DNA from: Piedraia hortae CBS 480.64 | Lineage: Eukaryota | Direction: 5' to 3' | Assembly (NCBI GenBank): GCA_010093745.1 | Contig: MU005960.1 | Location: 124,001-185,555, forward strand | Length of the DNA stretch: 61,555 nucleotides | Part shown: positions 1-61,555 of the stretch, in pieces | Numbering within the stretch: position 1 is the first letter of the stretch | Layout of the letters: every line of letters begins with the position of its first letter | The notes under the pieces: generated by a model | Seen by the model: only the letters and a program-made list of their open reading frames with translations | Told to the model about the DNA's origin: nothing | The model's database searches: none | Translations under genes and position numbers: made by a program

Positions 1-889
1 AGCTTGGGCAACCCCCTGAATAGCCGCAGCCAGTCTTCCGTATCGACTGACAATTTGGCGCGGGATGAAAGGCCTACATCATCAATATAGAGATAGGATA
101 GGTTGCCCAGCTTGGCAATCGAGCAAACGTGTCGCTGACGATGAATGGGAATCCATCACCTGGGCCCTAAGCAAGTTTCCTATCCAGCTTCGTCAAGGTT
201 GGAAAGGTGACCAAGGCCTCGAAAAAGATAGATAACGAAAGTGTAATCGTAGTCCATGCAGACGTCATCTCGCTTTGTACTTTGGTGGTTTTTTCTACCG
301 AAAAAGGCTCGTCTGAGTTGACAATACACTGGAGCAGCGATTGACATATGTACAGCTGAACTGTTAAGCGCCGCAGCTTTTTGCGCCGGATGAGTGGTAC
401 GAAAAAGCGCTTAATGTACGATTTTCTGATGAAAAAGGGCAGTGCAACATGCCCCAGATTCGGAAAATGGGCAAGGATAGCGTACGGCCACATGCTCTCG
501 TAGGGAGTGCAATGCGCCTTAAGCTCAGCAAGGCTTTTGGGTATGCTGAGCAAAGATTTCATGTTGATGCAACGTACCAATGAACCTATTTCCAACGTCT
601 TTAGACGTAGCAATGCGTAGTCTTTCATTCGGTCCGCCCACAAAGCATCGGGCACCAGGTGTAGTACCTGGACCAAATCGACAAAATTCTGGCGCTCGTC
701 TTCGCGTACAAGTCCCAGCGTCCAACCATCCACGTCATTCCGGAGGATTTCGCTCCCTGGCCCGCGCCAATCAAAAGCTCCTAAGCGAGGTTCGGTCTCC
801 CAGCGATATTTGTGCGATTTTGAGCAGGATCTCGTCTGGTACGTGGGACCTGCTTTGCTGCGCAGATGGGCCTTGTTGCTGTTAGGCAT
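1..889 (-). pseudogene. F-box/LRR-like paralog copy 1, frameshifted, running off the window start
   Basis: ORF 167..889 (DWRGPGSEILRNDVDGWTLGLVREDERQNFVDLVQVLHLVPDALW...PLIRRKKLRRLTV) aligns by eye with 2228..3502. Similarity to the paralogs continues past the stop at 167: nt 7-70 resemble 5308-5370. Confidence 0.7.
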
Positions 890-1222
890 TTAAAGGCCCG
901 CTATAGTGTTGCATTGCTGCAGAGTGCGGTTGCTGTGGGCAATGCGTGATGTCTTCGCGATTCGTGGAAAAGTTTGAGTTCGATGACGACAGAAACAATA
1001 TTTGATTTGAACGCAGAAGCTAAGAAGGTAGATAAAGCTGTCGACCCGTACATACAACCCGGATGCCAAAGTCATGTTTTCCTACATTGCGTAACCTATA
1101 CCCCACCTTCTGACCTGAGACCTCTTTTAAAAGATGTCAAACCTTCTATCAACATGAGTGCATTCGCCACATCGCATCTTCCTGTTCCCGTATGTATGCG
1201 GTGATCCAAGCGTGACGCTATG

Positions 1223-1512
1223 AGTGTACGATGCCACTACGCGACACCTCATATACAGCTGCACCCTAGGTTTTGTCCACACAGAGGTTTCCCTCATGGT
1301 CATGTCGCATGCGACATTGTGAGTGCGCCCTGCTACTGTTTGAGGTGACTCATGGAGTAATACTGCATGCTTACGTTCATACGATTTATGACTCTTCATA
1401 GGAGGCTACGCACTGGCTTTCCGGTCCAGAATATATTCTCCGATGTCCCCCTCGTATATACACTTGTATTCACTCATACACACAACTCTACTCACTATCC
1501 ATCGTTCTCACT
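1223..1512. repeat. Duplicated ~290 bp non-coding block, copy A
   Basis: agtgtacgatgccact...cagctgcaccctaggttttgtcc...ggtcatgtcgcatgcgacat...ccatcgttctcact recurs in the same orientation at ~5962-6288. Confidence 0.9.
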
Positions 1513-2227
1513 GGCATGTACCATCTGTTTCAGAAGTAGTATGCCATGCAGTGTCAGAATTTGGGAACTAAGGTATACTTATGGTTTTGGTATACCCGCT
1601 AACCCAGAAGATGAACACAGTCATTCTCGTTAAGAACCGGTCATGCTGCCCGTAGCACTGCAACGTCTGAACAGTTACATCATTGTCCTAGATTACTTTT
1701 CCAATTGCGGATTGGCAACTGACATGACAGCATATATGATAGCTGTCACTGTTCGCACGTCGCAGTCGTAATCTTTGAAAGACCCCGGTTGAGAAAGACC
1801 TAGGACACTTCTGTTGGTATATGCTCACGTCCTCATTACAATGAGGCTTCATGCCGACACCGCTGACAGTAATGATTAACAAATCTTCCCAGGTGAAAAC
1901 TCGAAAGAGACCATATATCAGGTCCACTGCCATTGAAACAGCACTACCTCACAGTTGTTCTTACCTGCACACAAGCCTTACCTAGATGAAAAACAGACAA
2001 GTAAACCATACTACACACACATAACACCATGGATATACACTCAGAAAAATGAGATGTAACAGAGAGGGCGGGTCAGAGCTTGATGGTACAGTATATCTCT
2101 TGTGCCTTGATATGCTGCCTATTCCCTCCAATAACTTGAGTAGATGCTCGAAATTCGATCGCGCGAGGCGTGTACCGTAAAGCCTCATAGATATCAAGCC
2201 AGATTATCAAGCCATATTGCCGGCGTC

Positions 2228-3502
2228 TTACTGATAAGAGACTCTCTGATGGTTGAAAATAAGTATTTTGGTGTCGCTGTCCAGCGAATCCGCGTCCCAG
2301 GATTTGGGCGCAATCGTCTCGAAGATCCGTATCGCTTTTTGCGGTATGTCCTCCACCGCCCAGTCTGTTAGCGCAATGCCCCCCAACTCTAGAAAAACTA
2401 GGTTCGGAAACAGACACCTTGTTTCGTCTTGAAAGATAGTCAAGTCTAGTGAGCTGGCAATGACGCATTCTTCCAACTTCGGGCAGCTGATTCCTAGACC
2501 TCTGAACGCTGTAGCATCGAAAACACCTTTTATGTCCAGATCAAAAACGGAAAGGTTGAGCAATCCGGTGAAAAGGCGTAGCCAATCTTCAGTAGAGACG
2601 AAGAACTCGTCAGGCGCAAATTCGAGATTGCCATCAAATGTTAGACGGGATAAATTGCTGAGCTTTGCGATCAAAGCAAGTGCATGGCTGTTAATTACTG
2701 GAGATTTGTTATCCGGGTTGCTGGAGATTGCCAAATGCACATCCTCCAAGGTTTGCAAAGTTTCTAGGGCCTCGAAAAAGACCGGTGATGGCTTTCTGGG
2801 CGCTATCCACAAGGTGGTAATATTGCTCTGTACTTTAGTAGCCTCTACCCCCGAGAGAGGCTCGTTTGAGTCGGCAATATATTGAAGGAGCTGTTGACAA
2901 GTGTACGGATTTACCTTTAAGCTCCGCAGCTTCTTGCGCCGAATGAGTGGCATGACAAACTGCTCAATCTGTAATCCTTCTATGTCAAAGAGCAGTTCAA
3001 TGTCCTCAAGATTGGGTAAGCGGGGAACGAGGGCGTACAAGGGCTGAACGCTGCTGATCTCAATCCCATGAAAGTTCACAATAGCGTTGATCTTGAGATG
3101 AACAAGACTCTTGGGTATACTGTTGTAGGCCCTTCTGTCAGTGCCACTCTTTGGTGGTGCTAATTCCAACGCCTTTAGTCGTGGCAGTGAACGATCCTTC
3201 ATCTGATATACCCACCAAGCGTCAGGAGCCAGACGCAAGATCTGGACAAAGTTTGCATGGTCTTGGCGTTCTTCTTCGGGTACATTTCCCAGCGTCTGAC
3301 TGTCCACGTCACCCCAAAGGATTTCAGTCCCCGGCCCGACCCAATCATGGCAGACTAGACAAAAGCTCCTAAGCGAAGCTCGATTGCCAAGCAAGCATTG
3401 TGCAACTTTGAGTAAGATTTCGCCCGGCAAGTGCATATTCCTCTGCCGCGCAGAGGTGTCTCGTTCTCCATTGGCGTACAAACGCTCGTTTGGTGATTGC
3501 AT
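2228..3502 (-). CDS. F-box/leucine-rich-repeat (RNI-like) protein, intact copy
   Basis: 424 aa ORF. N-terminal F-box-like LPGEILLKVAQCL...SLRSFCLVCHDW is followed by LxxLxL repeats (LPRLKALEL, LPNLEDIEL, LSNLSRLTF, CPKLEECVI, FPNLVFLEL). Confidence 0.8.
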   Translation of the reverse strand: MQSPNERLYANGERDTSARQRNMHLPGEILLKVAQCLLGNRASLRSFCLVCHDWVGPGTEILWGDVDSQTLGNVPEEERQDHANFVQILRLAPDAWWVYQMKDRSLPRLKALELAPPKSGTDRRAYNSIPKSLVHLKINAIVNFHGIEISSVQPLYALVPRLPNLEDIELLFDIEGLQIEQFVMPLIRRKKLRSLKVNPYTCQQLLQYIADSNEPLSGVEATKVQSNITTLWIAPRKPSPVFFEALETLQTLEDVHLAISSNPDNKSPVINSHALALIAKLSNLSRLTFDGNLEFAPDEFFVSTEDWLRLFTGLLNLSVFDLDIKGVFDATAFRGLGISCPKLEECVIASSLDLTIFQDETRCLFPNLVFLELGGIALTDWAVEDIPQKAIRIFETIAPKSWDADSLDSDTKILIFNHQRVSYQ

Positions 3503-4149
3503 GACTTCAGAGACTGTTTTTAGTGTGGAAAATGTGCTATTTTATTGTTTCGGGTGAGTGCGTGAAAGTATAAAAAGTCTGAGTGTAACAACATCTCAAC
3601 TAAAACCCAAAGATTGGCTGAGTCCCTGATCCAGAGCTCTGGGTTGTCATTTGGAGGTGGGGAACTTTGCGCCCCGTTTCCTGGTCTGACAACTGTCCCG
3701 ACAGCTGCCATACTGCTGTCAGAAGAACTACATGCTACGGTACTTCGGAGGAAATTGATCAATAACGAGGATGATCCGAACTGCTATCTAGTGGGGAACA
3801 CCAATACTATGAGCCAACGAGTTCTCTTTATCTACAGACGCATAATATCACACACCCTTAATTGATCCACCTTTCTCTCCTCCCTATGTTTCTGGGTGTT
3901 GACATTGTCGTATGCCGCTCCAGGTGGACCGGGTGTTACCGAGGGTCCCGGACGAACGGAACGGGACGTGGGCGGGTCTACGCGGTACGGGCCGCATCAC
4001 GCACCACATAGCTACCACCGATTTCGTGACGACCTTCAGGTCGTTACGTTCTGATCAATATAGAGGCTGTCTGAACCCATTCTGCACCCTCTGTGACATC
4101 GAGTCAGTTGCAGCCGGGGGTGAAAATGCGGGCCATCATGCCTTAAAGC

Positions 4150-4750
4150 CCTTGATAACTTTGGGCACTTGTGACGACTGCGGGGTGGGTGTTTAAGCCT
4201 ACCAATCTCATCAAGCCCTTATCTTTTAAACCGCAGAGTCGGGCCACGCGTTAGCAGGCGTGGTCGTTCCGGTGAACCCGTCGGCTCAAAGCTTCCAGGG
4301 TTTGTAGACTTCTTTCGAAAGAGGCAATTGAAAGTCCTTGGACTCTCCCAAAGTGCAAGCCTTGTTGGCTATTCCCGGCTATGATCTTCTTCGCTGCCGA
4401 TTCGGAGATGGACGCGCCCGAGTTTGTTAGATCTTGGAGGAGTATTTGGTCATTGCTCGGGCAACCCATCAGGTGCCGCTACCGGTCAAGCTACAGGAGT
4501 ACAATTGCCAACTGCTGGACCTGTCACTTTGCAGTCTCGAAGAGAAAAGTAAGCTTTATGGAACTTTCCGGTGATCGTGTAATGGCTGCATGCTGGTGCT
4601 GAGATGAGTGCTCACTTTAAGATCTACGCGGTCAACGAGTATTGTCAGACATCTATCGAAGGTAGATAGGGCGCTGGGCTTTCCTGAGATTAAGCTTTGA
4701 TGAAGATGTGTTCTAGAGGGCTTGGTCACATCATGGGAGGTGATCACCGC
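4150..4750 (-). mobile_element. Possible heavily degraded Ty1/copia pol fragment
   Basis: Broken frames read R*RHLMGCPS (cf. LWHxRMGHP) and ACTLGES (cf. CxxCxxGK). Motif-level resemblance only. Confidence 0.25.
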
Positions 4751-4928
4751 AATGCAGTCGGACTCGTGCTAGAATGTGGGGTGGCTATGGTAAACCTTAA
4801 CTTTCCTCGACGATAATCGGAAGGACTCGTCTAGATGACGGAGAGTTGCTACTAGATAGGCGATGCTTGCACGAAATACGGCCAAAATCGGTCTAGAAGC
4901 GGCTAGCGGCATGAGTACCATACGGCAC

Positions 4929-5935
4929 CTATGCATCTGGATCAAATGGCTCTACCTCTCCATTTTCTGCCCTCGTCTGCGAATCATTCTCGAAAACAAC
5001 CCGGGTCGCCACGCCGAACGGATCATTACTCCGCATGTCAAACGAGCGGAGGTTGGAAGCGATGGTTTTGGAAATTCGTACCGCTTCATGCGGGATGTCC
5101 TCCACATTCAAGCCGGTAAGTCTGATACCACCCAGGCCGAGGTCAATGAGTCTTTGAAGCAGGCACCTTGTTTCACCTTGGAAGAGGGCCAAGTCCAGTG
5201 AGTCGGCGATGTAAATTTCTCGCAATTTCGGGCAGTTGGTTGCTAAATCCATAAGCCTTGTAGCTTCGAAAACACTTTTAACGTTCAGACAAAGGAGGAA
5301 AGTTTGCGGCAATCCCTTGAATAGCAGCAGCCAGTCTCGACTGGAGACAGAGAACCTGGCACGGGAAGAACTGGCTGTTTATCCAAAATATAAGGATTTT
5401 AAGTTGCCGAGTTTTGCAATCGAAGCAAAAGCATGACTATCGATGATGGAAGAACAGTGCCCTGGGCCATTTGCGACTATAAAACCCACATGCATCAGGG
5501 TTTGGAAGGATCCTAAGGCCTCGAAACGGACAGGTGACAGCTTTTCAATCGTGCCCCCGAATATGTTCATCACGCTATCTACTTTGGTAATCTCTGCCAC
5601 CGAGAACGGATCATCTGAATCGGCAATGTAATTAAGCATCATTTGACATGTAAACGGACTAACTGCTAAGTGTCGCAGCCTGTTGCGCCGTACGAGTGGT
5701 ATGACGAACTGCTCGATTTGCGATTTTTTCCAAGTCAAAGGGCAGTACGATCTCCTCAAGATTGGGTAAGCGGAGGATGAGTTCGTACAACGAATCAATG
5801 TTCTCGATCCACTAAAAGTTCACATCAGCGTTGACCTTGAGATGAACAAGACTCTTGGGTATACTGTTGTAGGCCCTTCTGTCAGTGCCACTCTTTGGTG
5901 ATATTAATTCCAGCACCGTTAGTCGTGGTAGCGAA
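4929..5935 (-). pseudogene. F-box/LRR-like paralog copy 3, 5'-truncated and frameshifted
   Basis: ORFs 4929..5312 and 5379..5798 match the C-terminal and middle parts of the 424 aa protein (CPKLREIYIADSLDLALFQGETRCL; QIEQFVIPLVRRNRLRHL). Nt 5815-5935 are nearly identical to 3071-3191. Confidence 0.85.
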
Positions 5936-5961
5936 TGTTGGCATGAAGTCTCGTTGCTATC

Positions 5962-6288
5962 AGTGTACGATGCCACTGCGCGACACCTCTTACACCAGCA
6001 GCTGCACCCTAGGTTTTGTCCTCACAGAGGTTTCCCTCAGGGTCATGTCGCATGCGACATGGTGAATGCGCCCTGCTACTGTTATGAGGTGAGTCATGGA
6101 GTAAGACTGCATGCTGACAGTCTTACTGCATGTATGGCCACTTGCTTATGGTCATACAATTGATGACTCTTCATACGATGCTACGCATGGGCCTTCCAGC
6201 CCAGAATATATTCTCTGATGTTCCCTCGAAGATATACTTGTATTCACTCATGAAAACACATCTCTACTTTCCATCCATCGTTCTCACT
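5962..6288. repeat. Duplicated non-coding block, copy B
   Basis: Direct repeat of 1223-1512 with substitutions and small indels. Confidence 0.9.
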
Positions 6289-6549
6289 CATACATTCTAT
6301 CTGTCTTTTTCAGCGAGCTCTGTTAGGTTGTAAATTGTTCTGGGCTGCTTGAAGTTGTAATGTTGAAATTTGGGGTCCGTTCAGTTTCCTCAGGCAGGAG
6401 CCAGTCCTAATAGGGTTAGGATGATCGGTAACTACAATAGCCCCCTGCACTTGGGAGTCCAGCCCAGGATAAACAGTCTCAACCTTGGAAACATCATTGG
6501 TTAACGACTAAATTCACCGGCCTCCGTTGGCATCATAAGAAACACGTCT

Positions 6550-7403
6550 CTACTGTACAAACTTCCCACGCCCCTTCAACTTTCTCAACTCAGCCCTCTG
6601 CTCAATTGACTCTCTGAGCAAAGTCACATCCAGACTCTGTTTCTGATCCTTAACATCCGCATAACTAGCGAAACGTGTTTTCTCCTCATCATCACTCTGT
6701 TTGGGATTAGCAACACCAGCAACGGTATTGACCATACCCTCGCGGATCAGATGTAAAATCAGCTCGTTGATCGTGGCGCCCCTATTTCTGCTCTGAGCAA
6801 GAAGAACACTAGACGCAATGTTTTGAACTCGTCTTGCCTGCACCGGACCGCCATTATCAGGCTGCACGACGGTCCAGCCCATCAAAGCCATGTATTTTTC
6901 CGCTAAAGGGAAAAACATGATTGCTGGACAGGCCTGCAGGAATAGTGTCAATGAGACGTTGATGGTATCGCCGAGACGGTCGATGGCTGCTGCCATGCGG
7001 ATCCTGCGATTGTTAGCCGTGTTGGGGAGTTAATTGAGGGGTATGCTTGCCATTTATCTTTTAGCGGATCGGCGCGCCAGAACACGGCGACGAGACGATC
7101 CGCGTCGAGCGGGGATTCCACGGGAATGCACGGGCGGTAGTAGTCTGGTCTTTAGTCGGTGGGAGTTGTGATGAGGTTGGAAATGCTTACGGCAAAAGAG
7201 GTCGTACGCGTGTGGTTTGAGGGGGTAGTCGGAAAGAGGGAGATCTGGCTGCACTGTAAAGCCTGAAGGCACAGGATTGAGGCTGGCGGCCTGCGGAGGG
7301 GGAAGTCAGTTTGGTGAAACAAGATGTATTACGATAATGGAGCTCTTACCTCAGCGGGGGTTATGGGGTGAGATGCATTGTTCCCGTTTGCAGGAGCAGC
7401 CAT
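6550..7403 (-). CDS. Diverged mating-type MAT1-1-1-like alpha-box protein, 4 exons (7403-7350, 7290-7191, 7144-7051, 7003-6550), 233 aa
   Basis: Manual splicing. Introns are 7349-7291 (GTAAGA..CTGAC..CAG), 7190-7145 (GTAAGC..CTAA..CAG) and 7050-7004 (GCAAGC..CTAAC..CAG), giving a 702 nt open frame. The product contains LFC^HYYRPCIP...LVAVFWRADPLKDKW^IRMAAAIDRL...LTLFLQACPAIMFFPLAEKYMALMGW...TINELILHLIREGMV. This follows the alpha-box pattern FRxYY...LWxxDPxKxxW..MAxA...LxxF...CP.....YL...GW...SVxDII....GY. Confidence 0.8.
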
Positions 7404-7995
7404 GGTTAGTGTTGTCTGTTGGATGTTGGTGTAGGAGAGCTTGCACGGTGTCACACGCCGCTGGGTGCACTTAGTTTACCTAGTGACGCGACCAGTCGCA
7501 CATGTGCTAGTCGAAACTTCCCAAAGGTGCAGTGTTTTACCAAGACGAAGTATTTCGTGTACAATTTGGCTGCTTTGAGACGTAGCTTGGCGCGAATCAA
7601 AATTTCAGCTCGTTGGAGCATTAACTGACTTTTTCCAAGTGAAAGTCCTCAGTGTCGATAATAATAATTCACCTAATGATTGAGTTTGTGCGCATCTTCA
7701 TGTCCATAGATTGATGTAAACAAAGTTGGAGGGACGGTCAACTTGAACACCCCCGCGAGATTAATAGTGGCTTTCGCCTCACGGTCTGAGGAAAAGTGGA
7801 AACGGAGTCATATTTGGGTTCCATCTTCAACCTCCACTTTCCTGAAGTGCCAAGGAAAAGTGCAAAGATATGACTGAAACCGATGGATGCTCACCACAAA
7901 CCCACACTCTCACCTCAACGATACAAAACTCTATCCTGCCCTACCCCATACCCATCAACAATACCGCGTTCCCCCAAACAGAGTATGTAGGATAC

Positions 7996-9381
7996 TCACT
8001 TCGGCCTAACATACGCCTTCCTCTCAACGACACCTCCCTGTTTCGAAAACTTAACCTTGGGCTTCTTCTTCTTCTTAACCTTCACAGTCTCATCCTCGCT
8101 ACTCTCAAAAAACAGGTCCTTGTCATCCCCCTCCCTCTCGGCCTTCTTCCTTCTCCCCTTATCCCCAGGTCCCTCAGCCCCCTTATCCTCCCCCTCAGTC
8201 TCCCCCCCAAGATGCAACCTCTCCGAAATCAACGCACCCCCCTCCCCAAATCCCCTGGCCTTATTAAACCACACCTCCGCACCTTTCAAGTCTCCCGAAA
8301 TTACCAACGCGCGACCAATCGCAAACGACGCATCACATACGAGGATATGGTTTGGTCCATACTGTTCTTCAGCAGCTTCCAGAGCGCGTTTGGCGAGTTG
8401 GAGGGCAATGTGGGCTAGACCGTGGCTTGCGCAAAATATGGCATAGTCGATTGTTACGCGGAGGGTGTAGGGGTGTTTGTTTCCGTAGATAGCTAGGAGG
8501 CCTGTTAGGGAGGTCGTGAAGTTCTTTTTTGCGTCTGAGGTGGCGGCGGAGGGCAGGGAGGTGGTTGCTGCGGGTGGGAGGGGGGAGAGGTTTAGTGGCA
8601 AGGGGTCGGTGGGGAGATCAGCGGTTGGGGCGGTGGTGGTGTCTCCTTTGTGAGGATTTTTGGAGGTAGACGGATCCCCTTTGGTATCTCCATTGGAGGC
8701 AGCTACCGTGGCATCAGCTTCCTTCCCGGCGAATGAATCCCCCTTACGGACACCCGCGGTAGCAGCCTTCACATAACTCCGCTTAGCAGCTCCAGCCGCC
8801 TTAGCAGCCTCTCCCTTAGAATTGTCGTCGGCAGCAGAACCAGCATAACTCTCCGCTCCCGTAGTCCAATTTGCCGACGCCACGGCATTAGCCAGCGCAT
8901 GCGCCGCCTCCAGCACCTGGATACTCGTGTCGGCATAATGGGCCGCATAATTGCCATACACATAATCCAACTCCTCCACAACCCAACGACTCTTGTTATC
9001 CAGAAACCACACGTACGTAGCCATATGCTGCTTGATGTCCAGCACCACAACATCATCCAGGAGGAGTTCCTCCATCATAACTTCCAAAACAGCGCGGAGG
9101 AGATTGGCTGCATCGTTTAGACGGCCGAGGTAGGCGTAGATGAAGGCCAAAGTGTGCTTGGTTTCGACGACCATGGGGTGTGTGGGCTCGAAACCTACGA
9201 GGAGGCTGTAGATGGTTGCGCTGTAGTCTTTTGCGTAGGTTTGGAGGAGTTCAGGCGTGGGGTTCGGGATGTTGTGTTCCAAGAGTTTGCGGAGGGTGGG
9301 CTCGTGGTGCTTGAGGAGTTCGTGGTAGAAAAGGCGTTCAGACCGTTTGTTGGGTAACTTTGGGACGTTGATATGTGGCAT
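7996..9381 (-). CDS. TPR-like repeat protein (kinesin-light-chain-type repeats) with a low-complexity central insert
   Basis: Long ORF with a probable ATG at 9381 (MPHINVPK). Repeated helical units: GFEPTHPMVVETKHTLAFIYAYLGRLNDA, YGNKHPYTLRVTIDYA, YGPNHILVCDASFAIG. The stop overlaps a possible GTGAGT donor, so the 3' end is uncertain. Confidence 0.55.
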   Translation of the reverse strand: MPHINVPKLPNKRSERLFYHELLKHHEPTLRKLLEHNIPNPTPELLQTYAKDYSATIYSLLVGFEPTHPMVVETKHTLAFIYAYLGRLNDAANLLRAVLEVMMEELLLDDVVVLDIKQHMATYVWFLDNKSRWVVEELDYVYGNYAAHYADTSIQVLEAAHALANAVASANWTTGAESYAGSAADDNSKGEAAKAAGAAKRSYVKAATAGVRKGDSFAGKEADATVAASNGDTKGDPSTSKNPHKGDTTTAPTADLPTDPLPLNLSPLPPAATTSLPSAATSDAKKNFTTSLTGLLAIYGNKHPYTLRVTIDYAIFCASHGLAHIALQLAKRALEAAEEQYGPNHILVCDASFAIGRALVISGDLKGAEVWFNKARGFGEGGALISERLHLGGETEGEDKGAEGPGDKGRRKKAEREGDDKDLFFESSEDETVKVKKKKKPKVKFSKQGGVVERKAYVRPK

Positions 9382-9560
9382 TTTTTTTTCGTCTTGGTTA
9401 TCTTGATGGGGAAGAGTAAGCTTTTGCGTGTGCTTGGAATTTCCCAAAGAGGAAGGTGCTTGATGACAGAATTTGTGTGTTGACTCGTTCTCAAGATCGA
9501 ATTGGTAAAAGGATTGCTCCCGAGCAATCTATACGCATGTGCTGTCATGGCTTTTTCCTA

Positions 9561-10697
9561 TCATGGCTGCCTGTCCGTCTTCCACCTTTCCCGAATTTTT
9601 TCAACCTTCTCTCTGGTCTCTCGACTAACACAAAGCACCGGATCAACATCCTTAGTTCCTTCCGTCCCGATAACCCCCAACGCCGCGAGACCCAAATACG
9701 AATGATACAAATCCGGAATCTCTCCACTCGTCTTGGCAAACCCACCCAGAAACTCGTGCGAGGCATCCAAAACCGAATTCCTGAGCTTATTTCTATCATA
9801 CAACGGTGCATGAAGCATCTCAAGCGAAGCAGACACCCAGAACGCGTAGCATGTATCTACCGGCTTCGATGGACGGCCTGAAATACCGGCACAATAATCA
9901 TTTCCTGGGCTCTCGGCCTGAAGATTAACAAGCCAGCGAACAGAATTAAGTGGCAAGATGGGCGCACGCATATCGCCGGAGACACTCTCGCCCTGACCGT
10001 CTTTCAGACTATTCAATCTCCCAAACAGCCCCAACGCCCCCAGCGTCGTATACAAATACCCCGCGTGCGCCTCCCTGTACCTCCCGGTAGTCGGGACGCC
10101 CTCCCACGAACTCTCCTCCGCCTGCTGCACCCCCCTCACAAACCCATCCACATCCACATCCCCCTCTACATCCCCCCCACCCAGTAAATACCTCACTCCC
10201 GCCACACAAAACGCGAATCTCGTATCTCTCCCTCCCATAACCTCTTCTCCATGTAGCGTCTCCCCAAACGACCCATCCTGCCTCTGAAGTCTCCTCAACC
10301 AGCTAAGCGTAGCATCCCTCCTCACCCTCTCCAGATCATCCCGAAGAATAACCAACGTCGCGAGCGCAAAAAACGTAGCGGGCACGTGCGCGGGGTCCCA
10401 GATTGCGTTCTCAGCGGTTGCGGCCCCTCCGAGGTCTGTGCCGGAAAACATTCTGAACCCGCCGCCGGGGTGTTGGAGGGTATAGATGAAGTTTATGTAC
10501 GGGGCGAGTAGTTCAGGAGGGGGGAGGGCGGAGAGGAGGTCTAATGCTGAGATGATCATGAAGGCGAGGTAGAGACGGTTGCTATCGTTGGAAGTGTATG
10601 CTGAGGGTAGGAGGGAGTGGAGACATCGCTGCCAGTATTTGATTTGGAGGGGTTTGTTGAAGGGCATGGTAGGGGTAGGGATGGGCAACCCCACCAT
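9561..10697 (-). CDS. CDC43: Geranylgeranyl transferase type I beta subunit
   Basis: YWQRCL..LP..YTSNDSNR, LQRQDGSFGE, D.RF.FC, EAHAGY, GRPSKPVDTCYAFW, PDLYHSYLGLAAL (zinc-binding D-x-C and H). Confidence 0.9.
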   Translation of the reverse strand: MVGLPIPTPTMPFNKPLQIKYWQRCLHSLLPSAYTSNDSNRLYLAFMIISALDLLSALPPPELLAPYINFIYTLQHPGGGFRMFSGTDLGGAATAENAIWDPAHVPATFFALATLVILRDDLERVRRDATLSWLRRLQRQDGSFGETLHGEEVMGGRDTRFAFCVAGVRYLLGGGDVEGDVDVDGFVRGVQQAEESSWEGVPTTGRYREAHAGYLYTTLGALGLFGRLNSLKDGQGESVSGDMRAPILPLNSVRWLVNLQAESPGNDYCAGISGRPSKPVDTCYAFWVSASLEMLHAPLYDRNKLRNSVLDASHEFLGGFAKTSGEIPDLYHSYLGLAALGVIGTEGTKDVDPVLCVSRETREKVEKIRERWKTDRQP

Positions 10698-10825
10698 TGG
10701 TTGGGATGTGGGGTGGTGGGGTTGACAGCGGGTTCCTGCATGCGGGGAGCGGGGCTGACATGTGATTGTGAGCTTGACGGAGGCAGATGCTGTTATATGA
10801 ATGCAAAGCTGGGGATATCACGGGT

Positions 10826-11644
10826 CTATCTCAACGCAGCCTCCAACCTCCTCCCCACATTTCCCCAACAAATGGTCCCCACAAACGCCGCTGACGCAAA
10901 CCACGTAATGGCCGCGACTTTCTCCTGGCTCGCCAATCCGAACAGCACCCTCCCCACCTCCATCTCCCTCGGAACCACAAACCCCGGCCTCACAAGCAAA
11001 CAAACCCCCGTAACCGCCACCGCATTTCCCGCCGCAAGCCCAAACCCCGAAATCGTCCTGTCAATGAGGTACCAAATCGCGGGATTCGCCAGCGCAAGAG
11101 TAAGCGATAGTTGCATCGTCGACTCCCACGGTAGCCTCCTTATCGCGAATGCGACCCCCACAAACGCACTCACCGATCTCACGGCATGTAACCAGTCCTT
11201 CGTATCAGCCTCCTCAGTCTCCGCGTCTAGCCGCGGCAGTGCAAGACCCATGAGAACCGCACACCCCGCCCAAAGAACTGTCGGCGGACCCCCCGTTCCG
11301 CTGGGATGTAACTGTCCAATCAGAAAACCATAGAGCAGTCCCACCGCCACCAGAACCGCAACTCGCGCGACCAGCGAGAGTAGTAAATATCCCCGGGTTC
11401 TTTTCCGCGTGTACCTCCTGTCCGGCTTCCGTACAGTGGTAGGAGTCTGCGCCCCCGTGCCAAAGGGTGTATTGTCTTCCGTAGGCTGATAAATCCCCGA
11501 TAGCGTCGAGCCAGTCAGATTCAGAAAACTCTGAGTTTTGTACGGCGTGCCTCCTCCATCAACAGTACTTCTATCGTTCGTAGGCGTCGACGGAGCCGAG
11601 GACGGTGCGGAGGATAACTCGAACATGCGTGATGAAATAGCCAT
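10826..11644 (-). CDS. INSIG-family (Nsg1/Nsg2-like) ER membrane protein
   Basis: SFLNLTGSTLSGIY; WLHAVRSVSAFVGVAFAIRRLPWESTMQLSLTLALANPAIWYLIDRT; C-terminal WFASAAFVGTICWGNVGRRL. Confidence 0.85.
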   Translation of the reverse strand: MAISSRMFELSSAPSSAPSTPTNDRSTVDGGGTPYKTQSFLNLTGSTLSGIYQPTEDNTPFGTGAQTPTTVRKPDRRYTRKRTRGYLLLSLVARVAVLVAVGLLYGFLIGQLHPSGTGGPPTVLWAGCAVLMGLALPRLDAETEEADTKDWLHAVRSVSAFVGVAFAIRRLPWESTMQLSLTLALANPAIWYLIDRTISGFGLAAGNAVAVTGVCLLVRPGFVVPREMEVGRVLFGLASQEKVAAITWFASAAFVGTICWGNVGRRLEAALR

Positions 11645-11754
11645 CCTCCTCGCTCAATGACAGACAGGGCTGAGCATGTGATTGTCCCAATTTGATAAGC
11701 TAGCAGTAACCCTAACGGGTCGTGCCGCGACAGCCGCACCTCCAACACTCCTCT

Positions 11755-11786
11755 AAATTTTTTTTTTTTTTTTTTTTTGGGGGGGG
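11755..11786. promoter_or_regulatory. Poly(dT) tract with RRPE-like AAATTTTT in the short divergent INSIG/YTM1 promoter
   Basis: aaa followed by ~21 T and a G run just upstream of the YTM1 ATG. Confidence 0.45.
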
Positions 11787-11797
11787 AGGGCTGCGCA

Positions 11798-13057
11798 ATG
11801 GCGACAACCCAGCTCCGCATCCGCCTGCACACGCAAAGCGAGGACCTCAAACTCCCCTCCGACCACGGACCAGTCGTCGTCTCGACCTCTCTTGCGCGCT
11901 ACCAGCTCTCCATCCTTGTCAACAAGCTATTACAAACTGAGAAGCCCATCCCCTTTGAGTTCCTAATCCAGAGCCAGTTCCTCCGAACCTCGCTGGGGGA
12001 GTTTCTCGCAAAAAATGGGATTGCGAATGAGAGCGTACTCAACGTGGAGTATGTTCGCGCGCTGGCCCCACCGCTTTATGTGGCGAGTTACGAGCATGAG
12101 GATTGGGTTTCCGCCGTGGATGCGCAGGATGAGAGGGTGTTGAGTGGGAGTTATGATGGGTTGGTTCGGGTTTGGAATGAGGTCAATGAAATTGTTGCGA
12201 TGGGGGAGGGACATCTTGGGCCGGTAAAGGCTGCGAGGTTCGCGGAAGGGTGTGTTGTGAGTGGTGGGATGGATAGGACGGTTAGGGTGTGGGCAAAAGG
12301 TTTGAGGCCGGTGATGGAACTGTATGGGCATCATGGCCCCGTTGAGAGTGTTGCTGTGCGGGGGTCGAAGGTTTTGTCCGCTTCCGCGGATGGGAGGGTG
12401 GGGGTTTGGAGTACGAGTTCCACGGCCCTGCCTGAGGCGTCGGATGAGCTTGTGCCCGTGGCGAACAAGAGACGGAGGTTGAGCGTTGCGGAGAACCAAA
12501 AGGGACCGTTGGACATGCTTGAGGGACATCATGCACAGGTTTCGGATGTTTGTTTCGATGAGGGAGATCCGACGGTTGCGTATAGCACGTCGTGGGATCA
12601 TTGTGTTAAGACTTGGGATTTGACGACGGGGATGTGTGTTGATACGAGAAGCACGGCGCAGAGTTTGTTGAGTATCTGCCATTTGCAGGAGCAGTCGCTG
12701 CTGGCGGTGGGGACGGTGAATAGACATATTACCTTGGTGGATCCAAGGACATCGGCGACGAATGTATCCGTCATGACGCTGAGGGGACACACGAATGTTG
12801 TTGTCTCGCTGGATAGAGCGCCTGATTCGGCTACGCAGCTTATATCCGCGAGTCACGATGGGACGTGTCGGATTTGGGATCTGAGGTCGATCCACAACGA
12901 TGCAGCAGAGAAAGTCAGCGAGAGTGTCTATGTTATACACCGGAAGAGTGCAGAGGGGAAGAAGACGACAAAAGTCTTTGACGTATGCTGGGATAAGCAG
13001 CTGGGCGTGTTGAGTGCCGGGGAGGACAAGTGTATACAGGTAAACCGGCCGGGATAG
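11798..13057 (+). CDS. YTM1: Ribosome biogenesis WD40 protein Ytm1/WDR12
   Basis: N-terminal NLE domain (LSILVNKLL.TEKPIPFEFLI..QFLRTSL..FL..NGI..E..L.VEY), HEDWVSAV, WD repeats, SWDHCVKTWDL. Confidence 0.92.
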   Translation: MATTQLRIRLHTQSEDLKLPSDHGPVVVSTSLARYQLSILVNKLLQTEKPIPFEFLIQSQFLRTSLGEFLAKNGIANESVLNVEYVRALAPPLYVASYEHEDWVSAVDAQDERVLSGSYDGLVRVWNEVNEIVAMGEGHLGPVKAARFAEGCVVSGGMDRTVRVWAKGLRPVMELYGHHGPVESVAVRGSKVLSASADGRVGVWSTSSTALPEASDELVPVANKRRRLSVAENQKGPLDMLEGHHAQVSDVCFDEGDPTVAYSTSWDHCVKTWDLTTGMCVDTRSTAQSLLSICHLQEQSLLAVGTVNRHITLVDPRTSATNVSVMTLRGHTNVVVSLDRAPDSATQLISASHDGTCRIWDLRSIHNDAAEKVSESVYVIHRKSAEGKKTTKVFDVCWDKQLGVLSAGEDKCIQVNRPG

Positions 13058-13113
13058 GTAATCGTTTACGCTCTGCCAAGCCCACAGCCCCCTACATACA
13101 CCATCTCTCCCCC

Positions 13114-14295
13114 TCACAATAATCCCCTGCTCTCCCCCTCAACCCAAACTGCATTCATCCCAAACCCCGGCTCATTGACCTCAACCCTAGCCACCCTCCC
13201 CAACTCCATCGCATTAAACCTATAAACCTCAACGAAACCCCTCTCATCATCCGTCAACGCAACAAACTCCTCCTCCCACGGACACGGCGCAACCGCATTC
13301 GAGTGTCCACCGCTCGTACTCGTCGGGGTCATCACCACCCTCCTTTCAATCCCCTTATCCCCCAATTCAAAGACACTTAAATACCCCGAAAAGTTCTTGT
13401 CATTCGACCTCGCCGTCGCGAAGAGGTACTTCCCACTCGGCGATACAACGCACACATCAGAGCGGAACATCCCCGGATATGTGGTGTTATATCCCTTTGG
13501 TACGAGATCATACGCTTCCCCGGTATAGCCCGGCTTGTGTGAGGAGAGGCGGTAAACGCAGAGTCTGTTCCCCGCTTCCATCAGCACAAAGAGGAACCTA
13601 TCCCCCCGCGAAATCGAAACCCAGCGGGGGTGGTCGTTCGGGTCCGGCGCGGGAGTGGAATCTACGTACTCCAGCTCGCCGTTCGGTAACTACCGCCCAT
13701 CAGCAAAGCCAAAGCCTAAAGGAGGGATGGAATACCTTCCTATGCGTCCAAATCCTATTCGCCCACATATCGGCACTGTACAGGTACCCCTCCCCCTCGT
13801 CAAACACCATCCCATGCACCGCCGACTTCTCCTCTAACCTCACATCCTGAATCGTCCGATCTAGCGTCCCGGAGGGTGTCACCCTCTGCACATTAATGTA
13901 CCCCGCGTGGTCATAGAACGGGTTACAGTAAACGTAATACGGCGACTTACGGCCTGCGAGGCAGAAAATCGCGCGGGTCTTTGTCTCGCTTCGCGCTGCC
14001 CGCGGGTCGCCGGTTAGAGGGAGGGAGACATCGTGGGTTATCGTGGTGTTGTTGATGGTGTAACTCCCCCATTTCTTCATTCCCGCGCCGTAGAGGTTTT
14101 TGCGGTTGTGCGAAGGGGTAAGCCATGATATAGGCTCGTCGTGGGGTATGGGGGTTCGCTTGAGGAGGGTCAAGCGGTGAGTTACGCTGTCGAAGGTGAA
14201 GATGAAGAGTGCGCCTGGGGGGGTCCTGATGGGTTAATCGGGGTTTTGGGGACGGGAGAGACAAACCAGGTCCCGACGATGAGGTTGTATTTCAT
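13114..14295 (-). CDS. 3-carboxy-cis,cis-muconate lactonizing enzyme (beta-propeller lactonase), 3 exons; introns 14266-14226 and 13735-13690
   Basis: Spliced product MKYNLIVGTWTPPGALF...DEPISWL...TRAIF...HGMVFD...YLYSADMWANRIWTHRK...DHPRWV...SGGHSNAVAPCPW...EPGFGMNAVW closely follows fungal CMLE. Confidence 0.9.
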
Positions 14296-14462
14296 TTTGG
14301 ATGCTTGGTTCAAACCTCCAACCAAGTTGGTCGGAGTGGAGATACTTGGTTACGGGCGGGGTCCAATCTGCCCGGTGGCAAGTTATTAGGTATCATACAC
14401 TGCATAAAAGCTGCTGCAGGGGGTGAACGAGACTTCAGTTCCTCTTCATTCTACGAACAAAG

Positions 14463-14918
14463 ATGGGCGGACTCTCGAGATCGCACTCGGATTCAAACAC
14501 GCACTACTATTTTACTCGCCCGGCTACGTCGTCGTCTAGGGGTGTGTTTTCTGGACCACGCAGTCGTTCGTCGGGGAGGTATTCCTATTATCGTCGCCGC
14601 CCAAGAGATGGATACATTGCACAGTTGGTCCACAGATTAAAGCGCATGGTGCGCGAACTTTGGGCGTACGCGAAGAGACATCCGCTCAAGGCGTTCTTTG
14701 CAATTGTCGTGCCGCTGTTGAGCGCAGGTGGCGCGTTGCATGGATTGTTGCGACAACTGGGCATCAGGATTCCGGTGTTGGATGGGTTTGAGAGGAGGTA
14801 TACTGGAGCGGGAGGATACTATGGAAGTCGGGGGTATGATCCGGGCTATGGACATGGGGCTGATGATTGGTATGAAACGGCGGGAAACTTGGTGCAGATT
14901 GTGAGGCAGTTTGTTTAG
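14463..14918 (+). CDS. Hypothetical protein (Arg/Ser-rich N-terminus, hydrophobic segment)
   Basis: 151 aa ORF filling the gap between two genes: YYRRRPRDGYI...LWAYAKRHPLKAFFAIVVPLLSAGGALHGLL. Confidence 0.65.
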   Translation: MGGLSRSHSDSNTHYYFTRPATSSSRGVFSGPRSRSSGRYSYYRRRPRDGYIAQLVHRLKRMVRELWAYAKRHPLKAFFAIVVPLLSAGGALHGLLRQLGIRIPVLDGFERRYTGAGGYYGSRGYDPGYGHGADDWYETAGNLVQIVRQFV

Positions 14919-14988
14919 GACATGGCTGGGTATCGCTTTGACGCGGAAGAACGAGGGGCAATCACATCTTTGTCACTTTGTTCCTAGT

Positions 14989-15618
14989 CTACTTCTCCGG
15001 CGCCTCGGGCAGCCTCTCAATCTTGTACCCTCCCCGAGCCACGCTTATGATTGGCACACCGGGGATCTTTCTCAGCCTCCGCTTCAAGTCCTTGTCATTT
15101 GTTCCCACGAGGTAAACTCGATGCTTCATCACTCGGTCGACAATGCAGTCGTCGGCATAGGTGCCCTTGTGGTCGCATTTCAACCTCTCCCACCTCTCGT
15201 CCCGTGCAATCTGTAGCGCAATGCGGTACTTTTGTCCCAGTTTCTCCAACTCTGCCATGACGCAATCGGTTATTATCGGATTGCAAGTCGCATACAGCGT
15301 GTCCATTAGCGAGGGGAGAAGTGGCAGCTTGTGGTGGACAGTATGTGAGAGGAAGTTGGTATCGATGAGGATCTGATAAGGCGGCACGAGGGCTGTGTTG
15401 TGGGCAAAGAAGAGATTGCTCTGCATGCGAGGTCTGGCAAACTGTTAGCCGGTGTACATAATGGTGAAGAAAAAGACTTGCACTTCTCGAACGACGTTAT
15501 CATCCTTATCGGATTTTGGTTTGGACGTCCTGACAAGGTTCTTCCTAATCCTCGAGTCTCGCTGGGATATGACGCGCTTGACTTGGGCAAACTTGCGGGT
15601 GCGCTTTGCGGTGCCCAT
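14989..15618 (-). CDS. FCF1: PIN-domain rRNA-processing protein Fcf1/Utp24; intron 15481-15434 (GC-AG)
   Basis: MGTAKRTRKFAQVKRVIS..D.R spliced to ...LVPPYQILIDTNFL...ITDCVMAELEKLG.KYRIAL...HKGTYADDCIV...TNDKDLKRRLRKIPGVPI. Confidence 0.93.
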
Positions 15619-15778
15619 TTTGCTGCAGTGGAGGATGTGACAATTGAGAAATGTGGGGATGTGACGTTCCAAGAATAGCCCAGCCGTTGAGCTAACCAAA
15701 TGTGATCATGCACACGTGGACTAGCGTGCGCCACCGACCCAATTTCCCATAGCAACAGACAAACAAACAACTCGCGAG

Positions 15779-16555
15779 ATGGCGACAACATGGCTGTTAC
15801 TTGCCCTGGCTGCAGGAATTCAGACACAATCGACCCTCGACGATCCAGCAGCAACGTCGGCAGCTTCTGAATCAACGACAACCACGGGTTCAACCGCAAA
15901 ATCCACCAACAATGGCCACCGACCGACCGATCTTCCCACCATCCCCGGCGCTGCAGTACCACAAATCACCATCCCCGACACCTCTTCAGCGCCATTTATG
16001 CAAAAATCCTCCCTACCGCAAGGCACCGTATTCATCGCCGTCGGTGGTGCCCTGGCTTTCATGTTCCTCTGCGTCCTAGCCTGGCGGGGACTAGTCGCAT
16101 GGAGCGTCCGACGCTCAGTCAAGAAAGCAACTCTTGGGCCAGTCCGGAGCGAGAAATCCGTCTACAACAGCCATCAATACCAACCCGCCCCGCGAAGCAG
16201 CGTCTACGACGAGCCTCCAGCACGCGGCAGCATCGTGTCGCTGGACCCTCTCACCAGCTCCGGGAAACAAGTCAGACCTACCAGCCGCCGTGAAGACGGC
16301 GATGAAGACCTATTCTTCTCCCCAACAGCACACAACAGTCCGAACCCAGACTATACGAACCGCCACTCCCTCCCACCCGGCTACTACCCCCCAACGTCGT
16401 CCCACTCCCAACGCCACCCCTCAGGCCTCGTCCCTGGAAAACGTCGTTCGCGTCCCCAAAGCTGGGTCGAAGAAGGCGACCTCTCCTCTGGCCGTAGAGT
16501 TCCAAGCGCATATCTAGAAGAACTGTTCGATAATCACGGCCATCGTAGGAGATGA
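15779..16555 (+). CDS. Signal peptide plus single-TM Csi2-like protein
   Basis: Signal peptide, Ser/Thr-rich region, APFMQKSSLPQGTVFIAVG-TM, LFFSPTA, C-terminal R.PSAYLEELF. Confidence 0.7.
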   Translation: MATTWLLLALAAGIQTQSTLDDPAATSAASESTTTTGSTAKSTNNGHRPTDLPTIPGAAVPQITIPDTSSAPFMQKSSLPQGTVFIAVGGALAFMFLCVLAWRGLVAWSVRRSVKKATLGPVRSEKSVYNSHQYQPAPRSSVYDEPPARGSIVSLDPLTSSGKQVRPTSRREDGDEDLFFSPTAHNSPNPDYTNRHSLPPGYYPPTSSHSQRHPSGLVPGKRRSRPQSWVEEGDLSSGRRVPSAYLEELFDNHGHRRR

Positions 16556-16592
16556 ACACAAAAATCATTATCCTACATCCTCAGTCCCCCCC

Positions 16593-16602
16593 NNNNNNNN
16601 NN
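16593..16602. other. Assembly gap (10 N)
   Basis: Run of n between a C homopolymer and a poly-A. Confidence 1.
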
Positions 16603-16650
16603 CCCAAAAAAAAAAAAAAAGTCCACTAACCCAATGCTACAAATAATACA

Positions 16651-17368
16651 TCAGCCAACCCACTCCACCCTCCTCCTCCCCAGTCTATCCCCCAACGCCT
16701 CAGCCCAGACGCCCGCCATGGTCTCATATCCCCCATCAGTCGGATGCGTCCCATCTCTCCCAATGTCCTCCTTCCTAACCCTACACATATCCACAACCTC
16801 AACTCCCTCCATCCCAATCCCTTTCAATTCCCCATTAAACTGATCCACACACACCCCAACCCGTAAATTAACTACCAGCGTCGAAACCAACACCCCCGCC
16901 CGCGGAGCATGCTTCCTCAACTCCCCCAAAAAGTCTTTCAACCGCTCAACCGCAGCAGCGGGCTCGCTGCCTTGGACACAGTCGTTCGTACCCAAGTGAA
17001 CTAGGATCCAGTCGGGCTGTAAATTCGAAACATCCTGAAGGGATAAAGCTGCTACCTCGGAAATTGTTTTTCCGGGGTATGCTTCGCAGAGGTTGTTGGA
17101 CATGTTCCCGTGCGGGATTGTCCCGGTGAAGGTTATGTTTGGGGAACGGGTGAGGAGGGTCGAGAGGAGGGTGGACCGGAAGCCGTTGCCGGAAGAGGAG
17201 CCTTGGCCGTAGACGATGCTGGCGCCGAGGGGCATTATGCTTAGGGAGAGGGTGGCTAGGGTGGGGGGGTCAGTCGGGTTTTTTTGACGGGGGAGGTTGA
17301 TGTTTTGGGGAGGGCATACGGATACTCCAGAGGAGGAGGAGTAGGAGAGGGAGGGGGAGGTGGGTCAT
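16651..17368 (-). CDS. Secreted SGNH/GDSL esterase (carbohydrate esterase family 3-like); intron 17319-17256
   Basis: Exon 1 MTHLPLPLLLLLLWSI is a signal peptide. IMPLGASI (block I), HLGTND (block III), DGTHP (block V). Confidence 0.85.
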
Positions 17369-17886
17369 GCGGTTCTGTTATGGGAGGGGATGCATTGGGG
17401 GTATTTGAGGTTCCCCGATGTTTGAGAGGGAGTTTGGACGTGAGGAACTGTGAGAGATTGTTTTATATTTGGGTCGGGAAGTTCATGGTGAGTATGGCCT
17501 TATCTGACGCGATGCGTGTCAGATATAGTTCTCTTTCGGGGTGTTTCAGGATTGGGTGGTATGAAACCACAACGAGTTTGAAACGGCTGCCCTTTGGGAA
17601 AGGTTGAGGATTTGTCGGGAGAGTCGTTCTACCGGAAAGTATTCTCATTCTTGCTGCCTAGGGGAAACCACTTTTTCGTGTAGTCTCATTTTGTGAAGAC
17701 TCGGAACTTTCACGTCAAAAGTCGGCAATTGCAATCGCGAAGCTGTATCAGCAACGACCCCAGCAAGACTTGTGAATGTTCCTGCATGTTTGCATTCTGC
17801 TTTTCCCGTCAGAGTTTGCAATCTGCGTGCCTTCCATGTTAAGCTAGACTGATACCGTCTCTTACGGTAACTAATTACCCACTAGA

Positions 17887-17915
17887 ACGCGCGACCGACG
17901 CGTCCTCAAACGCGT
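17887..17915. promoter_or_regulatory. Clustered MCB (ACGCGT) cell-cycle elements upstream of MSH3
   Basis: ACGCGCG at 17887 and ACGCGT at 17898 and 17910, within about 50 nt of the ATG of a DNA-repair gene. Confidence 0.7.
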
Positions 17916-17937
17916 CTCGGAAAAGTGTTCGACGACC

Positions 17938-20900
17938 ATGGCAAGCCCTGCGCAAAAGCAGCAGAAATCCATTTCCAGTTTCTTCACTCAAGATGCCGCC
18001 AAGAAGCGAACGCTAGACGACGCGAACGGATCAGAAGCGAAAAGAGTAAAAGAAACGCCGCAGCCAGCAGGAGAAATTCCGCGGCCAGCAGAACTCACCG
18101 CAAAGCAAAAGAGAGAGCTGCACGAAAAGTTCGTACAGAAGCTAGGCCGGCCACAAGCTGTTGTAAACAAACCAGAAGCAGACGAAAATGAAGAAGAAAA
18201 CTCCGAAGAGGAACCAGAGCCTTTGACGACCAGAAAAGGACCCAAGAAACTCACCCCTCTGCAGAAGCAAGTGATAGATATCAAGAAGAAATTTCCCGAT
18301 ACATTGCTGGTGGTGGAGGTTGGGTACAAGTTTCAGTTTTGGGGCGAGGATGCCAGAATTGCGGCAGAAGTGCTGAGCATTGTGTGCATTCCGGGCAAGT
18401 TACGGTTTGATGAGCACCCGTCCGAAGCACATTTGAACCGCTTCGCTTCGGCGAGTATTCCCGTCCATAGGCTGCATGTTCATGTTAAGAGGCTCGTAGC
18501 TGCTGGGCATAAAGTCGGCATTGTCAGGCAGCTGGAGACTGCCGCTTTGAAGGCGGCAGGGGATAATAAGAATAAGGCGTTTGAACGGGGCTTGACTAAT
18601 CTGTATACCAAGGGGACGTATGTTGATGATGAGGATGGTGGCTCGGCGGGCCACATGCTCTGCCTGACAGAGTCGAAAGCAAAGTCTAATGAAAAGGTGC
18701 AGATTGGGATCGTAGCTGTACAGCCGTCAACGGGGGATATTATCTATGACGATTTCGAAGATGGCTGGATGGGGACAGAGCTGGAGACTAGACTATTGCA
18801 TATCTCCCCTTCAGAGTTTGTTTTGGTTGGCGACGTCTCTCCCACGACGGAGAAGATTATCAGCCACCTCTCGGGGAGTCGGAGTAATGTTTTTGGGGAT
18901 AGAGCAAGGCTGGAACGAGTCCAGAAGAAAAAAGCCAGTGAAGCTCGCAGTGAAGTCACGTCGTTCTATGCTAAAGCAGAGACCTCAACATTCTTGGATA
19001 AGATCGAACAGCTCTCGGACAATAACATGATCTGTTTGTCATCTATGATTAATCACCTCAGCGACTACAAGCTGGAGCACGTGTTTGACTTGACGAAGAA
19101 CTTTCAATCGTTCAAGTCGCGGTCTCATATGCTCTTAAATGGCAATACTCTGACCAGCCTAGAGGTGTATCTCAATCAGACTGACAATACAGAACGTGGC
19201 AGCCTGTTCTGGACCCTCGACCGCACAAAGACTAAATTCGGCCAGAGGCTGCTGCGTAAGTGGGTCGGCAGACCGCTGGTCGATCGCGAAAAACTGGAAG
19301 AGCGAGTCGCAGCCGTAGCTGAACTAAAAGAAGAATCCGAAGCGGCAGAGCGACTCCGAAACCTCCTTACACGCATCAAAATTGACCTCGAAAAAGGCCT
19401 CATCAGAGTATTCTACCAAAAATGTTCCCGTCCAGAACTCTTCAACATCCTCCAAACCCTCCGCGACGTGGCCCAAGAATATTCCCCCGAAGAACCCTCT
19501 CCCTTCCACAGCCCCCTCCTCAAAACCTACATATCCACCCTCCCCACCATCCTCCCCACCATTCTCACCACCCTCTCCAAAATCAGCCCTCACGCCGCCA
19601 AAGAAGACAACAAATACGAATTCTTCACCGAATCCCACGAGTCGGAACTAATTACGGACCTAAAGCTAAGCATTCACTCCACCGAAGTCCAACTCTCCGA
19701 ATTCAAAACCACCGCTGCAACCCTCCTGCAACGCAAATCAATCGACTACGTAACCATCTCCGGAATCGACTATCTAATCGAACTCCCTTCCACCTACAAA
19801 TCCATCCCCCCCAGCTGGATCAAGATCAACTCTACGAAAACCAAATCACGCTACCACGCGCCCGAGATCATCCAACTTCTCCAAACCCGCGACCTCCTCA
19901 AAGAAAAACTCTCATCGGCGTGTAATGATGCCTTTACTGCTCTCTTAGCCACCTTATCATCCTCCTACCCCCTCCTAAGAGAGACAATCTCCTCCCTCGC
20001 AAAACTAGATTCCCTCCTCTCCCTGTCCGAAGTCGCTTCCCAACCCGGCTATGTGCGTCCAACATACACCGCCACTCCATGTCTGAAGATCAAGAAAGCA
20101 AGACACCCAATGATCGAATCCCTCCTCCCCACGCCTTTCATCCCGAATGATATCTCGCTAGACCCCGCTTCGCGGGGGCTGCTGATCACAGGCCCGAATA
20201 TGGGCGGGAAGAGCTCGTATGTTCGCTCCGCGGCCTTACTGGCGATCATGGCGCAGGTTGGGTCGTATCTGCCTGCGGCTGAGGCGAGCGTTGGGTTACT
20301 AGATGCGGTTTTTACGAGGATGGGGGCTTGTGATAATGTTATGAAGGGGGAGAGTACGTTTATGGTTGAGTTGGGGGAGACGAGTGAGATACTGAGGTTG
20401 GTGACTCCGAGGAGTTTGGTGGTACTGGATGAGTTGGGGAGGGGGACGGGGACGAGGGATGGGGAGGCGGTTGCGAGGGGTGTGCTTGAGTACCTGGTCA
20501 AAGAGGTGGGGTGTTTGACGTTGTTTGTGACGCATTATATGGGGTTGGCGAGGGTGGGGATGGAGATGGGTGGGACTGAAAGGGGAGAGGGGGACCGACG
20601 GGGAATGATTGAAGACGGGCGAGCTGAATTGCTGGAGGACGGGTGTGTTGCTGGTGCACAGGATGGAAAGGATCCTCCCCAGAAAGATGGGAGGGATGGG
20701 AGGGATGCTTCGCATGATGCTCCCCAGGAGGATGGGAGGATCGCCCCGCTGAAAAATATCCACATGCGCTTCGCGGAGAGATCCGTGGGCAACGAGACGG
20801 AGATTACGTTTTTGTATGAGGTCGGCGAGGGCGTGGCGCACAGGAGCTATGGGCTCAATGTTGCAAGACTTGCGGGATTACCGTCCAGTATTCTGCAGCT

Positions 20901-21036
20901 TGCACGTGAGAAGAGTCATGAGATGGAATTGATGGAGAAGAAGAGGAGGGTGGAGAATGCTGTGCTGAGTTTGGGGAGGGTGTTTAAAGGGGATGGGGGT
21001 GTGGGGGATTTGGTGAAGAGGATTGAGGAGTTGTGA
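17938..21036 (+). CDS. MSH3: DNA mismatch repair protein Msh3
   Basis: [36 protein letters not shown] (Msh3-type), Walker [38 protein letters not shown]. Intronless, 1032 aa. Confidence 0.95.
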
Positions 21037-23079
21037 GGTTGGAGATAGTTGAGAGGATGTAATTATGTGGAAAGTTTTGGGTGTGTAGTACATGGTTCTT
21101 TGTTTCGGGCGGTATATCGAACTTAAACCCTGTCCGGAGTCTTGCTCACTTTGGTCAGTGGCAGCCCTTGGCAAAACTCACTTTGAATTTTGCCGTGCGA
21201 CTGACTTCACTCATAGCGGAAGACGTAACTTGCTCTCCACCTCCAAAACCCGTCGCTGCAGTTGAGAATACGGTCTGTCGTCTTCCGAGGGAGACCGCAG
21301 TCACTATCAGTGCCTATCGAGCAGATGACTCTTGCTTCAACAATCAATACTTTCGAGGTGATAGCTCCGGCAACAACTACGACTTGATCGCAATGCCCCA
21401 TAGCGAGAGATTAGCATATCGAGGGTGTAGAGAAGATGTGAGGGTGAGAGGGAACGAAATGAAGTGCGACTCTTCGAAGAACAACAGTAAGTATATGAGG
21501 GGTTTTTCTCCGGAGCCTTCACCCTCGAGTCACTGACATGGTATCATTGTAATGTCTTGGCCCGAATTCGATGTACCATCCTTGCACTACGACATTGAGA
21601 GGGAAGAGGGTTGTTAATCTTGCTTGACTCGACTTGGCTTTACCGCGCATTTGGTGTTTTCAAAGGAATAGGTTGGTAAATGGCAGCCACAGTCTACTTC
21701 TGTGGCTCACGAACTTGGGTTCATTGTTTTGGGATTGTAGGACAACTGAAATGAGTCGTGGATTGTTGCAGATGGTAAAATGGCGGTGAAAACTGGGGAA
21801 AGCATTAGAGGGATAAGTTTGGACGGTAGATCAGCAATTTGTCGGTTGTTGTAGATCTGATTTTGAGAAGCTGCTAAGCTGACTAAAGACTTTACAAGCT
21901 CAACGACTAGAGTCGAAGCTTGATATGGCAGATTGATCTGTGCATATCACCACGTGAATTATATTCAGAACTCCGCAATCCTACAGGTTGGGAAGGCCAA
22001 ATTGGGAGTATTAACCGTCTGCCACGGAGAGCAATGCTATCCAAGTTTGGTTGCTGTCCCCCTGTTCGTGATCGACCTTGTCTGCATTTCTGGAGTGAAC
22101 GATAGCAAATCATTCTTTGCTAATGATTACGAACACGATGAAAGCGATGTGCTGTCGATTGCGAGTTTTCAAATGCAAAGCTCATTTCATTGGCCTATAC
22201 AAATGCCGATGAGTATTGAAGAATCAAGAAAATGGCATCGGTATCAACCCATATGCGCTGGGTGCTGCGTCTAGTGGCTTGAGCCTCATTTTGGACATTC
22301 AACGCCAACGCAATCGTTTACCTTAATGGTGCGTGGATCGTCTTGCTTACGAATTCCTTTGGCTGGTAAATTAGCAGTGTCTTCTGTAAGGTAAGGGGGG
22401 CTGGCGGAGCATTTCGTGCAAGGATGTAACCACCTTCATCGACGATCGGCAAACCATAATCTCCAATGTGTAAATCTCACCTATGTGGGCTGCAGCGAAT
22501 GCGAGAAGTATAACCTACAACACGGGCATCTCAGCCTGGCTAAAGCGAATGCCTGGACCCTACTCACCTAACCATGTGAACCTCGACGACAACTGTCACC
22601 TGTCGCATTCAGGAGGTGACAGTTTCAATGACTCTTCTGAAACAGAAGCGTCGGGATGAAAAGGGTTAGAGATCATGTGTAGCTATTTTAAGCGAAGGGG
22701 GCGACGAACCTCACCTTCAAGCAATCCTGGCCCGCGGCCAGACTTTTATGCGCCCGCATTCTAGCAAATGGGTGCTTAAGACGGACATTTATGCGTCATT
22801 GGCTCAGTAATCGGCCGGTCTCGCCCTGCAGAGTGAGCAAAGTCTCGGCTCTTTTCGGGTCCGAAGGTCTCGACCGGGCCTTCAACGCAGCCTCACTTCC
22901 TTTTCTTGTGTAACCCCTCCATTGCCTTTGTCCCGTGTCAGGGCATTGCAGTTTTCCCGGCTATCGGTCCCAGGGTCGAGACACTCGAGATTCGAGGCCC
23001 CGGTTACCGCCGTAGATTTTTCCTCTATCAGAATGCCGCCACCGCCCAAAATACTGGCGGCACCCTGTTGGGTTCTCGT

Positions 23080-25029
23080 ATGGCTTCCGTTCAGCGTGAG
23101 ACCATTTGTTTTCCACAATTCGGTACTGTGAATACGCTGCATTCTGGAGATGCCTTTGAGTCTGAGCTCAGGCGCTTCTACGATGAAGACGAAAGCGAGG
23201 CCTTGGATGCGGTTATGCAGCTGAAGGCGGGTCTGCGCACGCTCCCCAGTAGTTGCTTTTGGGAAGCCTTCACCGAGGGACTGTCCAAGCTGGTTGGGGC
23301 CGATATGTCATTTGTCGCCAAGCGAGCGCTGGTTGATGATAATGATACGGCCGTGGAGATGCCGCCCTTGGGGGAGCCCGGTTCGTGTCTCATGGCTGTT
23401 GCGATCCATCACCATGCGCGAGATGGCCAGAAAATGACGTCCAAAGGCATCAAATTTGAGTCCTACGATTGCCCCTGCGCATACATGCGCCATGATAAGG
23501 TCTTCTTGATCCCAGAAAAGTTAAACGAGTTCATAACGCGAAACCCAAACCAAACACCCATCGTTGCAGAGTCATATCTGGCCGTGCCGCTGTATTCTGA
23601 AGGCAAGTGCTTTGCGCATTTTGGCGCCCTCTGGTCCAAGGAAGCAGCTTCTAGTCGCAAGCTTTCCTGGGGAATTACGGAAATGTTGATGCATGCCTTG
23701 GAGGATATCGCTGTTCAGCGATTGTTGGAAGACTCGCGACAGCCACTGGTGGTGCACCACGAAGATGTCAGCCCTGCCCAGACGCTGCAACCGTTGGCAA
23801 GACCTTTGTCGCATGAACTCCGCACTCCCCTACACGGTGTCATGGGCACGTTGGAGGCAATGCGCTCAAATGTCGAGGAGATTTCCCGCATGGACCCAAA
23901 ATTCGAGAGGCTCCTCCATGAACTAAAGGGAAACATCGAAGATGCCATGGGCAGCTCTCGGCGAGCAGTCGAAGCGGCAGACAATGTGATACGATCCTGC
24001 GAATCCGACGAGCCGCGGAAACGACGGTGGAGCGAAGCATTCCCGGACACAGACGTGCGCAAAGTTATCAGCAACGTAGTCGACACCGTACTGGCAACAG
24101 GCTGTCGCCCCGAATCATCAAATGTCATCGAAAGCGAAAATGGTGAAGTAATAAAAGTACACTCTACTTCCCAAGACGGTGAACCCATCAACTACACCCT
24201 CCAATGGACCGTTTCCCCCGAGGCCTCTTACTTCCCCACCGACGAACATGACCTCTCGAAAATCGCATCCTGCCTCATCTCCAACGGCCTAAAATTCACC
24301 CACGACAAAGTCACCATCCATGCCTCCATCGAAAACAACCTCTTCCTCCTCCAAGTAACCGACAACGGTCCCGGCATCCCGCAATCCTACCTCCCCAACC
24401 TCTTCAAACCCTTCTCCCAATTCGACGCCTCCCTATCCCGCTTACGCGAGGGTCTGGGGCTAGGCCTAACCGTCGCCCAAAAAATCGCCCATCGCTGCAA
24501 CGGCAACATAACCTGTCTCCACACATCAACCACCGATCCCAATCGCGGAAGTACATTTCAACTCTCCCTCCCCATACCCAACATCCAAAAACGCCACTCC
24601 CCCGTTCGCCACCAAGCCCGCCTACCGCTACGCTCCACCCCAAAAGCATTCCGTCAATTCACCATACTCGTCGTGGAAGATAATCGCATCTCGTCGAAAA
24701 TCCTGGTTTCAATGCTGAAGAAAATCTTCCCTGAGAATGCGAAGATTTTAGCGGCTGGGAGCGGGGAAGCTGCGCTCTCGCTTCTGGATGCGATGACGCA
24801 GACGCCGACTATTGTGCTCATGGATCTGTGGATGCCGAGGATGGATGGGTATGAGACTGCGAGGAGGATTAGGGAGCGGGGGGATGAGTGTAGGATTTGT
24901 GCGGTTAGTGCGGATAATACCCGTGAGGCGAGAGAGAGGGCGAGGGAGGTGGGCATGCGGGAGGTGCTGGTTAAGCCGTTTAGTAAAGCTGAGTTGAGGA
25001 GGGTGGTGGAGGGGTTGGTTGAGGGGTGA
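23080..25029 (+). CDS. Hybrid histidine kinase (GAF-like, HisKA, HATPase_c, receiver)
   Basis: H-box LSHELRTPLHG, N-box LISNGLKFT, G1 VTDNGPGI, F-box LFKPFSQ, G2 GLGLGL, receiver VVEDN...LMDLWMP.MDGY...KP. First in-frame ATG at 23080. Confidence 0.92.
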   Translation: MASVQRETICFPQFGTVNTLHSGDAFESELRRFYDEDESEALDAVMQLKAGLRTLPSSCFWEAFTEGLSKLVGADMSFVAKRALVDDNDTAVEMPPLGEPGSCLMAVAIHHHARDGQKMTSKGIKFESYDCPCAYMRHDKVFLIPEKLNEFITRNPNQTPIVAESYLAVPLYSEGKCFAHFGALWSKEAASSRKLSWGITEMLMHALEDIAVQRLLEDSRQPLVVHHEDVSPAQTLQPLARPLSHELRTPLHGVMGTLEAMRSNVEEISRMDPKFERLLHELKGNIEDAMGSSRRAVEAADNVIRSCESDEPRKRRWSEAFPDTDVRKVISNVVDTVLATGCRPESSNVIESENGEVIKVHSTSQDGEPINYTLQWTVSPEASYFPTDEHDLSKIASCLISNGLKFTHDKVTIHASIENNLFLLQVTDNGPGIPQSYLPNLFKPFSQFDASLSRLREGLGLGLTVAQKIAHRCNGNITCLHTSTTDPNRGSTFQLSLPIPNIQKRHSPVRHQARLPLRSTPKAFRQFTILVVEDNRISSKILVSMLKKIFPENAKILAAGSGEAALSLLDAMTQTPTIVLMDLWMPRMDGYETARRIRERGDECRICAVSADNTREARERAREVGMREVLVKPFSKAELRRVVEGLVEG

Positions 25030-25336
25030 GTGTGTTCTGTGAAAAGGGTTTGGCGTGTATATGCCCAGCAGGAGCGCGAGGAAGCTTTAATGTGAGGGGA
25101 CGATGTCCTGATAAGGTTCTTTTTTCCTCTTGTCCTCTCCGTTACTTGGTTTATTGGACAGAAACAAATGAAGCAGTCGTAAACCTGACATCCATAACGT
25201 TCTCATCATATGTCTCATCTGCTGCCCCTATAGGTTGGGGAGTACACACCAGTGAGATCCTAGAACCAAGTTCTTCAGCTCCACGACTACACCTCATCTC
25301 TTCGTTCCACGCACATCACCTGAACTTAGTTTTCGT

Positions 25337-28300
25337 TCAAACCTCAACATCGGTCCAATCATCCTCAACCTTTTCCCAATCCACAACCTTCCTCTCCCCC
25401 CTCTTCCTAAACGTAACCTTCTCCTTCTCCGCCTCCGCCTCCGTCTCCGAAACCGCACCACTCCCCTGCGCGGCCTTCCTCCCCGCAACCTGACTCCACC
25501 CCTTCATCCTCCCCTGCATCGCAGACGCAAACTCGGCCGCAGGCTTAAATGCAGACGGAGACGTAGAAGATACCAGCTCCCCCGTCTTCTTATCGACCAC
25601 ACAAACCCTCAACCTCCCTAGCCCGGCCGCATCAACCCTCTCCTCGAGCACCGGTGCGAGAGCACCAACCTCATTCGCGGAGCGTCCCTCAGTCTTAATC
25701 ACAAACGCCCCCGAGGGCAGACACGAAACCTCAAACCCCCATCCCTCCGTCCCAACAGCCTCACAAATCTCGTTGATCGTAAGCGCGAATCTAGGCTCCT
25801 CGAGGAGGAACGCGTTCCAGTCTTCGCCCACATACCCCTTTTCCCCGGGCGGGATAGCAGCTTGCTGCTTCTGCTGGTCACTCAACACCCCCGCGTCCTG
25901 GAGGGTGCGGATACGCACAGCTTCAGCGACGGTTTTACTAGGCGCAGCGACGAAACGCGCAGTTTTCCAGATCATGACATGGCGGTGGGGTTCGGGGTCC
26001 ATGCTTTCTGCTTCGAAGCCAAAGTCTTCGGCGAGGGAGTGGATAAAGGCTCGTTCCTGCCGTTTCATGGGTTTGAAGCGGAGGCGTTTTTCGGCAGCAT
26101 CGGCGGCGAAGACGCGGAATTCGCGCTCCTGGGTTTCGGAGAATTTGGGTTGCGAGGTGTAGAGGTCCATCGTGTCGTTGGAGTAGGGGATGTGGTTCCC
26201 TCCTTCGATGTGGGTGGCTGGGTCGATGTTTAATGCGGCGGCGAGTTTGCGTCTACGTTCGAGGCGGGCGCATTCGTCTGTGCATGGCAAAGTTTTGGAG
26301 AAGTTGCTGGGGGTTTGGACGGAGGCGTTGCATTTGATTTCTTGTTTGAGGGAGTCGCAGGAGCAGGTTATGGTGATTTTGCTGGTGCAGGGATCGGATT
26401 CGTTGCAGGGGAAGGGAGCGTGGCAGGGTTTGGTGTCTGGATGGCCGCATATCCGTTTTTGTTTGCCGCAGGGTTGGGTGCATTTGGAATTTTTGGAGTC
26501 TTCGCAATCGCCGGGGCTGTGGCAGAGGCGGCGACAGCGGTGGTAGCCACAGCTGAGAGTCTTGTCGCATTGGTTGCCGCAACGGGCGCTGGGTAACCAG
26601 CAGGGTTGGTTGGGAAGAACTTGTTTCCCACACATGCATGATTTGGGGACAAGAAACGCACACTTGGGACAGCCCTCATCGTCTGAATGGCAGTTGTGAG
26701 CCGTCTGAGTGTGTCCACATGGCTTGCGCCGGCGACAGGGATGACTGCAGTGCGGGACTTTGGTCCCGCATGGTAATGGTGGTTGGAGCACAGTTCGGCC
26801 ACAGTGGCAGGAGATTTCATCAAAGATTGCTTCGCGGCAAGTGGGACACGCCCCTTTGTGGCAAAGCTCTTGGCATACATGAGAACCGCACTTCAGCTGT
26901 CGTCCACACGGTCGAGTACAGATGTGTTCTGCTTCGAAGTCGTTGTCGAGGGCCCGCGCTGCATTACCAAATGCCCGGGACTTGCGTTTCAACCGCTCGC
27001 GAGCCTGGCTTTCGCCTGTACAGCAGCGTTGTTCGCAGTTGTGTCTTCCACAAGACATGAGCGTGCGACATACCCTGTCACATCGCGGTTGATCTACTTG
27101 GCCTTCGTGGCATATGATCTCATTTGTTGTCCGTCCACACCGACACTTAACTTCGACAGTGCGCATGCACAACACACATGGCCCTGTGTGACAGATCTCC
27201 GGACACTCGTGACCGCATGGCAGCTTCTTTTTGCACGGTTTGGAACAGTTTGGGATTGGATCTGAACACGTTTCGCGCGGTGTATCTGTTAGGCTCTTGA
27301 GAGGAGTCTTCCCGCACGGGCAGTGGGTAATGACATTCGGCGAGCGTGGACAATAGCTTGGTATAGATGTTTGTGAGTGACATCTTTTTTGACAGCGATG
27401 TTTGCCGCAGTCAAAAAGCCTGCCACAAACCTGACCGCAGTTGAACGTCCCGATCCAGCTCTCAACCCCGGATGCAGTTTCTCGCCTGCTCTCGCGCGGA
27501 TCACTACGTTCTGAACAGAGAATGTCCTTGGAAGCATGTCCGCAGTAACATTTGGCCGGAACACGGCCTGCACAAGGCTCGCAAGTCCCGTCATGACACA
27601 ACGCTGCACAGGAATGATCTCCGCAGCTCAACTTTTTCCCGCAAACATCGCCACAAGCCCACCCGCCATAGTAGTCTGTTTCACTACACCTTTTCGTAAA
27701 CTGGTGTTTTCCACAAAAGCACGCTTGTGTAGGTCCCATGAATGGACAAGGCGGACAAGGCCCGGCATGACATGTAAGATCACACGCATGAGGGCATTTC
27801 TTAGCCCGCTGTCTCCCACAAGTTTGTCCACAGGAATGGGGCGGGATCCCTGTGGGTGCCCGAGGCTCAACCTCTTTCCCGCACCAGCAGAGGTAGGCTG
27901 ATGGGAGTACATCCTGCGGCAGGTTGCAGCCAGGGCACCTCCACCTAGAGCCGTTGCTTGTTTCGGTAGAGTCGTTATTACTCGACCATTTCTTAATGCA
28001 ACTCAAGTGGAAAACGGTCCAGCAGTCATGGCAGGCCCACACTTTGGACTTGCGAGCAATCTCCATAGTACAAATGGGACATTCGTAATTGTCACTGTCG
28101 ATATCCTCATGGGTTCTGGTGGCGATATCTGCTGCTTGAGATTTGGGCTTTTGCGTTTTTGGTAGTCTAGGTGGCGGAGGGTGGGCTTGTGGAATGAACA
28201 CCGGAGCAGAGACGTTGGTTCCAGGCTTTGGTTTCTGTTCTTGCTCCTTCGAATCATTCTTTCTGCGATTTCTATTCCGTCTCCGGGGCTTTGGAGCCTC

Positions 28301-28456
28301 ACTTGTCGCTCCATCTTCAACAGGGACGCTGCTACTTTGAGACGTCTCTTGGACGGTTGCTGGTGCAGCTGCAGCCTGGGTCTGACCACCTCGATTGCGC
28401 CTTCTTCGTCGACTGTTGTTGGATGTTTTAACTGCGTGTGCCTGAACCGACTCCAT
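25337..28456 (-). CDS. FAP1: NF-X1-type zinc finger/RING/R3H protein (FKBP12-associated protein 1)
   Basis: RING-like YECPIC...WACHDCWTVFHLSCIKKW...WRCPGC, many NF-X1 repeats, R3H (FKPMKRQERAFIHSLAEDFGF...SMDPEPHRHV). Confidence 0.9.
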   Translation of the reverse strand: MESVQAHAVKTSNNSRRRRRNRGGQTQAAAAPATVQETSQSSSVPVEDGATSEAPKPRRRNRNRRKNDSKEQEQKPKPGTNVSAPVFIPQAHPPPPRLPKTQKPKSQAADIATRTHEDIDSDNYECPICTMEIARKSKVWACHDCWTVFHLSCIKKWSSNNDSTETSNGSRWRCPGCNLPQDVLPSAYLCWCGKEVEPRAPTGIPPHSCGQTCGRQRAKKCPHACDLTCHAGPCPPCPFMGPTQACFCGKHQFTKRCSETDYYGGWACGDVCGKKLSCGDHSCAALCHDGTCEPCAGRVPAKCYCGHASKDILCSERSDPRESRRETASGVESWIGTFNCGQVCGRLFDCGKHRCQKRCHSQTSIPSYCPRSPNVITHCPCGKTPLKSLTDTPRETCSDPIPNCSKPCKKKLPCGHECPEICHTGPCVLCMRTVEVKCRCGRTTNEIICHEGQVDQPRCDRVCRTLMSCGRHNCEQRCCTGESQARERLKRKSRAFGNAARALDNDFEAEHICTRPCGRQLKCGSHVCQELCHKGACPTCREAIFDEISCHCGRTVLQPPLPCGTKVPHCSHPCRRRKPCGHTQTAHNCHSDDEGCPKCAFLVPKSCMCGKQVLPNQPCWLPSARCGNQCDKTLSCGYHRCRRLCHSPGDCEDSKNSKCTQPCGKQKRICGHPDTKPCHAPFPCNESDPCTSKITITCSCDSLKQEIKCNASVQTPSNFSKTLPCTDECARLERRRKLAAALNIDPATHIEGGNHIPYSNDTMDLYTSQPKFSETQEREFRVFAADAAEKRLRFKPMKRQERAFIHSLAEDFGFEAESMDPEPHRHVMIWKTARFVAAPSKTVAEAVRIRTLQDAGVLSDQQKQQAAIPPGEKGYVGEDWNAFLLEEPRFALTINEICEAVGTEGWGFEVSCLPSGAFVIKTEGRSANEVGALAPVLEERVDAAGLGRLRVCVVDKKTGELVSSTSPSAFKPAAEFASAMQGRMKGWSQVAGRKAAQGSGAVSETEAEAEKEKVTFRKRGERKVVDWEKVEDDWTDVEV

Positions 28457-28677
28457 TTATACTTTGACGTTTCCCGCAAATCGTCGATTTGTATCTTTTT
28501 CCAGTGATGCAGTGACGCTGTGGCTCACAAATTCATGTGAAACCATGACGTTTCAGCGAACGTCTTTTACATTCTAGGCCAGCGAAGCGGCTGACAAATG
28601 AATGGGCGGAATGACTCCGTTACGCGGTCGGCTGGAGCCGCGCACTAGCGGCCGCACGTCACATCCTGTCACACAAC

Positions 28678-30562
28678 ATGAACGACAAGAAGCGCGAGAG
28701 CGAGAAAGATGTCAGCGACTCAGACTCCGATGGTTTCGGTCCTTCGCTTCCACAAGCAGCCGATGGAAGGCCAAAAAAACGGCGACGAAAATTGCCGTTC
28801 GAAAAGCATTATATCGAAGCTTTGCCTGCCGGCGTCAGTTATTCCAAGAGCTTGATGCACAAAGACCAACTTGCTTTTGTCAATTTCACTACACACACAG
28901 ACTTCTTAATCACCAGCTCTGTGGATGGAGTGGTCAAATTTTGGAAGAAAACGACTGGCGGGGTTGAGTTTGTCAAGGAATACAAGGCCCATGAAGGGGA
29001 AATTCGAAGTGTTAGCGTGAGTGCCAACGGAAGAAATTACGCTACCTCTGGTGTTGATGGAACGATCAAAGTGTTTGATGTAATGACCTACGATATTCTG
29101 GCCATATTGCAGCCAGAGAATGCTACGCCCAAGTGCATTTGCTACGTGCATGGCCACGGATCTAGTGACCCGGTTTTGGCCGTGTCAAATTCTACAGATG
29201 GCACAATCTCCTTGTATGACGAGAATCAGCGGCTCATTGATACGGTCAAACTCCATCGTCAACCCGTGCACTTGATGGCATACAATAGCACATATGACTC
29301 TGTTGTGTCCATCGACGAAGGTGGCATGGTTGAGTATTGGCAGCCGACTGAACCTTTTGAGAAACCATCAGGCGTCTTCGAAATCAAAAGCAGCACAGAT
29401 CTATTTGCATTCAAAAAGGCGAAATCAGTGCCTTGCTCGATTACAATTTCACCAAATGGAAAGCTGTTCGCCACTTATTCTTTTCCAGACCGAAAGATCA
29501 GGGTCTTCCACTTTGCCAATGCGAAGCTGCATAGGACGTATGACGAGAGTATCGCGACCATTACCGAGATGCATCAGGCGGGGACGCTGAGTACCGAGCC
29601 CATGGAAGCTGTTGCATTTGGACGGAAATTGGCAGTAGAGCGCGAATTGGAGAATGTGAAAAGTCGGATCAATGTCATATTCGATGAGAGTTCAAATTTT
29701 GTCCTCTATGGCAGCATCTTGGGCGTCAAAGTCATTGATCTCTTGACCAGTCGACTGATCAAACTTTATGGACGAGAAGATCCCCTTAGACCGTTGAACC
29801 TGGCAGTGTTTGAAGGCCGGCCTGAGAAGAAAGACATAATGACAGTGCAAATGGCAGCGAGTGATAATCCGTTGCTAGCAACAGCTGAGGCCAGAGATTC
29901 CATGCTAGGTGAGTTTCTTGAGTTCCCTTGTGGCCAGTGCTAACCTTTCAGTATCTACCGGCGTAGGCAAGGTCCGCTTTTACATGTTCACCAACGAAAC
30001 CGCACCTTCCAAGGCTAATCGAGATGTGCACAATGAAAAGACAAAGAATCTGGTTGTTACCAAGCAAGCCGTTCCAGAGCAAAACAGGCGAACAGCGAAC
30101 GCAGCAACTATCCACACCACGCTTGGTGATATCTCCATTCGCCTTTACCCGCAACATGCTCCCAAAGCTGTTGAAAACTTCACTGTCCATTCAAAGAACG
30201 GCTACTACAACAACGTCATTTTCCACAGGGTCATACGCAAGTTCATGATCCAGACCGGAGACCCCTTGGGGAACGGCACCGGTGGAGAGTCAATCTGGGG
30301 CAAAGATTTTGAAGACGAATTCGCCCCAGAGTTAAGACACGACAAGCCATATATGGTCAGCATGGCAAATGCTGGGCCCCGCACAAATGCCAGCCAGTTC
30401 TTTATAACGACTGATAAGGCTCCGTGGTTGGATAACAAACACACTATCTTTGGAAGAGTTACTAAGGGCATGGAAGTGGTCCATGTGATAGAGAATGTCA
30501 AAGTCAGGAAGGAGAAACCGGAGGAAGACATCAAGATTGTCAGCATCAGCGTGGATGAATGA
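28678..30562 (+). CDS. WD40-repeat peptidyl-prolyl isomerase (PPWD1/cyp15); intron 29909-29951
   Basis: WD repeats (YSKSLMH, TSSVDGVVKFWKK) followed by a cyclophilin domain (APKAVENF, FHRVIRKFMIQTGDP.G.GTGGESIWG, SMANAGP.TN.SQFFIT, WLDNKHTIFGRV). Intron GTGAGT..CTAAC..CAG. Confidence 0.93.
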
Positions 30563-30649
30563 CGTAATCGTAATAAATATCATGACATAATGACAGTCAC
30601 TGTAATTACCGACAGCGGGGTAGATCAACACGCGCCTTCAAACTCCGTC

Positions 30650-30949
30650 ATGCTCGGCCGCCTTCCTCGACAAGCACGACACCTAAGCAGCTCAATCACA
30701 CGCTTGGAAGCACCCCGTTCGCAGTTCAAGCCAGCAAACCTCCCAAATCCACAATCTACGGGCCGCTCCGACAGTCTACCCTTTGTTCCCCTTGTTCTCA
30801 TCTTCTGCCTCGGCAGCGCCTCCTTCTACTACCTCGTCAAGACGCGCCAGGCCAAAGGCAGGGGCAATTCCTTCCCCGAGCGAGCTCCAATCGACAAGAC
30901 GCAGTGGCCGCGGGATACGGTCAGCGATCAGACAGTTTCCCGGCGTTAA
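30650..30949 (+). CDS. Small ORF with a mitochondrial-presequence-like N-terminus and one TM helix, in frame with URA6
   Basis: MLGRLPRQARHLSSSITRL... (Arg/Ser/Leu-rich), TM LPFVPLVLIFCLGSASFYYLV. TAA lies 12 nt before the URA6 ATG. Confidence 0.6.
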   Translation: MLGRLPRQARHLSSSITRLEAPRSQFKPANLPNPQSTGRSDSLPFVPLVLIFCLGSASFYYLVKTRQAKGRGNSFPERAPIDKTQWPRDTVSDQTVSRR

Positions 30950-30961
30950 AGAGCTTCTGCC

Positions 30962-31660
30962 ATGCCAGCCCTTCCCGATAAGTCCGACCTCCAGGCCAAT
31001 CCGGCCCTCAAAGCGCCCAAACGCTCGCAGCCATTGTTTCGCCCGGGCACCGGCCAGGGCGAGGCCCTGGTCATCTTTGTGCTCGGCGGGCCGGGTTCCG
31101 GCAAGGGCACGCAGTGTCACAACATCGTACGCGACTATGGATTCCGCCATCTCTCAGCCGGGGATCTTCTTCGCGAAGAGCAGGACAGGCCAGGCAGTGA
31201 GTTTGGAGACATGATCAAGACGTATATAAAGGAAGGTCAGATCGTGCCCATGGAAGTCACCATTCAGCTGCTGGAGAATGCAATGAACAGCACCATTGAA
31301 TCTGGCGGACGCAAGTTTCTCATCGATGGCTTCCCCAGAAAGATGGACCAGGCCATTGCGTTTGAAGAGAAGGTCATTCCCAGCAAATTCACTGTCTTCT
31401 TCGACTGTCCCGAGGAGACTCTGCGTGAACGGCTCCTCAATCGCGGTAAGACAAGCGGCAGGGCCGACGACAATGAAGAGAGCATCAAGAAGAGGTTCCG
31501 AACCTTCATTGAGACTAGTATGCCCGTGGTGGAGAAGTTCGAGTCTGAGGGCAAGGTCGTAAAGATTGATGCGACCAAGAGCCCCGAAGGTGTTTATGAG
31601 GACGTTCGTGCCGAGTTCAAGAAGAGAGGTGTCCTTCCAGTGGGAGAGTCGGGCAAGTAG
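30962..31660 (+). CDS. URA6: UMP-CMP (uridylate) kinase
   Basis: VIFVLGGPGSGKGTQC, HLSAGDLLREEQ, GQIVPMEVT, FLIDGFPR, RGKTSGRADDNEESIKKRF. Confidence 0.95.
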   Translation: MPALPDKSDLQANPALKAPKRSQPLFRPGTGQGEALVIFVLGGPGSGKGTQCHNIVRDYGFRHLSAGDLLREEQDRPGSEFGDMIKTYIKEGQIVPMEVTIQLLENAMNSTIESGGRKFLIDGFPRKMDQAIAFEEKVIPSKFTVFFDCPEETLRERLLNRGKTSGRADDNEESIKKRFRTFIETSMPVVEKFESEGKVVKIDATKSPEGVYEDVRAEFKKRGVLPVGESGK

Positions 31661-32123
31661 TTTCCGAGCCAGGTACATTCTTTTAGCCTCTGCAAATCCA
31701 TGATTCGCTATATGCTTATTTGAATGAGTACTCTGTCAATTTTAGCTTCTTGTACAAGGTTCAATAAAGATGGGAGATGCGATGATGTAGCACTGCCCCA
31801 CATTCGCCAAGACCACACCACAAACGGTGATGTGGCACCATGCCCATAAGATCACTGGAAAACCACAGAATCACGACGGCTGGCGACTTTACATTGGTGC
31901 TTTCTGTTGCGTTCTATAGTTCCGCGCTCATGAAGATCCCCTGGCTTGTTTTTAACCTTGACTTGATTGATTGTGTACTAATGAGCAGCGGCACCTCACA
32001 GGTGTGTCAGTATACACGCGTATCTAGAGCTACAAGAAAATTTCTGAGTACTCGAACCCTGGTCATGGATGTGGGTCATCACCTGCGGATCGCTCCGTGG
32101 CGAACTGCACAACAGACTGGTTA

Positions 32124-32384
32124 TTTTTTTTTTTAACGTCCGGACAGAACCCCGAGCGGGGAATCTGCAGCCTCCCAATGGGGCAACTAGACGTGTCCCC
32201 CCTATTGGGGAACAGAATGATTTACAAAGGCGCAAAGCACCAGCGGGCCCGAAGTCGGACCAACACTACCCCGGTTGGCCTAAGTATCTCATTGGGTGCA
32301 GCCTCAAGGGAATGGGCTCACCAAACCCCTTCCCCGACACGTCAGCAGCGGGGCCGGGAAGAGGCCCCCGTAGCACGGGAACAG
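32124..32384 (-). mobile_element. Possible poly(A)-tailed non-LTR retroposon (SINE or LINE 3' end)
   Basis: GC-rich ~250 nt segment ending in poly(A) on the minus strand, with a hairpin cccaatgggg...cccctattggg near the tail and GGTTA on both flanks. Confidence 0.35.
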
Positions 32385-33123
32385 GTTAACGAGTATATTA
32401 TCAATTATCAGCCCCAATAGCGGCGTCGTCAAGGCACCTTGTAGGTTCACCACTTCTCTGGGACACATGATTTGCTTCAGTTACTCACATGTATCAGTGA
32501 CTGATTAAGTTTAGCGGCCTCATTTCTCAATGCTCTGCTGCTTCAAGCGGCCCAGTCAGCGATAGCAGGAAGACTGCGGGATCAATCAGGATGCAAGACC
32601 ATCTACGGTCCCAAACAGTTTGTACTCGTCATAGATATCAACTAGACCACGATGTAGGCAAGAACCCGTCAGCTGATGAAATACTGTTCCCGTCAGGCCT
32701 CGTCGTTCTGTCAAAGCCAAACCAGTGCCCCACACTATGGCGAAATTGATTTGGATATCAAAAGTTTGCGTCCAGAGCTGCGAGAACCTCTCAGGCGCTA
32801 CTTTGGGAAATTCACAGAAACCATCCCTAACCCCTCCCCGTCCCAGCTCCCCACTACTGAAGGTCACAAAAGTAATAATCTACCTTCACCTCCTCCCCCC
32901 TTTCATTTTCAACGAAAAGCCATGGAGTGATACACGGGATCTGGCCGTCTCTCGAACCAATATCCCACCGATCCCTCTCAAGGCTGTCTACGCTAATCCT
33001 GTTGAGAAGGTCTACCGTGGATTTTACTGGTTCGGTCAATAGTCTGAACAAGGGGTATTGTAACCGACTCACCTGTACGTTTGAACATACGCCAACTGGA
33101 GGTTCTCCGATCGCCCTGAACGG

Positions 33124-34107
33124 TTAAGGTTTTCGAGATTTGGAGTGTGGAATGCTAGGAATTTGTCGGCCTTTAGTGCGTAATTGGGGCTGAAAAGGGC
33201 CATGGATGAGGGGTTGGATGGTGAGGGCAAGGACTGACCTATCTTCATAGTACGTGAGGCTTAACTTTAGATGGAAAGTTTCTAGGTGTGGGAACATCGG
33301 GTTAGGATTGTGGGGGAGAGTGCGGAGTGAAAGGTAGACATTGGAAAGGGAGCAGTAGGTGAGCTTGCGGCAGCGGAATCCGAGCTCCGCTAGGGATCTG
33401 TGCGTAAAATTGTTAGGTCCCCGGAAACTGAACTCTTGGAGGTCAAGTAGGCGTGAGAGTAAGGTAGTGAAATTCCCACCAGCCACTAAACTGTGGTTTA
33501 AGTTGTTGATCATCTTTCCAGTTAAATCCTTTGTCCTTGCTTTTGTGAGGATGCAAACGCTGTTTGATGTGGAGCGGGCGCAGGTTTTTCAATTCAGATA
33601 TGATTTCGAGGTGCTTCGGACAGTCTGGTTTGTAGGTAGGAATTCTGAAAAGGGGATACCCTTGGACCATGTTTCCAAGCACTATTTGATGAGCGTCATC
33701 TCTAATCTTTCAAGAGAATGCAGTGGGTGTAGGCATTCGAATGCTAGCTGATACGGCGGGGTGGCTGTGGTGAAACATAAAGTTTTGAGTCTTGATGAGA
33801 TGCGGTAGAAGCCATTCAGTCGATTCAGGTTGAGTGTAAGTCCTAATTCTTAGAAATGGTCAAGAGCCGAGTCGACCAGAGAGTGGACCTTCGTAAATGG
33901 AGGATGTTTCTACCACTCCAGCGCGTTAATGCGAAAGCACTTCAAGTTTCTCAGGTTAGCCAATCGTGCCCCTAAGTAGACCAAAACTGAGAAGTAACCG
34001 AATGGCAACTCAATGTATAGAATGTGCAAGTGCTGCAGTTTGCTAATGGATCGCAGTAGTCCGTCAACACTCCGTCCGTCATACGCTCCAGCGATGGCTA
34101 GATTCAT
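33124..34107 (-). pseudogene. Degenerate LRR (RNI-like) gene fragments
   Basis: Broken frames: LQHLHILYI...LANLRNLKCF, LKNLRPLHI, LLDLQEFSF...LAELGFRCRKLTYCSL...MFPHLETFHL (cf. FRGLGISCPKLEEC...LFPNLVFLEL). Confidence 0.55.
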
Positions 34108-34138
34108 TAGCTGAGGGCATTTCCTATAGGATAATTTT

Positions 34139-34366
34139 TGTTACGGCGAGGCTGTGTGTGCGCGGGACGACCCGCGCCGCCTAAGCGCACAGGGAATTTG
34201 ATTAACCGACGCGCCCTGCTAGTTATTCATGGCTACGCTCGCTACCACGCACGAATGAACGGCGCTTCTGGATTGGTTTATAGTATTCTAGCTTCCCAGT
34301 AGATAGCAGTCTGGACTGTCCTCGTTGTTGGGACTTATTGAACCTTTTCCTCTGAGCACCGTAACA
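34139..34366. mobile_element. LTR of a retrotransposon (228 bp)
   Basis: Bounded by a perfect 8 bp inverted repeat TGTTACGG...CCGTAACA and adjacent to a gag relic. No matching target-site duplication. Confidence 0.75.
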
Positions 34367-34369
34367 CAG

Positions 34370-35200
34370 TTGGTTCATCACCCGGAACAGAGATGCGATT
34401 TATCGGCTTGCCCTCCGTCGTCGTCTTGACATAACAATCTTTGGCGACGTGACCAGGTTGATGGCAACGACAGCACTTGGCTGGGCCGTTTTTGCGCTTG
34501 CGGTCTCGCCTCTAGGCTTTGTGCGACGGTAGCTCAGTGTTGCCCTTGGCAAATTCCTGGAGAGCCTCTACCCGCTTCGCATTTTCCTTCCGAACCTCGT
34601 AGGAAGAGGTGTCGGCATGGATAAGGGCGAGGTGCACCGCGGGCTTAATGCTTGGTAGAAAGTTGCATGTCGCGTTTGGGCCGACCAATTCAGTTGGTCC
34701 GCAGGGGAATCGAGCTCTGCTATGAGATCGGGCAACGTTGTACGATGCCAAAGGCGGGTGACGCGAAGCTCAGCCTGCGCCTGTCGTTCTTCGTCACTCT
34801 CGTCAAATACCTCCGAAAGAGCTGCCTCTAAGGCGCTCTAGTTCTGGAGTAAGACTGAGCGTACTGGGACGGTACGTAAGAACCACTCTAGCGCCTTGCC
34901 GCGCAATTGATTGGCGGCATATGCGCATTTAATAGTGGAGTCGCGTAGGTCACCATCCAATAGTTCCTTCAGCCTAATATACATCAAGAATGCGGGGGAT
35001 GTCTTGTGGACGACCCGAGAAGGTACGTCCGCCTTCCGCTCGAAACTCGACGCGCTATCATCCATAGTTACCTCCTCGTTTCGCCTCACCGAGAGTCCTT
35101 CGTCTGAATCTTTGGAATACTCCTCTTCGCTTGGTTGTGTGTAGGGCCAGAAACCAGCCTCCAACCGTTTGTGCAGTGAAGTATGCGGGGGATGGTGTGC
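34370..35200 (-). mobile_element. Degraded retrotransposon gag with zinc knuckle
   Basis: Minus strand ~34476-34434 reads CCRCHQPGHVAKDC (CX2CX4HX4C). Upstream KCAYAANQLRGKALEWF is gag-like. Stops and frameshifts lie between. Confidence 0.75.
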
Positions 35201-38103
35201 GGATCGGAGAGGGATGCCAGATGGCGGAATATCGCGACGCAGTTGTGGCGAGGAACGAGCTAGGGTGTTGTTTTGAATAGAAAGATTGGACGACTGTGGA
35301 GGGGTGAAAAGATAAATTGTAAGTCACTATTCTTCCTCTCAAGGACTGACTTTATATACAATAAATTCCGATGCGCACAGCATTCCGTTGAGGAGCCGAA
35401 CCTCTTTTCAACCTCTTCACCAGCCTTTTCTTTAGCCACCCCAACATCTGCAGATTATTTGTCTTAGTGCGTAGGGCAACTTGGTGCTGGAAGCTACCGA
35501 GGAGCAACATGACCAGCGTCGGCTTAGTCTCAACAGGTGTCAGACCCGCTCATAAGCAATCACGAAATAGAATACACACACACATAGCCACACATATGTG
35601 TGCCTCAAACACCATTGCCTACCAAATAATCCGATATCACGTTGTCCTGCCGTTTTAACGAAGCCCGTTGAGTGAGGGGCTGATGACGCAACGTTGAGCT
35701 CTGTCCCACATTTGCCAAGACCAAAGCACAGTGCCCCAAAATCCGCTGGAAATTTCTGATGCTCTTCTTCATCACAACCTGCTTGCCGGCGTCTAGCGTC
35801 TGGCGTCTGACGATGGGCCCCCCAAATCACATGAGGGTCACCCAACTGTAATCAAATTCAAGTTGGGAGGGCTAATCCTAGTGATCTTACCCTTTGGGAA
35901 AGTCATACCGTGAAGATTGCACACTCATCAGGTATGAATTCCATCTTACTTGCTCTCTTTTTATTTCTGACCGACATCATAGCCAAACCAGAGCCGCCAC
36001 TACGCACCTCTACTCTGCTCGACTTTTCCGTTATATCCCCGACGGACACGGCCACTCCGACCCCCGTTTCGCTCCCTCGGCTGCCGGCATGTTCCAACCA
36101 TTTTCCTGGTAGGAGAGGGAGGCTGTGCTGGGTACGTCGTTCGGCTTTACGGTCTCGGAGGAGGTGGGGCTTTGCCGATCATAGTCGACTTGGTCAAGGA
36201 GGCCTCAGGTTCCTTCGGAGGAAGAAGAAGGAGGGAATGGCCAAGGAGGCGATGTTCAAGACGGCGGAGCAGGCGGAGATGCAGGCGGCCCTTGTCAACC
36301 TTCTTCTTGCCACCGCCGACGCCTACGCCACACAGCACGGTCTTAACGAGCATTGGCAACGCGAAGCCATAGGACATGGGACGAGCCGTCCGAGCGATTC
36401 CAGAGACCATCACCTGGCTGAAAATCTGCACCGCCGGCCATGCCATACGAGCCCACACTATGGCAGGGGCGGCAGCTGTTAACCTCCAGCCCCCTCCCGC
36501 ATGCAGTGCTCCGTTTCTCGCATCCAATACACTGGTCGGCAAGCCAGCCTCGACGGCTAAGCAAGCAGAGAAGACCACCGCTACCATAACACCTGGGTTA
36601 TGCGGGTGGTAATCCCGACTTGTGCATTCTGAGGAAACGGCAGCCGCTCCGTTGTGCAGTGATTCAGACCCGCCACCACGCCTGAACAACAAATCGCAGC
36701 ATACGAATTGTCATCTCGGAGGCATATCACCGGTTTTGCCCATGGATCACGAGACCGGCAAATTCTAACTCCTTTACCTTATACACCGACTGAGCTGCTT
36801 TTACCATGTCATTCCAAATGGATTGTGCGTCTCAATGTCCGGAGTGGCGCTGTAGCATTGCAAACGTATCGTTCATTAGGATGTTAGTTTTCGCTTTACG
36901 TGGATGCTCGTCTCAATTCTCATTCGTCTCATGTAGTTACTTGAAATACTGTAAGCTCTCGTTCTGATCGGAGGACATGGGGTACATCAATGCCGCTTTC
37001 TCTCGCAGCGTTTGTTGTCTCCTTGATCGCATGATTACCTCTTGCGCCCTTCTCAACTTCCTAGGTGAGCTGATCCCTTTCTTCGAGTCGTGTCGGATGA
37101 TGTGTGAATTCCGAGACGTGAAGCGATAGTTGGACGATGTCGGGCAAGCAAGATCCAAAAGTTAGAACAGAAGAGCTGGTGAAACCCGGCTTCTGTTCAA
37201 AAATCGGAAAGATGTTGGCGGCAAAGTTGCGACAGATTAGTATGAATAAAAATTGTTTCTAACGCACTCATTGGCTTCGTCCCGAAACTCAGGCTACCTG
37301 ACATTAGATTATATGCGTCTCAGCCACAAATCAGGTTGGCATGGGATCATTGACGTTGATTGGATGGCGAACGGTGTATTCCAGATTCACGTTTTGAGGG
37401 AATATTGAGGTTGACCCGGGGAGAGGTTTCAGCTGAGCTCGTGTTGGCGGGGTGGGTGGCTGATGTGGTTTTTCTAAGAGTGCCCTTTTCCCGCCTCAGA
37501 ATTTTGCGGCTTTGGTTATGATGTCTTGAATAGGTCGCTTTGGTGGGAAGGTTTGAAGGTGATTTCTCTTTCTTTTACGCTCATGTGAATTGACGAGGCT
37601 ATTGCGCATGAGGGGGGGTGAGGAATCGCCGATAGATGAAGGTGCTTGGTTGCCCTGGCGCGTTGGCTGTGGGAGGGTTATCGGGATCAACAAGTAGTTG
37701 TATGAGTTCATCCACGGACAGTGTTGTATGGAGTCGCACATTTAGTGTGGCTGTCTGCGAGTTTCGTGCAGATAAAAGACATGCAGTTTAGTTCCTGGAG
37801 GCCAGATAGAAGGGCGGTTGAATTCTTGTCGGTAAATTTGGTTGATTATGGTCTCCTCCGGGTAGGTATCTTCCAGGAATGTCCCCAACAGAATATATTT
37901 CCTCAATCTGTCCGTGCGTTGACAAATTTTCGCGCGTAGATATGTCCTATAGTAACCCACACCAAACACCACGCGCCCTGACAAACACTTGCCTCCTCCT
38001 GTTGTTTTCAAATCAGTCACCCTACGCAACCAGTCGCGTGTGCTTCCACACCAAGCTCCTTTGTCCCTCCTACAACATCTTCTGCGCACTTGCAACGTCC
38101 GCC

Positions 38104-38616
38104 ATGTTTAACCCTCAGGGACAGACCAGCGCCGGGTACGCCAACGCTAGGTCAGTCAACTTCGGGAACTCCATCGCCGGAAACCCCAACGTCGCCAATC
38201 CCAACTCTGGAAACCCCAACATCGTCAATCCCAACCCCAACCCCAACATCGCAAATCCTAACCCCAGCAACCTCTATCCGCATAGCTTCCAAAACGGACG
38301 CAGACCTCACCCAATACAACCCGATTCCAACGCCATGATGCAAATCGTCAACACGATGCTTAACCGTGCCGAACGCACCTCATTCCTCCAGGGTGGACTC
38401 GCCCAATTGCAAGACGAGATTGAAAATTCCCCGAATTTGAATGTTTTGTTCGCTCCTGGCCGCATCGCTACCGTTTCCGTCGACCCCAGCTATGTCCCTC
38501 CATCGGATCCTGGAGCGATGTTCACGCCGTCGAATTTGTATAATTCCGAGCAGCCGGTTCCGGAGAAGAGGAAGAGGCGCGCCCCGGAAGATGTGCAGGA
38601 GATGGAGATGGATTAG
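38104..38616 (+). CDS. Hypothetical 170 aa protein with Asn-Pro repeats and a basic C-terminal patch
   Basis: GCCATG start, GNPNVANPNSGNPNIVNPNPNPNIANPNP, EKRKRR. Shows the same C-rich to G-rich signature as the conserved genes. Confidence 0.55.
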   Translation: MFNPQGQTSAGYANARSVNFGNSIAGNPNVANPNSGNPNIVNPNPNPNIANPNPSNLYPHSFQNGRRPHPIQPDSNAMMQIVNTMLNRAERTSFLQGGLAQLQDEIENSPNLNVLFAPGRIATVSVDPSYVPPSDPGAMFTPSNLYNSEQPVPEKRKRRAPEDVQEMEMD

Positions 38617-41600
38617 GTGTTGTTCAAGGTTTAAAGAGGTGTCGTGGGGCGGGGTTTTTGCGATGCTGGTTTGCGGCGCTCGTAATATATGGACGGGTAG
38701 GTAGAGTAGTGTAGCGATTGGAGGGTGTGATATTACGGGTTGGATGCTTTGTTGGATTTCCCGTGGAGGATAGTGGTGAGGTCAACATGTCATTGCCTTG
38801 ATGATGTAGATGATTGATTTACTGGACGCCGGTCTCTGCTCGTGGTGAAGGGAAAGGTAATTGTAATGATGAATGGATCTGCGGCAGCGCAATGGAGAAC
38901 ATTTAGTGTTGGGTTGAACCTCCCATTGCTATTCCGGAGCATTATGTTTTGTTTCAGAGTGTCAGCCTCGTAAATCTTCAGGCCAGATTTCGATATACAA
39001 GTTGCACGCCTGGGGGCTTGCTGTGTATCGCCAATCCACGTTCCTAGATGTTTTCCAAGCTTCTCCAATTATGGCGGGATGATTGGTTCAATCCGCATTG
39101 ATCCCTTGAGGTTTGGACAAAATCAACGCCCTTGAACCTTGCTGTAGTGCACTTTGTGAAAAAGCTTTCGTTCTGATGGATCACTTCGAAGCGGTCCCTC
39201 GAACCCTTTCGGACTTGATGTATCGATCCATTGAGGTGACTGTAAGGTTGGATTCAAAAGCGTTGATCGGGGGGTGGCTTTGCCCGCGGGCAAGAAAATG
39301 TGAAACGTTGGTTTCACCCTTGTTAAGAAGTCGAATGTTGCACCTTATGTGGAAAATTGTTGAGATACCCTTTCGAGATGGTGATTGCTTGGCAAGAATG
39401 ACGTGGGGTAGAGTACATTAGCCCGCTTTATCGTCAAGGCTAACTCAACTTAATTTAACCTCAGCCGCTGATCGAACCAATCGACATCAGTTAACTCAAC
39501 GCTATCACCTTGCCATGCCGTCGGAAAGTCTGGAGTTTGCGGAGCTTGCTCTCCTGAGTGGGGACCGACCAAGTGAACCTACCATCTCGAGGATATATAA
39601 CACCCCGGCACCTGGACATATCTATCCCCTGCTTGAACATGAAGAACGCAGTTTCTGTTGTTGAGAAGTATCGACGCCAGATCTCGGCCTGATGACAAAG
39701 ACTATACAAGGAAAAATCCTGTATAGCAAAATACTCAAAGAGTATGGCAAAGAGGACAGTGAGGCAATGGAGCCATATTTGGAATTGTTTGAACAAAGAA
39801 GCTAATGGTATATAAGCTCGCTGCTGAACAGCAGGGAATAACAATTCGAACAACTCAGTCTTCAGAACGATTACGCTACGCAACAGCTATCTTCCAACAG
39901 TTTCCACGACGCCTACTGAACCAATTTTGCCCAAGATCCTCCGCGACTGACAATAATGTCAGATGGAAAGACGTCCGCATTAGGGCCCATGCGTACCTAC
40001 AACACGCTGCTGTCAAAGTATGAAGCATTCGAGCGGCTCACAGCAAAGCTGCAGGACTTGAAGTACCTTCTTCTCGGCAGGCTGATGTCCGAGTTACTCA
40101 TGGGGCATTCGAACACCGATCACCAACGTCCTTGCTGAAAATAACCATTTACATTCATCAAGCCCTTGAAGCTGAACAACCACCGTCTACCTCCCACTCA
40201 TCGCCAACCCCAAGCCGCATGTTGCGTTTCTTTCCATCGTAGGGAAATAGATCCGCCGTGAGCCGTCGTCGCAAGACCAAATTATGTTTGGTCAATGGAT
40301 GCACACTGCAAGCTTGGATGCCGGAAGATCCAAATTCTTGCAGCCATGGACCTACACTTATCGTTTTAGTTCTGGATGCATAAAACAAACTTCCAGATAG
40401 GCCTTGGCATGCCTTTTGAGAGCCCAGTTTCACTTTGATTCCCAATGAAATCCAATTAGTCCGGTTTCTCGGCTCGATGTAGATTGCTTGAGCTGTTTCA
40501 ATGCCGCAATCCTAGAGTTCATCTGTCTGATCTTCTGCTGAGCGAAACCCGAATGCCGCATTCGTACGGGTGACCATGCCGAGCGACTAGGACAAGAAAA
40601 ACCAAACACGAGGCGTTCAAAGTGATGGAAAAGATTCCTGGGGCGTTGGAGAGGCATGAAGAGGATCTGTTGTGTCATCATTTCCAAGCGATGGTTAAGA
40701 ATTGTCCAACGCAAACCAATCCGGCAGGTACCCTTCCGCCGACATAGTCGCTTTCCATGCGGTCTTTTCGGACTCTTTATGGCTACGCAATGGACATCCC
40801 GGAGTGGGAGAGCAAGCACCGTTGTCATCTTCACCGGCAATTGGGCAACGATCATACAACGCTCGGATGCGTACAAGTATAAAGACGACCAGCAAGCGCG
40901 CACCTTCGCGACATTCCAGGGCCATCGACGGGAAGATAAGCGCATCAACAGCAAATGCACAGTTTGTGGTGTACATCAAGCACGTCCACGAAGCGAATGC
41001 AAAGTACTTCGAGACTACCGGCTCGCATCACCGGATCATGAGATGAACCAGCCTGTGATGTTTTGCGTCCTGACTTGGCTCAACGAACCAGCAAAAGCAT
41101 TGAAGGCCGAGAATTGGTTCGACCCGCAAGCGAGGGTCTCCCGACAAGGCACCTTCGTGCCAAAGCCACACCGACCAAGGTCCCGAACACCCCTCCCTGA
41201 TCTTCGAGCAACGTACCAGACTCCTATGCCAAACCTCGGCATAGCAACAACATCAATGGCAACTGTAATTGCATCCCAAACAGCCTGCATGACAGTTGGC
41301 TATGGGACAGCGGCACAGAACCCCCATATCTGCAACAACCGATAAGCCTTCGACACGTACAAACTGTACAGCACCCCGATAATCACTCCATCTCCAGCCA
41401 GACGTTTTGGAAACATCTAGCTGCGAGACAGAGTGGTATGGGATCCGCCGAGTCTACACAAATGACTTGCTGCAGCGTGTACAAGTCGAAGACTTAAAAG
41501 CTCGAAGGTGCATCGACTAGCTGAGAAAGTGGACGATAAGTTGGATCTAAGATGATGCAAGGCAGTTGTGCTGGAGAGGTTAGAATGGAGAAAGAAGGAA

Positions 41601-41674
41601 AACGGTGAGATAAATCAAAAGTCAACCCACCGTCCTCCCACGGCGCGATCACAAAACCACTCCCATAAGTCTAG

Positions 41675-43087
41675 TTAATCGCCTCCGGTCTCCGTTTCAT
41701 CTTCCTCCTCCTCCTCCTCCCCCAAATCCCCACTCATCACCCTCTTCCTCACTTCAAAAACAACAATTTCATTCCTCGCCTTCGGGATAGGTTCCCTTCT
41801 CCATCTCCCGAGCCTATGCCACTTCCCCACCGCAACCATAATCCTCAAATCCCCATTCTCTGCATCACTAACCTCGAGCGAATTAACCACACCATACACA
41901 TTCCCCAGCGTAGCCACACTCTCACACGCCCTCCTATCTCCCCTCACCCTCCAAACCCTCACACACCCATCCCACGACCCCGAAACAAACAGATCCGAGT
42001 ACGGCAGTGCGGCGATAGCAGTCACCCACCTCGCTTGTGGTATCGAATCAGGCACAGCATCCCTATACTCCCCCACCTCTGCCGTCCCCTTCTCAACTCC
42101 ATGCGCCCTCTCCAGCACATACACCGCTTTCTTCCTCCTCGCACTCCACAGCGCGACAGCACCGTTCTCCGATCCCGTGACAAAAGTCTCCTCATCCAGC
42201 AAAGCAACACAGTCAACCGACCCGCCCTGTCCCGCGAGGAAAACCATCTGCGTCTCATCCCCCACCACCCAAAGTCGTACCGTCCGATCCCTCGCTCCAA
42301 CGGAAATGCACTTCTCCCTCGCCAACGCCGCCAGGCCAAGGACCCCGTCCTGGTGTCCAAACAACGTATCCGCGTAGGCGGGCAGGCTCTCACACGCCCA
42401 AACCTTAACCGTCCTGTCTTTACTCGCGCTGAACATCTCCCTCCCATCTTGACTAAAAACAAGCTGCGTGACGCAATCCCTATGCTGCGGCAGCATCCCT
42501 AACCTCTCCAACGTCTCCACGTCATGAACATGTATATTCCTCCCCTCTCCCGCGGCGACGAGGTATCCGCCCCTCGGCGAGGCAGCGAGGCAGATCACCC
42601 CTCTCTCTCCGCGGAAGTACTTCCTCCGCTTAACCCCAAGTTTCTTCTTCCCGTCGCGGTCAAAGGAGGAAATGACCTCCCATTTCGAAAGCGCACCGTT
42701 AGATTGCGCGGCGTAGAGCCTCGACCCGACGCTCGCGCACGCGGTGGTGGTTCCCCCGTCGAGGCGCGCACGACAAGTTATGATATCCTCCCAGTTGTAT
42801 GTCTCGGCTGTAGAGCGCTTGATCCGGCCCGGGTGGAGCGACTCGCTGATCCGACGGCGGAGGTTTTCTGCGTCGACTTCTGCGGCGTCGAAACCATACC
42901 CCCCCGCTGACGCAGCGAGGGTTTTTGCAGAGAGGTGCGCTTCTGCCAGGCGTAGGCGTTTGGATGCTGGGTCTTCGTCCCCAGAGGAGGTCGAGAAGGG
43001 GGAGGGGGGTGGGGAGGCGGAAGTTGAGCGGCTGGATACGGAGGATGTATCGTCTGATGTGGTGCGTTTGCGTTTTTGGGGGGGCAT
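41675..43087 (-). CDS. RRP9: U3 snoRNP WD40 protein Rrp9 (U3-55K)
   Basis: KRLRLAEAHL...GFDAAEVD, QHRDCV, SASKDRTVKVW...YADTLFGHQD, SVGARDRTVRLW, RWVTAIAALPYSDLFVSGSWDG, GKWHRLGRW. Confidence 0.92.
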   Translation of the reverse strand: MPPQKRKRTTSDDTSSVSSRSTSASPPPSPFSTSSGDEDPASKRLRLAEAHLSAKTLAASAGGYGFDAAEVDAENLRRRISESLHPGRIKRSTAETYNWEDIITCRARLDGGTTTACASVGSRLYAAQSNGALSKWEVISSFDRDGKKKLGVKRRKYFRGERGVICLAASPRGGYLVAAGEGRNIHVHDVETLERLGMLPQHRDCVTQLVFSQDGREMFSASKDRTVKVWACESLPAYADTLFGHQDGVLGLAALAREKCISVGARDRTVRLWVVGDETQMVFLAGQGGSVDCVALLDEETFVTGSENGAVALWSARRKKAVYVLERAHGVEKGTAEVGEYRDAVPDSIPQARWVTAIAALPYSDLFVSGSWDGCVRVWRVRGDRRACESVATLGNVYGVVNSLEVSDAENGDLRIMVAVGKWHRLGRWRREPIPKARNEIVVFEVRKRVMSGDLGEEEEEEDETETGGD

Positions 43088-43109
43088 TGTTGCTTGCGTG
43101 GTGGAGTGG

Positions 43110-43118
43110 AAATTTTTT
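43110..43118 (-). promoter_or_regulatory. RRPE-like element upstream of RRP9
   Basis: gaaattttt(t) about 25 nt upstream of the ATG of a ribosome-biogenesis gene. Confidence 0.4.
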
Positions 43119-43296
43119 GTGGGCGGGTTGTGCGGCGCTAAGCTGTTTTGGGAAAAGACCGCGGAGACTTCACCTTTGCAGATGAAGCCCGGTACAGACG
43201 GGGAAAGATGTAAGCAATTTCAGTAGTATACAGCTCTATAGCAACCTCCCAAAAAACGCACAACAATAAAGTAACACAACCTGACTATAATGATAT

Positions 43297-46200
43297 CTAC
43301 TCAAACGGCAACTCCCCATCTTGAAGCTGTACGCCAACTCTCTCTTCAGCAGCCATTCCCGAGCCCGGCGTAGCAGGCGAGCCCACGCGTTCCCGCACGG
43401 GCGTTCCTCTGGGCGTACCGACCCTCTCTCTCACAGGTGTACTCGTCTCCCCTTCAAGCGAATCCCTCTTTGAGACTCCAGTGTTTAGTCCCAAAGAGTT
43501 CCGTGCAAGGGCGGGGTTCTTGCGGTAGACGCCTCTTCGGATGAGGGAGTCTCTGTTCCCGGCTGTGGGGGTAGAGGAGCGTTGTTCAAAGGAGGCGGCG
43601 CGTTCGGAGACCGAGGAGGGGCGGGAGGGAGGGTCGTGGAGCTGGGTCGATTGAGTTGTTGGTTGCTGTCCATGGCCTTGGCTTTGCTGACTCGTCGTCT
43701 GCGGCTGTGTGTGACTCTGCTGTCCCGCTGATTGATATCCCGTCTGCGTCTGTCCATGCTGACCAGACGGATGCGCCACCGTCTGCTGCGTATGCTGCTG
43801 CCCGAGCTGCTGTCCAGCCTGCGCACCCGCAGCCGCAGCGAGCTGTCCCAGCCCAACCCCCTCCGGCGACCCCTCGTCGCTCGTAGGCGGGGGCTGAAAG
43901 ATCCCCCTTGACCCTGCAGAGACTCCTCCCGGCGGCGAAAGCGGCACACCAAGCGACTCCCCGGCCCTATGCGTCGGCGAACCGAGTCCCTTCGTGACAA
44001 CACCACTAGCATTAACCGGAAACCTCGTATCCCCCGGTCCACGCGACCTCTCCCTTCTATGACTCACCGGTCCGGAAGACGGCGCTCTGACCCTCCCCTG
44101 CTGGGAAGCCTGCTGATGCGACGCAGCGGCAATGGCTCGCTGTCTCTCTTCCATGTACTCTTTCCTACGAGACTCGTCGGCAGAGATAGCCCTCGTGCGG
44201 CCGTTGCTCGTCCCCGGGGCGAGGGCTGAGGACTGCCGCTTCAGCTCGCCGAACACAGCGTCCTTGTTTTCGAGTAGGTCACGTAGGAGACGGGCGTTGA
44301 ATCGCTCCGCCATGGAGAGGCCGGTCTCGACTCGCGGACGGAGGATGCATGGTGCGAGGGTCTGGGTGAGGCTGGTGGTGTAGGCCTCGTCTGCGTTTGT
44401 GAGTTCTAGAAGACGCGCAAAGTGCGTGACGACGGCGTCGAGCGTGGCGATGTTGGCTAGACGGAGTTGTCCGAGGGTGGACTGGATGACTTGGAGCCTG
44501 GCTGAGGCATCTGGCGTGGAGGTGTAGATGGTCTTGATGATCTCGTACACGTGGCTGCTGACAAGGCTGTCGGGGAGTTCGAGGAGGTAAAGCTTCAGCG
44601 CCGCGGCGACGACGGGCATGGGGTGTTCCTCCAACGTCTCCGGCGCAATGGCCGCGCCTGTGTTGATTGCCGCGCGGAGCTTGTGGATCGTTGCCAGTGG
44701 GACTTCAACCGTCCAGATGCTTCGCCTCGCCTCGTCGCCCTCGAGATCCGGGTAGTGCGAGTCGAGGAAGGTGAGGATCGTGGTGACGATCAGAGGCACT
44801 CGTTTGCGGTCAGCACGGGCGCGGGCCTCGATGTCGACGCCAAACGTCTGGCCATCGACCTTGTGGTAGTAGTTCTCGTACGTAACCACCTTTGGCGCGA
44901 AGCTCCCCGTGCGGTAGTTTTCAAGCAGATAGCGGAGGTCGCTGAGCGGCTGGACGGTCTCCTGGAAGAGCATCATGTTGTCGACGCTGCTCTGAAGACT
45001 CGGAATGACATTGCTGACGGCGCCGCTGAAGTCCAACACGACGCTCTTGATGGCCTTCAACCTGTCCAACTCACAGCGTTCCATGAACTTCAAATGATGG
45101 ACGATCGCCTCTTCCAACCCACAGCGGACGCTATCCAACTTCGCAACCGCGGCCTTGTACCGCTCGTCCGCCTCTCTCGCCTCCCGCCGCAACTTCTCCG
45201 CCGGCGTCTCGTTGGGATGGGCATTGTTCAACGGATTCCACCCACCCAAATACTCGCTGACCTTGTCCCCAATCACGGCCCCATCCTCCGTCGCCGTCCG
45301 TGCCGCCATCTTTGGCCTCCGCTCCGGAATCCCCGTCAACTGAAACGCCTTTGGCCTCCACTGATAATTCATCCTGCTACTATTTGCAAACGTGTTCCCC
45401 ATGTTCCCCACGAGCCTCAAGAACCCATTCGCAATCAAATCCTGTCCAACCTTCTCCGCATACTGCAGCGAAGTCGCTCCCATATGCTTCTGAATATACT
45501 CCGTGATCTCCGCCCCGGTGGAAACATTCTGATACGTCCCCAAAATCGGCACCTTTGCCTCTCCCAGCGGTACCGTCTCCAGCGCATGCGCCATCATCTT
45601 CTTCACCTGCTCGATCTCATACAACTCATCCCCGATCTCAATCGGCTCAGCCTCGTCATCTTCCTCCACCCTAATGCTCGGCACGGCGGGGTCCTGAAAC
45701 GCAAGTTTCTCCTCCTCATCCACATCCTCCACCCTCCTACACTTGTTGAAATACGCGGACCGGTACTGTCTCACGGCCTCGCTCTGTCTCTCATACGCCT
45801 TCAACCGTCCTTGCAATTCATCGTGGCTCTTCTGCACCCGCGCAGCATGCTGCTCACACCATCGCCCGAACGGATGAACAACCAGCTCACGCACGTTGGC
45901 GGCGATCTTGGTATGGTTCCTCCCCGCCTCGCTCATTTCGACGCGGATTCCATCGTAGGCTTTGCGCACGCTGGCGCCGTCGTCGCGTTGGAACCCGCCT
46001 TCGATGCGGTTGCATGCCGCTTCGATTTCGCTAAGGCGTTGTCCGTACGCTTCCTCCGCGTCGGCCCGCAGACGCGCGATGGTGAGGATTTGGGTGTTTT
46101 CCGCCACACCTTGCCGGAGTTTGCTGAAGAGCACGCCTAGTCCGGAGCCGAAGTCCGCGGACCAGAAGGAGTTGGCAAAAGAGGGGGTGGTGGTGGACAT
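43297..46200 (-). CDS. RGD2: F-BAR/DEP/RhoGAP protein (Rgd2/Rga8-like)
   Basis: SFANSFWSADF..GL.VLF.KL.QG..EN (FCH), DEP (AEKVGQDLIANGFLRLVG), RhoGAP (FGVDIE...VPLIV...ALKLYLLELPDSLV). Gln/Ser-rich tail. Confidence 0.85.
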   Translation of the reverse strand: MSTTTPSFANSFWSADFGSGLGVLFSKLRQGVAENTQILTIARLRADAEEAYGQRLSEIEAACNRIEGGFQRDDGASVRKAYDGIRVEMSEAGRNHTKIAANVRELVVHPFGRWCEQHAARVQKSHDELQGRLKAYERQSEAVRQYRSAYFNKCRRVEDVDEEEKLAFQDPAVPSIRVEEDDEAEPIEIGDELYEIEQVKKMMAHALETVPLGEAKVPILGTYQNVSTGAEITEYIQKHMGATSLQYAEKVGQDLIANGFLRLVGNMGNTFANSSRMNYQWRPKAFQLTGIPERRPKMAARTATEDGAVIGDKVSEYLGGWNPLNNAHPNETPAEKLRREAREADERYKAAVAKLDSVRCGLEEAIVHHLKFMERCELDRLKAIKSVVLDFSGAVSNVIPSLQSSVDNMMLFQETVQPLSDLRYLLENYRTGSFAPKVVTYENYYHKVDGQTFGVDIEARARADRKRVPLIVTTILTFLDSHYPDLEGDEARRSIWTVEVPLATIHKLRAAINTGAAIAPETLEEHPMPVVAAALKLYLLELPDSLVSSHVYEIIKTIYTSTPDASARLQVIQSTLGQLRLANIATLDAVVTHFARLLELTNADEAYTTSLTQTLAPCILRPRVETGLSMAERFNARLLRDLLENKDAVFGELKRQSSALAPGTSNGRTRAISADESRRKEYMEERQRAIAAASHQQASQQGRVRAPSSGPVSHRRERSRGPGDTRFPVNASGVVTKGLGSPTHRAGESLGVPLSPPGGVSAGSRGIFQPPPTSDEGSPEGVGLGQLAAAAGAQAGQQLGQQHTQQTVAHPSGQHGQTQTGYQSAGQQSHTQPQTTSQQSQGHGQQPTTQSTQLHDPPSRPSSVSERAASFEQRSSTPTAGNRDSLIRRGVYRKNPALARNSLGLNTGVSKRDSLEGETSTPVRERVGTPRGTPVRERVGSPATPGSGMAAEERVGVQLQDGELPFE

Positions 46201-46750
46201 GCTGTTGGGGGGAGCTTGGAGGGTTTGGTGGATGATGGATGATGTTGCAGAGTTGGCCGCTTGGGGCTAGCGGGCAGGGTCCGCTGAAACTGTGACGACA
46301 GATGTGCCTGCAGATGGGGAACCTGTACGGGCTGTAGTTTGTATGTAGCCTTTCTATAGACATGTACAGAGCTTTTACTTTCGCGCCATCTGTCACCAGC
46401 TTTTGGCTGTGCTGCGTGGCAGCTGAGTAGATCGCTGTGCCTTACCTTCCCTGCCAAGTCCATAGACAGTTATTCCATAGTATAAAACCCCCACAAAACT
46501 CTTTTTCCCAGCTATATGCCCTCCCAATCATCTCAGCCGGCATTGCTGCCCTGAGCGTACATCAGTCATGTATGTAGACCATGTACACGATCCTTGCATG
46601 CAGACCACCCGATAAAGTACATAGAACGTAGAACAAGTATAGTAAAACAGGTACTACAACGAAACCAAATACATACATAACTCCCCAATCAACCCCCCCT
46701 CCCCCTCCCTACTAACCCCCACCCCCCTCCCTCTCTCTTCCCAAGATTCC

Positions 46751-49700
46751 CTAGTACGGAATCCCATTCGTCAACAACTGAAAATAATCATACACGGCCG
46801 TACTATACGACCTCTCACTCCATCCCACCAATTTCCTCACAAACTCCCCCGCCTCCCTCTCTGTTTTCTCAAGCACAAACCTCTCCCTAAAATGCCTAAT
46901 CGTCTCCGGCTTAAAGCACGGAAGCCCCGAATCAAGCATCGCTTGCACGACTTCGACCAACTCCCCCACATGTCCCCTCACCGCAAGAAAAGCCTTCACA
47001 CAAAGCCCCTCAAACGCCTCAAACGTCTTCGACCCCTTCCCCCCCATCACCGCAACCATTTCAGGCGTAAGTTTAAACGGCGCACGCTCAAACCGCACCC
47101 CACCCGGGGCGATATCAAAACAAAACCCAAAATCAATATGCAGGATATGTCCGTGATCGTCAAGCATGATGTTCCCGTTATGACGGTCTTTAAATTGGAG
47201 GAGGTAGGAGATTATGCTATACGCGGCCATGGATTTGGTAAAGTTGCTTCGCGCGGCTTGGAAGGCTAGGCTGTCTTCGGTGCCGTATTTCGAAATGAAG
47301 TATTCGTATAGGCCGTTTACGGCCTCGCGGCCGAGCATGTCGCGGGAGACGCTGTTGGGGAGGACGTCGATGACGCCGCACCCCGGTGCAGTGGCTGTTA
47401 CGCGGTAGGGGAAGACGTAGACGTCGAGGCCTACGGAGTTGAAGATTCCGCGGAAAGTGGAGATTAACTGGAGGGCGAGAACGTCTTGGCGACAGTCGTC
47501 GCCCACTTTGAAGATCGCGGATTGCCAGACTTCGTAGGGAATCAGCCCTTCGGGGTCTTCCTTGCGGATGCGGAAGGTGGCCATGAATGGTGCTTTTGCG
47601 TGCGATTGGAGAGGTTTGCCTGATTGGCGGTCTATCCCGATGACGATGCCGTCGGGGTTGGAGGGGAGGTAAACACCCGGATCAACGGAGATTTTGCGCA
47701 GCTCTTCTTCAATTTTGGCTTTTTTCTCGGGCTTTGGGCGTTTGATGAGGGGTTTGAGCGTCCCGGAGATGGAGGTCACTTTGTTGAAAAAAGAGAATTC
47801 TCGTTGGTAGAAAGATCGCTCCGAGTCGCTCCAGGAACTGATCATTGCTTCCATGACGGCGTCGAGGACGGGTTTTACTGGGTCCGGTACCTGGGAGTCT
47901 TCGTCTTTGTATGCGTTTGCTTTCATGTTCCAGATGATTTGGTGGGCGAAGAGCTGGGAGAAGTGCGCTGTTTCGATAATGTATCGTTTGACATAGTCCA
48001 AGGCATCATACCGCAGCGTCTGCACGATTTGAGGCACGTAGAAGAATGTAACGTCGATGGCATGACTCTCCAACGCCCGCATGGCATACTGCAGAATCAA
48101 CGGATGGTTGCCATATGCGGGCAGAAAGTAAGTTACTGCGGTTATCGGACTGACAGGCGCCCAGTAGAGCAGGTACTTTAGCTGAGTCTTCACGTCCGGC
48201 GGCAGTCCCTGTCCCAGAAGAATTTTCAACGCAACGGGCTCATCGATGACCTTTTCCGTATCATTCAGAACTAGCCGACGGACTTCCTCCTGCAGCCGCT
48301 CGGACGTGGCAAAACGAGTCGCCAGCTGCACAACAATAGCAGGATTTTCGTTCCACGCCGTTGACAGCAGACTGATGAAACTTACATCCGCCGCAAGGGG
48401 ACTCAGTCCCCCACTCGTAGTTCCTAACGGATAGACCCACACGGTCATCCGCCCAATCTCGTGCTGAAGCAAATGAACAAGCAGCTCCTGCTTTGACTGC
48501 AGCGACGGGAGATGCTTCTCATACCGACTCCCAAGTTCACCCAAGCTCTGCAGCGATGAAACAACGTTCTCCATGACCCTAATCTCCGCCTTCATCTGCA
48601 ATTTATTACTCCCAAACGACCACATTGGCGCTGTGGAGAACCACTTCAATCCAGCAGACAGGATAGCATCCCGCAACCTCCACATTGAAGGATAATCCAA
48701 ACATGTCGAATGTCGTAAAACCCCCAAAGCGAGCAGCAGCATGTGGAAATGCACCTCTCTAGCCAAAGGCTGCGCATATGCATGCTTCATCGCAAGCATA
48801 GTTATCCGCATGAGACGGATATATATCCTCTCAATCGCCGGCGATGTCAACCTCGACGCGTAGAAGTGACTGGAGACATACATCGTCAACCGCATATGCG
48901 GCGCGAGGAGATCATGGACGGCCTGCGCTTTCTTGACAATGACATCCCATTTCGAAGGTGCGAATTCCTCCTTGACGTTAAACGGATCAGGGTGGACATG
49001 TGGCTTGAAGAAGCCCTTTTTCAGTCGGATGGAAGTCTCCCAGCCGGCTGCCACTTCGGCGAGGACTCTGGTCTCGAGACTGGGGTTTTCTTTGACAATG
49101 CCCAGCCATAGCGACACGCCAAGGTCGATAGATCGTTTGGAGAAGATGGTAAAGGGCACCGCGACAAGTCCTTGGATGATCAGCCCTTCATCAGCCGGGT
49201 ATTCGCCCAACACGGCGGCCGCGTTGCGAAGGACTTCCCTAACGACAGGGAAAGCCACGGCGTCGCCTCTTTTCAGCCGGTTAGCCAGGTCCGTCAGCTC
49301 AGCAGCCTCGGTGCCGGTCGTGTGTCTCCCGTTCTGATGTCTATACTCCTGACGGGTGGTGTACTGTGCAATGAAATCCGATGCCGTGTTGACACCAATG
49401 GTGCTTTCCCGTCCAATACTCGTCAATCTCTGATCCGACGACGGAATGATCGAACCCATGCGAACAGCAAACGACCGTCCAAGTGCAACCTGGCCATATG
49501 CACCGTCATCTTCATAATCCTCCAGATACGCCTGCAACAGGCCTTTCACATCCAACGGCGCCATGGCAATTGCCCTTGATAGCCATGCCTCGCACGACTG
49601 ATAAAACTTGGCCAACGTGTCCTGTCTGAATTTCACATCATCAGGAACTTGAATAGTAACTTTCGCCATCTCAGACGCGTACGTCGACTTCCAATCGTAT

Positions 49701-52273
49701 TCGTTTGTCTCTGCGTCAAGACAGCTCCTCCACATGAGCGTTAGCAGCTCTAGTAGGGCGAAAAGCGAAGATTTATGACACAACGCCGATGGAAAGCTGG
49801 TGACGATTTTATATGCTGAAGAATACGCCACGTGCTGCACCTTGACGATTCGATGGCAGCATCCCTCAAAGAAGACGGCTAGCTCGGCTGCAATCGCAGC
49901 GGCGGAGAATTCCTGCTTCGCACCGGATAGTGCCGACTGCAGATAGATGTCGACGTTGTCCTGCGCAATGGCAAACATGCAATTACTCATTGCACTGGTG
50001 CTGACGTCTGCCCCGGCCAGATAGGGCAGAATGGCGCTGCAGTTGCCGGCCTGGGCACCTAAGTTTGTGACAAAAAGGGTGGCAGTTAAGAAGACGCATT
50101 CCTGATATCCCAGGCCTTTGATATCGTTTGCACAGCTCGGAAGAGTGGATATCAACGACGACTTGAGCTCGAGCGTGTGCTGCGGACTGGCATTTCGACG
50201 GAGGACGATGTTCAAGTCGATGCCGCTATTGATTTGACCGATTCGATGGTCGCTGACCAGCGGAAGGCTCTTCTGGGCAATTGTCTGCAGGTCCTCCATA
50301 TGAGGTCTGGCGGTGGGTGAAGTGAGTGTGAAGCCATGGATGACGATATTGAACCAGGCATCTCGGTTGAGGTTGGATATTTCCTCCATGGAATTAAAAG
50401 AGGGCTCCTGAGTTTGATCAAAGGAGAGCAGCGTTGCCAAAGGTCGGAAGAGCCCAGAGATCAGCTTTGCAGCAAGTGGTTTTTCAATAACACGGTCGCC
50501 AGGCGCATCTCCGCTTCCGACACAGAGGCCGAGCAGATGAGATAGATAGACCTCATACAATGGAGACGCCTTGCCGATCCAACGGGCAAGCCTTAGACGA
50601 CCTTCTGTCACTGCATCGGTCATGAGAGAGTCATTGTTGACAACTGCTTCTCTCGCAACGCGATGATACAGCCTCAGCAACGAGCGAAGCTCATTGGCGC
50701 CACCACTGACGCCGAGAGCGGCCATTTCCTCGAGAATTTTGGCATCTACAGCAGGACCGACCCTGTTGAGCTTTTGAATCAGCATTGCAATTGTCAAAGC
50801 CGTGACCTGTTCATCTCTGTAGGCGGTAGCGATTGCAACAACGGCATGAGCAACGGCGCCATGTATCGCAGAGCTATCATCATGGTTACTGATGACCAGC
50901 GAAATTGCACTTCCACGGTGGGTAGCCTCATTCGTGACCAGCAGGTTCCTATTAAACGTCAAAGACCTTTCCGCATTCTCAGTCGCACTGAGCACATTCC
51001 CCAGCTTGTAAAGCGTGCTTATAATAGTATCCTGCGGCAAGAACTTCAGCACTCGAGCCAGATACTCACCCGCGAGGGCGGCCGTCTTTGCAGTCAAACT
51101 GCCCTGCACAATCAATCTTGGCAGCAATCTCGTCAAATTTGCAGCAATCGTCGACGACGTGCGTGACAAAATCGCCATGCACTCAAACGCCGTGGCCGCA
51201 AGATTCTCATCCGTAGCCTGCACGTGGTCCAGAACCGTAGCCTCCAGCAGGGCATTCAGCAACTCACTCCCTGCCATTCCCTCCCTCAGCAGCACACAAC
51301 ACAAAAACGTCCTCAACGCAGCAGCCTTAACTGCCAAGGCCAGCCGCGATTGAAGTCTCTTTTCCAAAAACTCCACCTCCTCCTCCACAACCGCCGTAAA
51401 CTCCTCCACAATCGCAGCCTCACGCTCGACACTATTAAGCCTCTGATAAAAACCCTCAACCCCATCCGCATTTGCCAACAACAGAACACTCTCCTCCACA
51501 AACCTCATAAACGCATCCTCCAGCGCCATCGACCCAAAGGGTCCATTCGTCGACCTCACCCCAAACCTACCAACCCTTCTCCACCCCCTCCCCTCCCTCC
51601 CCTCCTCACCCGCAACAGCAGCGACGGCAGCATCAACCCTCTCCCCAAACTCCACCGACAATCTCGCGCGAAGCGTTCCTACCACCTCCAACCTCTCCCT
51701 CGGCGTGAAGAGGCGTGGCACATCCCTCGCCGCGAGCGCATGCATAGCAGCCAACAAGCACATACCATTCCTCAGCGCCCCCACCTCTGACATGACTTTC
51801 CCTGGGGCATCCCTACTGCCCAAAATCATCCCAACGAGTCGCACAACCCTCCCCCTCAACTGGCTGAACTCATTCCCCAGCGTCGCAATCGCAGAAACAA
51901 CCCAAAAAACAACTTGATAAAGATTCTCCCCCTCGCCCGCACACTCTCTCAGGGAGGGGAGATAGCCCTCTAAAAGACCCAACACTTTTTCCGCGGTGGG
52001 GGCGTCTCTTACTTCAGAACACGCCTTGCATAGAGCCAGAAGTAACTCCCTCTCCTTCATTCCCATCGTCGCAGCAGACTCGCCATTGAGCTTTGAAAAA
52101 GACCCTGTTGTCTCTTCACAGCCTGTCTTCTCATTTTCAGTTTGGTTGGAGAGCTCCCGCTGGAGGTTCAGTAGTTTGGAAAGATCGAGAGAGGAGGGCT
52201 GGCGAACGGAGAGCTTGGCGAGTTTCTCGAGGGCAAGGGAGCGGGTGCGGCGGTTGGGGGAGTGGAGGGACAT
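46751..52273 (-). CDS. STT4: Phosphatidylinositol 4-kinase type III alpha
   Basis: 1840 aa, intronless. FFYVPQIVQTLRYD, LQSHAKAPF, FKVGDDCRQDVLALQ, LQFKDRHNGNIM, HIDFGF, YDYFQLLTNGIPY. Confidence 0.96.
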   Translation of the reverse strand: MSLHSPNRRTRSLALEKLAKLSVRQPSSLDLSKLLNLQRELSNQTENEKTGCEETTGSFSKLNGESAATMGMKERELLLALCKACSEVRDAPTAEKVLGLLEGYLPSLRECAGEGENLYQVVFWVVSAIATLGNEFSQLRGRVVRLVGMILGSRDAPGKVMSEVGALRNGMCLLAAMHALAARDVPRLFTPRERLEVVGTLRARLSVEFGERVDAAVAAVAGEEGREGRGWRRVGRFGVRSTNGPFGSMALEDAFMRFVEESVLLLANADGVEGFYQRLNSVEREAAIVEEFTAVVEEEVEFLEKRLQSRLALAVKAAALRTFLCCVLLREGMAGSELLNALLEATVLDHVQATDENLAATAFECMAILSRTSSTIAANLTRLLPRLIVQGSLTAKTAALAGEYLARVLKFLPQDTIISTLYKLGNVLSATENAERSLTFNRNLLVTNEATHRGSAISLVISNHDDSSAIHGAVAHAVVAIATAYRDEQVTALTIAMLIQKLNRVGPAVDAKILEEMAALGVSGGANELRSLLRLYHRVAREAVVNNDSLMTDAVTEGRLRLARWIGKASPLYEVYLSHLLGLCVGSGDAPGDRVIEKPLAAKLISGLFRPLATLLSFDQTQEPSFNSMEEISNLNRDAWFNIVIHGFTLTSPTARPHMEDLQTIAQKSLPLVSDHRIGQINSGIDLNIVLRRNASPQHTLELKSSLISTLPSCANDIKGLGYQECVFLTATLFVTNLGAQAGNCSAILPYLAGADVSTSAMSNCMFAIAQDNVDIYLQSALSGAKQEFSAAAIAAELAVFFEGCCHRIVKVQHVAYSSAYKIVTSFPSALCHKSSLFALLELLTLMWRSCLDAETNEYDWKSTYASEMAKVTIQVPDDVKFRQDTLAKFYQSCEAWLSRAIAMAPLDVKGLLQAYLEDYEDDGAYGQVALGRSFAVRMGSIIPSSDQRLTSIGRESTIGVNTASDFIAQYTTRQEYRHQNGRHTTGTEAAELTDLANRLKRGDAVAFPVVREVLRNAAAVLGEYPADEGLIIQGLVAVPFTIFSKRSIDLGVSLWLGIVKENPSLETRVLAEVAAGWETSIRLKKGFFKPHVHPDPFNVKEEFAPSKWDVIVKKAQAVHDLLAPHMRLTMYVSSHFYASRLTSPAIERIYIRLMRITMLAMKHAYAQPLAREVHFHMLLLALGVLRHSTCLDYPSMWRLRDAILSAGLKWFSTAPMWSFGSNKLQMKAEIRVMENVVSSLQSLGELGSRYEKHLPSLQSKQELLVHLLQHEIGRMTVWVYPLGTTSGGLSPLAADVSFISLLSTAWNENPAIVVQLATRFATSERLQEEVRRLVLNDTEKVIDEPVALKILLGQGLPPDVKTQLKYLLYWAPVSPITAVTYFLPAYGNHPLILQYAMRALESHAIDVTFFYVPQIVQTLRYDALDYVKRYIIETAHFSQLFAHQIIWNMKANAYKDEDSQVPDPVKPVLDAVMEAMISSWSDSERSFYQREFSFFNKVTSISGTLKPLIKRPKPEKKAKIEEELRKISVDPGVYLPSNPDGIVIGIDRQSGKPLQSHAKAPFMATFRIRKEDPEGLIPYEVWQSAIFKVGDDCRQDVLALQLISTFRGIFNSVGLDVYVFPYRVTATAPGCGVIDVLPNSVSRDMLGREAVNGLYEYFISKYGTEDSLAFQAARSNFTKSMAAYSIISYLLQFKDRHNGNIMLDDHGHILHIDFGFCFDIAPGGVRFERAPFKLTPEMVAVMGGKGSKTFEAFEGLCVKAFLAVRGHVGELVEVVQAMLDSGLPCFKPETIRHFRERFVLEKTEREAGEFVRKLVGWSERSYSTAVYDYFQLLTNGIPY

Positions 52274-52516
52274 TCTACTTGAGCTCCGACAGCCGCCCTG
52301 GTTGGCTGATTGCGTAGAGGGAGGTAGTGAAAGCCGGTGTTTAGCCGGTCGAAACCCAACCCTAATGTAATGGGATGGGCAACAACAACAACAACAACGT
52401 AGTTCAGCATGAGTACCCCTCCTGCTGACATGTTGGTAGATTGAGTAGAATGATCCAGGATGACAGCAAAAAAGAAGTGGGTATCTCCTCCCACCCTCTC
52501 TCTCCCCACGGTCCTC

Positions 52517-54304
52517 TCAATGATGAAACAGCCTAACATGCTGCTCCACAAACGTGATATCCAGCCTCTCCGCGGCGGCGAAACACGCCTCGTCATTCTG
52601 GCTCCCCGTCGGCGCAGCAATATACTTAACCCCGCTCCTCGCCGCGCGGAACACATTATCCGTAAATGGGAAGAACGCATCACTGCTGATCGCAACCTCC
52701 GACAACTTCGATAACCACTCCCTCCTCTCGGCTTCCGTAAACGGTTTAGGAACCACCTCGAAATTTTTCTCCCACTCTTCCCTCTCAACACCCTCATCAG
52801 GCACAACCCCGGAGCAAAGGAGATCAATAGCATTACTCTTCTCCGCGCGCTTCGTGCCCGGTTTCCATGCTAGATTGAGGGTTCGCTCATGGAACCTCAT
52901 CCACCAGTTATCCGCCTTATCGCCCGCGAGACGCGTACAGTGGATTCGCGACTGCTGTCCTGCGCCGAGGCCGATCACTTGTCCGTTGAGGGCATAACAG
53001 ACGGAGTTGGATTGCGTGTATTTTAGCGCGATGGTCGCTACGGTTAGATCTCGCAGTGCGGAATCCGGTAAGGGGGGCGAGTTCTTGGGTACGATGATCG
53101 CGTCGAAGGAGCCGTGAGGTAAAATCGAGGCATCGTTGCGGTGTTGTTCCAGCTGAACCCCAAATACGGTGCGTCGTTCTAGTGCGGGCGGGATGTACGT
53201 CTTGTCGATTTCCATGATGAGATATTTTCCGTTCTTTTTCTTTTTCAAGATTTCCAAGGCTTCCGGGTCGTACGAGGGCGCGATGATGCCGTCGCTGACT
53301 TCTTTTGAGATTAGTTTTGCGGTTGGAAGGTCGGCTTTATGCGAGAGGGCGATTACGTCCCCGAAGCTGGACATGCGGTCTGCGCCTCTTGCTCGTGCGT
53401 ATGCTTGTGCTTGTCGTGACCCGTCTAGCCCTTCGATCCCATCGACCATGTAGACGATTTTTTCGACTGCGTTGAGCGGGACGCCGATGGCTGCTCCCGC
53501 GGGGGAGACGTGTTTAAAGGACGCTGCGGCGGGGACGTCGAGGGCGTTGCTTAGCTCCTTTACCAACGCCCATGCATTCAACGCATCCAAAAGGTTAATA
53601 TACCCCGGTGCACCATTCAGCACTTTGAACGGAAGACTGGCGCCCCTCATTGACGCCTGAGCGGGCTTCTGATGCGGGTTCAGCCCGTACCGAAGGGGGA
53701 GATACTGCGTTCCCTCAGCATACGTCTTTTGAAAAAAACCCACGATCGCATCGTCATAATCCGCCGTATGTGAAAACGCCTTCAAAGCATACGCCTTCCT
53801 CGACTCCTCCGAAACCTCCCCCTTCTTAATCTCCTGCAAAAAATCATGATAATCCTCTGGATCGCTCAAAATCGTAACTCGTGCATGATTCTTCGCTGCA
53901 GCACGCATGAGCGTCACACCCCCAATGTCAATCTCTTCCACCGCCTCATTCATCGTCACATTTGGCTTTGCTACCGTCTCCTTAAACGGGTAGAGGTTAC
54001 AAATAACATAATCAACTTTATCGATCGCATGTTCCTTCAAATCAGCATCATCCGCATCCACATTGCGAGCTAAAATTCCCGCGTGAACGGCAGGATGGAG
54101 GGTTTTAACCCTCCCCGCCAGCATCTCCGGCAACTTCGTAATGGCGGAGACATCCTCGACCGCAAATCCCGCTTCGCGAACCAACTTCGCCGTTCCGCCA
54201 GATGCGACAAGACGGACATTATGATCCACCAACCCTTTTGCCAGATCCAGCAACCCCGTCTTATCCGACACAGATAAAATCGCAATCTTCTTTGTCTGGG
54301 CCAT
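52517..54304 (-). CDS. ADE17: Bifunctional AICAR transformylase / IMP cyclohydrolase
   Basis: [91 protein letters not shown]. Confidence 0.97.
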
Positions 54305-54400
54305 TGTACGGTATCGGTTGGTTGGTGCACAAACCATAAAATTCTGATTCGGCTTAATCTCGGCTTCATCTTACACCCCCAACCTACACACACAACCGTC

Positions 54401-55332
54401 ATGTCATCCAGCACCATATGGTCCTACGCCCTCTTTCCCCTCTACCTTACGGGAGGTCTGACGACCCTACTCGCAAGCGCAGCGTATTTCTACCAAAACT
54501 CGATCATATACATGCGCAACTTCCCCGACGATGCGCGGAGTCATATCCCTCGACCCTCACACTTTGGAATCAGCCACTACGAAGAGGTATCCCTACACAC
54601 ATCAGACAACGAGACTCTGCATGCTTTTTTGATTAAACCCGAGGCCACCCCCCGGCGGGTTACGGTAGTGATGTTCCACGGCAACGCGGGGAATATCGGC
54701 TACCGCATCCCGATCGCGAGGGTCCTCGCGAATGATCTGTTCTGCAGTGTGCTGATGGTGGAGTATCGCGGTTATGGGCTTTCAAGCGGAAAGCCGGATG
54801 AGAGGGGGCTGAAGGTTGATGCGCAGACCGCATTGGAGTTTGTGCGTGGGAGGGAGGATTTGAGGGACAACAAGGTTGTGGTTTATGGACAGAGTCTTGG
54901 AGGGGCGGTGGCGATTGATCTTGTTGTGAGGAATGAGGGGATGGTTGATGGACTGGTGCTGGAGAATACGTTTCTGAGTATTCCGAAGATGGTGCCGAAT
55001 GTGCTGCCTGCGGCGAGATTTTTGACGCCACTGTGTACGGAGAGGTGGGATAGTGAGAGAATCATCCCTACAATCACAAAGATCCCGATCCTCTTCCTCA
55101 GCGCGCTGAGAGATGAGATCATCCCGTGCGTAGCCCCCTCCCCCCACCTCCCTTTTTTTTTCTTGTCAAGGCTAATGATTATAGACCCGCACACATGAAA
55201 CAGCTCTATCGGCTGTGTAAGACCAAGGATGTGGTGTGGAAAGAGCTCCCTACCGGCGACCACAACAACTCCGTCATGGAACCCTACTACTTCCACTACT
55301 TCGAAGACTTTCTAGAAAAATATGTTCTCTAA
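54401..55332 (+). CDS. BEM46: Bem46/ABHD13 alpha/beta hydrolase; intron 55126-55184
   Basis: N-terminal TM, FHGNAGNIG, EYRGYG.S.G.P.E.GL, YGQSLGGAVA, LENTFLSI, DEIIP^PAHM...GDHN. Confidence 0.9.
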
Positions 55333-55354
55333 TCCATCATACCCAACTTCCCCT

Positions 55355-56440
55355 TTAATTTAACATACTAGCCTTCCTAAACTCCCAATATCTCCGCCTC
55401 AGCGGATCATATCTCTTCGCGAGGAGATCCAACGCCTCACCCGCACCAGCTTTGTCCCCCTCCTGTAACTTCACCTCTGCCATTAGTTCCAACGCAAACA
55501 AAGACACGACATCTCCCGCCTCTACATATCTCTCCACACAACCCTTCAGCTCTTTCACCGACGAACCCATCTTCGCAGCAACAGCGCGTAGATAATTCCA
55601 CGCGGCCTGATTCTGCGGCGCGAGGTTGATCTTTTCTCTGGTGTATTTCATTTCTTGATCCCATTGGTTCTCGGTCGGGGTGCGGTTGGAGAGTAAGAAC
55701 CAGCGAAAGTTCCACGCGGAGTTGTTGCGTACGTCTTCGGAGATCATGGATTCGACAAAGGTAAGTTCCGAGGGGGAGGAAAAGAGGGAAAAGTGCTCGA
55801 CGAACCATTGACGGTAGCCCCATACGTGGTAGTTTTTGCTGTCGCGGTTGAGCATGGATTGCATGAGGGTGCGTTCGTGGGTAAGGGTTGTGCAGAGGTC
55901 TTCGATTGGTGTGCTTGGGTCTTGTGTGGCTTCGCCCTTGGCCAATGAGGCGTCATTCTCCGTTCCCCATCCGGCGGCGTCATTCTTCGCATCCTTTTCT
56001 TCCGGCGAAGCATCCTTCCCCTCGTGCGTAGCATCCTCCCCTCCCCGCGAAGCATCTCCCCCCACCCCCCTCAAATCCCTACCCCCCGCAATCTTCGTAA
56101 CCAACCAAATCCTATGCCCCCAAATTTGATAATTCTTCTCATTCGCCTCCGCAATCCCATCCAACCACTCCCTCTCCTTTAGTAAATCTTCCCCCACCCT
56201 TTCCAAACACTTCTCCCTATACAACCAAACCGTATAATGCGCGGGATTCATCGAAATAACCTCGCTCGTAAGCTCTATCGCGCGCCGAGAGAATTCGTTC
56301 GCTGCCATGAGGGCGCGAAGATAGGAGATGCTCTCTGCATAGTTGGGTGTGTAGGAGATGGAGGCGAGGGAGCCGTTGGGTTCAGCGGGAGCGGAGAGGG
56401 GGGTTATGTCTGCCCATGAGGGGTCGGTTGGGGAGGGCAT
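55355..56440 (-). CDS. RAM2: Protein farnesyltransferase/GGTase-I alpha subunit
   Basis: WADITP, NPAHYTVWLYR, KNYQIW.HR, DSKNYHVWGYRQW, DVRNNSAWN.R, APQNQAAWNYL, YDPLRRRYW. Confidence 0.93.
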   Translation of the reverse strand: MPSPTDPSWADITPLSAPAEPNGSLASISYTPNYAESISYLRALMAANEFSRRAIELTSEVISMNPAHYTVWLYREKCLERVGEDLLKEREWLDGIAEANEKNYQIWGHRIWLVTKIAGGRDLRGVGGDASRGGEDATHEGKDASPEEKDAKNDAAGWGTENDASLAKGEATQDPSTPIEDLCTTLTHERTLMQSMLNRDSKNYHVWGYRQWFVEHFSLFSSPSELTFVESMISEDVRNNSAWNFRWFLLSNRTPTENQWDQEMKYTREKINLAPQNQAAWNYLRAVAAKMGSSVKELKGCVERYVEAGDVVSLFALELMAEVKLQEGDKAGAGEALDLLAKRYDPLRRRYWEFRKASMLN

Positions 56441-56464
56441 GGCGGTTGGGTGGGTTGGGATGCC

Positions 56465-56672
56465 TTGCTTCGTTGCACCGCGCAGTGAGCTGCTATGTTT
56501 CGTTACGATTCGCTCCGCTCCGCTACGCAGTTGTTGGTGCAGTGCCCGGTACGCTTCGTTCTACTGCGCTACTACGCTCCGTTACGCTGTACGGTGTTAC
56601 GCTACTGAGCTGCTACACTTCATTTCCCTCTGCGGCTGTGTTGCAGTGTTGCTAGCTGCTTCGCTTCGCTCC
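56465..56672. repeat. Degenerate CGCTN/CGTTN microsatellite upstream of RAM2
   Basis: cgctccgctccgctacgc, cgctactacgctccgttacgct, gcttcgcttcgctccgc. Confidence 0.55.
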
Positions 56673-57844
56673 GCGGGGATGCTGGCAGATGAAGTGAGGT
56701 GGGTGCGGGGCAGCTGCATCGGGCCGCGATGCGGGGGAAAAGGTGACGTGATGCAGAAATGAGACCCTGGTGGCAGCATCTAGGCTGTTTGGGAATCGGA
56801 CGTCTTGAACAGCTTTTCGGCCTCGGATTTTGGATGTGGATGCCTGAGGCTGTGCCAAGAAATTGGATTTTTGTGCACTTGGGGCATTGGGGTTCAAATG
56901 CCAACCTCGGATTTATAATAGCACGCCCTGCGCCGAAACCTGACAGTTCGGGCAAGGCGGCTTCGATCTGCGGTAACAGTGGAGAGAGAGAATGTCAAGA
57001 GGCTGTTGATGAGCTGATCGGTATCGATGACGAAAAAGTCGATAATCATTCGTGCAAGGAGCAATGAATGCCAGGAAGTTGGGGATCGCATTCAAGGCGC
57101 GAGAAGAAAAGGAAAACGAATTGTGATGAGAAAAACGATCTACTGGAGCATACAGGGGAGCGAGACCTGGAGCGCGGAGGAGTTCGATAGACTCCATCCA
57201 AGTCTCCAAGGAGGTCTTTACAAACGGAGAATCATCTGTCAACCTTTGCACGTGAGAAAAAGAGGTCGTACCCTCACGCACCAATCTTATCGACAGAACT
57301 AGAGATCAACGAAGCAGACCAATCAGTATTCCAGTCGATGTTGGCGTAGCCCGCACCGCTCACAGTGGCATAAGCAACGAAGAACGAGCTGGGACTGTTG
57401 CCTACTCGGAAACATCATGTATGCTGCATGCGCCACGAGGCGGGATCTTTAATTTGCTGCCACCCTCTGGTCTCGAGATCGACAAAGCTCGCAACTTGAC
57501 CATCACAGAGATGGAGTACTGCTGGATGATCAGCATCTCCGACGAACCAGAACGGTATGGGGCCAGACAACATTGCCGAAACCCACAAGTATGAAACTAG
57601 ACTGTGCTGCTTTGGGTGCATCACTGGGAAGTCCGACGTCTTAAACCAAGTTCTATATCGGCTTCGGCGGGTTCGTTGACGAGCCTGTTGAGTTCTGGCA
57701 GTCAAACTCATGGCGGTCCTCCATAAGGTCAACTTCTGGACATTTAGCTCACTGCAGCTCCGGTGGTCTAATCTTTCCACCGGAAATCATTGAGTTCGTT
57801 GCAACGATGATCGTTGCATGCTTTAGTGTACCAGGCAAGATGTC

Positions 57845-58345
57845 GTGAGGAAGCACCTGGGACGAGCTAACGGCGCTGCGGTGGAAAAAGACCTGCATCG
57901 ATCAATGGCGTTCAGTAATTTTCGCCGCACGCCGTGCCAGTTCATTTTTCTGACGGCAACCCTGCCGCCCTCCATGTGGGCTTCTTCCTCCCTATTCAAC
58001 CACCTCAGCGGTACCGAGACCGTCGTCCGCGCGCCAAGCAACCGGCTCAACACAAGGTACACGATTCAAAGAATCTCTGGCTCTTTCCTGGACAGTGTTG
58101 TCCGAACGGCATGTGATGCCTGGTCTCCCGATCTCACGATGGAAGGTAAAGCCATTTTGTTTGCCTGGACTGTGGAGGACGCCAAGGTGATCCCCTCGAT
58201 GCTCTGTCCTACCCTGCCAGCGGCGGAAACGATACTGAGCGCCGTCAAATCATTCAAGATTGGCTCGTGGACGCCCACCGCCTTTCATCGCCGCGACAAT
58301 TACGCTGGCAGAAGGCTATTACATCCACCGGCCGCAAGATTATGA
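57845..58345 (+). pseudogene. RecQ-like (telomere-linked helicase-type) fragment
   Basis: FIFLTATLPPS (helicase motif III), VRAPSNRLNTRYTI (cf. RxxTxRPNIxY), KAILFA (motif IV-like). No intact Walker motifs. Confidence 0.55.
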
Positions 58346-58739
58346 TTAGGATGTTTGGTCCAACCAGAGTAATAATGTATCAGCAAACATTTCATCTACG
58401 CCAATGAGAGACCTCCGTGATGTTTTCATGTAAAGGGGAGATTGTCAGCCATTCCGACAAAGCAAACTTTGCTTTCACCTCCATGAGTGGCTGCAATGTC
58501 AGGTCAGAGCTCAGGAAGTTTCTCGGTGAGGAAGAAGCGATGCAGACACCAGAGGCATCGAGCTTGTAAAAATGAATATTAGTATCTGGAATGATGGCGT
58601 TGGGTCGAAAGAAGGCAAAAAGTTTGGAGCATTGGATGTGTGGACAGATCTTGTGAAGTAAGCAGCATCTTTGGTAAACTATCCACACCACCCACAGTCT
58701 TTTCATTAAAACAGAGTTTGATGCTCGGCTGAAAAACTA

Positions 58740-58840
58740 TCGCGTACGATTAAGCCCGTCGACCCCAATGCACCCCCGCACGAATGGAAAAGTTGAACGC
58801 CTAAAGGCTACAATGATCACCACGACAATGGATGAGCCAG
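58740..58840 (+). mobile_element. Retroelement integrase core remnant
   Basis: Translates as STPMHPRTNGKVERLKATM (cf. TPYHPQTNGxVERxN). Confidence 0.7.
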
Positions 58841-59799
58841 GTACTTGTTGGCATGAAGCCTCGTTGCTATAAGCATGTGAGCATATATGGCTAGACTTCT
58901 CGGGGTTTTTGCCTCACAGAGGATATTTTCCCTGGGACGTGGTCACGTCACATGATGTGATTGCGGCGGGTGCGGTCCGGACCGTGCCGGAATGTGGGGC
59001 AGTTTTAGCCACTTCACCTCAACCCCTCACTTCCTCAATACCTTAAAAAATAACAAGACAATACAACTCAATGCATGAGCATAATCATGGATACTGTTCC
59101 TGTTCCTATTCTCCGTGTCCATATTGCACATCACGCTGCGCTATATCACCACCTTAAATTCCATCAGTACTCACTCTGCAGAGGCTCTTCGTCGAGCCGT
59201 AACGACCTACATATGGGTATAGCCCATTGTGATAACGTACGTACGTACAATTAAGATGTTCCCTCTTTCCCTCGAATCTCCCTCCTTCCCTCCTGCCTTC
59301 GGCCCGTCCCTCCACGGCCCGTTCTGGCCCTTCCAGACACTGTAATACGTCACACCTGTCACAAATATCACAACACACTTTTTGCTATATGGTGTCGACG
59401 ACAGCAAGGGAAACCTAGTATCACGCCTTCGGCGAGGCTGAATTGACCCAAGATAATTTGCCGCTGTGGGGTTTCGTGGACGGTGGGAGCATCACCTACC
59501 TCGATCGTGAAACAAATCTCGAGATTGAATGTGCGATAGCACATGATGCTATCTTAACGACGTCGCTGAGGTCTTGACTGGATGATGTGCTGATGGCGAA
59601 CGAGCAGCACCCTCCGTGCTGTTTCAAGCCTGCTTGTGCCGGGTCACATCGCTTTACCACGCACAAACCTTTTCGTTCGAAGAAGGTAACCTGATGGGTC
59701 TCAGTCGCACTGGCGGCATTCCGAGCCAAGAAAGAGACCACTGGATGAAAAATGGCCTCTGTATGATGTGTTCTTAGGATATAACCTCCCAGTCGACCA

Positions 59800-59915
59800 A
59801 TTCATACTCCAGAGCTATGAATGGGAGACAACCTGTCCACGACCTATCACCCACAGGCAGACGGGCAGACGGCGCGAATAAATAAAACTCTGGAGGTCTA
59901 CCCTCCAGCACTTGC
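59800..59915 (+). mobile_element. Ty3/gypsy integrase core remnant
   Basis: Translates as LSTTYHPQADGQTARINKTLEVY (cf. STAYHPQTDGQTERxNxTLEQYL). Confidence 0.8.
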
Positions 59916-60214
59916 TTGGACGAAGTCTACTCTGCAGGTGATTTGGCTTTCCATGAAGATCCAATGACCGGGGGATGGCTCTTGGATGAAAAGCATTCGC
60001 AAAGACAAAGGGCAAGATTAAGATGTGTCGACGATACAGCGTAACGTTCATAATGGATGAGTCGACAAACATTCGCAATGAATGCGTTATGGACCTTTGC
60101 GCGATTTGGCCCATTATACATCAAGTCTAGTGTCATTGGCGCTGACCAGCGTCGACGGCAATGAAAAGCTGTACGTGGCATGACGAGTCAAAGGCCTCGT
60201 CAAGTTGGCCGTAG

Positions 60215-60574
60215 GTGGGCCAGCGATTGATACTGTGCACACACAGATTGATCAATGTCTTGTTGGAAGAAAGTGCATCTATCGCAGCAACCCATTTCGT
60301 CGAACTCCTGGCTGTGCGTGAGGCCCCTACCACCCAGGATTTGTTGGACTTCCTGAACCGCATGTGCAGAGTCCCGAATGATGTGCAGAATGCACGCCCG
60401 GAGTGGTCGATTATCCGACAGGACTCTCGGTCTTTTGGGGCCTTTTTTGCCCATTTTGAAAGGCTCATGAACGAATCTAATGCGATTGGCTGGGATGAGG
60501 ACGCAAGAATAGACGAACTCCTTACAGCGATGATTCTACTGGGCTTACTGAAGTGTTGCACTTGCTCGGTGTAA
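60215..60574 (+). mobile_element. Retrotransposon gag-domain remnant
   Basis: LLDFLNRM...QNARPEWSIIRQDSRSFGAFFAHFERLM....GWDEDARIDELLTAM resembles Ty3/gypsy gag. Confidence 0.6.
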
Positions 60575-61555
60575 TGTAGCTCAGATCAATTCATGATGAC
60601 AGCTTCCACGTAGTTACAGTAGAAATGTGCTGGTGGCAGCTTTTGAAGAGATTCTGGAGTGAATCTCCTCAAGCTTGATAAAGAAATGATTCTTAGGTCT
60701 ACTCTGCCGGTGCTATGCCATAGAAAGTCCCAAAGCTTTGTAGATAATCAGCTGCTTCTAGGCTGTCGATCCAAAGGGTTGACTTTACTACATCCCATCC
60801 AGTAGAGTAACAGACTCTCCAACGTATGCCTCTCCTTACTGCACAATCTTCCAAAGCCGGACCATCACCCCTGCAAAATGATCCAATCGCAGTCCCTTCG
60901 GAGCTATGAACTGCCCTCCTGAAACTCCATCTTCGAACCGGCTTCCATTCCAACTTGACTCGTGATAGGTTCACCTCTCCGGCAAAGCCACCCGAAGTTG
61001 TTTCAAGCTGTCTCAAGCTGTCCAGTCATCTCTCCAAACCGTCAAGTTATTTCCATCCCACTGCCCTGCCCAGCACGTTCTCTTCCCCCCTTCTCTATAA
61101 AAAAACCCAACCTTTCCTGACTCATCCGCCAAACCCAACCTACATTCAACATCAGACCTCCAAATATAGCACCAAGCAGAAACAACAACCAACAAACATC
61201 CATCCCTCCAAAAACAAGAAATGAACACAAAAACCCTTCCGCCAATCCATCACTCAAGCCCTCCGGCAAGCATGCAACCAAAGTAGCACACCCCATCCCC
61301 CGCTCCGCGAAGCATCCCTCCCTCTCACCTCCCCCATGCTACTGCGCAGCTCAGACAACGCACCCACCCCCCAGCGCCCCCATTCCCCTACCTCCCCCAC
61401 GCACGTCCATATCTCCCTCCCCTAGAACCCAAATCCTCCTATCCTGCTCCAGAACGAGCTCTATATCAACCCCCGTCCCACCCCTAACACTCACTCGCAG
61501 AGTACCCAAAAACCAACGCAACCCAGAACCAACAAGTCAAAGATGAAGTCAACAC

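Follow-up and report, generated by a model that had tools for sequence, protein, structure and literature searches.

The MAT1-1-1 genes of Capnodiales and Mycosphaerellales, including those of Hortaea werneckii (PMC3744574, in part), Acrodontium (P0007) and the relatives' loci L071 and L074, are the closest described counterparts of the alpha-box gene considered here. Capnodiales MAT1-1-1 proteins have 319-373 residues, and the MAT locus adjoins APN2-APC5(-COX13) and a DUF2404/PH gene. Helix 1 of MAT1-1-1 follows the consensus F-[MIV]-[AG]-F plus a conserved Arg, and a downstream motif reads Y-[LMIF]-x3-G-[WL] (PMC2999568). Other arrangements have been described. In homothallic Hymenoscyphus fructigenus, MAT1-1-1 lies away from APN2 and SLA2 among unknown flanking genes, while MAT1-2-1 stays at APN2-SLA2 (PMC10569646, in part). 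Xylariales without canonical mating-type regions were reported by Robinson and Natvig 2019 (as cited in PMC7407469, in part). Unisexual Neurospora africana and its relatives run the sexual cycle on genes of a single idiomorph and keep a conserved mat A sequence (PMC4500084, in part).

The gene examined here lies in the window, a 61,555-nucleotide stretch of the genome of Piedraia hortae CBS 480.64 on the contig designated C4 (C16, C1, C9, C38 and C49 are other contigs of the assembly), and it resembles each of these systems in part. With the Capnodiales and Mycosphaerellales genes it shares alpha-box homology, a collinear downstream region, Y-[LMIF]-x3-G-W and two introns common with L071. It differs in position, being next to neither APN2 nor a PF10296 gene and away from the usual APN2-APC5(-COX13) and DUF2404/PH setting; in length, at 233 residues; and in sequence, with Asp and Cys standing where helix 1 should carry Met and Arg, the basic tract and acidic tail gone, and a core identity of 20-24%. 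As in H. fructigenus, the gene stands away from APN2 and SLA2, but the Piedraia APN2 site is empty and the searches found no MAT1-2-1. The canonical MAT region is missing or highly divergent, as in Xylariales, which are another class; Piedraia, however, retains a traceable, intact alpha-box descendant. The likeness to Neurospora africana lies in a sexual cycle with a single idiomorph's genes, but the Piedraia sequence has diverged and no self-fertility is implied. MAT gene fragments outside the MAT locus have reportedly been described in Mycosphaerellales by Aylward et al. in 2022, and are said to be short, intron-less and placed beside a normal MAT locus. Like these, the Piedraia gene derives from MAT1-1-1, lies outside the locus and belongs to a member of the same order; unlike them, it is a whole, intron-bearing open gene, and no normal locus was found. 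A literature search returned no paper on Piedraia hortae MAT genes, although Aylward et al. may well cover this genome; the main text of the genome paper contains neither "mating" nor "MAT1" (PMC7082219).

As modelled, the alpha-box gene comprises four exons and 233 codons on the minus strand (7403-6550), with a spliced frame free of stops:

7350..7403, minus strand, exon 1 (start ATG at 7403, 18 codons)
7191..7290, minus strand, exon 2, its 3' end a degenerate helix-1 segment
7051..7144, minus strand, exon 3, with the W-x-x-D-P-x-x-x-K-W part of the alpha box
7004..7050, minus strand, predicted intron 3 (GC-AG), interrupting a Trp codon
6550..7003, minus strand, exon 4, encoding the final helices and the Y-[LMIF]-x3-G-W region
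6450..7592, unstranded, a single, unspliced, mismatch-free contig of sequencing run X2, presumed to be RNA

Exon 1 is supported by the lack of an ATG in the exon 2 frame, exons 1-3 are coding-like in frame (score 0.286, versus -0.33 and -0.52), as is the frame of the spliced gene, and the W-x-x-D-P-x-x-x-K-W pattern of exon 3 is matched nowhere else in the six-frame translations of C4 and C16 (1.36 million residues). The predicted introns measure 59 nt (GT-AG), 46 nt (GT-AG) and 47 nt (GC-AG), and all three retain donor, branch-like and acceptor sequences. The public model, P0001 (148 aa), consists of exon 4 only and carries no Pfam domain. All three introns are kept in the X2 contig; X2 shows skipped introns in two nearby genes, and a GC-AG intron at 15434-15481 is skipped. 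Because contigs drop minor forms, the unspliced contig is not proof that splicing is absent. Both sequencing runs examined are identical to the window over the gene.

Several comparisons identify the product. On an HMM built from five MAT1-1-1 sequences, the spliced protein reaches 33.6 bits, and the best of 1000 shuffles 3.5; exon 4 aligns in hhalign at 93% probability (E 2.6e-7), and BLASTP to P0007 gives E 9e-11. The single Pfam family matched by exon 4 alone is PF04769 (MATalpha_HMG; E=0.0011, 18.7 bits, below the gathering cut-off of 28.1), which matches nothing else genome-wide; exon 3 alone has no Pfam match. Introns agree in position and phase with two of the three in L071 MAT1-1-1 and one of the two in L074. 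The intron after exon 2 is common to both references, and the GC-AG intron in the Trp codon corresponds to a GT-AG intron of L071 that is absent from L074, which points to an origin inside this order. One downstream intron present in both references is missing. The Y-[LMIF]-x3-G-W motif, at residues 120-126, is in register with five references, and the register matters because the motif on its own turns up 30 times in the frames of C4 and C16. A word-based homologue search with exon 4 returned its own model only, and a full HMMER search of 1.84 billion representatives found no relative, its other match, P0002, being an unrelated repetitive protein aligned over 26 residues. Exon 4 gave only chance matches in the PDB (E about 2) and nothing at 0.9 or above in the Atlas. 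Judged by homology and two shared introns, the gene is a true MAT1-1-1 homologue, descended from the MAT1-1-1 of its lineage. The phylogeny proposed in the initial annotation leaves it unplaced, on an end branch of 10 (p-AU 0.25 with L071 and P0007).

The gene is far more degenerate than that annotation saw. Core identity to MAT1-1-1 is 20-27%, compared with 55-81% among four Capnodiales-like references; to Capnodiales MAT1-1-1 it is 20-24%, compared with 36-49% for a Chaetothyriales MAT1-1-1, and 11 of 32 invariant MAT1-1-1 columns are retained. APN2 of the same genome is still 56-58% identical to the same relative loci. Helix 1, whose register is fixed by the shared intron there, reads Y-D-L-F-C and departs from the consensus, with Asp for the intercalating Met and Cys for the phosphate-contact Arg. 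The core has a charge of +1 (+6 to +9 in references) and the upstream tract -3 (+5 to +8). Both the basic surface and the acidic tail at the C-terminus are gone; the HMG-like fold keeps its aromatic core, and the Y-x-x-x-x-G-W region further downstream is also retained. This sequence argues against specific DNA binding and pheromone/receptor-gene activation by the alpha-box protein. Simulated neutral decay to 25% identity left the frame stop-free in only 4 of 2000 runs, and the real frame is free of stops and frameshifts; neighbouring F-box copies are already broken at 44-68% identity.

The surroundings of the gene are as follows:

9..923, minus strand, broken F-box-like copy extending beyond the window's left end
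1217..1512, unstranded, older copy (79%) of the LTR at 5936..6312
2228..3541, minus strand, F-box-like frame open over 437 aa between stops (F-box-like E 0.017)
5022..5937, minus strand, broken F-box-like copy, frameshifted, its first 115 residues lost at the LTR edge
5936..6312, unstranded, young solo LTR (TG...CA), flanks agreeing at 4 of 5 bases, an F-box copy breaking off at its junction
7996..9378, minus strand, TPR_12 gene (Pfam E 1.5e-13)
9561..10667, minus strand, prenyltransferase beta subunit (Pfam Prenyltrans), which we take to be CDC43-like
10826..11644, minus strand, INSIG-family gene (Pfam)
11798..13057, plus strand, NLE+WD40 gene (Pfam), presumably YTM1-like

The gene sits at an LTR junction, within an island of F-box and TPR genes specific to the lineage, and the unique sequence there spans only about 1.7 kb. 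Of the neighbours named initially, the TPR_12, Prenyltrans, INSIG and NLE+WD40 genes stand in Pfam; the left side holds three F-box-like copies, two of them broken, and the "LRR" label lacks Pfam support at E<=1. The solo LTR, which was overlooked, sits 237 bases beyond the alpha-box stop codon and is high-copy: 40 of 370 candidates were scored, giving 39 other full-length copies at 95-99%, and nine of 11 other copies inspected have perfect 5-bp duplications. More copies of this F-box-like lineage family lie at C4:72-79 kb and 106 kb, and further TPR_12 genes at C4:102 kb and 109 kb. X2 leaves the F-box array mostly uncovered, an observation given no weight here.

That the gene lies outside a recognisable MAT locus, as first proposed, is borne out more strongly by the rest of the assembly. 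APN2-APC5 and SLA2 are on C16 and COX13 is on C1. The 124 kb of contig to the left of the window holds no APN2, APC5, SLA2 or COX13, so the ordinary locus just beyond the left edge, named initially as the refuting case, does not occur. The genes that come after APN2 on C16 are those for an aspartic protease and mitochondrial L19 and a phytoene desaturase-like gene; no MAT gene is among them, and the stretch is gap-free. A MAT gene adjoins APN2 in seven of nine informative relative loci (six of eight distinct, since L074 and L075 encode identical proteins); these come from 26 loci, 17 with <2.5 kb downstream being excluded from the synteny count. The ancestral APN2-APC5 site has been emptied of its MAT gene in this assembly. 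A search with a 1055-aa query did not recover the DUF2404/PH flank gene, and a PF10296 search returned MMM1 alone. In relative L070, one of the genes neighbouring MAT maps to C4. C4 and C16 could therefore belong to a single chromosome, in which case the gene may have moved by no more than an inversion. In the gap beside APN2, 20 bases resemble the spliced gene; this likeness, noticed post hoc, is equalled in 7.8% (protein) and 3.6% (DNA) of 1000 random stretches, and it was not counted. Likewise, a peptide resembling helix 1 (11.7 bits, E 0.18) at C16:144.6 kb lies antisense within a CIA30-like gene and runs into a stop, as expected of a chance match.

The genome-wide search envisaged initially yielded no second alpha-box gene, placed APN2, APC5 and SLA2 on C16 and found no MAT1-2-1. 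Nor was a conserved MAT1-1-1 or accessory MAT gene found, in searches that also miss genes as diverged as this one: P0007 used against the Piedraia genome misses even the alpha-box gene, and an equally diverged MAT1-2-1 may therefore be hidden. Sensitive HMM scans covered about 0.9 of 16.9 Mb. For the accessory genes (MAT1-1-10/MAT1-2-12), five candidate ORFs from relatives, of presumed accessory identity, gave no tblastn match at E<=0.05 in C4, C16 and ten other stretches.

We tentatively favour the reading that the gene descends from MAT1-1-1, was displaced, and has been retained as a cofactor that does not bind DNA since the MAT locus dissolved. Alternatively, the whole locus may have moved as a still-working MAT1-1 idiomorph of a heterothallic species, opposite-type isolates carrying MAT1-2-1 between the LTR and the TPR gene. 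One alpha-box gene without MAT1-2-1 is indeed the look of a MAT1-1 strain, the frame is intact, and related Teratosphaeria species are mostly heterothallic (PMC7513301, in part); but the loss of the DNA-contact residues, basic surface and acidic tail, the failure to find on C4 or C16 the accessory gene MAT1-1-10 expected in the MAT1-1 idiomorph of this fungal family (five candidate ORFs) and the short unique stretch make this unlikely. The proposal of unlinked MAT genes in a homothallic species requires a MAT1-2-1 equally diverged elsewhere, unassembled, or among five intronless HMG paralogues (C49, C9, C4:66k, C38 and C4:416k). The blindness of the search at such divergence and the H. fructigenus precedent of an unlinked MAT1-1-1 amid unknown genes (PMC10569646, in part) speak for it, and grouping the five with MAT1-2-1 is not rejected (p-AU 0.33), in a tree that leaves the HMG family unresolved. 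However, the best matches to a MAT1-2-1 exon reach 31-38% identity, compared with 63-79% among relatives, and none falls within the supported MAT1-2-1 clade (98/97). The five paralogues lack the HMG intron, two are broken, and three have no accessory MAT gene within 10 kb. With one paralogue as query, a search for homologues returned itself and two other proteins only. This pairing, too, seems improbable.

A recently dead or dying relic, transcribed but unspliced and able to yield no more than a 24-aa peptide and, from exon 4, the 148-aa product, would account for the unspliced X2 contig, the public model limited to exon 4, the lost key residues and the broken F-box copies around. It sits poorly with splice signals kept in all three introns, two at ancestral positions, and with a frame that stayed open through saturating change while F-box copies broke, and we give it little weight. 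The separate MAT1-1-like paralog suggested initially requires a canonical MAT1-1-1 elsewhere, which was not found. An origin as an ancient non-MAT alpha-box paralogue, with the true MAT genes lost or unassembled, would fit two observations: the gene is farther from Capnodiales MAT1-1-1 than the Chaetothyriales protein is, and it misses a downstream intron of L071 and L074; but exon 4 has no relative among the 1.84 billion representatives and the Trp-codon intron common to L071 and not L074 points to origin within the order, so that this explanation is very improbable.

Under the favoured reading of a displaced descendant retained as a cofactor, LTR recombination would have moved the gene from the APN2 site into the F-box/TPR island, and very fast evolution with the frame kept open would have followed. 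The protein would no longer bind DNA as a mating-type master activator and may instead act by binding partners, as a cofactor or damper of, for instance, Mcm1 or a different HMG factor. Full-length protein would be made only on splicing of the three introns, probably during fruiting on hair. Asci are present in black piedra nodules (PMC2938571, in part), and sexual reproduction would proceed without a conventional two-idiomorph MAT locus. A bolder version, which we regard as doubtful, holds that the MAT locus is wholly dismantled, with no MAT1-2-1 and no DNA-binding MAT1-1-1; a single alpha-domain protein, switched by splicing, would serve as a DNA-independent cofactor, and sex would run through a rewired circuit, perhaps involving the lineage-specific intronless HMG family.

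With an intact alpha-box gene devoid of its DNA contacts and an empty MAT site, this culturable, hair-infecting fungus, which on hair usually forms nodules bearing asci, would offer a small test of sex without canonical MAT factors in filamentous ascomycetes, and of what the downstream Y-x-x-x-x-G-W region does alone. Such genes go unseen because the public model is one exon without a Pfam domain and a normal MAT1-1-1 query misses the gene. Genomes reported to be without MAT genes may hide similar remnants.

The alpha-box gene descends from MAT1-1-1. Its predicted spliced protein scores 33.6 bits on a hidden Markov model of five MAT1-1-1 references (at most 3.5 bits in 1000 shuffles), and hhalign of exon 4 gives a probability of 93% (E 2.6e-7). 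MAT1-1-1 and MAT1-2-1 references came from 26 metagenome loci found by an APN2-seeded scan, and the set also took in three MAT1-1-1 proteins from databases. Introns 2 and 3 share position and phase with MAT1-1-1 of the relative's locus L071, the common intron 3 interrupting a Trp codon. MAT1-1-1 of a second locus, L074, shares intron 2 alone, and both relatives have one more downstream intron for which the alpha-box gene has no counterpart. The MAT1-1-1 motif of Martin et al., Y-[LMIF]-x3-G-[WL] (PMC2999568), is found in register. The profile, alignment and shared introns bear out the initial annotation of an alpha-box gene.

Predicted exons of the joined alpha-box model (window positions)
7403-7350, minus strand, exon 1
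7290-7191, minus strand, exon 2
7144-7051, minus strand, exon 3
7003-6550, minus strand, exon 4

These four exons, separated by predicted introns of 59, 46 and 47 nt (the third GC-AG), encode a 233-aa product without stops. Public annotation has a single model, which covers the 148-aa product of exon 4 and carries no Pfam domain; PF04769 is the only Pfam match of exon 4, and a weak one (E 0.0011, 18.7 bits versus a cut-off of 28.1). In-frame hexamer scores are coding-like (0.286 for exons 1-3, 0.272 for exon 4) and exceed those of the adjoining CDC43 (0.163) and INSIG (0.08) genes; 2.9% of random frames attain the gene's score. A single upstream ATG, opening a 7-codon frame at 7503, lies in the covered 5' region.

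The gene is displaced, and its expected site beside APN2 is empty. The assembly (16.95 Mb in 132 contigs), from a fungus placed in Capnodiales (PMC7082219), carries the usual MAT flanks on other contigs, confirming that the gene lies outside a recognisable MAT locus.

MAT flank genes (contig and position)
C16:84.0 kb, APC5, head to head with APN2
C16:81.4-83.0 kb, APN2, head to head with APC5
C16:241 kb, SLA2
C1:588 kb, COX13

Synaptojanin-like, Sec10/F-box and other genes occupy the 124 kb of contig C4 to the left of the window and no MAT flank gene is among them, which disposes of the alternative that APN2 and APC5 lie just beyond the window edge. The DUF2404/PH flank gene was not recovered with the query used. 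On C16 the sequence downstream of APN2 is free of N gaps and encodes in turn an aspartic protease, mitochondrial L19 and a phytoene desaturase-like gene. Among the relatives' loci, 9 extend 2.5 kb or more beyond APN2, and 7 of these have MAT1-1-1 or MAT1-2-1 at this position (two of the 7 nearly duplicate each other; the other 17 loci are too short). Hortaea werneckii has the same order, APN2-MAT1-1-1-PF10296 (PMC3744574). The empty site is not unique, since the relative's locus L069 (11869-20990) has no MAT gene for 9.1 kb past APN2. ERT1-like and RhoGAP genes follow APN2 there; in Piedraia hortae both sit beyond APC5. At locus L071 both MAT genes are next to APN2, and two further ORFs separate MAT1-2-1 from MAT1-1-1, a homothallic-type arrangement.

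The displacement may have occurred within one chromosome, because one gene near APC5 in locus L070 maps to C4:395 kb. An inversion at the APN2-APC5 block is hinted at by its flanking genes at C16:75.9k and 103.8k, which we take to be phytoene desaturase-like and phytoene synthase/cyclase-like, respectively; such genes are often neighbours in fungi.

LTR copies near the gene (window positions)
5936-6312, solo LTR, 237 bases beyond the alpha-box stop codon
1217-1512, further copy of the same family

The solo LTR is a rearrangement junction that tells neither which side moved nor when. The F-box copy on its left lacks its first 115 residues exactly from the LTR edge, with no resumption beyond. 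The family is very abundant and young (370 candidate copies; 39 other scored copies are full length at 95-99% identity), with nine near-full-length copies on C4 and one fragment only on C16. Perfect 5-bp target duplications flank 9 of 11 other copies inspected; the solo LTR's flanks are identical at 4 of 5 positions. Between two F-box copies, at 3950-4060, lies a short repeat of lower copy number with raised depth and variants.

As read from the sequence, the protein has lost its DNA-contact residues while its frame is open. Core identity to MAT1-1-1 references is 20-27%. The four Capnodiales-like references share 55-81% with one another, and a Chaetothyriales protein reaches 36-49%; APN2 of the same genome is still 56-58% identical to APN2 of the same reference loci. 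Only 11 of 32 reference-invariant columns are retained. In the helix-1 consensus, F-[MIV]-[AG]-F precedes an Arg that contacts DNA (PMC2999568). The corresponding Y-D-L-F-C departs from it, keeping both anchoring aromatic positions and replacing the intercalating Met with Asp and the Arg with Cys. Net charge is +1 in the core (references +6 to +9) and -3 in the upstream basic tract (references +5 to +8); the protein also lacks the acidic C-terminal region. Under a point-mutation model of 150 codons, neutral decay to 25% identity leaves 4 of 2000 frames stop-free; the adjacent F-box copies, at 44-68% identity, are already broken. Degenerate DNA contacts in a whole frame suggest prolonged selection on the protein, though not for canonical DNA binding.

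PF04769 has one match in the whole genome. A canonical MAT1-1-1 query returns zero genomic matches, missing even the alpha-box gene, a measure of how far this search can reach. HMM and tblastn searches of C4, C16 and ten other stretches (about 0.9 Mb) revealed no further MAT or accessory genes. A helix-1-like peptide at C16:144.6k is antisense to a CIA30-like gene and was judged chance. Among 13 PF00505 matches, a MAT1-2-1 exon query reaches six places at 31-38% identity, versus 63-79% among relatives, and none of these falls inside the supported MAT1-2-1 clade of the tree. Grouping five intronless lineage paralogues with MAT1-2-1 is not rejected (p-AU 0.33).

Intronless MATA-type HMG genes of the lineage family
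C49:52.6k
C9:394.7k
C4:66.3k
C38:124.9k
C4:416.3k

Several of these have Cys pairs flanking the box, and 2 of 5 are broken.

Two sequencing runs contain the window region. In X1, a single contig spans 6266-11640 with zero mismatches, supporting the assembly. In X2, taken as putative RNA, 6450-7592 lies in one mismatch-free contig, which may represent either strand and retains all three alpha-box introns; contigs lose minor forms, so splicing of the gene stays predicted. The same run skips the intron at 14224-14266 and the GC-AG intron at 15434-15481 of the Fcf1 gene (skipped stretch 15433-15482).

Several explanations may account for these features. A heterothallic idiomorph that moved and still works would suit the lone PF04769 match; the altered helix 1 makes it unlikely. 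A homothallic pair of unlinked genes, its MAT1-2-1 still hidden, would draw on the unrejected HMG grouping, and the tree leaves it just as doubtful. Lost DNA contacts would also mark a dying relic, a reading rendered quite improbable by the open frame. An ancient paralogue could explain the low core identity; with introns shared with L071, it is very improbable.

The favored reading, still tentative and drawn from sequence features, is that the displaced descendant would keep its fold, no longer bind DNA and act by way of partners. The downstream conserved region may be its working surface. PMC2999568 describes yeast Mat-alpha1 acting together with Mcm1, and fertility in Neurospora and Cochliobolus depending partly on the downstream conserved region. 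The unspliced X2 contig argues against such a cofactor role, unless splicing is stage-specific.

An unlinked MAT1-1-1 is also known in Hymenoscyphus fructigenus (PMC10569646), and single-idiomorph sex in Neurospora africana and relatives (PMC4500084). In Xylariales, canonical MAT regions have been found missing (as cited in PMC7407469). The main texts covered, to which the survey closest to this subject (Aylward et al. 2022) does not belong, contain nothing on such a combination or on the MAT genes of Piedraia hortae. No statement on self-fertility of this species was found in the literature; its hair nodules contain asci with eight ascospores each (PMC2938571). The observation of a displaced alpha-box gene is real. 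The gene is MAT1-1-1 by descent; with helix 1 outside the consensus and the locus away from the MAT flanks, it should not be classed with standard MAT1-1-1 genes or MAT loci.

Follow-up and report, generated by a model that had tools for sequence, protein, structure and literature searches.

The 61,555-nucleotide stretch analysed here (the window) almost certainly holds, on its minus strand, an intact four-exon gene of a filamentous ascomycete whose predicted product is an extremely divergent member of the alpha-box (MATalpha1 / MAT1-1-1) family. When the four exons were joined computationally, they gave a coding sequence of 702 nt and a protein of 233 aa, which agrees letter for letter with the peptide given in the original prediction, a reading of the gene from its sequence signals. 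We are highly confident of the homology and of the model for exons 2-4, and would expect the transcript to be spliced in this way in vivo. Concerning the nature of the gene, we lean towards a diverged extra or relocated copy with a putatively changed DNA-contact surface rather than the classical MAT1-1-1 determinant.

Structure of the gene

The exons, introns and splice signals of the gene are listed in Table 1. All three introns carry a donor, a branch-like site of the CTRAC/CTAAC type and an acceptor. Exons 2-4 are well supported; exon 1 and intron 1 form the least secure part of the model, and we regard exon 1 as plausible. An upstream exon is needed because the frame of exon 2 has no ATG between its upstream stop and the exon itself. 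The proposed exon 1 begins with the first in-frame ATG after a stop, in the context ACCATGG. It lies outside the reference HMM (a profile of 17 family members, described below), so homology adds no support to it.

The proposed junctions were compared, by their scores on the reference HMM, with all in-frame, stop-free models lying at most 45 nt from each proposed site (20 entries, among which the proposed model is counted three times). The GC donor that had been assigned to intron 3 was upheld, since homology prefers that junction by 17.7 bits: the model that uses it scored 49.6 bits, compared with 31.9 bits for the next in-frame model and 27.4 bits for the sole GT-donor alternative. The proposed junction of intron 2 also came out on top, narrowly (49.6 bits against at most 48.0 bits). 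For intron 1, nine alternative models were indistinguishable by homology (49.5-50.0 bits), and because these models score equally, the exact junction given for this intron is best read as a prediction.

Codon usage was scored as log-odds trained on 8576 codons from Pfam-supported ORFs of the same window. In each of the four exons the proposed frame beat both alternatives; the advantage was weak in exons 1 and 2, whose scores were close to zero yet still the best of the three frames (for exon 1, -1.2 bits against -7.5 and -12.1 bits). Exon 3 scored +7.0 bits against -8.5 and -14.7 bits in its other frames, and exon 4 scored +31.2 bits. Every frame of all three introns had a negative score. The whole coding sequence reached 0.153 bits per codon, and the five training genes of the window span 0.059-0.248 bits per codon.

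Table 1. Predicted parts of the alpha-box gene and other genes of the window referred to in the text
Feature	Position	Strand	Description
Exon 1	7350..7403	-	54 nt, 18 codons; plausible N-terminal tail outside the domain; ATG at 7403
Intron 1	7291..7349	-	59 nt, GTAAGA...CAG, phase 0; ACTGAC upstream of the acceptor; predicted junction
Exon 2	7191..7290	-	100 nt; degenerate N-terminal alpha-box arm, ends ...DLFC plus the first base of the H codon
Intron 2	7145..7190	-	46 nt, GTAAGC...CAG, phase 1, in the codon before YY
Exon 3	7051..7144	-	94 nt; alpha-box core YY...FWRADPLKDKW; corresponds to about Pfam profile positions 56-86 in reference genes
Intron 3	7004..7050	-	47 nt, GC donor GCAAGC...CAG, phase 2, in the W codon; GCTAAC branch-like site
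Exon 4	6550..7003	-	second alpha-box half (LTLF, CP, YMALMGW), downstream motif TINELI...EGM, charged tail; stop codon TAG at 6552-6550
TPR protein gene	7996-9528		upstream of the alpha-box gene
FCH-DEP-RhoGAP gene	43297-46266		elsewhere in the window

Homology to the alpha-box family

The literature presents the alpha-box as a three-helix domain derived from HMG, to which a further helix has been added (available portion of PMC8022922, which cites Martin et al. 2010 and Jackson et al. 2013). The predicted protein has the domain order of MAT1-1-1 / MATalpha1 factors (PF04769), from the N-terminal arm to YL..GW. With the exons scanned singly, exon 4 matched the Pfam model PF04769 (MATalpha_HMGbox) with an E-value of 0.001 and 18.9 bits over profile positions 104-174, below the gathering cut-off of 28.1 bits, and exons 2 and 3 gave no Pfam match. 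The match is specific to the alpha-box profile; PF00505 (HMG_box) had no match on any exon. This sets the protein apart from the MATA_HMG / HMG-box factors (MAT1-2-1, MAT1-1-3).

With a degenerate DNA pattern of a family motif (L W xx DP xxxx W xxxx K x Y/W S xx R D), 28 loci were fished from public metagenome contigs as a source of reference genes, and all 28 translate into alpha-box-like sequence. The distinct reference ORFs that were put to PF04769 are bona fide members of the family, each scoring 81-146 bits (16/16). After removal of duplicates and of a degenerate, stop-containing copy (locus L004), 17 distinct reference genes were kept. When cut into pieces equivalent to single exons, these genes were recognized by Pfam far more readily than the window's gene: the piece equivalent to exon 3 (31-33 aa) scored 30-42 bits in five of five references and found no match here, and the piece equivalent to exon 4 scored 56-91 bits in four of four, compared with the 18.9 bits obtained here.

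An HMM was built from the 17 references, with the window's protein excluded, and was run against a set of 4707 sequences. The joined protein scored 49.6 bits (E 1.1e-13), with HMM positions 44-182 aligned to residues 50-186 and no gaps over both exon junctions. Exon 4 alone scored 28.7 bits (E 2.8e-7) and exons 2-3 alone 12.7 bits (E 0.022); the best unrelated six-frame ORF reached 7.8 bits (E 0.72) and the best of 2000 shuffles 5.1 bits (E 4.6). The joined model owes some of its 21-bit gain to the W, D, P and W of exon 3, columns that are invariant owing to the way the references were selected. The alignment extends past the domain, where TINELI...EGM pairs with SVxDI...GY of MAT1-1-1 proteins, so that the protein shares with these factors a downstream motif of the type S/T-[VI]-x-[DE]-[IL]...G-[YF].

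Comparison of exon 4 with the 17-reference alignment in hhalign gave a probability of 95.6% and an E-value of 1.1e-8, and the aligned stretch contains none of the residues that were used to fish the references. Using phmmer, we searched the joined protein against 2701 six-frame ORFs from the 28 loci and the whole window. At each of the 28 loci the alpha-box ORF outranked the best decoy, the best reference matches being L017 (35.8 bits) and L020 (31.8 bits). Against the intron-less reference L014, residues 37-202 were aligned, with FCHYY placed on FRSYY; within this alignment, residues 37-52, from exon 2, pair with the arm KRPL..NSFIAFRS of L014.

Judged by its sequence, the protein is a true alpha-box (PF04769) homologue. 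The family membership claimed in the original prediction thus draws on four comparisons: the Pfam match of exon 4, the reference HMM, hhalign and the phmmer ranking of all 28 loci. The profile check that had been proposed there divided, in that the reference HMM and hhalign both matched and the Pfam score of exon 4, obtained on single exons, stayed below the family's cut-off.

The conserved intron before YY

The original prediction named as a mark of the family a conserved intron in phase 1, situated in the codon that precedes YY, and the references bear this out. A phase-1 GT..AG intron of 46-62 nt lies in this codon, which encodes S, C, T or N, in 14 of the 17 genes; the remaining three (L010, L014 and L019) have no intron there. 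Work on Pezizomycetes likewise describes an intron that is conserved in the alpha-box, at a codon for Ser or Cys (available portion of PMC13152902). Intron 2 of the window's gene splits its H codon 1+2 directly before YY, exactly at the position and in the phase of the family intron, as had been claimed. Because it matches in both respects, intron 2 gives strong independent support for common descent, and the presence of this intron, of the structural motif order and of the post-domain motif makes descent from a Pezizomycotina-type MAT1-1-1 almost certain. The gene differs from MAT1-1-1 genes in having an extra intron, the phase-2 GC-AG intron in the W codon.

These results bear on the possibility that the gene is a chance arrangement, in which a 148-aa ORF, genuine or spurious and unrelated to alpha-box proteins, happens to be extendable upstream through splice-like signals. 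The searches with single sequences, which returned no relatives (see below), the neutral codon scores of exons 1-2 and an intron 1 that homology does not fix would all fit such an arrangement. It is nevertheless very improbable in the face of a joined score of 49.6 bits against at most 7.8 bits for decoys and 5.1 bits for 2000 shuffles, of an hhalign probability of 95.6%, of a Pfam E-value of 0.001 from an independent model, of the ungapped colinearity over two junctions, and of an intron 2 whose position and phase are those of the family intron.

Searches for relatives

The gene had been described as hidden, and the protein collections agree with this description. A word-indexed search of 5.8 billion proteins with exon 4 (150 aa) returned a sole match, the window's own 148-aa ORF, which is a piece of exon 4 and the only product of the gene in that collection. 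Among longer proteins, the same search listed 517 candidates, none of them at an E-value of 10 or below. An exhaustive phmmer search with exon 4 through 1.84 billion representative proteins found no relative, only the gene's own ORF and one spurious repeat protein, and a tblastn-confirmed scan of metagenome contigs with exon 4 gave 243 pattern matches and 0 relatives.

Structure-related resources gave similar results. With exon 4 as query, the best score in the ESM Atlas was 0.87, with no alpha-box cluster and all structure rows at TM <0.4, and the predicted model of the exon-4 piece in this atlas was poor (pLDDT 0.42). The best match of exon 4 among PDB sequences had an E-value of only 2.1. 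In a profile search with the family alignment, all 20 of the 20 non-self matches were ordinary PF04769 proteins and none was close to the window's protein. Overall, no orthologue was found in the protein-collection, metagenome-contig and profile searches, and an 8-residue string of the 148-aa ORF did not occur in the literature searched.

Divergence of the protein

Within the alpha-box family, the protein is an extreme outlier. Its identity to 31 family members ranges from 14.7 to 27.8%, at about 21%, compared with a median of 36.7% among the members themselves (139 aligned columns). In a maximum-likelihood tree with these 31 members, its terminal branch is about 10x as long as the median (2.69 against 0.28 substitutions per site).

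We defined conserved columns as those identical in at least 15 of the 17 references (n=30). The protein keeps half of them (15/30), namely F50, Y54, W74, D77, P78, W83, A87, A89, D95, L101, F104, Y120, G125, W126 and G172. Replaced residues include R to C51 (FR), K to L64 (QQK), S to D67, K to A88 (AKAYS), S to D91 and R to G94 (IRD), so that four basic residues invariant in 17/17 references (R, K, K and R) become C, L, A and G. The RPLN arm is degenerate: it reads Y-P-L, followed by a two-residue insertion and then H, and the arm's L and N are unaligned in the HMM comparison. Most of the conserved basic residues by which members of the family may be recognized (RPLN arm, FR, QQK..S, AKAYS..RD) have been lost. 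The 91-residue domain has 9 K+R and 10 D+E, and its pI of 6.06 falls below those of all 17 references (8.1-10.39).

The residues that are kept are mostly aromatic, hydrophobic, Gly or Pro, and those that are lost are mostly charged or polar. Since the fold-forming residues are the ones retained, we infer that the fold has been preserved while the surface was remodelled. In the mechanism that we consider, the aromatic and hydrophobic core residues would maintain the alpha-box fold, and the replacement of conserved basic and polar residues, which leaves the domain no longer basic, would alter the DNA-contact surface. The protein may then work as a regulator that binds DNA differently or less strongly, for example by way of the protein partners of alpha-box factors. 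A weakening of DNA binding is suggested here by the residues and the pI. The original prediction had named the product a mating-type alpha-domain transcription factor; the alpha-box part of this claim is borne out, and the non-basic domain, the extreme divergence and the lack of a usual MAT neighbour in the window leave the remainder in doubt.

Two sequencing runs, both of one organism, contain the stretch. One of them contains the entire stretch and is possibly where the window came from, and neither is recorded as RNA. In the second run, a single 1143-nt contig spans positions 6450..7592, runs colinear with the genome and includes the introns. Because the kind of this run (RNA or DNA) is only guessed, the contig proves neither transcription nor an absence of splicing.

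The degree of divergence raises the question of whether a duplicated or translocated MAT1-1-1 has been decaying here, so that splicing and translation would no longer yield a working protein and the open frame would be a mere leftover. Many conserved residues have been lost, no orthologue was found in the searches made, the contig of the second run (of a kind that is guessed) carries all three introns and no junction, and a degenerate alpha-box copy with stop codons does occur in nature at the metagenome locus L004. We nonetheless consider decay improbable, as the 233 codons contain no stop or frameshift over four exons, the donor, branch-like and acceptor signals are intact in 3/3 introns, and the codon usage of exons 3-4 is gene-like. 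Moreover, the structural residues (F, Y, W, DP, W, L, F, Y, GW and G) are kept and the changes fall on charged or polar positions, and at about 21% identity neutral decay should probably have broken the frame. An open frame of this length with intact splice signals at such low identity suggests long-term selection on the coding sequence.

Truncated MAT1-1-1 fragments are reportedly kept in the MAT1-2 idiomorphs of Grosmannia and Ophiostoma, in the MAT locus beside an HMG gene. The window's gene resembles truncated or degenerate copies of this kind in being a diverged alpha-box sequence that would escape a MAT1-1-1 call in standard typing. Unlike the copies of Grosmannia and Ophiostoma, it has a whole domain, and the scanned parts of the window yielded no HMG gene; unlike the L004 copy with its stop codons, it has an open frame and intact splice signals.

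Genomic context

On its 5' side, the alpha-box gene is adjoined by 54 kb of ordinary housekeeping genes. Upstream of it lie the gene for a TPR protein and genes of the families prenyltransferase beta subunit, INSIG, NLE-WD40, MutS homologue, histidine kinase, NF-X1, cyclophilin, adenylate kinase, RhoGAP, PI4-kinase, AICAR transformylase and prenyltransferase alpha subunit. The 6.5 kb downstream, up to the window edge, contain no ORF of a credible family and one weak F-box-like match; the F-box-like ORFs occupy positions 2228-5819. The Pfam gathering score was reached by 0/46 ORFs in positions 1-8000 and by 0/65 in 31.6-41.7 kb. No APN2, SLA2, HMG-box or MAT1-1-2 gene (Exo_endo_phos, ANTH/I_LWEQ, HMG_box) was found among the window ORFs scanned, and the reference HMM detected no second alpha-box in six-frame ORFs of at least 40 aa over the 61.5 kb of the window.

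Among the reference loci with flanks of up to 3 kb (n=15), SLA2 was seen only at L023 and MAT1-1-2 only at L017. Given that few reference loci show any such gene and that the 3' side ends at 6.5 kb, the missing MAT neighbours amount to weak to moderate evidence against a MAT locus.

A PNPOx gene adjoins MAT1-1-1 in the reference loci L005, L006 and L013, and an FCH-domain gene does so as well in L005 and L006. The FCH-DEP-RhoGAP gene of the window was considered as a shared neighbour and set aside, as the FCH ORF of L005 matched it with a BLASTP E-value of 3.6 and the two are non-orthologous. APN2 or SLA2 could lie just beyond the 3'-side edge of the window.

The gene could instead be a genuine, fast-evolving idiomorphic MAT1-1-1, located in a MAT locus with flanks unlike the APN2/SLA2 arrangement. 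It gives the sole alpha-box match in the window's six-frame ORFs of at least 40 aa, and it has kept the family intron and the post-domain motif. At 233 aa it is close in length to the shortest MAT1-1-1 members, such as that of T. claveryi with 254 aa (available portion of PMC13152902). Most reference loci likewise have no recognisable MAT neighbour within 3 kb, and one side of the gene is covered by 6.5 kb only. We hold this to be a rather unlikely reading, since four basic residues invariant in 17/17 references are replaced, the pI of 6.06 contrasts with values of 8.1-10.4, the branch is about 10x the median, and 54 kb of housekeeping genes lie directly on the 5' side. The presence of the gene in 2/2 runs of the organism that hold the stretch also counts against it, weakly, as the window may itself have been taken from one of these runs. 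A diverged extra or relocated copy is the reading that we find somewhat more probable than its alternatives taken together.

Discussion

The alpha-box family itself is known. New in this member are the non-basic domain, the extra GC-AG intron in the W codon, the lack of detectable relatives and the lack of MAT neighbours in the window. The literature searched yielded no account of an intact alpha-box paralogue outside MAT.

Ascomycete mating types are usually called by similarity to MAT1-1-1 and MAT1-2-1. The gene described here illustrates that an intact alpha-box gene, with a GC donor at one of its junctions, can escape such similarity-based calls. It would be a long shot, on present grounds, to regard it as a functional, relocated and fast-evolving alpha-box regulator that mating-type calling by BLAST or phmmer has missed. 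If it were functional, it could be a mating-type gene at an unusual location, with a bearing on the movement of MAT loci and on species to which a single mating type has been assigned. Alternatively, it could be the first example found of an alpha-box paralogue that has the fold-forming residues without the basic surface, and such a paralogue would offer a natural test of the roles of the alpha-box beyond DNA binding.

In Colletotrichum, no MAT1-1-1 homologue has been found, according to the available portions of PMC8661429 and of a preprint (10.64898/2026.08.06.743313), and cryptic alpha-box genes would matter if they were present in such lineages. Were a functional gene of this kind to occur in a lineage scored as lacking MAT1-1-1, it could be the missing alpha-domain partner; or it could represent a new class of non-basic alpha-box co-regulator that acts outside the MAT locus.

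Variation among reference alpha-box loci

Comparison with the reference alpha-box loci, which lie in public metagenome contigs, uncovered a degenerate copy at locus L004. Its arm reads ...SWMAPK where ...AFR is expected, YY is absent in frame, and stop codons fall inside the domain. The second half of this domain is still recognisable, scoring 89.7 bits with the reference HMM, a profile built from 17 distinct alpha-box genes without the window protein. L004 is a naturally occurring decaying MAT1-1-1.

The phase-1 intron in the codon directly before YY, conserved in the other reference genes, is missing from three closely related alpha-box genes (L010, L014, and L019), in which PLNSF[MI]AFRSYY is uninterrupted, an apparent intron loss inside the alpha-box family.

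Features mapped in the window and at locus L004
Feature	Position	Strand	Detail
Upstream ORF, 7 codons	start at window 7503		100 nt before main ATG of the alpha-box gene
ORFs of 146-437 aa (several)	window 2228-5819	minus	directly downstream of the alpha-box gene
Interval of ~10 kb	window 31600-41700		adenylate kinase gene to WD40 gene
Degenerate alpha-box copy	L004:812-1080	+	metagenome contig

Genomic surroundings of the alpha-box genes

In the window, the short upstream ORF would lie within the 5' leader of the alpha-box gene if the transcript starts at about 7592, where a contig from a second run of the same organism ends. No family could be assigned to the downstream minus-strand ORFs, apart from a weak F-box-like match (E 0.017) on 2231-3541; these ORFs may be lineage-specific genes that share the region with the alpha-box gene. 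Between the adenylate kinase and WD40 genes, none of the 65 six-frame ORFs of at least 65 aa reached a Pfam gathering score; the top match, to DUF1262, scored 19.5 bits, where 27 would be needed.

The window FCH-DEP-RhoGAP gene was considered as an orthologue of the FCH gene found adjacent to MAT at some reference loci and was rejected, as the two are not orthologous. Three related canonical MAT1-1-1 loci of the KKALNAFVGFRCYY type (L005, L006, and L013) have in common a PNPOx_N gene within 3 kb of MAT1-1-1, and the 3-kb flanks of L005 and L006 additionally contain an FCH-domain gene. These flanks are a MAT neighbourhood distinct from APN2/SLA2.
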